A stretch of DNA of 64,000 bases from Eledone cirrhosa (lineage: Eukaryota). Each line of letters begins with the position of its first letter. Position 1 is the stretch's first letter. The stretch is from assembly GCA_964016885.1 (NCBI GenBank), contig OZ024740.1:382788001-382852000 (forward strand). Reading direction: 5' to 3'. Position numbers and translations under genes: made by a program. Shown in pieces: positions 1 through 64,000 of the stretch. The notes beneath the pieces are model-generated. The model searched no databases. It was not told where the DNA came from and saw nothing but the letters and a program-made list of their open reading frames with translations.

Positions 1-3000
1 TCCCTGGCTCAGCAGCAGGAACCTGGCTGTCAACCAGATACTGCTGGTGTCGGAGGAAAAAGAAGAAGGAAAGGGACCAGAACCAACTGGACGAAATAAT
101 TGAATAGAACTGTTATGCAATGTTACCTGAAAATTAACCCCAAGGAGAGGGGCTATAGAAGACGGATGCATAACATCTGGAACGAGATTGGTCTATTTAA
201 ATTAGGTGAACAAAAATTGGCCGGGCAGGCTCGGGTAATAAGAACTAATGGGTGGATAAGCGAGCTGGAACTGGAGGAACTGAGCAGAGAGATTAGCTTG
301 GAGGTGGAGGGTGGAGTATGCAAGGCAAACGAGCCAGTGGGAAATGAAGGTGAAGAGGTCGAGAGAACGGAGGAACCACCCAAAGCAGACAATGATCTGA
401 ATACTGAGATAAATAATACCTGGAACAGAGATACGGCCACTGAGAAGATGAATGCTGACGGGCTAGGACAAGATTCGGTTGACATCCTAAATTTAGTGGT
501 AGATGAATTGAACAATGAGGGTGGGAGACCTATGAACCTAAGATTTGTAGACAGGAAAAAGTTAAAAGAAACAACAGCTAAGGTAAACAAAGTCATCCCA
601 TACCTTGAGACGAGGAGCCTTCACCAGTGCAACAATATCCTCAAAGCAACAGCAAATAGGTGAGGAAACTACTTGGTATAAAAGCGAGAGGAAAGAACAG
701 ACAAGAAAGAACAGACAAGAAAGAGCAGAGCCTTGGTGGAAGAAACGACTGAGTGGTCAAATCAGGGAAATGAGAAATGACATTGGAAAGCTTGAGTCAC
801 TACTGAATGGGACACTAAAAAACATAGGCACTAAAAATAGACTGGAAATAAAGTACAAAACTAGGAGGAAAAAGCTAAATATTATCATAGAGGAACTGAA
901 GCAACGCATTGTAGCAAAGAGTGCAAAAATCAGGCGATACAAGAACAGAGTCAGTCAGTATAAACAGAACCGCATGTTCGACACCAACCAGAAGATGCTG
1001 TTTGGAGAGCTTGAGGGGAAAAAAAGAGGCAACGACTTGATCCCTGAGGCGGAACAAACTAAAACATTCTGGAGAGGAATATGGGAACAGGATGTTAGAC
1101 ATAATGACCAGGCAGGGTCGATTGAGACAGTACAGAGGGAGATCGATGAGCAGGCACACCAACAAACTGATTTGAGTATCACAGTTGAAACTCTTAAGGG
1201 GCAGGCCAAAAAGCTAACCAACTGGAAATCACCAGGCCCAGATGGTGTGCAGGGGTATTGGATTAAAAATATAACATCCCTCCACCCGAAACTGACAACC
1301 ATGTTCAATGACTGCTTGATGTCAGGTGAGGTACCAGAGTGGTTGACAAAAGTTACCACAGTTATGATAATGAAAGACCGAATCAAGGGTAATGATGTAA
1401 CCAACTATAGACCTATCACATGTCTGTCCGTAATGTGGAAACTGTTGACGAGCATTGTGTCTGTGGAAATCTACCATCACCTCCACACAAACAACTTGTT
1501 ACCGGACGAACAGAAAGGATGCCGAAAGAAGTCACGTGGTACAAAGGACCAGTTACTTATTGATAAGATGGTAATGGGGAATTGCAGGAGGAGACACACT
1601 GATCTTGCAATGGGATGGATAGACTACAGAAAGGCATTTGACATGGTGCCTCATTCTTGGATCACCAAAAGCCTGGAGATCTTCAAGGTGGCAGATAACT
1701 TCAGACAGTTGTTGGGCAAGAGTATGAGGTCCTGGGAAACAGAGTTGACATCAACTGGAGAATCCTTGGGAAGCGTGAAGATCAAGAGCGGTATCTTCCA
1801 GGGAGATAGCCTGTCCCCTCTGTTGTTTGGCCTTGCCCTGATGCCCCTGACCAGTGTACTGCGAAAAGTGAGAGCAGGATACGGGTTGGGAAAGGGAGGG
1901 CTTACCATCAATCACCTCCTCTTCATGGACGATCTTAAGCTCTTCGGGAAGAGTGAGAAGGAGTTGGATGTGCTTGTTGACACTGTCCGTATTTTCAGCA
2001 GTGATATATGTATGCAGTTTGGTAATAGTAAGTGTGGAGTCATTGTGATGAGGAGGGGTAGGTTGAGCAGAAGTAACGGAATCCAGATACCAACAGGTAA
2101 GATGATAAAGGAAATTGACTCTGAGGAAGGATACACGGATTTGGGCGTTCTGGAGGCTGATGGCATAAAGAACAAAAAAATGAAGGAATTGTTAAGAACT
2201 GAATACATTCGGAGAGTAAGGAGCGTATTGAAGTCACATCTGAACAGCAGAAATGCCATAAGCGCAGTAAATTCCCGAGCTGTGTCTATTATTAGGTACA
2301 GTGCGGGAATTCTGAGATGGAATGTTGCTGAACAAAAAGAAATGGATAGGAAGACTAGGAAGCTATTGACTATCTAAAACATGTTCCACAAGAGGAGTGA
2401 TGTCGATAGACTCTACCTACGGAGATCTGAGGGTGGTAGAGGTCTTATCAGCATAGAGGACTGTGTTCAGATGGAGAAAAACAACCTACACAAATACGTG
2501 ACTGATAGTAAGGAGCCAATGCTCAGAACTGTACTGAAGGAGGGGACAATAGACCAGGGGATGCCCAAGGGGGAAATAACATCAAGGAGAAAGAGCAGCC
2601 TTCAGGAAAAATTCCTTCATAGTACATTCTTTGAGAAAGCTGAATTTAGAGATCCACAGACATGGAACTGGTTAAGAAGAGGAGATCTTAAAAAGGCTAC
2701 AGAAGGAATGTTAATGGCTGCGCAGGAGCAGGCCCTTAAAACGAAGTGGTTGAAACACCATATTTACAAGGAGGAGGCTAGCCCACTGTGCAGGATCTGT
2801 GGAGAGAGAGAGGAGACTGTGGCTCACATTGTATCCGAGTGTAAACACCTAGCCCAGACTCACTATAAGGGCTGGAGACATGATGTGATGGGCAGGGTGG
2901 TCCACTGGCACCTATGCAAAGTAAACAATTTACCACATTCTGAGAATGGTATGAGCATAAGCCAGAGGCGGTGATGGAGAACGATCTGGTGAAGGTGCTG

Positions 3001-3436
3001 TGGGATTTTAGGATACAGACGGACAAGAATCTGGAACACAATAGACCTGACCTGGTGATTGTGGACAAAGAAAAAAAGATCGTGTCTGATTGTGGATGTG
3101 GCCTGCCCATTCGACACGAGAGTGCAAGAGAAGGAGAGGGAGAAAATTAACCGATACCAGGACTTAAAGTGGGAGGTAAAAGGGATTAGGAACTGCCATG
3201 AAGTCAAAGTGATCCCGATTGTTACAGGCACACTGGGGACTATCTCCAAAAGTTTCCAGGGATGGTTAAAGAAAATCGGCCCCTTCACGCTTTTTGGAAC
3301 GCTTCAAAAGGCATGCTTGCTGGGAACAGTAAGAACCCTCCGATACGTTCTGAATATATGAGGCTGCAGGTAGTGGCTTGTTATTCATTCCAACGGACTT
3401 TCCAGTTAACTAACATCAATGACTGAGATTCAAGGA
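1..3436 (+). mobile_element. R4/Dong-like non-LTR retrotransposon (RT + restriction-like endonuclease), family 1 copy A; longest copy, 5' end outside the window, disrupted by stops and frameshifts
   Basis: ORFs 100-663, 605-2377, 2381-2974 and 3059-3361 give RT motifs ([39 protein letters not shown]), the CCHC motif CRIC..ETVAHIVSEC, RHD and PDL...IVDVACP..KE.EK (PD-(D/E)xK). The 3' UTR ends in (TAA)n, the established target of Dong. Confidence 0.93.
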
Positions 3437-3444
3437 ATAATAAC

Positions 3445-3498
<54 letters not shown>
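3436..3498 (+). repeat. (TAA)n microsatellite between copy A and copy B
   Basis: Read directly. Confidence 0.98.
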
Positions 3499-3499
<1 letters not shown>

Positions 3500-5514
3500 T
3501 CTGTCCGTAATGTGGAAACTGTTGACGAGCATTGTGTCTGAGGAAATCTACCATCACCTCCACACAAACAACTTGTTACCGGACGAACAGAAAGGATGCC
3601 GAAAGAAGTCACGTGGTACAAAGGACCAGTTACTTATTGATAAGATGGTAATGGGGAATTGCAGGAGGAGACACACTGATCTTGCCATGGGATGGATAGA
3701 CTACAGAAAGGCATTTGAGATGGTGCCTCATTCCTGGATCAGCAAAAGCCTGGAGATCTTCAGGGTGGCAGATAACATCAGACAGTTGCTAGGCAGGAGT
3801 ATGGGGTCCTGGGAGACAGAGTTGACATCAACTGGAGTATCCTTGGGAAGCGTGAAGATCAAGAGAGGTATCTTCCAGGGAGATAGCCTGTCCCCTCTGT
3901 TGTTTGTCCTTGCCCTGATGCCCTTGACCATTATGCTGCGAAAAGTGAGAGCAGGATACAAGTTGGGAAGGGGAGAGCTTACCATCAATCACCTCCTCTT
4001 CATGGACGATCTTAAGCTCTTCGGGAAAAGTGAGAAGGAGTTGGATGTGCTTGTTGACACTGTCCGTATTTTCAGCAGTGATATATGTATGCAGTTTGGT
4101 ATTGGTAAATGTGGAGTCATTGTGATGAAGAGGGGTAGGTTGAGCAGAAGTAACGGGATCCAGATACCAACAGGTGAGATGATAAAGGAAATTGACTCTG
4201 AGGAAGGATACAAGTATTTGGGCGTTCTGGAGGCTGATGGCATAAAGAACAAAAAAAATGAAGGAATTGTTAAGAACTGAATACATTCGAAGAGTAAGGA
4301 GCGTATTGAAGTCACATCTGAACAGCAGAAATGCCATAAGCGCAGTAAATTCCCGAGCTGTGTCTATTATTAGGTACAGTGCGGGAATTCTGAGATGGAA
4401 TGTTGCTGAATAAAAAGAAATGGATAGGAAGACTAGGAAGCTATTGACTATCTACAACATGTTCCACAAGAGGAGTGATGTCGATAGACTCTACCTAAGG
4501 AGATCTGAGGGTGGAAGAGTTCTTATCAGCATAGAGGACTGTGTTCAGATGGAGAAAAACAACCTATACAAATACGTGACCTATAGTAAGGAGCCAATAC
4601 TCAGAACTGTACTGAAGGAGGGGACAGTAGGCCAGGGGATGTCCAAGGAGGAAATAACATCAAGGAGGAAGAGCAGCCTTAAGGGAAAATCTCTTCATAG
4701 TACCTTCTTTGAGAAAACTGAATTTAGAGATCCACAGACATGGAACTGGTTGAGAAGAGGAGACCTCAAAAAGGCTACAGAAGGAATGCTAATGGCTGCG
4801 CAGGAGCAGGCCCCCAAAACGAAGTGGTTGAAGCACCATATCTACAAGGAGGAGGCTAGCCCACTGTGCAGGATCTGTGGAGAGAGAGAGGAGACTGTGG
4901 CTCACATTGTGTCCGAGTGTAAACACCTAGCCCAGACCCACTATAAGGGCTGGAGACACGATGTGATGGGCAGGGTGATCCACTGGCACCTGTGCAAAGT
5001 AAACAATTTACCACATTCTGAGAAATGGTATGAGCATAGGCCAGAGGCGGTGATGGAGAACAATCAGGTGAAGGTGCTGTGGGATTTTAGGATACAGACG
5101 GACAAAAAACTGGAACACAATAGACCTGACCTGGTGGTTGTGGACAAAGAAAAAAGAACGTGTCTGATTGTGGATGTGGCCTGCCCGTTCGACACGAGAG
5201 TGCAAGAGAAGGAGAGGGAGAAAATTAACCGATACTAGGACCTAAAGTGGGAGGTGAAAAGGATTTGGAACTGCCATGAAGTCAAAGTGATCCCGATTGT
5301 CATAGGCGCACTGGGGACTATCACCAAAAGTTTCCAGGGATGGTTAAAGAAAATTGGCCCCTTCACGCTTTTTGGAACGCTTCAAAAGGCATGCTTGCTT
5401 GGAACAGCAAGAACCCTCCGATACGTCCTGAATATCTGAGGCTGCAGATAGTGGCTTGATATTCAATCCAACGGACTTTCCAGTTAACCAACATCAATGA
5501 CTGAGATTCAAGGA
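3499..5514 (+). mobile_element. R4/Dong-like family 1 copy B, 5'-truncated
   Basis: Near-identical to copy A from ~1420 onward. ORFs 3510-4280, 4420-5238 and 5254-5439. Same 3' UTR followed by (CAA/TAA)n. Confidence 0.93.
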
Positions 5515-5554
5515 ATAACAACAACAATAATAATAATAATAATAATAATAATAA

Positions 5555-5695
5555 TTGTTTCTACTTTAGGCACAAGGCCAGCAATTACCCAGTGCATTAC
5601 TGGTACTTTATTTTATCGACCCCGTAAGGATGAAAGGCAAAGTCAACCTCGGCGGGATTTGAACTCAGATCGTAAAGGGACGTAACTATGCTGGA
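5555..5695 (-). mobile_element. tRNA-derived SINE, 5'-truncated, inside a (TAA)n tract
   Basis: Minus strand reads GAGTTCAAATCCC (B box)...GTCGATAAAATAAAGTACCAG...GGCCTTGTGCCTAAAGTAGAAACAA(TTA)n. Matches the copies at 21646, 30108, 49280 and 50563. Confidence 0.88.
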
Positions 5696-5723
5696 ATTAT
5701 TATTAATAATAATAATAATAATA

Positions 5724-7077
5724 AGCCATAAACACGCTTTACATACCAGTAGTAACCTACAGTTACAATGTCATCAACTGGTCAAGCACAGAGATCCGTA
5801 GGCTCGATTCAAAAATTCGAAAATTCTTAACCATGCACAGAATGCATCACCCTAAGGCAGATACAGATAAAATATATCTCCCTAGGAAAGAAGGAGGACG
5901 TGGGTTAATCCAGTTAGACATTGCGTTGAAAACTGCAACATTTGGATTATCTACATATCTAAGGGAATCACATGATTGGATGATCAAACTCGTTTTAAAA
6001 CACGAAAGCATCAAAAGATCATACTCCATTACAAAAGATGCACAAAGATACAGTAATGGACTACACATTCTAGAAGTCCCATTTACTGCTGAAATGGAAA
6101 ACACAGAAAAAGCAAAGCAGGTAAAAGTAACTGCAAAGAAAGAACTGCTACAGAAACTGGCTAAGAAATGGCAAGAAAAGCGTCTGTATGGAAAATACCC
6201 AGAGCGAGATAACAATCCTGATGTTGACAAAACTTTAACCCATCAGTGGTTGGCATCCTCTGGACTGAAATCGGAGACTGAAGGACTGATTATATCAGCA
6301 CAAGATCAGTGTCTGCCAACAAAAAATTACCAAGCCAACATAATAAAATATGGATGCAGCCCAGTATGCCGTGTATGCAAAAAACAACCAGAGACCATTG
6401 ACCATATAATTTCAATGTGCAGTCCTATAGCCCAACCGAATACCTAAACAGGCATGACAGAGCTGCACAATACATACATTGGATAATGTGTAAGCATTTT
6501 GACCTGCCCCATCAAAAGAATTGGTGGGAGCATCAACCACCTCCCATACTTGAAAAAAGATCACATCTCAATCTTGTGGAACTTTAGCATCCAAACAGAC
6601 CGAAAAATAGATGCAAATAGATCTGATATAATATTGAAGGACTTTAAAAGGAGGTTATGCCTTCTAATTGATATGTCCGTTCCAATAGACAAGAATGTAT
6701 CTATAAAAACATTTGAAAAATTGAGCAAGTATAAGGACCTGGAGATAGAAATTGGAAAAATGTGGAAATTGAGAACTAAAACAAAACCAGTGGTTGTAGG
6801 CGCTCTGGGAATGATACCTAAGGGGTCTAATGATTTATTATCGCAAATCCCAGGAAACCCGCGTATAGGAGAAATACAAAAGATAGTACTAATGGGAACT
6901 GCCCATATACTAAGGAAGATTCTGTCAATATAAGTACATCACAAGTCTAAACACTAAAGATGCATGTGTGAGTATGTATGTTCTTTCTTGAACATGGCGG
7001 ACCTTGTTGTCTCTTGAGGTCACTGGTTGTGACTTGGTGATAACTCGTATGAACATAAAGCAAGATAAATTCAACTG
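5724..7077 (+). mobile_element. R4/Dong-like family 2 (divergent, AT-richer) copy C, 5'-truncated
   Basis: ORFs 5833-6447 and 6499-6933 contain LYLPRKEGGRGL-like, ETEGLIISAQDQ, CRVC..ETIDHIISMC, RHD and NRSDI...LIDMSVP..EKLSKYKDL. Different 3' UTR from family 1; flanked by (TAA)n on both sides. Confidence 0.9.
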
Positions 7078-7118
7078 TAATAATAATAATGATAATAATA
7101 ATAATAATAATAATAATA

Positions 7119-7263
7119 ACTTTAACCCATCAGTGGTTGGCATCCTCTGGACTGAAATCGGAGACTGAAGGACTGATTATATCAGCACAAGATCAGTGTC
7201 TGCCAACAAAAAATTACCAAGCCAACATAATAAAAATGGATGCAGCCCATTATGCCGTGTATG
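7119..7263 (+). mobile_element. Family 2 fragment C' (copy of ~6232-6377)
   Basis: Near-identical to 6232-6377 and starts directly after (TAA)n. Confidence 0.9.
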
Positions 7264-8410
7264 TATCACAGTTGAAATTCTTAAGGGACGGCCAAAAAAC
7301 TAACCAACTGGAAATCACCAGGCCCAGATGTTGTGCAGGGTTATTGGATTAAAAATATAACATCCCTCCACCCGAAACTGACAACCATGTTCAATGACTG
7401 CTTGATGTCAGGTGAGGTACCAGAGTGGTTGACAAAAGGTACCACAGTTCTGATAATGAAAGACCGAATCAAGGGTAATGATGTTACCAACTATAGACCT
7501 ATCACATGCCTGTCCGTAATGTGGAAACTGTTGACGAGCATTATGTCTGAGGAAATCTACCATCACCTCCACACAAACAACTTGTTACCGGACGAACAGA
7601 AAGGATGCCGAAAGAAGTCACGTGGTACAAAGGACCAGTTACTTATTGATAAGATGGTAATGAGGAATTGCAAGAGGAGACACACTTTTCTTGCCATGGG
7701 ATGGATAGACTACAAACAGGCATTTGACATGGTGCCTCATTCTTGGATCACCAAAAGCCTGGAGATATTCAAGGTGGCAGATAACATCAGACAGCTGTTG
7801 GGCAAAAGTATGAAGTCCTGGGAAACAGAGTTAACATCAACTGGAGAATACTTGGAAAGCGTGAAGATCAAGAGAGGTATCTTCCAGGGAGATAGTCTGT
7901 CCCCTCTGTTGTTTGTCCTTGCCCTGATGCCCCTGACCAGTGTACTGCGAAAAGTGAGAGCAAGATATGGTTGGGAAAGGGCGGGCTTACCATCAATCAC
8001 CTTCTCTTCATGGACGATCTTAAGCTCTTCGGGAAGAGTGAGAAGGAGTTGGATGTGCTTGTTGACACTGTCCGTATTTTCAGCAATGATACATGTATGC
8101 AATTTGGTATTAGTAAGTGTGGAGTCCTTGTGATGAAGAGGGGTAAATTGAGCAGAAGTAACGGAATCCAGGTACCAACAGGTGAGATGATATATGAAAT
8201 TGACTCTGAAGAAGGATACAAGTATTTGGGTGTTCTGGAGGCTGATGACATCAAGAACAAAAAAATGAAGGAATTGATAAGAACTGAATACATTCGGAGA
8301 GTAAGGAGCGTATTACATTCACATCTGAACAGTAGGAATGCCATAAGTGCAGTAAATTCTCGAGCTGTGTCTATTATTAGATACTGAATATTTAAGGCTG
8401 CAGGTAGTGG
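7264..8410 (+). mobile_element. R4/Dong-like family 1 copy D: RT region fused to a stop-codon/3' UTR stub after an internal deletion
   Basis: ORFs 7333-8133 and 7971-8387. At ~8384 the sequence jumps from SIIRY to TGAATATTTAAGGCTGCAGGTAGTGG, the family 1 3' end. Confidence 0.9.
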
Positions 8411-8468
8411 ATTGCTGGCCTTGTGCCTAACGTAGAAACAATTATTATTATTATTATTATTATTATTA
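8411..8468 (+). mobile_element. SINE 3' stub with (TTA)n tail
   Basis: ATTGCTGGCCTTGTGCCTAACGTAGAAACAA(TTA)n matches the SINE 3' end. Confidence 0.8.
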
Positions 8469-8469
8469 A

Positions 8470-8621
8470 ATATGTCGTTTCAACCACTTCGTTTTGACGG
8501 CCTGCTCCTGCGCAGTCATTAACATTCCTTCTGTAGCCTTTTAAAGGTCTCCTCTTTTCAACCAGTTCCATGTCTGTGGATCTCTAAATTTAGTTTTCTC
8601 AAAGAAGGTACTATGAAGGGA
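8470..8621 (-). mobile_element. R4/Dong-like family 1 fragment F
   Basis: Reverse complement of ~2614-2765 (STFFEK..RDPQTWNWLKRGDL..). Bounded by TTA tracts. Confidence 0.88.
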
Positions 8622-8852
8622 TATTATTATTATTATTATTATTATTGGCGACCTACGTAGTAAATCGTATCATCGTGAGCTCCGCAAAGGTTTGTTATTT
8701 CCGTTTGTTAAAAATTGTCATTTATGGAAAATTTTATTGTTAACTGTTTATAAGCGCACATACATTGTTTTCCGAAAAGGACACCCAAAAGATTGGGGCC
8801 TTGTGCCCACAATTTAAACTTTTATTATTATCAAAAAATTTCTTTGAAAAAA

Positions 8853-10832
8853 ATGGCTAATTCCCCTCTGCAACAAACAGCTGAAAGCCTCCCTCACAAA
8901 TTAACACCTCACACCGACACCACCATTGTAAATGTTACTACGTTTGCCAACACAAAAAAAAATATAAGCAGTAGCAATATTTTAAATTTGTCTCAGGCAG
9001 ACATTCATTTCCCGCCATTACCAATGACTGCAGGTATTAAAGCCTCCACCACCACCACCACCACCGCGACAACCACCACCCCCACCACCACCGCGACAAC
9101 AGAAACAAAAGAAGAAAAAAATAAATTAACTCGTGATGTCGAAATGAAATCAAGCAAAATGGACTCTTCCCCACCAAAGACGACTGACGTCACCACCACC
9201 ACAACTGAAACTAAAATTAATATTAACGATAGCAACAACAACAACAATGACATTATAACCCCCCCCCCTCAGTTTCGCCAGAGTAGCAAAACAATTCGAA
9301 GCATTTACGGTAACTCAGGAAGATTTAGAAAATGCCAAACAAATGGTAAAGAAAGATGGGTACAGGGTCAGCCTCACCCCCACCTAATAAAATGGAGCAT
9401 CGGCGCCTATGCACCGTGTCGTATAGAACAATAAATGTAAAACCGCGCCGAGTGGAACGGGCATCCGAGTCCCAAATCCAAAAAGCTTTGGGATATGTGT
9501 GGGCAAGAAAAACCCACATCAGACGTGGGCAAAAGTATGGAACCGTGGATGTGTTCTTTGAAACACCAGAGGAGGCTAGAGAACACTCCATGGCCCCATT
9601 AAAAAGTGACGACTTCACACTCGTCCCAAGCTATTGTGGCCAGAGACTCGTAAAGATCAGGGTGACCCACGTTCCACCGGCCATCGAAATTCCCTGGCTA
9701 ATAGCGGCTGTCCTCGCCGGCATCGAAGCCAACACGAAAATAATAGCAATAGCAAAAGAAAAGCAGGAAAACTGGTCCGGATCTGGGATGGAGCTCCTGA
9801 TCCAAGCGGACCAAAAAAGCATTGAGGAGATCCCAGAGGTAATAGACCTCACTGACGGCAGCCACCTTACGGTAATTGTCGAGGGCTGAAGACCTAGGTG
9901 TGTCGTTTGTGGTGAAGGAACCCACCTAAGGGCTTTCTGCCCTCAGGATAAAAGGTTGAGGCCACCTCTCCTACCCACCCCAGTGACACAACCATCAACA
10001 CCACCAGTAGCAGAGATGCCAGCAACAACTGTAGCAGCAACAACAGAAGCAACTATAACAGCAACAACCCCAGCAACAGTAGCAAAACCAACACCACTAC
10101 CACCACCAGCAAAACCAACACCACCACCACCCAACGCTTCAGAACTAGCACCAGCGCCTACACCATCCACCACACCACAACCAAAACTAACGGCTGTGGA
10201 GGATTTTCCACTCCCCGGCCTATCACAACTGGAGACAGATTGTGACGACGAGGAGTGGGAAACGATATCCGGAAAAAAAAAAGAAACCAAAAAAGAAAAA
10301 ATTCTCTTCCTTCCCCCTCCAAAAACAAAATACAGAGGGAAACAAATAAACTAAGAAACAAAAAAGTTAGGACAGATATGCCACCATCCACACCAGCATC
10401 ACCAACCCCATCAACCCAAACACCAACACCATCACTAACTCCAACACCACCATCACCTACACCACAAAGGTCATCAAAATGCGAAACAGAAAAAACCCAC
10501 AACAAACGCAAACAAAACAAAACAACCAAAACGATACACACTACACAGCATTAAATTTGAACAACAAGCAATTATTGCACTACATCCAACACAACACCAG
10601 CATCACAGAAAAAGACTACACAACAACCCCAAAATTCACACCACCTCCACACATACAAATCACTCGCATCACACAGAAAACGTACATGACACTAAAACAA
10701 AAATTCCCCAAAGACATCGGAGACTTCCGACAAGCACTCTCCAGGAGGATTTATAAGGACATCCTTCCTGAGGAGGCCACAAGCAGTGAAAAGGATGGAA
10801 AAACCGTCCTTCCCCTACGAGAAGTAAGGTAA
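8853..10832 (+). pseudogene. Tx1-type ORF1 (RRM-like region + CCHC zinc knuckle + Pro/Thr-rich tail), disrupted
   Basis: ATG at 8853. Apparent frameshifts near the C run (~9259-9268), the A run (~10273-10282) and ~10500-10550. In-frame TGA at 9887-9889 is followed by RPRCVVCGEGTHLRAFCP (CX2CX4HX4C). YGTVDVFFETPEEA and VKIRVTHVPP resemble Tx1 ORF1 RRM segments. Confidence 0.75.
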
Positions 10833-10866
10833 GTGGTCTTTCCCATCTTTTCCACTCCTTTTCAAC

Positions 10867-13800
10867 ATGACCTCACTCAGAATAGGCAGCATAAATGCGC
10901 GTGGCTTGGGGTCGTCATGGAAGCAGGGCCACCTGCTCAACGACCTCAGGTCACTAAACATAGATGTAGTGGCCATCAGCGAGACCAGAATCTCCGAAGC
11001 ACAGGCTTTCGCACCGATCTTCGGCGGCTACGATGTGTACGCATCTCCCAGCCGTCCCGGATCGGGGGGAGGAGTTGCTGTGCTTTTTCGGAGAGGTTTG
11101 GATCTTGCCATACGGGCCATCTTCCTGGACCCAGAAGGTAAGTCGGTGGTGCTGGACGTGACCAGCGGAGACGGGCAAGCTTTCAGGTTAGTGGCCGTCT
11201 ATGCCCCGACAGGAGCAGGGCGGCCTGATTTCTTCCGGCGTCTGGAGACCTTTCTTGGAACGTCCCGCTCTTTAGTGTTAGTGGGCGACTGGAACGGGAT
11301 TTTAGATGCATGCTGGGATTGTGTGGGAATAGTGGATAGGGAAGGAGGGTGCAAGAGTCTCACCAACCTGCTCAGACGTTTTGAACTGTCTGACAGGTAC
11401 CGAATGGATTTCCCGAATGTACCAATGTGGACTTGGACAAATCGCATAGGGTCATCCAGATCATATCTAGATAGAGTATTTTGTAGGGAAACAGATAGGT
11501 CTAGCATAGGCTGTCCACAATTCAAGATAGTCAGCTACACGGACCACAAATTCGTGATCTGTGTGCTTGACTTAGATAGGTTTCATAGACGAGGACCCGG
11601 CTACTGGAAGCTAAACGCGTCCTTACCAGCGCGCAAGGCCTACAGAGACCGGATTAGCGAACTAGTTAAGCGGGCGTTGACGGGGGCCATCGTCAACAAC
11701 AAGTGGTGGTTTGCTCTGAAAAGAGCAATTAGAATAGAGTCCATTAGGTTTAGTAAGACTTTAGCAATAGAGAAAAATAGAGCAGAGGGAGAATTAGTTA
11801 GAAAATTAGATGAGGCGCTTAGCAAAGGCATCGCGACCGACGTACTTGCGGCGAAATTGGCCCTTGACCAATTCTTCAATGCAAAGCACGAAGGCTGCGT
11901 TGTCAGAGCTAGGGTGCGTGCTCTCAGACACGAAGGGACGAAAGCCGTTAAATGGGCCCGAGTGGCGGAGGCGCGTCGTGGCAACAAAGCCACGATCCGA
12001 TCTTTGGTGGACCACGACGGGCGCATGCTACTCGATCCCGGGCAAATGTGTGAAGCTTTTCAGCGACACTTCGCTCAACTGTTCGGGGGCAGTGGCGGGC
12101 CGGATCGAGGGATGGACTTTAGTGTCTACCTCGACGGACTGCCGCAGCTTTCGGCCACTGAGGCGGAGTGTTGCGAAAAGCCGATAACAACCGATGAAGT
12201 ACGGGATGCAATGACTAGTTGCACAAGGGGTAAATCGCCTGGTTTGGATGGTCTGCCCCATGAACTTTACGTACAAATGCCAAACTTGTTCGGAGGCCTC
12301 TTGGCGGACGTCTACTGCAACTGGCAACAGAACGGGAGAATTACCAGCTCTGTGAGCCGAGGAGCGGTGGCGCTGCTGAGAAAGGATCCGAACAAGGGGG
12401 ATAACATAGATAATTTTAGGCCCATAACTCTGCTAAACACAGAGTTCAAGATTTTGGCCAAGGTGCTAGCAAAGAGGTTGGCGCTTGTCGTTGGTGGTCT
12501 GGTGGGAGAGGCACAGACATGCGCCATTCCCGACAGATCCATCCACGACAACCTCCACCTCATGCGATACATCGTAGAGAGGGTAGCTAGGGAACCTGGC
12601 ACGGGTGGGTTTTTGATCAATTTAGATCAGTCGAAAGCCTTCGATAGGGTCGACCATCGTTACCTAACGGCAGTCCTGAGGGCGGCTGGCTTTGGGCCCG
12701 TCTTCAGAGGCTGTATCGCTGCCATGCACAGCGACATCTGCTCTGTAGTGAGAGTGAACGGTCACCTTTCGGAACCGTTCCACATCATGCGCTCGGTCCG
12801 CCAAGGATGTCCCCTCTCGTCCGTATTGTACGTATTGACTCTCGAGCCATTACTGCACAAACTGGAGACGTTGAGGGGGGTCCCGCGCGAACTAGGATGC
12901 GGAAGATCCGTGTCAGCATATGCCGACGATGTCACTGTAGTGGTGTCGAACGCCAAACACATCGAGGCAATCGGCACTACACTAAGAGAATACGAAGCGG
13001 TGACAGGAGCAATGATCAACCAGGAAAAGTCAGTGGGCCTGCAGCTCGGCACCTGGAGAGGCAGGTCCATGCCGTCCAACAGCGTCGTCGGGCGCTGGAC
13101 GGACGGACCGGTTAAATTGCTAGGGGTCTGGTTCGGTCCAGACCTCCAGACGGACAAAAACTGGGACGAGGTGACGAGCAGGGTGGCTTCTCTCACCCAG
13201 AAATGGGCCGAGAGGAAGCTATCCCTGAAAGGTCGAGCGGAGGTGGCGAATGCGTACATCGCATCCGTCATCTACTACCGCCTGACCGTCGTACCTTGTC
13301 CTAAGCCCCGCCTGACTGCGCTGGAGCGTTCGCTCTTTCGCTTCTTGTGGAAGGGACGCGCTCCGATGGTCAGGCGGTCCATCTGCTGTCAACACCCGCT
13401 ACGTGGAGGGCTGGGCATGCCGTGGCTGATGATGCGCAGACACGCGCTCAGGCTACGACATCTCCACCTCTTCCTCGACGGTGATCAGGTGTGGTCGCCG
13501 TTTGCAAGACACGTTTTTCCCCAGCTCGTCTCCTTGACGGAGCTGCAGTCCTGGGTCAAGCGAAGACCGAGAGGGAGCGCTTGGAGACTGGAATGTCTTC
13601 AGGCGCTCACAGCCCTCGACCAATCGGGCAATGTGATCGGTGGAAACTCCACCTTGGCGTTCTATAGGGGATTAGTGGAGGGGAAGAGCGACAACGTACT
13701 TGGGGAAACTCTAGGCGGCGACGAAATTCAACTAGCCAATCTCTTCGGAAGGACTTTCGGGCCGGGGCCTATGGACAACTTCCAGAAATCCCTGGCCTGG

Positions 13801-14286
13801 CAGTGCTACCGAGGAGCTTTGCCAGTTCGGGATAAACTCTACAGGCATGGAGGTGCCGTCAGCCGGGCATGTCCGAGATGCGCGCAGGGCGACGAAACCG
13901 TCCTGCACGCACTCGTCCAGTGTCCGAGCATTGCTGACTTGTGGGTTTATGTCGAACACCTGCTGTCACGTGTAGGACGGATCCAGCTATCAGCTGAGTC
14001 CATCGTGAGGATTGCCCCGCCCCCTTCCTTTAGCCTGGAAGGGCAGGCAGTTTTTATCTGTCTGGTGGCCATGGCGAAAGAGATAGTATGGTGGACACGT
14101 TTGAAAGGGCTGAAGACGAGCACTTACCTCTTCGGTGATGCCCTGATTAACTTTTTCAAATTTCATTTGAAAAGGAAAATCAGGGTAGAGAGGGAAGTGC
14201 TCTCTTCCCAGCATTTTGTTGAAAGATGGGTGAGAGAAGCAAGTATGGCCCGAATGAATGGGCCTTCTCTGAGTATGTGTCTGTAA
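10867..14286 (+). CDS. Tx1/L1 ORF2: APE endonuclease + reverse transcriptase + CCHC zinc finger (1139 aa, uninterrupted)
   Basis: APE motifs SINARG, ISET, VYAP, GDWN, YLDRVF and TDH. PGYWKLNAS linker. RT motifs KSPGLDG, FRPITLLN, DQSKAFD, QGCPLS and AYADD. C-terminal CPRC..ETVLHALVQC. Confidence 0.96.
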   Translation: MTSLRIGSINARGLGSSWKQGHLLNDLRSLNIDVVAISETRISEAQAFAPIFGGYDVYASPSRPGSGGGVAVLFRRGLDLAIRAIFLDPEGKSVVLDVTSGDGQAFRLVAVYAPTGAGRPDFFRRLETFLGTSRSLVLVGDWNGILDACWDCVGIVDREGGCKSLTNLLRRFELSDRYRMDFPNVPMWTWTNRIGSSRSYLDRVFCRETDRSSIGCPQFKIVSYTDHKFVICVLDLDRFHRRGPGYWKLNASLPARKAYRDRISELVKRALTGAIVNNKWWFALKRAIRIESIRFSKTLAIEKNRAEGELVRKLDEALSKGIATDVLAAKLALDQFFNAKHEGCVVRARVRALRHEGTKAVKWARVAEARRGNKATIRSLVDHDGRMLLDPGQMCEAFQRHFAQLFGGSGGPDRGMDFSVYLDGLPQLSATEAECCEKPITTDEVRDAMTSCTRGKSPGLDGLPHELYVQMPNLFGGLLADVYCNWQQNGRITSSVSRGAVALLRKDPNKGDNIDNFRPITLLNTEFKILAKVLAKRLALVVGGLVGEAQTCAIPDRSIHDNLHLMRYIVERVAREPGTGGFLINLDQSKAFDRVDHRYLTAVLRAAGFGPVFRGCIAAMHSDICSVVRVNGHLSEPFHIMRSVRQGCPLSSVLYVLTLEPLLHKLETLRGVPRELGCGRSVSAYADDVTVVVSNAKHIEAIGTTLREYEAVTGAMINQEKSVGLQLGTWRGRSMPSNSVVGRWTDGPVKLLGVWFGPDLQTDKNWDEVTSRVASLTQKWAERKLSLKGRAEVANAYIASVIYYRLTVVPCPKPRLTALERSLFRFLWKGRAPMVRRSICCQHPLRGGLGMPWLMMRRHALRLRHLHLFLDGDQVWSPFARHVFPQLVSLTELQSWVKRRPRGSAWRLECLQALTALDQSGNVIGGNSTLAFYRGLVEGKSDNVLGETLGGDEIQLANLFGRTFGPGPMDNFQKSLAWQCYRGALPVRDKLYRHGGAVSRACPRCAQGDETVLHALVQCPSIADLWVYVEHLLSRVGRIQLSAESIVRIAPPPSFSLEGQAVFICLVAMAKEIVWWTRLKGLKTSTYLFGDALINFFKFHLKRKIRVEREVLSSQHFVERWVREASMARMNGPSLSMCL

Positions 14287-14528
14287 ATTAAAGGTGGAAA
14301 ACTGGGAGAGGGCACTTTCCCTGGTGGTCAGGGCCACTGTGGTCTTTTAATGGGCTTTCTCCACAAATGTCCCTTGGAAGTCTCCCCCCTATTGGGGAAT
14401 TTTTCTTTGTTATTTTATTTCAACCTCTGTTTTTTTACACGCAGAAATGCCCATTTGTACCTTCCTGTATTGTCCTGTACTGTCCTTAATGTCTACTTTA
14501 TGTGAACCCTTGTGGTTAATAAAGAAAA

Positions 14529-14559
<31 letters not shown>

Positions 14560-14567
14560 GTTATTAC

Positions 14568-17365
14568 TCCTTGAGTCTCAGTCATTGATGTTAGTTAACT
14601 GCAAAGTTTGTTGGAATGAATATCAAGCCACTACCTACAGCCTCAGATATTCAGGACATATCGGAGGGTTCTTGCTGTTCCCAGCAAGCATGCCTTTTGA
14701 AGCGTTCCAAAAAGCGTGAAGGGGCCGATTTTCTTTAACCATCCCTGGAAACTTTTGGAGATAGTCCCTAGTGCGCCTATGACAATCGGGATCACTTTGA
14801 CTTTATGGCCGTTCCAAATCCTTTTTACCTCCCACTTTAAGTCCTGGTATCTGTTAATGTTCTCCCTCTCCTTCTCTTGCACTCTCGTGTCGAATGGGCA
14901 GACCACATCCACAATCAGGCACGATCTTTTTTCTTTGTCCACAACCACCAGGTCAGGTCTATTGTGTTCCAGTTTCTTGTCCGTCTGTATCCTAAAATCC
15001 CACAGCACCTTCACCTGATCGTTCCCTATCACCGCCTCTAGCTTATGCTCATACCATTTCTCAGAATGTGGTAAATTGTTTACTTTGCATAGGTGCCAGT
15101 GGATCACCCTGCCCATCACATCATGTCTCCAGCCCTTATAGTGGGTCTGGGCTAGGTGTTTACACTCGGACACAATGTGAGCCACAGTCTCCTCTCTCTC
15201 TCCACAGATCCTGCACAGTGGGCTAGCCTCCTCCATGTAAATATGGTGTTTCAACCACTTCGTTTCGAGGGCCTGCTCCTGCGCAGCCATTAACATTCCT
15301 TCTGTAGCCTTTTTAAGGTCTCCTCTTTTCAACCAGTTCCATGTCTGTGGATCTCTAAATTCAGTTTTCTCAAAGAATGTACTATGAAGGGACTTTTCCT
15401 GAAGGCTGCTCTTTCTCCTCGATGTTATTTCCTCCTTGGACATCCCCTGGCCTATTGTCCCCTCCTTCAGTACAGTTCTGAGCATTGGCTCCTTACTATC
15501 AGTCACGTATTTGTGTAGGTTGTTTTTCTCCATCTGAACACAGTCCTCTATGCTGATAAGACCTCTTCCACCCTCAGATCTCCTTAAGTAGAGTCTATCG
15601 ACATCACTCCTCTTGTGGAACATGTTGTAGATAGTCAATAGCTTCCTAGTCTTCCTATCCATTTCTTTTTGTTCAGCAACATTCCATCTCAGAATTCCCG
15701 CACTGTACCTAATAATAGACACAGCTCGGGAATTTACTGCGCTTATGGCATTTCTGCTGTTCAGATGTGACTTCAATACGCTCATTACTCTCCGAATGTA
15801 TTCAGTTCTTATCAATTTCTTCATTTTTTTGTTCTTGATGTCATCTGCCTCCAGAACACCCAAATACTTGTATCCTTATTCAGAGTCAATTTCATATATC
15901 ATCTCACCTATTGGTACCTGGATTCCGTTACTTCTGCTAAATTTACCCCTCTTCATCACAAGGACTCCACACTTACTAATACCAAATTGCATACATATAT
16001 CATTGCTGAAAATACGGACAGTGTCAACAAGCACATCCAACTCCTTCTCACTCTTCCTGAAGAGCTTAAGATCGTCCATGAAGAGAAGGTGATTAATGGT
16101 AAGCCCTCCCTTTCCCAACCATATCCTGCTCTCACTTTTCGCAGTACACTGGTCAGGGGCATCAGGGCAAGGACAAACAACAGAGGGGACAGACTATCTC
16201 CCTGGAAGATACCTCTCTTGATCTTCACGCTTTCCAAGGATTCTCCAGTTGATGTTAACTCTGTTTCCCAGGACTTCATACTTTTGCCCAACAACTGTCT
16301 GATGTTATCTGCCACCTTGAATATCTCCAGGCTTTTGGTGATCCAAGAATGAGGGACCATGTCAAATGCCTGTTTGTAGTCTATCCATCCCATGGCAAGA
16401 AAAGTGTGTCTCCTCTTGCAATTCCTCATTACCATCTTATCAATAAGTAACTGGTCCTTTGTACCACGTGACTTCTTTCGGCATCCTTTCTGTTCGTCCG
16501 GTAACAAGTTGTTTGTGTGGAGGTGATGGTAGATTTCCTCAGACATAATGCTCGTCAACAGTTTCCACATTACGGACAGGCATGTGATAGGTCTATAGTT
16601 GGTAACATCATTACCCTTGATTCGGTCTTTCATTATCAGAACTGTGGTACCTTTTGTCAACCACTCTGGTACCTCACCTGACATCAAGCAGTCATTGAAC
16701 ATGGTTGTCAGTTTCGGGTGGAGGGATGTTATATTTTTAATCCAATACCCCTGCACACCATCTGGGCCTGGTGATTTCCAGTTGGTTAGTTTTTTGGCCT
16801 GCCCCTTAAGAGTTTCAACTGTGATACTCAAATCAGTTTGTTGGTGTGCCTGTTCACTGATCAACTTCTGTACTGTCTCAATCCACACTGCCTGGTCATT
16901 ATGTCTAACATCCTGTTCCCATATTCCTCTTCAGAATGTTTTAGTTTCTTCCGCCTCAGGGATCAAGTCGTTGCCTCTTTCTTTCCCTTCAAGCTGTCCA
17001 AACAGCATCTTCTGGTTGTTCTCGAACATGCGGTTCTGTTTATACTGACTGACTCTGTTCTCGTATCGCCTGATTTTTGCACTCGTTGCTTCAGTTCTTC
17101 TATGATAATATTTAGCTTTTTCCTCCTAGTCTTGTACTTTATTTCGAGTCTATTTTTAGTGTCTATGTTTTTAGTGTCCCATTCAGTAGGGACGCAAGCT
17201 TTCCAATGTCATTTCTCATTTTCCTGATTTGACCACTTAGTCGTTTCTTCCACCAAGGCTCTGCTCTTTCTTATCTGTTGTTTCCTCTCGCTTTTATACC
17301 AAGTAGTTTCCTCACCGTATTTGCTGTTGCTTTGAGGATATTGTTGCACTGATGAAGGCTCCTCC
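14568..17365 (-). mobile_element. R4/Dong-like family 1 copy E, 5'-truncated, inverted relative to copies A, B and D
   Basis: ORFs 15956-16888, 15876-16118 and 14643-15863 (406 aa with a complete CCHC + PD-(D/E)xK C-terminus). 3' UTR runs into minus-strand (TAA)n. Confidence 0.93.
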
Positions 17366-17366
<1 letters not shown>

Positions 17367-17437
<71 letters not shown>

Positions 17438-17440
17438 TAT
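17367..17440 (+). repeat. (TTA)n microsatellite, right boundary of the LINE cluster
   Basis: Read directly. Confidence 0.97.
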
Positions 17441-17454
17441 ATATACATATATAT

Positions 17455-17513
17455 AAGATCCCGTGAAGAGTGAAAGCAGCAATTCTTTGCTTAAACTTTA
17501 ATCTGTTACTTTA
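17455..17513 (+). mobile_element. Short repeat-family fragment (same family as 27195-27316 and 32398-32459) with a degenerate hammerhead-like core
   Basis: AAGATCCCGTGAAGAGTGAAAGCAGCAATTCTTTGCTTAAACTTTAATCTGTTA recurs at the two other sites. Confidence 0.6.
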
Positions 17514-17525
17514 ATATATATATAT

Positions 17526-20025
17526 AAAATAAAATATATAAGTTAAATATTTAAAATTTGGCTTCGTTTATTACTTCTATATTTCGGTGACAGCTATACA
17601 CACGTACACACACCCACAGCCCACATGCCTACGCACATCCTCCCACCCACACACACACATGTAAGTATCGGTGCATGTACAATCTTAAATAACAGTTGTC
17701 ACAGGAGTCGATCGAGGCAGAGGTAGGGTCGAGCTGATGTCATTATTGCTAGAGGGAAGTTCCTATCCCAATGTGTTGTTACTGTCCATTTAGCTTGAGG
17801 AAGGTCCCGGCCCTGAGGTGTCTAAATGTCCCGAATAAGTGCATCCTGCGGTTTATCAGGCTGCTTCCACATCTTAGTATCTCGATCGAGGGTCTCGCTC
17901 AGACATAATTTGCAGATGCCACATCCCCCTTTATCAGGTGGTACTTTCCTGATTATGGACGAAGCCAGAGAGTACGGGGTCCTGTCCAGCATGAGCTTCC
18001 AGATCAGTTGGGATAGAGCCGTACTTTTCCTTTTATCGTCCCCATTGAAAAGAATGGCGTTGGTTATACCATCGGTCTTTAAAGCTCGTTGATGTGGCTC
18101 CTATATAAAGGTGTTCAGAGTTGGGGGGTTTTACTCTACATCCGTATATTATGTTCTTCCTAAGGCATTCATTATTAAGGCGGCATAATTCCGGGTTTCT
18201 GCAGTTGCAGGAGGTGGTCGACCTCCGCGTGCCTAGTGTGGGGTTCACGTCACGTGTTATATGGTGGACTTCCCTCGTGCCCGGTGGGGGTGGGGTGGGG
18301 GTGGGGGTGTTTAGGTTTGAAGGGTGGGCACTGGGTCCACCCTTCTTTCCTTCCTCATGGTTCTTCTGTGTGCTTATATTGCCAGCTTCTGGTTGTGTGT
18401 GGTTTTTAAGTCTACTCCTGTAGATACTAGCTATGTGTTGAGCCACATTTCTCGTGCTAGAATACGAGAGCTTCACAGTGTGTCTGTGGAAGATCTTGTG
18501 GTATCTATGGTCCCTCGGGAAGCATTTATCTAGTGCTCTAAAGAATGAGCGGGCCAAGCTGTTCTTTAGGCCCGCTGAGTAGGGCGGGTTGTACCACGTG
18601 ATTTTTCTGCGTCCACTCCTATGTGGGTGGGTTGAGCGTGCCGTGGGCTGTTGGGGAGTTGTTGGGCTGCTAGTGGTTCCCGCTATTGCTTCCCCTTGGG
18701 GCGCTATGTGTTTTGCTACCTTCTCGGCCCGAATCTCTGGGGTGGTTGTTGCCCGCAGTGGGAGCTCTACAATGGGATGGTCCCTCGTCAACCCCTCCAC
18801 GTTACTTGCGGTTGGGGGCGTCGGCCTCGGGGTGGTTAGTATCACCCCTGAGACCGCTACTCGTATTGGGTTTCCTCCCATGACTATGCGTACTCGCCCC
18901 CTCTCCCATCTGGTGGCGTCGGGCTCATGGTGCTTAGTTGTTTTCATTCTGCCTGTATTGTTAGGGTTCGCCTCCTCCCGAACATCGTGGGTGGGGGTGT
19001 CCTTTGGGCCATCCCCATCCTGGCGCCTCGGATTATATGATATATTTTCGCCATGCGCCGCCTTATTTAGAACTGCGTTGTAATATTCGGCGTTGCTATC
19101 GAAGATTTTCTTATTTACGGACAGGCTGGAGATCCTGTCCGAGACACTCTTCACCATGGCCTTAGTTATGAGTTATGGATCTAGGGTGGTTTGATTTGGC
19201 GTTAACATACACAAGTTTCTCGTCGGCCTTGTGGTAGGGGTAGTATTGCTCGGTGTTCAGGTTTAGGCTGGTGTCTAGGCAGCTAATTACCTTTCTATTT
19301 GGGTCCAGTTCGATACTGAGTTCTTGGTTCTTAAAGAAATGCCGAATACGCCTGTTCATTCTCTCCACCATAGTGGTGCTGTTGTCATAGACTGTGAAGA
19401 GAGCATCGTCATGATACAATCAGCCGCCCAGGCAGCGGATTTCATCTTTTATCTGCATCAGCAGGAAGAGCCCAAAAAGGTCCGTTACCTGTGCGCTGGA
19501 GCCCATCGTGATGTCAAAGTTTGGCCAATCACTCCTGGTCCAAAGGTCTCCGTCGAAACGGATCAAAGTCTTTCGTGCGGCGTGGATGATGCACCACTCC
19601 TCTCGGGTTAGGTCCGTATTGGACATCGCTAAAAACAGGACCTTGTTCAGTACAATGGGCGAGATATCCAGTTAGATAAAGCTGGTCCTACTCTTCCCAG
19701 GTGGTATCTTAAATCATTCTATCAGCTCTCCCGTGCTTGACCATGGCTGTAATCTAGTTTTTTCCGAAGCTTGGGCGAAACTCTATCTATTATGCTTTTA
19801 CTGACAATCCCTATGTCTGATCTGGAGGGGGCTATTAGTGTAACAAGGAGGTCGGACTCAAAGTTTGGCTTTTGATCTTTAAGGGTAATCCGCCGCTCCC
19901 CTTGGTCGGTATGGGCTGTCCTGTCCTCTATGTCGAGTCCGGATATAATCCTGTAAGCTGTGGCGTTGCTCTCATCCAGGGTAAATCCAGGTGCTGTTTT
20001 GTAGCATTTCCTCAGTTCCCTGAGA

Positions 20026-20027
<2 letters not shown>
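17526..20027 (-). mobile_element. Penelope-like element (Naiad-type RT + C-terminal GIY-YIG), 5'-truncated and disrupted
   Basis: RITLKDQKPNF..LIAPSRSDIG; FDITMGS; GG*LYHDDAL; CLDTSLNL; YVNAKSNHP; ITWYNPPYS; VKLSYS; CNCRNPELCRLNNECL..IIY..YIGAT..FKDRW; CKLCLSE. Coding remnant ends at ~17779. The 5' end abuts (TA)n at 20027. Confidence 0.9.
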
Positions 20028-20108
<81 letters not shown>

Positions 20109-21645
20109 CTTATATCTGTCTGTGCACCTATAGTCATCTAATTATGTGTCTTTCTTCGGACAAGTTTATAAATATAATCAAACCAAATAATAACATTCCG
20201 ACAATAGATAGTTAGACTGAGAAGCAAACGGAAATATAGATCGGCCGAGTGGCAAATAGATACAGACGTTGAATAAATTATAATTATATGGGTATATGTT
20301 TGAAAACGATTAAAAAATATGTAGAAATAATTACGGTAATAAATTTAAATGTAAAGGGAACCACAGACAAAGGGAGAAAATGGAGAAGATAAAAATGAAA
20401 ATAAAGAATTCAAGTGTCTTTACATTGACAGTAGTAATCAAGAAATTACAAAATGCCCTTTATTATAAACCCCGCCATTTTCGACGTGTAATATATTAGT
20501 AATATAATAATATTAATTTTGGCGACGTTGCTAAGCTTTTAGAAACTAACTTCTACTAACAAACCGAAACAAAGAGGTGAATTGCAGAATTGTTAGATCG
20601 ATAGTTTAAATCTCCTGCATTAATAGGGGGGTATCCTTATCTGCCACGGTCAATTCTAATTAAGTATAACTCAAAAGTATAACATAGTCCATACAATATA
20701 TGCCGTATATGAACGTCGATAAATTTAATGAACTACGTATTTTCAGAAATTCCGTGGCTCTATTGCCAGCCATAATATTTTGCAAGAAAATGCAAAACAT
20801 GTAATGTGATCATTTAGGCCTTATTGATAATGACCATCTCTGACATTTCTTTACCATCTGAAACTGTTATACAAGTTCTGAAAGATATGTATATTATAAA
20901 TCACCATCGACCCCCCCCCCCTCCACGCCCACAAACACAGATATAGAGACGCGTTCTTACTTTAACATAACACATATTTAATAAATACGCTAGTAATGAT
21001 GTATTGATAAATAATGCATAGACTATTATCTGATTGAGACAACTGACAAGTGGAATATATCTTTAAACAAATTTCAAACGTGTTTTGCTACTTAAAGTGT
21101 TTCAGTAGTGTTGTTATGTAAAGGTGAATTATTAATATCGAAAAATTATTTTAGACATTAATAAGCATATCTCCTAAGTTTTCTGCTGATTGATTGCATA
21201 CACACTTGGTTTTAATTTACATGTGACAAAATGAAGCATAATGTAATTTCCTTTAGTTTACATTAAGGCTATCTTGATGTATTCAATATAACGTAATACT
21301 TGATTTAAACAATGAAGTAACACACACCTTAGCAATGTGTGTAAGACAACAAACGTCGATGTAGTATTAGGAAACATTTTCAGGATTTGACTATACAACT
21401 ATCGAAAGCCTGCACTGTACTTCATTGATAATCACCTCTCATTGCATATTTCCATTCTGCTTTAGTCTACTTTAACTAATGCAAGTCAGTCCAGTTTCTT
21501 CATATGATCTGGGGAAAACATCATGAAAACATCGGAATAAACGTGGATGTACTTGTCATTGTGTCAGGATGAATACTTAGATTTGAAATCAAATGCAATG
21601 CTTAACACCCGTTAAACACATTACACTTTATTATGTTTTTATGAA

Positions 21646-21830
21646 GAGGGCGGTGAATTGGCAGTATCGGTAAAGGGTCGGACATGCTTTCTAGCATACT
21701 TACGTCCCTTTACGATCTCAGTTCAAATCCCGCCGAGGTTAACTTTGATTTTCATCGATACAGAGGTCGATAAAATAAAGTACCAGTAATGTACTGAGTT
21801 ATTGCTGGCCTTGTGTCAAAAGTAGAAACA
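21646..21830 (+). mobile_element. tRNA-derived SINE, full-length, with a 16-bp TSD
   Basis: A-box-like TGGCAGTATCGG and B-box GTTCAAATCCC. TSD ATTATGTTTTTATGAA at 21630-21645 and 21831-21846. Confidence 0.88.
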
Positions 21831-22944
21831 ATTATGTTTTTATGAATCATATTTGAGTTTTAGGTTTGTTTGATTATTTTGCTATCAGCTATTTTTATTG
21901 GTATATGAAAATACTAACAGAAATGTTATCCGGTATTAGTTTTCACTCAATCAACATTTATCGTTTTAATTCATTATGTAATGGAATTCTGAACCTATCG
22001 ATATTAAGTATTGACATATTTAGAGAATATATCAATAGTGTAATGAATCCACCATTTTAACTTGTAGATGAAATTTTGATGTTGAAACGTATTTAAATAC
22101 AACGTATGGATGAAAGAAAAGAGTGAATATTATATAAATCATTAAAACAAGTTAGATAATAAACAGTCAACAGAAATTTTATTAGAATAAAAATATATAA
22201 ATAAATAACGTGCCCTGAAACATGCTTCTGATGTATTGATACGTAAGTTAATAAACATTATGAACACACTTACTCCTTACAAATAGATGGAACACACAAA
22301 TGATAACTTATATAACTAATGATTAAAAGCTAAATTCATGAAGTAACACTTTGGTATGATTTGTATGAGAAAATATGGGCCTGCGTTTCTACAGTAATGT
22401 GAGTATATTTAAATATGTATATACATGCGTGCTGAACATATATTAGATAGGGTGCCAATAAATGATCAATGGATTCCAAATCCGGTATTAATATTTCCTG
22501 CTTTACGTCTTTGATGGTCTATTGAGTAGTATTCCTTTACGTTTAATATACAACGATCCCTTATATGATCGCCGAAACTTCAATAATACATCCTACGTAT
22601 GAATTAAGGAATATATGTAAATCATTCTAATTCGTTCCATTTATAAACGCTTGATCTCGGAACTAACTGTCATTGCAGGAAAAGTATACCCCTAAGATTT
22701 CATGAGTTAATGAATACTCATGTAATTTTAGAAAACGCGTGTGTGAATTTATTTCTTAAACATTTGTTACTAATAATATTTTAAATGCTTCTAGTGATAT
22801 ATTGATGATTGAATTTTTGCGGGTTTTTTTAAATATTCATTTGATGATATTCCTTCACTCTTCTAAAATTAACGGGTTTAATTTCATCACTTCATCTACA
22901 AAATAAGATTTCAATTTGGTCTGCAGTTGCTAGAGGCTTATATA

Positions 22945-23198
<254 letters not shown>

Positions 23199-25149
23199 TA
23201 TGGGGGAATGTGTGCATCTAAACGTTGTTTATCAGAGAAAGCCCGATGGAAATGTGTAACTTGATGCAGTTTATCTATTCGTTCATGTTATTTGAATTCC
23301 CAAATTATAAATAAACCGTTGGCAATAGTATCAAACGAATAGAGCGATGACAGTATATTCTCCTCAAGGCGTGAATAAACTCAATTGAAAAGATACTTAA
23401 CCACTTAGTTAATAAACCGAAGCTTTGAGTTCATCTAATCGTATTACAGACGGTGGATCATAATTGAATGTGATGCTCATATCATGGTATTAATACCAGT
23501 TGTGGTCATTTTCCGCCGACATCTAAATATTCTGTCAGAGCAAGAATGTTCTTCGTTCAATTTAGTTGATCAATATATAGTTACGCGTGAATAATTTGTA
23601 TCAAAGTGTATGTCACATTTCTTTCGACAATTACTGATTATCCGTCTGAGAAAATTGAATTCCGAACTCTTGCAGTGAAAGTGGCAAGCATTCATGCATT
23701 AATAACTGCATGATAAATAATGCTGATTCTATGCTAAAAACGTATCTGTATATTTAGACATATTTCCTGAAGAAACAGCTAACGTCTGTTAGAATTTCAC
23801 ACTTATTTAAACTTCATAAAGATGCATGGATGCACGTGTGGTTGTATGTTTGTGTGTATATATAAATGGTATATGCATATAATATACGTCCTTCAATATG
23901 TATGTGAGAATTTCAATCATTACTATATGTACGTTAACATGTTATATGTATGTATATAACTATATGAGCATCTGTGAAAATATTGTTACAAGTGTGCAGT
24001 TATTTCTATGCCATTCGCCTGTTATCTGCCCACTGATATAACACATACTCTCCATCTTGCGCAAACCTTTCTGTCACTCTTTCTACACCGCAAATGTGTG
24101 TATGTGTGTGTGGATGGAGGGGTTGGGGTATGTGCGTGTGAATGTGCGTGTAAGTATGTGCGTGTGTCTATGTGCGTGTGTGTATGTGTGCCTTTCAGTA
24201 TGAGTGGGTGTATATGTGCGTGCTTTTTAATGTTTCCAATGAAGAATATTGTTAGCAAACGTATGCACACACGAAAAAAGTGACTTGACGGAAGTATATA
24301 TCTAGCAAATGATGAACTGATCGATGATGGATGAATGGCAAATTTATAAATTCTGATATATATTCTGTAAAGCAATGGAAATGTATTTGGCAGACTTGCC
24401 ATCTTTTTGGGGTGAAGTCACAACATTAACTGATCTGTGTAGCAGTTATGAAGATTGCAAGATTAATGATTTCCTATTTTTTCTGGCATGTCTTTTAGAC
24501 ACATAGAATATAGATGGTATAATCTATTTAATATTCCCATGTTCATAATTGTAACTTATTTTATCATATATATATTTTCCCTTAGGAGATTCTTTTCCGG
24601 CTCTGTTTCACTAGCATATATCAAAGCTCAGTGCTGAAACCTATTAAATATTATACGCCACCATTTCTGCTACTTCCCAATCATTACATTTAAATCCTAA
24701 ACCGAAATTAACTATGTAATTCTTATGTACGTTGATAGTTTGGTTGAATTTCCCGTCTATCTATGATAAGAATCATAGTTATATCATATATACTAACCCC
24801 ATGACAGAGTCAAATATGTTGTTATTCTCACTATAAGAGACTAGAGTACGCGCACACAAATCCACCAACGTAATCACCCACCCACACATTGGCATAAACA
24901 TACACACATATGCACGAACACATATACTCATACATATTATGGGTCATATACGCGAACATTCATTCCGCAAATATATGATTCAAGGATAATTGCCAGCTAT
25001 ACATATAGGCGGACTGTACACACATGTCTGAATGATATATATAATTAGGATTTAACTTCAGGCATAGCTGTATATAGAGATGTATAGAAATTTCGTATTT
25101 CTAAGGAAACACGGTAGGTAAGCATTTAGAAAGCCGTAGTTATGCAAAG

Positions 25150-25505
25150 AATACCAGAGCTAACTCTCTCTGGTAGTGTCTAGCAGAAGCGACGGGGACA
25201 ATCGTTGATGCATTTCGGAATTAACTGGTCCTCATCATGACGATTCCTCCCACACTTGTGACTGGTGGACTTAAAAACAGTCGAGAATACATAGTTTTCT
25301 CGTCTGTGTAAATGAGGGGATTAATCTGATGTGCATATAAAGCTGCATAAGTTGTCTCAACATATAATAGAATAGAATTAGGACTGTTTTCAAGTCCAAG
25401 AGTGGGAGGGATCGTCTTGATGAGGAGCAGTTAAGTCAGAAATGCATCGGCGATTGTCTCCCTTGCTTCTGCTGGACACTACCTGAGGGCGTTAGCACCA
25501 GTATT
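25150..25505. repeat. Imperfect fold-back (~130-bp arms) with a degenerate hammerhead motif in each arm
   Basis: 25150-25283 is approximately the reverse complement of 25381-25505. Cores are at 25201-25244 (-) and 25411-25454 (+). Confidence 0.8.
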
Positions 25506-25520
25506 TTTGCACAGCTACGC

Positions 25521-25627
<107 letters not shown>

Positions 25628-25700
25628 TTAGAACACTGGAAGGTAATATCCGTAGTGGTAGAGCACTCAGTCCGTGGGACGAGTTAGATAGAAGTGGTTA

Positions 25701-25820
25701 CACAACAGTTGCATCACCATACCGAGAACAATTGTTTCACGTTAGCAGATCCTCAGCTCGATCTGAGGAGGATCCGCTAACGTGAATCAATTGTTCTCAG
25801 TATGGTGAACTAACTGTTGT
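25701..25820. repeat. Fold-back hairpin (~50-bp arms) between (TA)n tracts
   Basis: CAGTTGCATCACCATACCGAGAACAATTGTTTCACGTTAGCAGATCCTC pairs with GAGGATCCGCTAACGTGAATCAATTGTTCTCAGTATGGTGAACTAACTG. Confidence 0.85.
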
Positions 25821-25856
25821 GTAACCTCTTCTATATATATATATATATATATATAT

Positions 25857-25945
<89 letters not shown>

Positions 25946-26764
25946 ATATATATATATGTTATACTTTGGGAGGGTCATATTCCCAATAAAAACACGCACT
26001 TCAATTTATTATAAATTTCCAGTTGGTTGGTTGATTGGTTGGTTCGATACCCAGATGGTTGTTTATATATTGTCAACATTCTTTCTTCACACATTCTGTG
26101 ACCTCCTCAGGGACTATTTTTTTAAATTTTGTATGCCTCTCCTTTTTTGAGGTTTGTGTCTGCTGATGTCACTCTTAATACGTAATAATTTTCATTCATC
26201 ATGTGCAATTCAGTGATTGCGGGAAACTATATGCAAGAGAAATTCTTGAATGATTATCAGGCCTGAGAAAGGATACGGCATATTATCTAATGAGGGTCAG
26301 ATAGTTGTCAAAGAAATAATTTCATGTCATTCAGTTTCTTTTTATTCCATTGATTTTTATGTAATATCCATTTTGTGTTATAAATGTATTTGTAAAGCGC
26401 TAGCAATTTTAGTGGACTTGAATATTTCCAATAAACGAATAGGTAGGACGCATTTGTGGCCAGGTTAATAAATATCTGATATATTCCTCTAATTTCAAAA
26501 ACGAATAACCAAATTACTTACAACAGGAAGGCAAATTTTAATTCCATTTGTTCGAAACAAATTTTAGCTATACCCATTAATATTCTTATATTCTGGTCTT
26601 ATTATGCGTAGAGGCCAGTGTCCCTGACATATAAATGTATGTCTCAAGTTGAAAATGAATGAAATCGACTTTGTTGACGAATTCTAATGCTACGAATACG
26701 CACATACACACACACATGCACTAGCACTTACATAAAGCACGTGAGTACATACACATACGCGCGC

Positions 26765-26826
<62 letters not shown>

Positions 26827-27134
26827 TATACACATACAATGACTAATGTTTCTTTTCTGTTACTGTTTTAGGTAAGTACAGCTCACATTAAATTTGAATA
26901 CCGGCATTCTGTTTTTTATTGAGGTAAGTGATATTTACTTTGGAAATATATTTATTACCAACAGATGTATTCCTATTTTGCGTAATGTAATTTAGTATTG
27001 ATTGGGTATTTAATTATCTTTCGAATAGAAGTATATAAAGGCTTTCACACACACATACACACATATTCACAGACATACACACCCACTCTCAGACGCACGC
27101 CGACATATTATTTTTATATATCTATCTATCTATA

Positions 27135-27194
<60 letters not shown>

Positions 27195-27195
<1 letters not shown>

Positions 27196-27316
27196 TAAAA
27201 TAACAGATTAACGTTTAAGGAAAGAATCGGTGCTTTCACCCTTAACGGGATCTTCTGAAGATCCCATTAAGTGTGAAAGCAGCGATTCTTTGCTTAAACT
27301 TTAATCTGTTATTTTA
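27195..27316. repeat. Near-perfect palindrome centred on a CTGAAGA hammerhead-like core
   Basis: TAAAATAACAGATTAA...GGGATCTTC|TGAAGATCCC...TTAATCTGTTATTTTA. Confidence 0.85.
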
Positions 27317-27419
27317 ATAAATATTTGGTCTACGGTTCTTATATATTTTATATATATTTATTCTAATCGAGCTCTCTATGGATTTTAGTCTTCAAATTTA
27401 TTATTATTACTATATATAT

Positions 27420-27501
<82 letters not shown>

Positions 27502-27574
27502 GTTATTCCGGGTTGAATCGGAGGTAACCACAGTAAGTAAGGTACTCAATACATTGCAGAGTATAAAAGTTTTA

Positions 27575-27649
27575 ATATAGATGAGATTCTACAGGACTAG
27601 AACTGTTTCATTCTTTAGAAATCATCAGTTCTAGTCCTGTAGAATCTCA

Positions 27650-27656
<7 letters not shown>
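27575..27656. repeat. Perfect ~31-bp hairpin whose loop holds a minus-strand CTGATGA-stem II-GAAAC core
   Basis: Arms at 27575-27605 and 27626-27656. A related piece is at 37887-37960. Confidence 0.85.
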
Positions 27657-28902
<1,246 letters not shown>

Positions 28903-29288
28903 TGATCCCGAGAATCTACGGCATCCCAAGTAATCCTTTTACGGAATTACCTTTACGACTCACCCCACACTATATAGTACTCTATATAGTACTCCCTCTC
29001 TCTTGAGTTTTTCTATATGTATGGTGAATTATTATTTATCTGTTGCTTTCGTTTGCCTCTCTTACTTCTTCCTTGTTTCTTTTTCACCTCCTCCTTTTTT
29101 TCTCTCCCCTCTATTTCTCTGTTTTTTCTTTACCTCCGTTTCTTCTTTCTCTCCGTCTTTTTTCTAACTGTGCTTAACACTATAACCAAATAATTATAAA
29201 CAAATCACTACCCAGACAGCTTCTTAATTTAATGGTCGCTTATAATATGGTACGTCAAAATTATTTATAAAACTGTTTATATATTGTA

Positions 29289-29350
29289 TTTTATCTGACG
29301 AAGGTATGCCATATTTTTAATATGGTATCCCTGAAATATGTATAATGAAA
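29289..29350 (+). ncRNA. Minimal type I hammerhead ribozyme (Penelope pLTR-type)
   Basis: TTTTAT-CTGACGA-[AGGTATGCCATATT-TTT-AATATGGTATCCCT]-GAAA-TATGTA-TA-ATGAAA. Stem I is 6 bp, stem II ~13 bp, stem III palindromic. AATAAA follows. Confidence 0.7.
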
Positions 29351-29467
29351 TAAATATGGTTTTATAAATACAGTTTCCATTTGTTTAATATGGTATATAT
29401 AATCCAAAAACTTTATCAGTTATAAAATATTTATTTGTTGTAACCCAACAATTTTAAATAAAACCTT

Positions 29468-29516
<49 letters not shown>

Positions 29517-30107
29517 AAGTTAGTCCTCATCAGCGGCCTTCCAACCGTCGTAGGCATTTTGTCGCATTAAAGGCCATATTACTCAGGTTGGTGCGAGCAA
29601 CGGCTAAAAAAAGTCGTTGGGACACGTAAATAAAGGGGACGCTAGGGTAAACAAATAAAATGGTTTAAGCAGCAGAAAGTGATGAAGAAGGAAACAAGTC
29701 CCAGATTTCTATGAATATAAATTCGGTCGAATCGTGAACGAGAGAATAAAGACCATCAAACCTGGTTGAAATGTGAGCAAGGAAGGAATTTCGCACAGGT
29801 CTAACGGGAGGAAGAAGGGGTCGGGTCTGCGAATTCGGTAAATATAAGTTCTGTGAAGTCGCAGACGAGAGAGAGAGAAACAAAATTCATACCGGCGTGG
29901 CAAAGTGCCCGCGAGAAAAGGATTACGGACAGGTCAAACGGGAAGAAAGGGGAGGAGGAGAGGTAGTGACAGAGAGTGAGTGAGTGAAAGGTGAGGAAGA
30001 GGCTAACAGAGAGAGAGAGACTGCTAGAAAAAGTAAAGACACAAAGAACGAAACATACTGGTGGCAGCGGAGGAAAAAAAAAAAATATATATATATATAT
30101 ACATAAC

Positions 30108-30294
30108 GGCGGTGGATTGGCAGTATCAGTAGAGGGTAGGACGCCATGCTTTCCACCATAGTTACGTCCCTTTACGATCTGAGTTCAAATCCCGCCGAGG
30201 TTGACGTTGCCTTTTATCCTTACGGGGTCGATAAAATAAAGTACCAGTAATGCACTGGGTATTTGCTGGCCTTGTGCCTAAAGTAGAGACAATT
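30108..30294 (+). mobile_element. tRNA-derived SINE, full-length, between (TA)n runs
   Basis: Same A and B boxes and same 3' tail as the 21646 copy. Confidence 0.88.
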
Positions 30295-30589
30295 ACTATA
30301 TATATATATATATAGGGACGTAAATAAGAGGAGAAAAGTAGACCCTCATCAGCTGTTTACTGCAGTTTGTTTACTTCGTTTTTTTTCTCTTTCCCTTTGT
30401 TTCTTTCTTCCTCTCTCTTCACTATCATTTCTTTCCCTCATGAACATTTGATGGACAAAAGGCCTCGGACGCGCTGCCAATCGATGTTCTGTTTTAAGCG
30501 CCGAAACATCTATGGTCCGTAGTAAACGGCTGACGTCCCTATTAACATCTTACACTTTGTTTACAGTAATCAGGCAGCCTGCCTCTTTA

Positions 30590-30644
<55 letters not shown>

Positions 30645-30671
30645 ATTTAAAGAGGCAGGCTGCGTGATTAC

Positions 30672-31485
30672 TGATTTCTCCGGCGCAGAACAGGAGAGTT
30701 AAGGCGAAAAAGATATCAGATGCTGAATAAGCTGACGACATAGTTTTGGTGACAAATACAGTGAAGGAGGCAGGGGATTTGATGCAGGAGGTTGAGACTG
30801 TGTCGATGAGTGTGGGGCTGAGAGTGAATGAGACTAAAACAAAATATATGGTAGAAAATGTTGAGAAGCCAGAGGGGATCATTAATGTAGGCGGGAGGCC
30901 GCTAGAGTTGGTTGAGGACTTTCTGTATTTGGGAGCAAACATTGGGAACACGGAAGATGATGTGGTTGAGAGGAAGAGCAAAGCCTGTGCGGCGTGCCAC
31001 AGCTTGAGATCTGTGTGGAAGTCGGACATTCGTGAAGACCTGAAAGTGAGCCTCTTCATTGCTGCAGTGGAGTCTGTGCTGCTGTACGGGTCTGAGACTT
31101 GTACACTGACCAAGAAACTCACTCAGATGGTGGATGGCTGCTACACGAGAATGCTGAGGATTGCTCTGAACATTAATCATTATTCACTGAGGATGAAAAA
31201 CTCAGAGCTGTATGGGAGTCTCCCAAAAGTCAGCTCAAAACTGACACAGAGCAGACTGAGGTTAGCTGGACATGCTCACCGACATCCAGAGTTGACATTG
31301 CACTCAGTGCTCCTGTGGGAGCCCCTACGTGGACACACTGGAAGAGGAAGACCAAGGTTAACCTATGTTGATGCCCTAAGGACAGACACATTTCTGTTGG
31401 AGATACAGGACATGGCAGCGATAAAGACGGACAGAGACCGCTGGAGAGAACTCGTCCATGGATCTCGGTAATTTTACCCGGCCTA

Positions 31486-31488
<3 letters not shown>
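30672..31488 (+). mobile_element. RTE-clade LINE 3' fragment (RT C-terminus)
   Basis: SDAE*ADDIVL (YADD with a stop), GLRVNETKTKYM, FLYLG, VLLYGSET, GCYTRMLRIALNI, RLRLAGH, LLWEP..GRGRP..TYVD..DRDRWR. Ends in (TA)n. Confidence 0.85.
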
Positions 31489-31686
<198 letters not shown>

Positions 31687-31853
31687 CAAACTATTAACAA
31701 ATGAAGATATTTACATAATCAAAATATATGCTTTATTATATATATTGAGAAGGTACTGTGTTGTTTTTTCAGTACGCCCTCGTCAGATAAAATATATGAT
31801 TTGATATATGACATACCTCTACGGTCTTGATATTTCAATTCCAGTATTGACAG

Positions 31854-31897
<44 letters not shown>

Positions 31898-31898
31898 G

Positions 31899-31940
<42 letters not shown>

Positions 31941-31955
31941 TAAACACACACACAC

Positions 31956-32023
<68 letters not shown>

Positions 32024-32170
32024 GCTAAAATACTGGAGCGTGTTGGAGTTAAACACCCTCTTCGTATTATAGAAATGACAGTAAAAGGTATAGCTCAATG
32101 TAGTTAAACAGAGCCGAAGAATTAAGAAAGTAAAACAAAGAAGCCTTCAATACATCAAAAGTCTTTATTA

Positions 32171-32208
32171 GCCGACAATGTTTCGTCCTAGTAAGGACTC
32201 ATCAGGGC
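32171..32208 (-). ncRNA. Minimal type I hammerhead ribozyme with a canonical core, within a ~340-bp element (32020-32360) between (TA)n tracts
   Basis: Minus strand reads GCC-CTGATGA-GTCCT-TACT-AGGAC-GAAA-CATTG-TC-GGC, then TAATAAA. All conserved core positions and the GUC cleavage triplet are present. Confidence 0.82.
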
Positions 32209-32363
32209 AATTAAAACAACAAGAAGTATTATCGCCCAATACAAGCCGGAAACTCCGAAGAATATGGAGTGTACATACACTAAAGTATTGCAAGATTATG
32301 GGTAAAAATATATAATAAAAATAATAAAAATATATAATAAAAATTACTAAGGAGGTGTATAAC

Positions 32364-32394
<31 letters not shown>

Positions 32395-33955
32395 TTATTA
32401 AAATAACAGATTAAAGTTTAAGCAAAGAATCGCTGCTTTCACCCTTAACGGGATCTTCAATTTTATTATTATTACTATATATATATATATTTATATATTT
32501 ATATACATATATATATATATAGATATATACATATATATATACATATCTACCAACACCCCAATCTCCAGAGCGTGAAATTAATAAACATTCGTTGCACTGC
32601 CTCTCTGTTTTGTCCCTGTTCAAATTTTTCCATTATATATATATATATATATATATATGGAGAAGTTTATGAAACGGAAATGCGGGTATAAAGAATTTAT
32701 TAGGTAACCATACTTTCTTCGGATTTTAAAACACACTTTATTATACGTTGAGCAATCTCCGACGTCGGTTGACTCCATCCAATGCGACTACTTAGTAACA
32801 TTGGAATACAAATTGACTAATTATATATATATATATATAAATATATATATATAATGTGTAAATGCATGCATTTACGTATGTGTCTGTATACGGACGTGTT
32901 TGAGTAAACATCACAACGATTCTCGTGATATTAATCGAAAATTAAAAGGAAATTTTGTTTCATATTGCTCATTTTATTAAGAGATGGGTTGGTTGATATT
33001 CTATGAAGAGTTTATATGTGATATCATGCTTTTTATATCAGTTAAATCCATATATTGTTCGATAGCATGTAATGATAAACGCTGTAGCCCAATGCCACAG
33101 GGAATGAAGCACACTTATTGCATTAGTAATGTATTACAAGCACGTATGCATATGTATATATGATAACGTTACAAATAGTGCTGCAATACTTCAAAACCTT
33201 TCATGTTTCAGAGCAGTTTAGTTGTTCAAAAAATTCAGTGTGCATTGAAACAACTAACTTGAACTAAAACTTAGATCAATATATAGATAAATAGAACAGT
33301 TTTGTCAGTAGACACCATCTAGGATAACATAATTACACAGCTCTATGATACATGCGAAGACAAATAGATGAATGCGGATGTATCCAAATCTATGGATTCA
33401 TTCTCAAAACTAAGTACAGGACGAGAAAGGACGTTGCACACATATCATGACTTGAGTTTTGCGTGAAGAAAGTGATTCAGCAGATGAGAAATTTTAAAAC
33501 AATTGAAATAAAGATTATTGGAAAAATGTTTACCATCATGCCAGGAATTCTGAAAATGTCAACACAAAAGCCTTTGAGCCGTATTACCTGGTCCAAGTTA
33601 GAAAACACTAGCGGTCATAATTTATAGAGATACTTCAATAGGAGGAATGGTGGAGGGCAGAGGGATATGAGTATCTAATCCAAATTAGACTAAATAATTT
33701 TTTTGTTTGAATAATGTTTGGTTATTCACTAATCTATTATTTATTTCTCTGTATTTACTCTATTCTCCTTAGCTAATTATGTGTCTTATATCTACACTTA
33801 CACACACACTCACATTCATATCAATGTCGCTTATTTGTCAAAAGGTTACAAAAACGAGTTGGCTAGACACTATTATATAAAACGTTGGGAGCAACAAAAA
33901 TTAAATAACACACACACAAACAGACTCACACGTACATATATACACATATACACAA

Positions 33956-34018
<63 letters not shown>

Positions 34019-34025
<7 letters not shown>

Positions 34026-35244
34026 ATGAATATAGAATGAGAGTGCTTTTTTTTAAAAAAGGAATTTATTAGGTATTGACATATGTTTCTGTAACAGACG
34101 GAATACCTCTCTATCGCTGCTTGCGTAATCATATAATGTTAGCAAGTATTCGATAGCAAATGTATAATCAGTTGTCACTTCTTCAGAGATATTGGATAAA
34201 TTGGAAAAAATCAGAAAAGTTGAAGTATTTATATTAGTTGTAATAAAGGAAGAAGAGAGGGGATAGTATATGACAGAAGGCAATTCTATTTACTGGTAAA
34301 CAAGTATATAAAGGGTTTCTAATGAGAATACAATGAGTATATGGTTTATTTTATCTAAATAAGAATTTTTGGGAGTGCCTATTTTAATCTATACTTGACC
34401 AATTGAACAATGGACAGGGCTGGTCGTTTGGTGTAGTAGTATTAATTATAAAGTGTCAATTAAGGAAGAGGGAGATTTTTCACTGCTACTGAATAACAAC
34501 AATGCTGGTAGCCTGCTGGTATATGCATTAGGGAATTGAATTAAGAAATCTCATTTTATCCATAGCAGTTTATATTAAATGGTAAAGAATAGAAGAGTTG
34601 ATAGAATTAAGACTAATAGAGAATGTTAATATGTATATTGACAATCAAACGGAGATGGAGACAGGCGTTCAATCCTGGTAGTGTTTGTAATATGAAAATG
34701 TAGATTTCAAGCGATGATTACAGTATAACGATCGCTCTATTCTGTTATTTAATAAAATATTTCTAGGGATGGATTTAATTATAGATGGTGGAGATCCTTG
34801 AATTTTCCTTGTAGTCTGTGGGTGATATAAATTCCAACAAGATCAGTTACTACCGCCGAATCATTGGAACCCATAGTAATATCAAAATTAGAAGGTCTAT
34901 CTTTGCGAACCCAGTAGCTCTCATCAAATTTAACAATAGTTTTCCTCGCTTCCATAATAATATTAATTTCAGCATCCGTACGGTCGGAATTAGCCTTCGT
35001 GAACGAAAGAGCTTCCTGTAGAGTATCAGGTGAAATTGAGGAATAATATTCATCAATATCGAACTGAATAAATTTTGAATTTTTTCTTATCAGTAATGCT
35101 ATTAAACCATCTTATTGCCTCATGGGTGTTACCCCATAATTTAATATCTACTTTAGCCTTATCTTGGGGGATAATTCTGTCTAGTATATATTTGCTAATT
35201 TTGCCTATATCAGATTTAGAGGGGCATATAAGTCTAATTTTAGG
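34019..35244 (-). mobile_element. Inverted, internally deleted arm of the adjacent Penelope-like element
   Basis: 34019-34760 is the reverse complement of ~36990-37730; 34757-34786 of ~36020-36050; 34789-35244 of ~35412-35781, plus an extra ~84 bp. Confidence 0.92.
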
Positions 35245-37835
35245 AATTGCATAAAAAATACAAGAAAACTAATGAAGCTACACTTAAAAACATCAACAAC
35301 TCGGCATGTGAAATTGTTAAAAGACTTTGTATTGACGATAGAACGCAACCCTTAACACCTCCTACACCATCCTTCAACCTGAAGGACCACAAGGTAAACT
35401 TCGATACTGACCCTAAAATTAGACTTATATGCCCCTCTAAATCTGATATAGGCAATAAGATGGTTTAATAGCATTACTGATAAGAACAAATCAAAATTTA
35501 TTCAGTTCGATGTTGATGAATATTATTCCTCAATTTCACCTGATACTCTACAGGAAGCTCTTTCGTTCACTAAGGCTAATTCCGCCCTTACGGATGCTGA
35601 AATTAATATTATTGTGGAAGCGAGGAAAACTATTGTTAAATTTGATGATAGCTACTGGGTTCGCAAAGATAGACCTTCTAATTTTGATATTACTATGGGT
35701 TCCAATGATTCGGCGGAAGTAACTGATCTTGTGGGAATTTATATCACCCACAGACTACAAGGAAAATTCAAGGATCTCCACGGAGGAATCTACCGTGACG
35801 ATGCGCTCCTATTAATTAAGCATATAAATAACCAGAATTTAGAAAGGATGCATAAAAATATCAGAAAGCTTTTTAAGGAACTAGGATTAAATATTACATT
35901 TGAATATAACCTCAAAGAGGTTAATTTCCTTGATGTTACTCTGAATCTCAATACAGAAATGATTAAACCGTTCCATAAACTAAATGAGAACCTTAAATAT
36001 GTAAATACGAGTTCTAACCTCTATAATTAAATCCATCCCTAGAAATATTTCCTTTAGAATCTCCCGCCTATCGTCCAACCAGCAAACCTTCAAAGAACAT
36101 GCCGAATATTATGATGATGCACTTAGGAAGGCAGGACATCTAGATAATATAGAGTATATAGTTGACGATCACCAAAACACCCAAAATAAATCTCATAGAG
36201 GTAGAAATAGCAGAGAATCACCACCATACATACACTACCGCAATAGACACACTAATAGTCGCACACCACCAATAGACACACTAATAGTCGCACACCACCA
36301 AACAGAAGGCGATGTAAAGAATATATATGGTACAACCCGGTCTATAACAACTCTATTAAAACCAATCTACCCTCACAATTCTATCGATTAGTTAAAAAAC
36401 ACTTTCCAACATCACATAAATATAATAAAATCTTAAACCCTAACACTATTTGACTTTCATATTCAACCGCCCCTAATATTGAACAACATATAAACAAGCT
36501 TAACGCAAAACGGTTGTATAAACGCCTTCCAACACATAACAATACACGTAAAACATCAGCTATAACATCACAAAACAACAAACAACATCCCGTCCTACCT
36601 AAGCAACCTCATCAACCCATCCATGCCAATACAACAACGCAAAATTATAACTGTAACTGTGTCCAACCAGGAATGTGTCCGTTGAACAATCAGTGTCTTG
36701 AACGCAACATCATATACAAATGTACTATCGAATCGGATAGCCAGAAGTGGCACTATGTGGGGTCTACAGCCACCTCCTTCAAATCTCGCCTTTATAGACA
36801 TCGTTACTCGATAAAACATGAAAACCAGCGTTATGTAACAGCACTCGCAGACAAGGCTTGGCAGCTGCGCGAAAATAACCAACAATTTAACCTAAAATGG
36901 GATATAACAGCGGTGCCCCTCCATAATCCCACGGACAGGAATTTTGTAAATTGTGTATTATGGAATTATTTTGTATTATGAAATCAAACAATATTTTATT
37001 AAATAACAGAATAGAACGATCGTTATACTGTAATCATCGCTTGAAATCTACATTTTCATATTACAAACGCTACCAGGATTGAACGCCTGTCCCCATCTCC
37101 GTTTGATTGTCAAAATACATATTAACATTCTCTATTAGTCTTAATTCTATCAACTCTTCTATTCTTTACCATTTAATATAAACTGCTATAGATAAAATGA
37201 GATTTCTTAATTCAATTCCCTAATGCATATACCAGAAGGCTACAAGCATTGTTGTTATTCAGTAGCAGTGAAAAATCTCCCTCTTCCTTAATTGACACTT
37301 TATAATTAATACTACTACACCAAACGACCAGCCCTGTCCATTGTTCAATTGGTCAAGTATAGATTAAAATAAGCACTCCCAAAAATTCTTATTTAGATAA
37401 AATAAACCATATACTCATTGTATTCTCATTAGAAACCCTTTATATACTTGTTTACCAGTAAATAGAATTGTCATCTGTCATATACTATCTCCTCTCTTCT
37501 TCCTTTATTACAACTAATATAAATACTTCAACTTTTCTGATTTTTTCCAATTTATCCAATATCTCCGAAGAAGTGACAACTGATTATACATTTGCTATCG
37601 AATACTTGCTAACATTATATGATTACGCAAGCAGCGATAGAGAGGTATTCCGTCTGTTACAGAAACATATGTCAATACCTAATAAATTCCTTTTTTAAAA
37701 AAAAGCACTTTCATTTGATATTCATCTTTTCTACATTTTCTCTGGAATATAATTTATACTCGTTGAGCAAACCTACACGTACGCTGTTCATCTTTAACGT
37801 GACGATACATTATCACTACATTATTTATAACCTGA

Positions 37836-37840
<5 letters not shown>
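35243..37840 (+). mobile_element. Penelope-like element (Naiad-type RT + GIY-YIG), 5'-truncated and disrupted; coding remnant to ~37082, then a 3' pLTR region
   Basis: NLKDHKVNF..RLICPSKSDIG; FDITMGSNDSAEVTDLVG; GGIYRDDAL; VNFLDVTLNL; IWYNPVY; LSYS; CNCVQPGMCPLNNQCL..IIY..YVGST..FKSR; CKLC; LNNR.E..CNH. Confidence 0.92.
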
Positions 37841-37887
<47 letters not shown>

Positions 37888-37955
37888 CGTTATTCCGGGT
37901 TGAATCGGAGGTAACCACATTCTAAAGAATGAAACAGTTCTAGTCCTGTAGAATC

Positions 37956-38041
<86 letters not shown>

Positions 38042-38439
38042 CACCAGATTACTCGATACTTAGCCTAGTAGTGTGGGTAATAGGAAAAGAGCCCGGGGCC
38101 CGAAGACTGAGCTCCGGCCGTTTGCCAGCTAGATCCGAATAGTGCGCTGAATAAAGGCAATGCACAATAAGGATGAATGCTACGGAAGACCACCCAAACA
38201 GGTGCCTCCCCGACCACATGACACAAACATACAGTAGACAGTGAAACGCTCAAGCATGGAAACACTGGTGCTAGTCAGGATCCCCCTAACGTCGGAGACC
38301 AGACACCATATAGGAATATCACCACGCAGTGGGAGAGCAGCCGTGATGGAGGCAGGGGTGATGGGGTGGGATCTTTAATTCTCCAACAGCTTCATGCGAT
38401 GCCAGCTAAAACATCTAGCAGCCGAACGAAGCATAGTAG

Positions 38440-39145
38440 TTTCACCTGCTACGATCCACCACATTCCGTGTTACTTCAGACATGGCCAGTTTAATTTTAG
38501 GGCGCTAGATTGATGCTTCCCAAAGACTCATACATACCATAAGATTATCAATAGGCACACGGTGAACTTGTCGTACTCCATCACGCGGCATTAGGCCAGA
38601 ATATAACTAGCCTGAATAATAATATTCTAAGAACTTTTCGACAGGTGCCGACTACATGTAGAGGAACCCAATATAATCCAGTCGGGGATAACAATGAGCC
38701 TTGCACTGCTTCTGCGAACCCTCACAGCAGAAACCCTGTTCTGTCCCCTTTTCAAGAAATGCATGGTGACAAATCTAATGTTTCAGTTCAACTACTCCTA
38801 ACCCGACGTATAGATACATAGGAGCATCGCCGACGAGATTTTTAAAAAATCCTTGTTATAATCACCACCACCCCTTTAATAGGATCGATGTACGTAAAGG
38901 AACGGCGCATTCCAAACTTTCTCGAAGCATAACTTGGACACGGTTCGTTGCTCTATAGTTTGGTTCATGGTTCGGGTGGTACCCGCAGACAGAGGCTACT
39001 CAGACATTTACAGCCCCTCTCTGAGTGAGATACTTGAGGTACCCAGAGGGCGAACGCAAATAATTAATGGACGGGCTGAATTCTTTGGGGCTTATCTACA
39101 CCAAAGGCCGGGGACTTTCCTTAAGCTATATGGTTAGTAACACTG
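38440..39145 (+). pseudogene. Heavily decayed Penelope-like GIY-YIG region, related to the 17.5-20 kb element
   Basis: RALD*CFPKTHTYHKIINRHTVNLSYSITR matches RALDKCFPRDHRYHKIFHRHTVKLSYSSTR. The 3' end GGCCGGGGACTTTCCTTAAGCTATATGGTTAGTAAC matches the stop region of the 17.8 kb copy. Confidence 0.7.
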
Positions 39146-40380
39146 ACTGTTGAGGTTCTAGATCGACCACCTCCGCCTCCTGTTTCTATCTCATTTTGTC
39201 TTTATTAGTCTCTCACTATATCCAATATTCACCGGGCATACCAACCAACTGTCCAGGATATGCAACAGGCATTCAAACCACCTATTCCGTATGCGCAACG
39301 CAATACTCCACGAGGCGGTGCTGTTTGACCTACTGTGAGGGGGGGTTAGATTTCCCCAGTCCCTGGAAACCAGATCCACACCTCATGATCGTACCGGGAT
39401 CTTTGGCTGGAAAATATCTTCGCGTCTTCTATCTTCGCATTTTGTAATGCTTATAATACCCCTGACCTCCTAATTGTTCTTAAGATATTCATATTAGGAA
39501 TGCCCTTTCCTCCATGCCTGTGCAAATATTATATATTTCTCAGCCTATTTTATATTCCTGTGCGACTATCATTCTTATGATACATATTAGGCGTTGGCAT
39601 AGTCTGATTATGGTACATTTCCCACATCCCATATTCTTTTTTTTTTTTTTTTTTTGTAATTTGTTTTTGTTTCTACCTCTGTACAATTTGCTGTGACTGT
39701 TAGCTTGAGATTTATTCCTTATTTATTTAATGGTATTCTATCTTCAACCTTTATTTTATTTTGTTCTATTTTAAAATTCCTATATGTTAACATTAATTCT
39801 CAATTAATGTTTTGTACTACATACGGTGAGACTGGTTATATTGTATTATCATTACTATAACGGTCACTGAAGCCGAGTACCACTACCCCCTCCTGAGATA
39901 TCTTTGATGCAGTCTGCATTGTTATTGTTGCTGCTGTAGACAAATCCATCTGCCACAGCAACCGATTTCTAAGGTCATCCCTACTGATAAAGCATCTGTG
40001 AATGACCTGGTTCCTGAACACGTAGATCACCAATATCAGAGCATGGCACCATTAACGAATTCACAATGGTTAAATGCTACGATTTTGGATCGACCTCTGA
40101 CCACTAGCTTGTACACCCTTTGTGTTGATGCTGTGAAGCTGTTTATTGTAAGTCATGTGTTACCGGCGCTTTGAAAAATCAAAATCAATGATCAACCCGA
40201 GACCTACAAATGACTGAAACAACCCGAGCAATTTTTTATTCCTTCTTCGTTTTTCATGTTCAACTATTAGCTGTCTAATGAGGTCATAGTTGTTCCACGA
40301 CAGTGACATCGAAATATATGAGACAGCGATTGCATAGTGAATAAGTGAAGTAAATTTGAACCCGTTGACTTGTACATCTG

Positions 40381-40458
<78 letters not shown>

Positions 40459-43400
40459 TATAAGTGGGGGGTGTATATGTGCGCGCGTGTGTGTGTATTG
40501 TCACTTTTAATGTTATCTTGATGTCAGCCACGTATTTATAAAACAGAAACCACCATTATTGAAGGTAGTGTCTTCGTATGATATTTAAGGCATCAGAAAA
40601 TGTTTAGCGTCATTTAGTTGTGGCCATATATGATTTCAAATCACATTAAGATCAACGTTACCTGTGGTCCTTCCGAGGTCTATAATAAAAAGTACCATTA
40701 ATGTCTTAAGTATAATCGTTTTTCTTCTCTCCACATTATTAGAATTCCTTATTATTATTTTCTTCTATCTATTCAGCAATTCATTTTCCTTCTACCGTAT
40801 AAAGTTTTTTCACCCAACATTAGTTATCCAGCAAATTTCTTATTGTACATGCTTTGATTTCTGTAGCCAAAAGAAATGGAACCTTATCTCCAAACGAAGC
40901 ATTCAGATATTTAGCCATTGTCCCTAAGGCTCCAATTATATTTGTAATGATAACAATTTCGCGGCAATACCAGATTCTCAGTATTTCCTATTTAACACTT
41001 AGTATTATTCTATCTCACATTCATTGTTTACGACTCTTATCAAATGGGCCACTGCCATTGATTAGCCGACACCCACATATCCCACCTTATTGTGTGTAAT
41101 AATATCTGGGTGTTGGTTTATCCATTTGAATCATCGTGTCCCGTGGTAGTTTTGCATGTATGATATTAATGACACGTTCTATTACTTGGCTTTAAAGCTT
41201 CTTTGCATTTTCAAATTCAACCGCATTACATATACGCCTACATAAAATCGGTGCAGCTAATGTATTTGGAAAAGCATCATATGGTCAGAGACAACATACG
41301 ACACTGACCTTTCTCTTTCACCAACCATTGAACATGCAACCGGAATGTATTCCTTATATATATATATCTTTTCATTCTAGTAGATCACTTTCTGATTGTG
41401 TAATAACACACGGCTCTAGTTTTATTCGTTTTAGCAACTTGAATGACTTCTCATATAATTACTCTTCCGTAATCTGGAAAAAAATCATTTCATGCAAGTT
41501 TTACAGCTCATATCGTTGTTCTCAAGTTTTCAGGACTTCACTTCTTTTCCTTTTTTCATTTAACCAGCCCACTTTTCATTCTACTATTAATAGAACATCT
41601 TCCGTATCAGCAACACTCTTCTTCGAACTCGCTACCTCTAATTCCGTAGTCTCCTATGCTTATCATCACACGTCATTCCTTATTCTCTGCTGAAGCATAA
41701 CCTGTAAGTAACTGTCAGTGTGCATCAGTTTTGTGTATTGTCATCATTTTCTTTGTTTTTCCATACAACTTCTGAAGTTATTTTGCCTATTATATTATCT
41801 CTGTGTTTTATCTGATGATGTATATTGCACTAGAGGGCAAGATACTGATGGTGTGTATGACATTATGCTTGGATTTTAATATTTTCTTTTTTTTTTGCTC
41901 TTACTTTCTCCTGCGAATAAATCTATTGGGATGGCACATATGTGACAACATTTCATTTCCTTTAATATTTATTCTGTAATTCTGTGAGAAATAAATCAAT
42001 CTCATTCTTCCCTAAATATTTCATGTGAGCCAATTTACGCTGGTAAAGGTTCTTATGCGATGTTATACAGGATCTAGTAAACTATAGCTAAAAGCCAAGA
42101 TCAATATCTGCCCCAAATGTGTCAACAGGTTTCGAATTGATCAATAATCACCATTTTTTTTACTACTGCAAAAAAAGAAAAGAAAATCAATAGTAGCTCA
42201 GATCTTAAATCATACACTAAGCAAAATAATCAGAACTGACAAATGTAGAGCCCTCTAATAGTAGACTACGACGAAATATTTTTGATATCTATGTAGCCAT
42301 TACGTTTTGATAAAATATAATGATCGGTAACTATTAATTATCTTTCAACACTGATGCTAATATTCAGAAATAATACAACGTTTTATGGCATATTACACAA
42401 AATATCGAAGCACTTAGTTATTTATATTCAGTATTACGGAAAAAAATAAATGATTTGTTACTTTTCTATGATTAGAGCTTAGAATGGCGCCTGCAGTAAT
42501 GCTATACAAGGCTCAAAGCACTGATTAGATTTATTGATATTTTTTTTTTGTGTATCGCAGTTAATGTATGAAAGTTTCCTTTTAACTAACAAGGTACTTC
42601 TATACACAACTTATATTGTGAACATGATATTTAAATATGTAGAACAGATTTTAGTTTGTCCTTTTATTATCATACTAGTTTGCTTTTAACTACTTTGTGT
42701 TATTTTACTTGGGATTCAATAATACGATTCATGGCATTATTCACTCAAATAACTTCATTAACATATACATTGTTTCCGGTCTGTAGCTAACGATCGTAAT
42801 TAGCTAATAAACTAAAGAAATATAGACGCGGCAGGAAAGGGCTTTTGTTTAAATCAGACGAATATTTATTTTACATTCAAAGTATCGATAATTAAGATAC
42901 CGAAATACCACTACGTAATTGCAGTAACCGCTAATACTACTATTTAAAACCATCTCTGATTAATTAGACGATAATTTGCATTATTTTACAAGGAAAGTAT
43001 TGGAATTGCTGAAATTTTACCCATAATACATAATTGAAACATTTCCAAGGGATTACACTATATTCAAAGTTAGGAAGGCTGAGTTCGTGGTTTACATTTA
43101 GTGTATTGAAACAATGTAACGAAAATAAGAAAACGTCTTACCTAATATCGAACTTATACACCATATGTAAGTTGCTCTCACAATTTATCGCTGTGCATGT
43201 GTGTGTGTGTATGTGTGTGTGTGTGTGTGTGTGTATTTATGTACGTAGGCTTTCCATTCGAAATATATTTTTCAATATCATCGACTACAGCATAACCGTC
43301 TGCTCTCCATTTAAAACCGTAGGCATTGCATTAGCTGTGTGTTTGCTTTTTATTTCTACGACCTCGTGTATATGTATAGAATTTCCATATAAGTTGCAAT

Positions 43401-43815
43401 ATGCGACATATTCTATTGGACTTAGGCATGTATGATGTTCCGTGTGTCATTTAGTTGCATGATATTTAAAGCAATTGTCTTTTTTAAGCTTAGGGCTGAC
43501 AAGAATATGTTGTTTGAATTATCACTGTAATTCAAAATGTTTACATTGTATCATGGTGATAATATCCTCAGAATAATGTCAAATTTATAAATGTCTCTGT
43601 AATATCCTAGCAATTCATTGTTAATTTAATCAGTAGCACATTCAGTTGATTTGACAACTGAATAATTATTATTGTAACATTACTCTATTCGAGATTTCTT
43701 TGTAGAATTACTAGCACTGGATGCGCCTCTGGTATATTGTCTACCACATTTCTTAAGAGTGTTACACACACATATTTATATGTATATATATGTATGTGTG
43801 TGTGTTTCTCTGTAT

Positions 43816-43865
<50 letters not shown>

Positions 43866-43922
43866 GTGTGTATGTATATATATATATATATATATACACG
43901 CATACAGAGGAACACGCACACG

Positions 43923-44002
<80 letters not shown>

Positions 44003-44008
<6 letters not shown>

Positions 44009-44195
44009 TGTAATAAACAACATAAGATAGTTATTTCATTTACCAGTGATTTCTTGAAGGCAGATTTTATGTCTGTTTTCAGTCGTCAGAATGAATAAAT
44101 AACCTGGTGTTTTTATTAAATATGGATTTGAAAACACCATGTTATTTATTCATTCTTAATGAAATAATTATCTTATGTTGTTTATTACATAATTA
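44003..44195. repeat. Nested fold-back next to (TA)n with a CTGACGA...GAAA motif on the minus strand
   Basis: TTATGTAATAAACAACATAAGATA pairs with TATCTTATGTTGTTTATTACATAA. Inner arms AGAATGAATAAATAAC..GGTGTTTT and AAAACACC..GTTATTTATTCATTCT. Confidence 0.8.
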
Positions 44196-44505
44196 TTGGG
44201 CTCTGTAGCCTACACAGAGCACTCCTTTTTCCTCTATATTCCGACGGAAATACTTCATATATATATATATATAAATCGGAACAAGTAGGACCCCGAAGGC
44301 TGAGCTCAAGCCGTTTCGACGGCTAATTCTGGACTGGTGCGTTATGGTCCATCTGGTTCCTTACCACACTTCCTTCGTTATATATATATATGTATATATA
44401 TATATATACCCCCACCCACCCCACTCTCAAGAGCGTGAACCTAATAAACCTTTGTTTGTTCTGCCTCTCTGTTTTTGTTCCCGTCCCAGTTTTTCACTAT
44501 ATATA

Positions 44506-44832
44506 TACAATGATATAAAATAATTGGAAACCATATTTATAAAACCATATTTATTCTATTATATTTCAAGGGTACAAAAACTTTTGTATGCTATCATCAT
44601 ATAAAAGTGCGTTTTATAAATATTGACGTAACCAAGGAAAATATACGTTAACGGTTCAAGTTTTCCTTGGATGGATAGACTATCCAAGGAAAACTTGAAT
44701 CGTTAAGGTATATTTTCCTTTATGATGTCAACATTTATAAAACACACCAAAGTTTTGGTACCCTTGAAATATATATAATAGAATAAATATGGTTTTATAA
44801 ATATAGTTTCCATTTATTTAATAACATTGAAT
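44506..44832. repeat. ~320-bp fold-back of the same family as the 29.2-29.47 kb hammerhead element
   Basis: Arms are mirrored around ~44676. The motif GAAATATA..AATAGAATAAATATGGTTTTATAAATA.AGTTTCCA is shared with 29333-29380. Confidence 0.8.
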
Positions 44833-44943
44833 ATTATACGCCAGAAAACTTGTCATGTGCTCTGGATCAGTTATAAACATTTATATTTGTTGAATTACCA
44901 ACAAATTGAATATCTCTTCAGCTTATATGTATATATATATATA

Positions 44944-45715
44944 TAAATAAACGGAGAAAGCTAAGAGCGATACTCCAGCCAAATTCCAACTCACTAAAGA
45001 AACATTAGGTAATACCTGAGTATATTCACAATTAAACGTTTGGGGTGCTAACTATATTGTATTGTGTGGATAATTGCCTGTATTATTTCATATGAGATAT
45101 ATCAATTATATCATTTCCCAGACGAATCATTTCATTATAAGATTTCTACAAGTTGGGTGAAATGATACCAAGTTATGTAGAAGCTTGTGTAAGATCAATA
45201 GATACTTATTCAAGTGGGCTCTTATAAATCTTCAGTGGGTACCCAATAACATTAATATTGATAAACAAATCAACATCAATATTTAGCGATAATCACCATC
45301 AGTGCTAGAGGGAACTGTTAGGTTGTTAGTCCAGCAGTTCTAAAGAAAATCTCACACTGTCCCAAAGATGAGAGGAAGGAGGTTACCGCCAAGAACAATA
45401 CATGCGCAGGTCGTTGAACTCTGACAAGAATTCAAGCCACGTGCGAAGAACTCAATTGGATATGAAAAAATAAATATATGTGTCCACCGCTTAATGACAC
45501 ATAGAGACATTTTCTCGGGCAAAATAACAGAATGAGATACAAGAACAAACAATCAATATTCATATAAAAATATAAACAAAGAGAATAATATCTTATATCG
45601 GGAAAGTTCATATCTGGTGCTCCAAGAGTAAATATATAAATACATAAACGGAGAAGGCTAATAGCAATACTCCGGCCAAATTCCAACTCACTCAACAAAC
45701 ATTAGGAAATACCTC
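44944..45715. repeat. Pair of ~75-bp direct repeats ~700 bp apart, bounded by (TA)n
   Basis: ATAAACGGAGAA.GCTAA.AGC.ATACTCC.GCCAAATTCCAACTCACT.AA.AAACATTAGG.AATACCT at ~44947 and ~45644. Confidence 0.75.
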
Positions 45716-46027
45716 ATATATATATACATATATATATATATGAGGGTAAAAGGTAAACACAAATAACGAAGATAACGATACAAACGACACAGACCATGGA
45801 AGAAATATAATAGTTTAACGCTTGAAATAGCAGGACGAGAGTTTTAATGTTTAGAACACTAGTCCTTAATCAGGAGATATACTTAGATATAGAAGATAAA
45901 TAAAAAGTAAAAAGATAAGAGGTAGGAAACGGGAAGAAATATAAATAACTTTCGCGAGAAAAAATAACACACGTGCGTATTAGTTGATCTAACAACTGAA
46001 TAAACCATTGTCGTAACTGATCTATCG

Positions 46028-46060
<33 letters not shown>

Positions 46061-47229
46061 GAAGGTTATCTTTGATGCTAAAAAGCTTTTTTATTACTTG
46101 GAATACATATATTTTGAAACAGTATTAAGATACGTTTATAGTATTTTGCTAAATCAAATTAGACCTTGGGGATTTTGAAATATACGTTTTGCTTACCTAT
46201 ATTTCAAAAACACGTTCATTACATTTATTCTTGATTCTTGCTTATTTTGTCAGTAGTATTTTGATGATGTTACGTATATTGCGGTTGAATTCACACATGG
46301 TTATTTCTTGCAGTTTGTTGGTTATATATTATTAAAACGTTTCTGTTTATAGTATGGTACAAATTATATATGAAAATAGAAAATATATAATACATTCAAA
46401 ATGAGAAACTCCAGAAACACATGCATACACACACGCACATGTTTGCATATATGCCTTTAATGCCGAATACTTATTTCACATAGGGACAGTAAATTATTAA
46501 CATAATTTCTGATACGACGCAAATATTTAACTAATCGTATTAGAAATGTAAAATTAGAATGCAAAAATTAATAGCTACTTTATTTGTATGTCATTTGTTT
46601 TAATAATTTACAAGAAAATTGTAGCAAGACAAAATCTACGAATTGCATTCAGATTTCTCCAAAAATACTCATCATTACCGCTGCAATCTTGTAATATATA
46701 TAATGGTTTTGATGAAGCATAGTGCAGATGGACAATACCCATTTAAATGTCAGATTGAAGGATACCCTTTGAAAAATCTTTGATTTCCAATATTGGTTGC
46801 AGTGGATAATTTAGTCTGGAAAAGAATAACTTAACCGTGGCGGGATTTGAAATCAAAATTGATTCATGAATATATAAGGAAACACTTGTTTTTCGATGCC
46901 CGACATATTCTGTCAAGTGTTCTTATTTAGTCTAATGGCACTGAAATGTTACGACCACTTACCTAGTTTAATAACGACATTCATATCTTGACTACAAAGT
47001 ACTCAAGACGTTGGAAACAATACACGGATAAATGAAATATCACATCAACAAAGAAAAAACAGTAGATGTGACAATAAAAAAATAATTGTAATAAATAGTA
47101 ATTATTTCAATTAAATCAATAACAAATGTCAACCAGTAAACGTTCCTCAATAGAAAAAAAGTATGGCTTTACACTAATTCAAGGGAAAACAAAACAACTC
47201 TGCAAGATTCGGTCTCTGTTCGATAGCAC

Positions 47230-47790
47230 ACATGATACAGTCGTTTACCGTTGTGTATGTCAGAAGAGCTTCGCTGTTGGCAATTTCATTCATATTGAAC
47301 AATAGAGTGGGTTGCTATGATGCCTGAATGGCACTGGAATTGCCTTCACCCATCTTCGTCCCTCCTTTTTCTCACGTCTCTTTCATAAAACACACTACAA
47401 TGCTGTTTCTGCCTTACTATTTTCACTTCTTCTCCTTCAAGCGTTACTTGAATATGATATGGAGGGCCTGGTCGTGTAATAATCGATACAACGTATTTCG
47501 CCATAGCTAACAGGCAGCAGACAAATTGCTGACATTTTCTCCAAAAGAAAGTTGGAGTTTCCACTTTTAATATAAATCTAGTTAGTAGTCAGAACTGTCG
47601 TGCAAGATATATAGCTTTTTTCCAAATGACCACACGTCTGGAATTCACTAATACTTGGCGATAGCATGCAGTAAGATCTTGTCACCGTGTGTACACCCTA
47701 AAAAAGTTCAGTTCTTGGAACTTCTATGCCTGGTTGGACTGCGATTACAAGGACTTTGGAAAATAGACAATAAACTTCGACTGTTTTCAT
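47230..47790 (-). pseudogene. Old Tx1/L1 ORF2 3' remnant
   Basis: Minus-strand HGDKILLHAIAK..IPDVWSF and FVCCLLAMAKYVV resemble QGDETVLHALVQC..IADLWVY and VFICLVAMAKEIV of ORF2 at 10867-14286. Confidence 0.55.
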
Positions 47791-48747
47791 TTATGTCCAG
47801 AACCATTCTCATACCATTGTAGTTTATATATTCCATTAGCCTTCTATAGTAAGCAAGCGATGTTTTTTTATTTTCCAATTTTGCCTATCAACCCATTTTC
47901 GAATAGATTAAGATAAGAAAATTGGAAGTTGAATTGAAATGTGTTTCGTTTCAGTTACGATTCTTTCTAGTATTATTCTTCTATCAAATAATGCGCATGA
48001 TAATAAATATGATATAGTGTACTGCGATATAATAATACGGGAAATGATTGATTGTAAATCTCGATGCGCTTCATTTCCTTTATTTGACTCTTACTAGCCA
48101 AATACTGAATTTTAAATAATCGACTATACACCTCTCTGACAATGTCTGGATTTGTTCAAACGTTAGAACTTAATTATATACTGTTGATTAGACAATATGG
48201 TAGATTTCTAGCGCATACATCAAGAAAATACATTCTACTGCAGTTATCTGATTAATATGATTGATGACACAGGATATTACATATAAAATATTGCAAATAT
48301 TCATGAGATGTGTAGATGGGACGGTGACGACATGAACAAATGTCATATTTGCCAATAACCCCGGTGATTCATATTCTTACCTGATTTGTTTGTAATGTAT
48401 GTAGATTAACTTATCATTTATTTTGGATTTATAAACTAATTATAATACACATTAAGGATTAGTATTGAGTGTATTCTACAATTGTTTGATTGAATAATTC
48501 GAGTATTCGGATCTTAATTCACATGCTACAGTTTAGTTCTTTTTAATTATATTCTAAGTTTAGGATAACGTAATGGATATTCCGTTTGTTTCGTGGATGA
48601 ACATCCAACTACTCTCGCGGCTCAACTGCAAACGTGTAAACTAAAGTCTAAGAATTCCACAGACACGTCTATTCATAACGTAAGGTAAATCACCGTAAGA
48701 CATTAAGTGATACGTCTAGACTATTGAATCACAAATACAATCTATTT

Positions 48748-48885
48748 GATGGGCTTCCATATAGTTTCCGTGTAACCTGTTTCACACAGAAAGATAGAGT
48801 CTACTCCATGCTCTGGTAAGTATCCTTGCCGGAGATGTCATGCATTGAAATCAAGAGGAGTCATTATGGATTCGGAAAACATTTG
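48748..48885 (-). mobile_element. Decayed SINE of a second family
   Basis: ATGGGCTTCCATATAGTTTCCG...CTTGCC..GATGTCATGCA resembles, from memory, an octopus tRNA-SINE body. Not confirmed within the window. Confidence 0.35.
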
Positions 48886-49279
48886 CCATGACTGCAGCCA
48901 TACATGACAACATGTTTGAAAATGTAGTTAATACCTTATTCGTCTATTTATGTTACATACGTTTTATATAAACAGGTTCAACCTTTTGGCTTGTTATGTA
49001 TTTTCATTAATACGCATAGAATCACTGTTGGAGGATCTCTGTAAGCTGTATCGATTTTAATTTTAATTGTGTATGTAATAACAACAGCCTCTGGCACTAT
49101 TCATGTCTTTAAACTCAACTAAAATGCAAGACGTTATATCTTGTTTAAATTCCCAATAAGGCGTATAAGATCTATTAATTTCTTAAAATATATTTATTAA
49201 TTCAGTTCGATCTTGCTCTCATAGTACTAATAAAATTAGTGTTTAGCCGAGGGTAAACTACAATGCATTATATAAAACA

Positions 49280-49440
49280 GAGGGTCGGACGCTATGCTTT
49301 GATGCATAGAGTTACGGCCCTTGCCATTCTGAGTTCAAATGCCACCGAGGTTAACTTTACCTTTCATCCTTACGGGGTCGATAAAATAAAGTACCAGTAA
49401 TGCACTGGTAATTGCTGGCCTTGTGCCAAAAGTAGAAACA
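49280..49440 (+). mobile_element. tRNA-derived SINE with a 13-bp TSD
   Basis: TSD ATTATATAAAACA at 49267-49279 and 49441-49453. Confidence 0.88.
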
Positions 49441-50561
49441 ATTATATAAAACAAATGAAAAAAACTGGAACTTCAGCATAATATGGAAAATGTTATCCAC
49501 TGATATTTAATCTTATACTTTGATGAAAGGTATTGTTTTCTGTGTTATTTGATAATTTGAATATCAAAGTATATGCTGGTAGTGTCGTGTTACCTTCAGG
49601 AGAATTTCCGTCCATCATCGTTTCCAATTTATGTTTATTTATAAAAATGTAAGATTCACCCCAACAGATATGTTTTGGTAAATTGAAAAATAGAGCATCT
49701 ACCTATTTTCATAATAGCAAAAATGTAAATAGATGTTATATTCTATTAAAGACACAGCAGCATATGATAGGTTTCATTAAATATTTTTGGAAGTATCATA
49801 TTTAAATTTTCAAACATTATGGCCATTTGGATGTCCTCATCATAATATAGACATATTTTGCCAGAAGAATGTTAATGAGTAATCAATATGCGGCACATGA
49901 TAAATGTAATTCTAAATTCTCAGCTAAAATATTTCTTTCCCAATCAATAATCAATTTAAACACAGAAAACTAATCAATAAACAATATATACACATGCTAT
50001 GCCCTCCAATTCATTTTTTATTCTACATTTTTAGAAATTTAACTGGCTTCGATTCGATATCATAATGTTAAATGAATTAGACATTTTTGCACGGGCCCAT
50101 TGATCTAAATCCGTGTACTATGTTAGAAGAATCTTGCACCCAAACTGTTTCTTCATAATTCTGAATTAATGACCATTATATTATTACTTGAGAAAAGATA
50201 TTTTACATGATTTTAAATCTACACATAATTATAATTCATTTCGTTGGAAATAGGATGAAAATATTTCGAAATTACCTCCACATGTGGCAAACCAGTAGTA
50301 TACTGAAACGAGAGGATTCGTGTTTCTATTGGTTTTATGTTCTATGACGGAAGAGATGGATTTGGTGATTATTGTGCAAATTGTCTGATGAAACACAGCG
50401 CATATTCCTGACCACGGGGTATTTTTTTCTTATGCGCAGTTCAATATTGCATTATACGAGATAACATCTAGCTACGAATTTACAGTTAACTTCCTCAAAG
50501 AAGCATCTTAACCCTTTATGTTACAACTGCTCTTTCTAGAAATATGGAAGACATGTAGCAA

Positions 50562-50672
50562 AGTCAATCCCGCCGAGGTTGACTTTACCTTTCATCCTTA
50601 CGCGGTCGATAAAATAAAGTACCAGTAATGCACTGGGTAATTGCTGGCTTTGTGCCTAAAGTAGAAACCATT
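50562..50672 (+). mobile_element. SINE, 5'-truncated
   Basis: AATCCCGCCGAGGTTGACTTT...GTGCCTAAAGTAGAAACCATT. Confidence 0.85.
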
Positions 50673-50777
50673 ATATATATTCCCGTACATGTTTCAAAGA
50701 AGTTGTACACATTTATGTCTACACCTCCAAATGATTCTCATCAAAATCGTCTTTGTTTTCAAACCTATATATATATA

Positions 50778-52432
50778 ACTTAGTCTTAGGTTCTTCCACG
50801 CCATGTGGCGCATCGAGCAATAAGTACTCACCAATGGTTACGATCAAGGGTAGCCTTTTCGCATCCGTGCCAAGTGATGTTGGTTGCCATCAGGTCTTTT
50901 CGGAATCTTTTCGGCAGGTGATCCTGGGACAACCCCGCTTCCGTTTGCTATCAGGTGGAGTGCAGTTTATCGCTGTTTTCGAATGTCGCTGGTGGGGCAG
51001 GTGGAAAATATGAGCAGCCAGGTGGCACCAACGCTCCATGAATATCGTCTGTAGCGTCCACGACTCTGCTCTCCGAAGGATTTCCTCGTTTCGCACTCGG
51101 TCGCGCCAGGACACACGTAGGATGATTCACATGCACCACTGGTGGAAAGCATTTAGCCGTCTCTTTATATCTGCCCTGCGTAAAACACTGTTGACAGCAC
51201 GATGCTCTTATACAGGTGCAGCTTGATCCTGGGGCTTATGCATGAATACGACCAGACTGAGCGCATCCGGTGGAAAACTGCGGATTCTGTGCCGAGCCGA
51301 CAGTTTATGACACGTTCCGCGTCACCATTGCTTGCCAGGATTTTGCCCAGATGGGTGAAGTGATCGACATCTCCCAGGGCTTGTTGGTTGTCTCTGACCG
51401 CTGGACCCGTGTTATTGGCTGTCCTCACCAGCATGGCCGATATTTTCTGCCCTCTCTTGCAGGAATGTTTTTAGGGCTTACAGATCTGCAATGTCTTCAC
51501 CGATCAAAGCAATGTTGTCGATTAATGTCAGGTCCTTCAGTTTCGACTGGCCTCTCCAGGGGATTCCTCAACGGGGTCCTTCCTCTGTTCGCCTTAGCAC
51601 GAAATCGGCTGCCAACAGGAACAACGGCGGAGAGTGAGATGCAACCTTATCTGAGTCCGGAGACTATCTCAATGAACTCCATCAGACCTGACTCAGTTCA
51701 CATGCACCAGCTGGAGTTTGCGCACAGGGCCTTGTATATGGCGATTAATATTGCAGGAATGCCCTATGAGTGTACGATATTCCACAATAATTCCCGATGC
51801 ACATTGTCGAATGGCTTCTGGAAATCAATGAAGATGACCGCCAAAGAGTGCTGGAGCTTAACGCATTGTCCGAGGATGTTGCCTAGTGTGAATATATGAT
51901 CGGTGCAAGATCGATTGTTTCGGAATCCAGCTTGTTCTGCCCGTTACAGTACAGAGACAACAGCCTGCCGGAGGTACCGAAGCAGCACAGTGCAAAACAC
52001 CTTGTCTGGGATTGGCAGCAATGTGATTCCGTGCCAGTTATTGCAGTCGGCCAGGTTTCCCGTCTTCAGCAGTTTAACGATGACACCACGTTGCCACTCA
52101 CGAGGAAGCCGACCAACCCTCCAGCGGTTGTTCATGATGTTTGTAAATGTCGTTATCATGCTATCCTCACTGAATTTGAGCAACTCAGTAGCGAACTGAT
52201 CCAGCCCGCTTGCTTTACCGTTCCTCATGTCGCTGATCGAATCTCTCATCTTCTGATTGGTGATTTGGTGCTTGCAGACATTGAGAAGCGCTACGATTCC
52301 TGAAGTCTCTGCGCTCAGGTCTATAAGGTCTACTGGATTTGCTTGGTTCAGCGTCTCTCGGAAGCATCTCCAACCACACGTCTCCAACCACACGTTTGCG
52401 AATCCAATTATCAAACCACTCAGCCACGCACC

Positions 52433-52435
<3 letters not shown>
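50778..52435 (-). mobile_element. Decayed RTE-clade LINE (RT region to 3' end)
   Basis: KASGLDQFATELLK, WQRGVIVKL..GNLADCNNWHGITLL..DKVF, IDFQKPFD, FTHLG, WRDRVRNEEILRR, RKRGCPRIT. Short tandem tail CTAAGACTAAG at ~50779-50789. Confidence 0.82.
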
Positions 52436-52474
<39 letters not shown>

Positions 52475-52519
52475 ATGTAAGTATATTTGTAGTAATATAT
52501 ATAAATAAACTAATAAACC

Positions 52520-52945
52520 ACTAGTAGAACACCTTCTAAGGGTGAAGAAAGTGTGCCTTTTCAAGTTCGGAGAAAGGTGCTGAAACTCTCGACTGGAGAA
52601 ACCTTTCAAAAAGGTATGTCGCTGCGGCAGCGCAAACTCCGAACCACAAAATATTCATGGAGGAGCTACAAAGCGCACCACATACAGGCTTCGACAGAAT
52701 GACGAGATGCTAAATGACTCTATCATGAACTGTGCACCGTACAGACTCACCCACCACAGTCTTTGTCACAATGCACTCAAAGAATGAAAAATAATTGAAA
52801 AGTTTAATGCATTGCCTGTTAATCGCATCGAAATTTAGGCCACAGAGCAGGCTCCCATGATTAATAAACATTATGATTTTCACTTATTGAAGGATTGTAA
52901 GACTGCAGTGAAAAAAATGTATGCTGACAAGGCACCTGGGTAAGA
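52520..52945 (+). pseudogene. LINE remnant (pre-RT region)
   Basis: DCKTAVKKMYADKAPG* resembles the conserved KAPGxD motif. Otherwise decayed. Confidence 0.35.
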
Positions 52946-53648
52946 GAGTACAGTGACTCAATGTGCATCAAGCTCGTTCTGATGCGCATTGAATCAAACA
53001 CAAGGATATGAAGAGCAAGGACCAACAGCTTGATCTGTACAATTGCATTAATGATCTCATAACGTCTTTAGCACAGTCAATAGACAAGTTCCTTGGAGTA
53101 TTCACCTGAAGCCTTGAGATGGTTACGATGATTATACATTCATTGCATGATGACATGAGGACGATCGCTTGTGTCTGTGTTTATGTTGAAGTGAAACGAG
53201 CAGTTAAATATATGGGGCATAATAGACCACTCTCAGAACGGGACCGAAATATATTTTTAAATGTGAGGGATGCAGACTTGACTTGTATATATGAATCAAA
53301 GGCTGGGGTATTAAGCTATGGCAGACGTCATGCTCATAGAAATAACACATTTCTTGACCCAATTTACCTTGACTTTACTGTCATCTGTACCAATGTTTGT
53401 CACTCCGCAGGGGGGCTACCATGACCCAACAATGCATATTATGCCAATCAAATTTACGAAGGAGGAAAACCCATCTGCACGCTGTGTGGTTTGACATGGA
53501 GATCATTCTGTTATTTGATGAATCTTCTAAGGAGCTATCAGCGGCAGTAACATTAATCTCATGTTTTTGCTAATATCTGTTTTTCCTCCTTCTAAAAAGT
53601 GGCCGTAAACTGACACTATGTATGTATGTATGTATGTATGTATGTATG

Positions 53649-53679
<31 letters not shown>

Positions 53680-53697
53680 GTATGTATGTATGTATGT

Positions 53698-54298
53698 CAG
53701 GTCACCAGTTGGTGCTACTGGTAACATGTATCCAAGTACAACCTGTCTCATGGTCCTTGGCGACTAAACTGGCAACCCCACCAAGGTTTCTTGGTGAGGA
53801 TGGTGACTTTGGACATCCTGCAGGACTAAAAACAAAACCTGTCAAAGGGCAAGGGAGCTCTTAAGAATCAATAGCCATCCAAAATCACCGGGAGAGATGA
53901 CCCCTTAGCCTTTGTCAAGGCAGAATTCTAGGAGAAGGAAAACTCTGATATAACACCTGCAACCCTGATGGTATCCAATGATGTTGACTTGTTCTTCTTT
54001 TTGGTAAATATCATCTTGGTTAAGAGAGTGGGACTGGCTTTGTGCAGTGCCTTTGCTCACTATAAAAGCTTCACAGCACAGGCATTGCTTTATATCTGGA
54101 GATCTCTCTGCACTTGTCATCACATGGTACCATGGGCCCTGCACTATGTGTCAATAATGGTCACAAGTGTAGTCTTTGTACCAGAGTTTTCAAGTCGCTG
54201 GCTGGACTAAAAAGTCATATTCGTTCAGCGCATCGGTAGGGGTTCTCCTACATGGATATAAAGTAGTGGCCGTACTCGAAAACGAGTTGGCAGCCACC
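53698..54298 (+). mobile_element. Internally deleted (bipartite) RTE-like non-autonomous element flanked by (TATG)n
   Basis: The 5' part resembles RTE 5' UTRs (GGCGACTAAACTGGCAACCCC...TCTAGGAGAAGGAAAACTCTGA). The 3' part encodes a decayed C2H2-like end (SLAGLKSHIRSAHR*) and a short stem-loop ACTCGAAAACGAGT before the tail. (TATG)n at 53617-53697 and 54299-54382. Confidence 0.6.
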
Positions 54299-56589
54299 AT
54301 GTATGTATGTATGTATGTATGTATGTATGTATGTATGTATGTATGTATGTATGTATGTATGTATGTATGTATGTATGTATGTAGGTAGGTAGGTAGGTAG
54401 GTATATCCATGCATGTACGTACGCATGACTCTACTCATACGTATACCACATACGATGTGTTCCCGGGTACCAAATATCAGTAAACATGAATCTGCATATT
54501 TGCGAGAGATCTACTTAACCAGAGAAACATGAAGTAACACCAAGAATATGAGTTTCAAACACAGTAGACTACGTACCTTGACATATTAGAGACAAGATTG
54601 GCAAAAACTGCATTCTACTTTGAAGACACTATACATTTCATAAATATTATTAGAATTGTTCCTATATAAGAAATTGAAAAGGGTTAAAATCATTTTTCTT
54701 CTAAGCAGATTATCGATACTTCCGAATGTGTGTTACCTATGATATTTCCATCTTGTCTATAAATCCATTGTAGTCCCAGAATCCATTTTGATTTAAATAT
54801 TTATCTGCCCAATCGCAATTTCAAATAACAAATCTTAAATTTTATTTATAAAATAAGCCAAAAGCCTTTTTAGAAAGAATATTTGCATGACAATCTAATC
54901 TATAGTTAAATTCTCTTTCTATATTCTGTCAACAATGTTTTAAAAGAAATAAAATATTGTTAATAATTGAATAAATTCAAAACTGGGGTGACGATAAAAA
55001 AAAATAAACTATACATTTTAGTTTTCAACAGAATGTCTTATATTTAAATTCCAAATATCTAATAGATGTGTTTCCCTGGGTGTGCTTTAAGGATAACTTG
55101 CGCAGACTTGCGAAACTTAATTGTGTTTACCGAACACATAAATAATATATTGAATGAAATTGAACAAACAAGTCGATAGAGAGCTGACAGCATATATCTA
55201 TCAACGAAGAAAAGTTCTTTAGATATTTAATATAGAATTATAGCCGTTAATTTTTTTCTTTTATCTTGACAATTCTTATAGAATTGTTTATTCTTAAATG
55301 TCCTAAGATTATATTTTAGTTTGTAATTAACTAACAAAAAAAATGATTTGCTTTGGACTTGATTCTCAGTTATATTGGTTACGTTTCTGCATCCTATTAG
55401 CTATAGTTGAATGCCAAAAGAAACATGTATCAGACACACGTGTGTGATACAATCAATTGTTTAGCAAGTTCCTTTATTTTAGCTATCACTGGTAAGAGTA
55501 TATTTAACCGCTACACACACTGTTGATATTTGTATGGTTTTCGTGACAAATCTCCTATATATCTGTGAATGAAATAGCGTTGTTTTTATTATTATAATCT
55601 TGAATTAGTCAATCAGATAACAGATGTGTGGAGCCCAACCGTGTTTATACAATCTTTCGGATGATTAATCTCAAAGAATAGAAATAAATTCATTAAGCAT
55701 CTCTTAAACTTGACATCTAGTCATCTGTAGGTTCTGGGCTCCTTATAGGACTTATGAGATGCAATTCGGTAATGATTGCACATTAAATGATTAGCTGTTG
55801 CAGTGTAGCTCCTAAATGAAGGGTTTTCCTAGACATGACATAAATGTTGCTTTTTGTTCCTGCGCGCCAGATGTAATTATTGTTATTTCATTTGTGGTGA
55901 TGTGTAGGTCTGTCTGGAACTCAGATTTTCAGATTTTGTGACTTTCAAAAACACATCATGCATTCTGTCTAAGTTTTCTAGATAGATATATTCATTGTGT
56001 TTGATATACACAATTATTTGTGGAGCTCTTTTTATTATTACACATTTTAAGGATAAGGCGCCGATGATAGCCACCATTCGATTCAATCTTTTAGAGACTT
56101 GCAAGCCAAGTGGCACTTCCTACTACAGATACGATATCCCAGGGTAGACAGTTTGAAAAGCATTGACCGAATGAAGGCTATATCTGGTAATGGTTAGATC
56201 CAGATATTCCACCTGTGAAATATCATTATTTGATTAAATAGCTAAACACATGTACTCAATTTCCGCAAACATTTGTTTAAGAAAACTGTCAAGTTCACTT
56301 TGAAATTCAAAACACTTTTTACAATGAAATAGATAACAGATAAATATTAATGTTGATTAAATCCAGAAAAAAATTCCCTGATAAATGGATGTTATTTTGA
56401 TCATCGTTTTCAGCGTAAATACTTCTCAGTCTATCATCTGCGACAGTTCCTTTATTCATTTTTTATAGATATAAACAAAGAAAAAAGAGAATGCAGTTAT
56501 AAATAAATGATATAACTGAAGAACCTTGTAAAGGAAAATTCAAAATATATGACTTTACACATATATGGCTAATAAGAATGGTGTTTCGA

Positions 56590-57480
56590 ATGTAGCAGAG
56601 TAGAAGGTCAAGGACAATGGATCATGATGGCGTGAGTGTAAAGTAAGAATTGTAGACCAGCCAGGCTGCAGATTGCGGTCATGGGTGAATGATGAAATGG
56701 CATGTTCGGCGAAGCAATGAACCAATCGCAGCTCCTGAACACTGATGGAGTAGAGTGGATAAATGTAAGTAGCATGCAGTATCTTGATGTTTGGCAGAAT
56801 TTAAATTTCGTCATTATATGAAGTTAGGAATATAACATATCGACTCCTAATTAGGAAGGAACGTTCGAATAAACGTTGTAAAAAAGGGCTTAAAGTATCA
56901 CAGAATGTGGAGTGTGGGGTGTGGTACGTATTGGGATGAAATATATATATGGTTTGATAAGGATTGTCGAGTGTATAGATGTATTTGGGGAAGTTGAATA
57001 ACGGAATAGCAGAAAGAATTCCAAAACGATCGAGGTGGTGGATGAAGCATGCTAGGGAATAGGAAATAGATGGTTGTTGTTTGTACTAGAGAAGAAGAGG
57101 GCCAGGGTAAATGTCACTAACTATATTTAGGAACTGATGTATCGGAGGGTATCCCGCAATGATGTATGGAGAAGTGGATGAAGATAGACACAACGGAAAA
57201 TTCAGGGTAATTAGTAGGGTTGACATGCAAGCAGAAACATCGTGGCGTGACAATTTGAGGGAAACAGTTTGTCTAGATTAGGGAGTGTTACTGAAAATAC
57301 GTTTGGAGAAATGTATGGAAGAGCGATGTCAATGTGGAGAAACAGGAGAAATATTTGCTTAAGTTGAGGTTGCATATCGTGAAAGAAATATTTAGGTTAA
57401 TCATCGTGATCAAACTAGGTAAAAGGTTGCCAATTTTTAAAGATGTATAAAATTATTAAGCATAGATTTAGTTTCATCCA
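56590..57480 (-). pseudogene. Very old LINE (CR1/L2-like) 3' remnant
   Basis: Minus-strand fragments KTKSML, LALFFS and a TSIV.WNS-like stretch. Weak. Confidence 0.3.
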
Positions 57481-58041
57481 ATTTCAGTGTAAATGTTGTG
57501 ATTTAAACAACCTAGACATCTGCGTCACAGTGCTAATAATACAGTGAAAAGGTAAATGATATTTAAAGAGAACGTTCGGGGAAATATTAGGTATATATAT
57601 CTCCTTTAATAAGAAATAAAAAGCATGAATAAATCATTGAATAGAATAACATCTTGGAAGCAGAATGATTTGTCAAACATAACCAGACATAAAACCTGAT
57701 ACAGATACTCATGAAATCGCTAAGGATTATATAAATGAAATTGAAATTTCGATGTATGCGCTTTTGTTATTCGTGTCATAACAATGTCAAGTTCCTGGCG
57801 GCCTCAGTAAAAACAAAATGTTTATTCAATAACAAGGCCGAATCAAGTAGACCTCATATCATAATTCGTATGAAATACAGAAGAACAGGATACTATACAT
57901 CATTGTTTCCATATTATATCTAAAAGCATCTTAATCCTATTTTTCTACCGGTCCTTAGATAAGACACTAGAAATGTATTGACATATAGGTAATCAAGTAG
58001 AATTATAACATGTTCCGTGCACTTATGTTTTTATATTTAAT

Positions 58042-58116
<75 letters not shown>

Positions 58117-60502
58117 CATGTGTGTGTGTCTGTGTGTGTGTGTGTGTGTGTGTTTGCGTGTGTATGTATGTATATATGTATATGTGTATATGTATATATG
58201 GATGTGTGCGTACATATATGTATGTATTAGATAGGCCACATGGTACCACATTCATATTTCATTGAAATTTTGGCTGTGACATTCATCGAATATTAGAGAG
58301 AATTCTTAGCTAAGTTAACTAGAAGCAAAATGGAAACAATGTCTCTTTTGTAATTTTACTTCTACCCAATATTCTTCTTAACAGCCGGACAAAAATATTG
58401 TCTTTAATACGAAACAAATTATGCATGTCATCAGGGAGAAGACATGAACTATTTACATACGTTACTTTTCCATATGCATTTTCTTATGAAGAAAAAGGCA
58501 CTATTTTAACTTCTCTTCGACACAGCATCGTAGGTGTTCATAATTTCTCCATATATATTTAGAATTTTGAAATTATTAGTTTCCTAAGAATAAACTGGGT
58601 ACAGTTGCTTAAACATAAAGCAGAATTGATGTAGAATTTTGCAGTAGTTGACATTTAGAGTGAGCTTTAAGAAACTAATGCGGGTGTTGTGAGGTTCATA
58701 ATTAAAGCAAAAGCTTTAACAGTGTAGGTGAAGAGCAATAGTTTCATTTTAGAATTGAGGCCATGTATATGTTAACTTACCATAGCATTGCATTAAGGCT
58801 ACATTCTTGACTTATCTGCTACTCTATTTCGTGCAGGTGTATGGTTGGTAATATATTTATTTTGTTTAGTTTACGTTTCCTACAACTGAAGGAAAGGAAA
58901 TAACAAATATCAACTGAGTCACAGGAATTATAAATAATTAATATATTTGCTCATAAACTATTTAGAGATGTTATTCGATTCTAATGTTCTTGATAGTATA
59001 GCTGCAAAGAGTGGTTTTCTGAATAAAAAACACATTTTATGATAAATTATTTTTCTATACCTAATAGCAATATTATTTCACATTTTCCTCTTCCGTTTTA
59101 ATTCTGATAAAAATACTATAACACTTATGACTTAATTTACGACCTTATTTAAATATGTATATAGAAGTAAGTGTGTATCTTTATTAAATAGTTTTCCAAT
59201 ATAGTGGGGGCATGTAGAAAATGAAGAGTGCAAATATTCGTTAAATTTCACAGATATCTCCAAGAGTAATGAGACTAACCAAATGCGAACGACTGAATGT
59301 TTACGTATGCTGACAGAATAGCTCGAGTGCTTCACTTGATTCTATCGATAATGAATGCCTATTGGTGTTGATTAGTAACTTCCATTGATATGAATATTAT
59401 AGGAATATAACTTTTCTAAGTAACAACAGAAAAAAAGAAAAACAAATTGTTTGAAATTGCCACTGTTTTACCATACATTGAATATATATATATATATATA
59501 TGTTATAAACATAGCTACGAATAATTTAAGTATGAAAAGATGCGTCCCATCAAAATATGGCGTTTTAAAAACATAAGTGCTATACATCCATCGGCTGATT
59601 TCCGATGATAAGTTATATTGTCGACAAAATCTAGCACTTATTTATTTGATCAAATATATAATATCTCTGCATTTTAAACCCCGAACCGGCAGGGGTAAAT
59701 ATATCTATTGGATGCTGATTTTGAAACAAGTTTATACATAACCAATGAGCATATACCAAAATACACTCACACCCTTACTTGAAATGTATTTTATTTTAGT
59801 AAGTTTAACATTATTGGGGTATCAATAGAGAATTTAAATAGATGTGTCTAATTACAAAGGAGTGTTCTGTGTGATAATCTAGATTCTCTTAATTCAATGC
59901 CCTTAAATCTAAGTATTATAATTCATTTAGCTGTAGACTTTAAATGTATGACAAATATCAAACTTCAACAAATTTCATGTTCAATTTCGAGTGGTTATTT
60001 CACAATTTAAGAAACGAAAGATTATAATGTGTTGTGTTATTGAGGTAAATGTATAACTGTGAGCAAAATCATAGTAAATCTGGATTCTATTCGTATACTT
60101 TTATATTGAGATAAATCAGTGTATATTAAATGTCTCACACACTACTAATGTTTAGAGTATTTTATACGTTTTAATTTTCGTTATTGAAAGTTACTGACAA
60201 TGGTTATAGGGTAGGCAATTCAGTAAACATTAATTACATAAGTGAGAAACATACATGAATAACTTTCATTTTGAGTGCCAATATTCTAAAGATACATACA
60301 TTATGGGTTATTATGTGTTTTACATCATTATCATTATCCTCGATGTTATCTAAAAGTTATGGCTGATTCTTTATGCAAAGAAACACATTATCCATTTGTA
60401 TATAATAACACAGATTTCTCTGTATAAATGTATGTATCAGCATACACGCTTGTGTTTGCCTGAAATAATAGTTATGAATAGTGCCTAACTATTCAAATTA
60501 AT

Positions 60503-60556
60503 AATTGTTTCTACTTTAGGCACAAGGCCAGCAATTACCCAGTGCATTACTGGTAC
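60503..60556 (-). mobile_element. SINE 3' end (severely 5'-truncated) with a 15-bp TSD
   Basis: TSD ACTATTCAAATTAAT at 60488-60502 and 60555-60569. Body is identical to the 3' end of the 5555 copy. Confidence 0.88.
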
Positions 60557-62412
60557 TATTCAAATTAATTATGGTCTCGACAACATATTGAACATGCACA
60601 GACACACTCACGTATATAATAAACGCATACATGAATAAGAAGTAAGCATATATGTTGCCTTGTGAGAATGAGTGTGTGTAAGTGTGTGTGTATTCAATAC
60701 TTCTTGAAACCTAAAAACTATCCTGGAGGTGTCATTTCAAGAACGGTTTATTCATACAGCAGTAAACATTATAACTAAAAATATATCTCAGAAAGAACAT
60801 GATGAACATCCGTCGCTTTTGAAACCGCCATTGGAAAAGGATTCCGATTAAGGAGATATTTTTAGAACGATGTCTGTTTCATTGATCATCTACGTCATTT
60901 GGAACACTCATCTAAATAAAGAAACCATACGAACAAATAAATATTTACCCGTTCTTTTTCTATCTTTCAGTCACACTTTCATATCTTTCTTTTTCTTTTT
61001 ATTGTTTTGTCCTCTTTTGACTTCCTTTATGCTTACTCATTCAAAGACATCCAAAATAATGTTATTTCATTTATATGTTTATTCTATGAAAATAGCTTTG
61101 CTAATATATCGAAATGGTATTCTTTCTTCGGTATTCATTTCTAGTGAATCAGATAATGGTGGGTAGTTGAATGGCTCCTTCGAATGTTCGGATTCGACTG
61201 ATGTTGTGTTCTTCTTTCTGTGCATTTCGATATATTCGGTCTCGTTAGTGGCATACAGGGAATAAGCTCAGAGACTTCATTCAAGCAACGATTCGTTTGT
61301 TATACACTAGTTATGCTATATACAATCATACTTATTGCTTGTTTTTTTTCTAGCATACATATTATCAATGTCTTTCCAGAAATGACAATCTCGTACATTT
61401 GGAGAGATATGAAGGATAACAATTATTTTTTGAACATGGTTGAAATATTATTTGAGGAGTGTTTAGCTGATATTTTTAGAATTTCCGGTGCCTACATAGA
61501 AGATCTGTTTCTGCAACATGTGATGCTGATAGGCTTGTGGGAATTTAAGATATTGAGTAATTTGTAGACACAAAGGAAGCAACGTCACAAGTATTCGTCA
61601 GAGGCAGCATCAGTGTAAACATTCGTCAATATGCTCAGTATAATACCATTAAAAGTGTTTTAGGTTTCATTATGGATACACTGAAACCGGATCATGGTAG
61701 ACGCTGACACTTCAGTTGTTTCTCATCCAAATTGAATTCCGAGATATAATCCAATTCGTCCACTGGTCCAGCATTAAATACATATAAATATATATAAATA
61801 TCAAATACTTGGGAATAATTGTTGATAACAAAAACAGATGTGTCCCTCATATAAACAATGAAGGTGACATGACCGGCCGAATGCGTTCGTGGATTCTCAG
61901 AGCTTCCACTCGAGAAAACCACACAATTATAGATCTCTTCTCTACATTTGCGCGACCCCACATTAAATAATGTTATCCACTGTGGTCATCCCACACGAAA
62001 CAAAGTATTATAAAAATTGAAGCAACTCAAAGGTCAATCACAAAACAGATAGCAGGCATAACACGCATTTACTATAGGTGTCGCTTAAAAAAGTTCAAAT
62101 GTTACTCTCTCTAACGCTGCCATGAGCGCTACATTGCGTGCATGATGTGGGACATTTTCCATCAGTATTGCCAAAAGGAGTTGGCATCTCCCATTACGTA
62201 CATTTAAAGCTCGGTCTCCTGTGGTGTCCATCCACAAAAAACTGGCATCTCAAAATGTCTCGTTCATGAAATAATACACCGAAATACATTAAAACAGATA
62301 CTGATTCGATAAAATTCCGAAGTCTTGGAACAAATGATTCTAGGAAATCCCGGATAAATCTCCTACACACCAATGTAACATTAACTCTCCGTAAACACTA
62401 ACTCTCCGCTTC

Positions 62413-62492
<80 letters not shown>

Positions 62493-63061
62493 GCATATAT
62501 ATATATAGAGAGAGAGAGAGAGATAGATGGATAGATAGATAGAGATAGTTGTTACATTGGATGTACATTGGATGTACATTTTTAACTTAATTGTTTAAGC
62601 GTCAGTCATACAAAAGTGAGTTACAAACGAAACGAAATTTAATTTCGTTTCGTTATTTGTTTTTATCGTCTCCGTTGAACCGGTACGTACTCACGCTCTA
62701 TGCAAATTGGTCTGCCCAGTACTAATTTTCATAGAAAAAGCATATAACGATATGTGCTTTTACGATTCTCTAGAAAGGCCGGAAGATAGGTAAATATTGC
62801 TGATAAGTTGTAACAACAACGAAACTAGTTCAATATTCCTTGTCTGGCTTTCTGGAGAATAGAGGAAAGGTGTTTCCTCAAAAACCAGTATGACTCTAAA
62901 AACCGGTTTGTCTGTGTGTTTACATACAGAATAGCTGGACACTCACAGTAAAGTGACCAGTGAAAAACTCGGTACATCTACATATGTATACGTGTGTGTA
63001 TTCATATGCATACTAGTATTTCAGTATACATATGTGGATGTACATTTTTAACTTAATTGTT

Positions 63062-63495
<434 letters not shown>

Positions 63496-63899
63496 TTGTG
63501 TCTGGGTGTGTTTTTATCTTTTATTCGTATTATTTTTTTGCTTAACCCTGTTTTACAGTTTCATACATATGAATCAGTGATTATATGTATATGTATAATG
63601 ATTTATAGATAGATATATAGGAAAAGAAATCAATTGATAGACAGATAGATTAATAGGTAAAATTAAAGGGATAGGGTGTAGGAAACAAATGCGAAAAATT
63701 ATTTTCTCCAGCACGAACAATACTACATTGATCGGTAAATACATTTACATTTGTTGGTTTTTGCAATTGAATTCTATTTTTTCCCGCTCACTTTGTAGAG
63801 ATGATCTTTTAGGTGTATTCAGAAAATCAATAAGGAAAGTGTATGAAAAAGTAGGTTATGTAAATACATGGATACCTATATATATATATAAAAATGTAC

Positions 63900-63932
<33 letters not shown>

Positions 63933-64000
63933 GAGTGCGTGCGTATGCGTGCGTGTGCGTTTGTGTTCGTTTGTGTTCGTTTGTGCGTGTGTGTGAATGG

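What the first reader, a model, noticed from the sequence alone, without database searches (positions are those of the whole stretch)
1..17440. 17-kb retrotransposon community chained together on one (TAA)n microsatellite
Seen: about ten insertions from four unrelated families (two Dong-like RLE families, one Tx1 APE LINE, one tRNA SINE) lie back to back with essentially no unique DNA, and most boundaries are TAA/TTA tracts. Dong-like copies always have TAA on their sense strand, while Tx1 and the SINE have TTA on theirs. Established: Dong (R4 clade) targets (TAA)n. Inference: each insertion regenerates target repeat through its tail, making a self-extending landing pad shared by enzymes with different endonucleases and opposite strand preference.
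Basis: partly seen in the sequence, partly recalled or inferred. Interest (0 to 1): 0.75.

Follow-up and report, generated by a model that had tools for sequence, protein, structure and literature searches.

The report
Retrotransposons stack in shared TAA repeats
Two unrelated kinds of jumping gene sit end to end in short TAA repeats here and at thousands of places in this genome, each kind facing its own way, likely because their enzymes cut opposite strands of the repeat and each insertion likely leaves more repeat for the next; the small third element only passes through.

Summary
Real and genome-wide, with corrections. Ten retroelement pieces plus TAA/TTA tracts cover 17,437 of 17,440 bases, and the array runs 3.3 kb further upstream. 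The L1/Tx1-type LINE is a strict (ATT)n targeter: 1,532 of 1,687 full-length 5' ends follow (ATT)4. The Dong-type LINEs use the same repeat from the other strand; 7 of 371 flanks break this polarity. A second 25-kb array turned up without selection. Corrections: (1) it is not one tract, because polarity flips at a repeat-free junction at 8410; (2) there are two enzyme systems, not four unrelated families, since DongA and DongB are related and the SINE tail resembles the Tx1 tail; (3) the SINE is dispersed, with at most 8% of ~151,000 3' ends in (ATT)4; (4) target does seem to grow at insertion (17-25 units at filled sites versus 4 at empty paralogs), but on both sides, so a tail alone is not shown. 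Dong on TAA and Tx1 on other microsatellites are published; an ATT-specific Tx1 sharing Dong's target was not found in seven searches. This scan noted the same system before at several other places in this genome.

The parts
1..3435 (+). DongA copy 1: full-length R4/Dong-type LINE (RT, CCHC, RLE), frameshifted; its 5' end lies 1,077 bases upstream of the window, behind the TAA tail of a truncated DongB copy (-3286..-1098) that is preceded by (TAA)12
   Evidence: 96.5% to its nearest sampled copy
3436..3498 (+). (AAT)21 tract
3499..5513 (+). DongA copy 2, 5'-truncated, young subfamily
   Evidence: 99.0% to other genomic copies, 94.5% to copy 1
5514..5555 (+). (AAC/AAT)14 tract
5556..5697 (-). 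SINE, 5'-truncated (positions 44-184 of a ~184-nt element), ATT at its 3' end
5698..5724 (+). ATT/(TAA)7 tract
5725..7077 (+). DongB copy, 5'-truncated (CCHC + RLE motifs)
7078..7119 (+). (TAA)14 tract
7120..7263 (+). DongB internal fragment, fused without repeat to the next piece
7263..8410 (+). DongA fragment with an internal deletion at 8384 (jumps from RT to the 3' UTR); ends at the repeat-free polarity switch
   Evidence: segment 8355-8430 covered by an independent contig and by raw reads
8411..8440 (+). SINE 3' fragment (last ~30 nt)
8441..8468 (+). (ATT)9 tract
8467..8621 (-). DongA internal fragment lacking its 3' end
8622..8646 (+). (TAT)8 tract, 5' flank of the Tx1-type LINE
8647..14529 (+). 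Full-length L1/Tx1-type LINE: broken ORF1 with CX2CX4HX4C knuckle (8754-10832), open ORF2 frame of 1152 codons stop to stop (10828-14286) with APE, RT and zf-RVT
   Evidence: 99.3% to other copies over its 3' part
14530..14566 (+). (ATT)12 tract shared tail-to-tail by Tx1 and DongA
14567..17365 (-). DongA copy, 5'-truncated, older subfamily
17366..17440 (+). (TAT)25 tract, right end of the array, followed by (TA)n

Best explanation
The stretch is a pile of separately inserted non-LTR retrotransposons of two kinds, Dong-type (restriction-like endonuclease) and L1/Tx1-type (APE endonuclease), that both sit in (TAA)n/(TTA)n tracts in fixed opposite orientations and that likely pile up because each insertion splits a tract and leaves more repeat on both sides. 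Shown: target, polarity, clustering, different ages, longer tracts at filled than at empty paralogous sites. Inferred from the standard target-primed reverse transcription model: Dong nicks the TTA strand first and Tx1 nicks the TAA strand, priming on ...TAAT-3' paired with a 3' AUU end of its RNA. New repeat likely comes from target-site duplication (about 9-19 bp for the SINE, at least ~23 bp in one Dong copy) plus slippage or tail synthesis at both junctions. The SINE is likely moved by a Tx1-group enzyme in trans; it needs only ATTA(T), is dispersed, and enters arrays as a passenger. This array is two oppositely oriented sub-arrays, likely joined by a deletion at 8410.
For: Genome-wide, 1,532 of 1,687 exact Tx1 5' ends follow (ATT)4 in one phase. 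All 10 exceptions among the first 100 were fetched and still lie in interrupted or 3-unit ATT tracts. Tracts of 4 or more units flank 29 of 29 Tx1 5' ends, 29 of 29 Tx1 3' ends, 26 of 29 DongA 5' ends, 28 of 29 DongA 3' ends and 29 of 29 DongB 3' ends, own copies excluded. Polarity holds at 364 of 371 annotated flanks. Across the tract from a focal LINE end lies another LINE in 88 of 145 cases (2 of these an unidentified repeat), against 13 of 68 tract sides in 790 kb of evenly spaced genome (Fisher p=1e-8). 29 of 99 gaps between successive DongA 3' ends on C1 are 10 kb or less, 2.1 expected. The first (TAA)9 matches on C1 include a 25-kb array of the same design. Copies in the window differ in age, and Dong-next-to-Tx1 pairs are scattered over both family trees. 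A dispersed host repeat has 4 TAA units at 12 of 13 empty copies (7 at one) but 17 and 25 units in total at two Dong-filled copies; one carries the same interruption on both sides. 12 hand-picked solitary copies have a median of 25.5 units on both sides together, against 7 for 17 empty tracts. The SINE tail matches Tx1 tails at 15-16 of 24 end-anchored positions (p=3e-4 and 3e-5) and Dong ends at 5-9 of 24. 9 of 12 SINE duplications in the random sample start with ATTA.
Against: Longer tracts at filled sites would also result if the enzymes simply prefer rare long alleles; only two filled copies of that host repeat were seen. 3' tracts are not longer than 5' tracts (Dong medians 8 vs 14, p=0.11; Tx1 15 vs 13, p=0.24), and one full-length Tx1 has under 3 units at its 3' end, so a tail is not required. 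No duplication could be read for the Tx1 LINE itself: interruptions 7-12 bases before the 5' end did not recur at the 3' end in L302, L304 or L305. Clustering can also come from regional bias or selection. The sampled copies are the best matches to the window's copies, so they are young by selection, and the five sets may share a few junctions. The SINE's relaxed target differs from the LINE's strict one, so its mobiliser may be another Tx1-group family. Nicking strand is inferred, not measured. Clade names rest on domains and target, not on a tree with named references.
Confidence: 0.72

Rival explanations
1. Fixed pool of good targets: both LINE kinds need long, pure tracts, which are rare, so they meet in the same places; insertion splits tracts but adds little new repeat.
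For: Only 8 of the 17 empty random tracts of 5+ units reach 9 units. A uniform per-tract model predicts about 19% LINE neighbours and 61% is seen, which a length threshold would partly close.
Against: Empty paralogs of one host repeat have 4 units at 12 of 13 copies, yet filled ones carry 17 and 25. One Tx1 sits in a 3-unit site. Arrays of 10-14 pieces each keep 5-32 units at nearly every junction.
Confidence: 0.15
2. One reading: each element's RNA tail is what regenerates the target, for all four families including the SINE.
For: Nearly all LINE 3' ends carry tracts. In L006/L328 about eight AAT-like units lie between the Dong 3' end and a block that looks like the whole empty site.
Against: 5' tracts are as long or longer. 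The SINE has a median of 2 ATT units and at most 8% reach four. L303 Tx1 has no added tail.
Confidence: 0.07
3. Neutral graveyard: insertion is not biased to arrays; solitary copies elsewhere are removed by selection or ectopic recombination, and arrays persist in low-constraint regions.
For: Most top matches lie on the large contigs C1-C4 and C28. The array shows deletions and fusions.
Against: It does not explain the exact junction phase or the strand polarity. The youngest copies are already in arrays.
Confidence: 0.04
4. Assembly concatenation through the microsatellite, or amplification of a pre-formed Dong::Tx1 composite.
For: No long reads were available and the TAA-joined junctions could not be tested, because the read tool skips repeats. 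A few locus pairs are duplicates (L004/L013, L045/L046, L156/L158).
Against: Strict polarity and phase, copies of different ages, and no shared clade of composite copies. The repeat-free stretch 8355-8430 is covered by a low-depth contig and by about 4 raw reads of another study.
Confidence: 0.02

Closest known systems
Dong (R4 clade): B. mori Dong, DongAg, DongBg, ostracod Dong1/2 (passages of PMC3812793 and PMC7998251)
   Same: RT with C-terminal CCHC and restriction-like endonuclease, no APE, (TAA)n target on the sense strand. Dong-R4 is already reported as abundant and young in Octopus vulgaris (passages of PMC13282606).
   Different: Here two Dong families chain with each other and with an APE element into 20-25 kb arrays. 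No HDV-like 5' ribozyme was found, though B. mori Dong has one (passages of PMC3774820; my search was crude).
Microsatellite-specific Tx1 families: Kibi (TC)n, Koshi (TTC)n, crocodilian Tx1 on (TTCC)n/(TTTC)n (passages of PMC4494074, PMC3812793)
   Same: APE-RT LINE with strict insertion into a microsatellite.
   Different: Target is (ATT)n, not named in the passages read, and it is shared with an RLE element from the other strand. Figure 3 and the supplements of PMC4494074, which list further targets, and Repbase were not seen.
SINEU / Tx1-Mar of crocodilians (passages of PMC4494074)
   Same: A SINE inferred to be moved by Tx1, with weaker target preference than the LINE and tandem copies sandwiching a target duplication.
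   Different: Here the head is tRNA-like, the link is a shared 3' tail motif, and the target is a 4-5 base ATTA(T) motif.
RTE-related retroposons with microsatellite-like 3' ends (passages of PMC6007223)
   Same: The 3' repeat correlates with the first bases of the target duplication, as with ATT here.
   Different: A different clade, and not repeat-array specific.

Membership tests
R4/Dong clade | RT followed by CCHC finger and PD-(D/E)xK restriction-like endonuclease; no APE | tested here: met
   RVT_1 and zf-RVT, no Exo_endo_phos. RT is closest to R2 among solved structures. The C-terminus aligns weakly to the R2 endonuclease region, E=0.007. Motifs read.
R4/Dong clade | (TAA)n target, sense orientation | tested here: met
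   26 of 29 5' ends, 28 of 29 and 29 of 29 3' ends
R4/Dong clade | N-terminal Myb/SANT-like domain, no N-terminal zinc fingers | tested here: inconclusive
   No Pfam Myb hit; no zinc-finger pattern seen by eye in the N-terminal translation
R4/Dong clade | 5' HDV-like ribozyme (shown for B. mori Dong and R4) | tested here: inconclusive
   No Rfam hit, no hit with a crude descriptor of my own
R4/Dong clade | RT phylogeny with named R4/Dong references | not testable with these tools
   Homolog searches returned no clade-named proteins
Tx1 clade (L1 group) | ORF2 with APE, RT and C-terminal zinc finger, L1-like | tested here: met
   Pfam; best solved match LINE-1 ORF2p, E=6e-51, against R2 2e-19
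Tx1 clade (L1 group) | ORF1 with gag-like CCHC knuckle (feature recalled, not from a call) | tested here: met
   CX2CX4HX4C in the ORF1 pieces of the window and in the open ORF1 of L223
Tx1 clade (L1 group) | Insertion preference for a multicopy target | tested here: met
   1,532 of 1,687 5' ends follow (ATT)4
Tx1 clade (L1 group) | RT phylogeny with named Tx1 references | not testable with these tools
   No clade-named homolog
tRNA-derived SINE | tRNA-related head with A and B boxes | tested here: inconclusive
   A- and B-box-like motifs and complementary head ends read by eye in full copies. ARAGORN found nothing. The weak Rfam tRNA hits in L101 were not on the focal copy.
tRNA-derived SINE | Target-site duplications and a 3' end shared with a LINE | tested here: met
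   Duplications of 9-19 bp at 12 of 25 random copies; 15-16 of 24 tail positions match Tx1
(TAA)n-specific elements | SINE: most copies flanked by the microsatellite | tested here: not met
   At most 12,121 of 150,743; 1 of 25 in the random sample

The most novel reading that the evidence does not exclude
An APE retrotransposon has converged on the Dong target from the opposite strand, and the two manufacture each other's landing sites: a self-amplifying, two-enzyme niche that builds thousands of polarised arrays. Sister Tx1 families with nearly the same endonuclease hairpin sit in (ATCT)n and in a satellite, and a SINE with the same tail needs only ATTA. Target choice in this group would then be set largely by RNA-end/primer pairing or by regions outside the classic loop, and could be switched experimentally.
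Probability: 0.35. Interest if true: 0.65.

Novelty: new variant of a known kind. Interest (0 to 1): 0.46.

Why it matters
Both lifestyles are known separately: Dong on TAA, Tx1 on other microsatellites. Their convergence on one repeat with opposite polarity, in thousands of young copies, gives a natural experiment on how APE and RLE enzymes read the same DNA. A young family with an open ORF2, sister families with other targets (endonucleases about 60% identical for the satellite-flanked one) and a relaxed SINE make target-specificity switching directly testable. It also accounts for many long TAA tracts and multi-kilobase repeat piles in this genome.

Tried and rejected
Composite Dong::Tx1 co-mobilisation: rejected, the pairs are scattered on both trees. 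Local tandem duplication: rejected, window DongA copies are 92-97.6% identical to each other while copy 2 is 99% identical to distant copies. Tail longer than 5' flank: not found. Reading a Tx1 LINE target duplication from interrupted tracts: no shared interruption in the three informative copies. HDV-like ribozyme at 5' ends: none found. Clade naming through homologs: no named hits. A suspected third Dong family at L037/L049 stayed unidentified. A (TAA)9 pattern search gave overlapping hits from a few tracts only, so 79 evenly spaced 10-kb stretches were used as the null. The L211 low-complexity matches were artefacts and were dropped by masking. Read support for TAA-joined junctions could not be had, since repeats are skipped and no long reads were listed. 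Literature: searches found no report of an ATT/TAA-specific Tx1 or of Dong/Tx1 co-targeting. The library lacks most subscription papers and Repbase; the original Dong paper was not held and Kojima and Fujiwara 2004 was seen only as a citation.

Full report
Setting. The window lies at G000 C1:382,788,001-382,852,000 in a 3.0-Gb genome. The closest named relative of the APE-RT protein is from Argonauta hians at 72%, so the host is likely an octopod.

Observation. BLAST against family copies taken from outside the array tiles 1-17440 with ten pieces (17,110 bases) and TAA/TTA tracts (327 bases); 3 bases are left. In order: DongA full-length (+, starting 1,077 bases before the window), DongA truncated (+), SINE (-), DongB (+), a DongB fragment fused to a DongA fragment (+), a SINE 3' fragment (+), a DongA fragment (-), a full-length L1/Tx1-type LINE (+), DongA (-). 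Eight of ten boundaries are tracts. The array continues upstream to -3322 with a truncated DongB behind (TAA)12. It is not one tract: TAA is on + left of 7119 and TTA is on + right of 8441, and the switch at 8410/8411 has no repeat. The stretch 8355-8430 is covered by one 82-nt contig at depth 9.8 with one difference and by about 4 raw reads of a different study over 8396-8427. This falls short of the tool's 31-base bridging rule, and TAA-joined junctions could not be tested.

Identity. DongA and DongB have RT, CCHC and PD-(D/E)xK motifs and no APE; RT is closest to R2 among solved structures. They are related: 47% identical in RT, 77% over ~370 nt of 5' end. The 8647-14529 element has an open ORF2 with APE, RT and zf-RVT, closest to LINE-1 ORF2p, and a CCHC knuckle in its broken ORF1. 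Clade names rest on architecture and target; no named references were available for a tree.

Targets. I fetched the 30 best genomic matches for each of six element ends and scored 29 each, leaving out the window's own copy. Tracts of 4 or more units flank 29/29 Tx1 5' ends, 29/29 Tx1 3' ends, 26/29 DongA 5' ends, 28/29 DongA 3' ends, 29/29 DongB 3' ends, but only 3/29 SINE 3' ends. Genome-wide exact counts agree: 1,532 of 1,687 Tx1 5' ends follow (ATT)4, and all 10 exceptions among the first 100 still sit in interrupted or 3-unit ATT tracts. In contrast, at most 12,121 of 150,743 SINE 3' ends are followed by (ATT)4; the numerator pattern is two bases shorter. Background is 1.9% of ATTA sites or 4.4% of ATTAT sites, so the SINE is only 2- to 4-fold enriched. 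Of 534 tract flanks in the loci then held, 371 matched a family and 7 broke the rule Dong-sense/Tx1- and SINE-antisense relative to TAA.

The SINE. In the first 400 kb of evenly spaced sample, 1 of 25 copies has four ATT units; 12 of 25 have duplications of 9-19 bp and 9 of these start with ATTA. Tandem SINEs sandwich the same duplication (L105, L112, L113, L120, L121), which shows target regeneration by duplication for this machinery. Its last 24 bases match the window's Tx1 at 15 positions and a second ATT-flanked Tx1 family at 16, against 5-9 for Dong ends in either orientation. It is likely a Tx1-group passenger; which family moves it is open.

Clustering. In 79 evenly spaced 10-kb stretches (790 kb) there are 34 tracts of 5+ units and 13 of their 68 sides touch a LINE. 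Across the tract from a focal LINE end, 88 of 145 sides are LINE, two of them an unidentified repeat (p=1e-8). If every tract were an equal target the two fractions would be equal (my derivation for a uniform per-tract model), so tracts beside elements are about three times over-used. Length preference, regional bias or selection could contribute. Among the first 100 of 10,880 DongA 3'-end matches, 29 of 99 gaps are 10 kb or less, 2.1 expected. The first (TAA)9 matches on C1 led to a 25-kb array of 14 or so pieces with the same polarity. This window is therefore typical, not unique.

History. Window copies differ in age: DongA copy 2 and the Tx1 are 99.0% and 99.3% identical to distant copies, copies 1 and 10 about 96.5-96.9%. 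In both cases the young copy sits in the 3' tract of an older one. Dong-Tx1 neighbours are scattered across both family trees, so no composite unit was amplified.

Does insertion make target? A dispersed host repeat has 4 units at 12 of 13 empty copies and 7 at one; two Dong-filled copies carry 8+9 and 14+11 units, and in L308 the same interruption is on both sides, implying a duplication of at least ~23 bp. Twelve solitary copies, hand-picked for having no LINE directly across either tract, have a median of 25.5 units on both sides together versus 7 for 17 empty tracts, measured slightly differently. This favours net gain but cannot exclude preference for rare long alleles. It does not single out the tail: 3' tracts are not longer than 5' tracts, and L303 has under 3 units at a Tx1 3' end. 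L328 does look like a Dong with an added tail.

Mechanism. Shown: target, polarity, phase (Tx1 5' junctions end in ATT in 37 of 38), clustering, serial ages. Inferred from target-primed reverse transcription (established knowledge): opposite first-strand nicks, priming by pairing of the nicked ...TAAT with the RNA end for Tx1, and growth by splitting plus duplication and slippage. The polarity switch is likely a deletion joining two sub-arrays, since the rest of the DongA 3' UTR is not found at the right end.

Known systems. Dong targets TAA in silkworm, mosquito, snail and ostracod (passages of PMC3812793, PMC7998251). Tx1 families Kibi, Koshi and crocodilian relatives target (TC)n, (TTC)n, (TTCC)n and (TTTC)n, and Tx1-Mar likely moves SINEU (passages of PMC4494074). 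Dong-R4 and L1-Tx1 are listed as recently active in Octopus vulgaris; the word 'target' does not occur in that paper's main text (passages of PMC13282606). I also read passages of PMC4640811, PMC3774820, PMC9115989, PMC4758252, PMC6007223 and PMC10294476. Seven searches found no ATT-specific Tx1 or Dong/Tx1 co-targeting; figures, supplements and Repbase were not seen and may hold one. This scan noted the same system at several other places in this genome; those are unchecked notes and were not used as support.

Verdict. A real, genome-wide, new variant of a known habit. Interest 0.46.

Noticed in passing
L191, L221, L223 (3' ends); L218, L219; L186: Sister Tx1-like families about 70% identical to the window LINE end in the same 3' motif but are followed by (ATCT)n or by a ~70-bp satellite. 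The endonuclease of the satellite-flanked family is about 60% identical and its hairpin region differs little.
   Followed up: partly
L031:8924-9294 vs L295:2194-2540: DongA and DongB share ~370 nt of 5' end at 77% although their proteins are 47% identical, suggesting 5' UTR exchange. DongB carries a SINE 3' fragment at a fixed place in its 5' UTR in several copies.
   Followed up: partly
L223:3927-9946: A Tx1 subfamily with a different 5' end and a divergent open ORF1 (714 codons) on a 96% identical ORF2; its 5' end follows ATTATT in 6 of 6 copies.
   Followed up: partly
L015, L090, L175, L152, L301: (TAA)n(GAA)m tracts sit at Dong 5' junctions where the copy begins at one of its own GAA triplets; short repeated pieces of the 5' end occur at L126, L139, L143, L169. 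This may reflect slippage or microhomology during 5' joining.
   Followed up: no
window 7263-8384 vs 15705-16827: These inverted DongA pieces are 97.6% identical, closer than either is to the two other sampled copies covering this part (96.4%); local conversion or inverted duplication is possible.
   Followed up: no
G000 C1:2,789,000-2,815,000 (L293-L296): A second, 25-kb array of Dong and Tx1 copies with the same polarity.
   Followed up: yes
L033 (26.5 kb upstream of the window): A small separate cluster: Tx1, (ATT)18, DongA antisense, SINE, ATT.
   Followed up: partly
window 17600-20000, minus strand: Degraded RT plus GIY-YIG-like reading frames, Penelope-like by eye; label recalled, no Pfam hit.
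   Followed up: no
window 27167-27410, 32366-32475 and 17455-17550: Copies of a dispersed (TA)n-flanked repeat that carries a 4-unit TAA tract; used as the empty-site control.
   Followed up: partly
window 30731-31468: Short RT fragment (RVT_1, E=8e-5).
   Followed up: no
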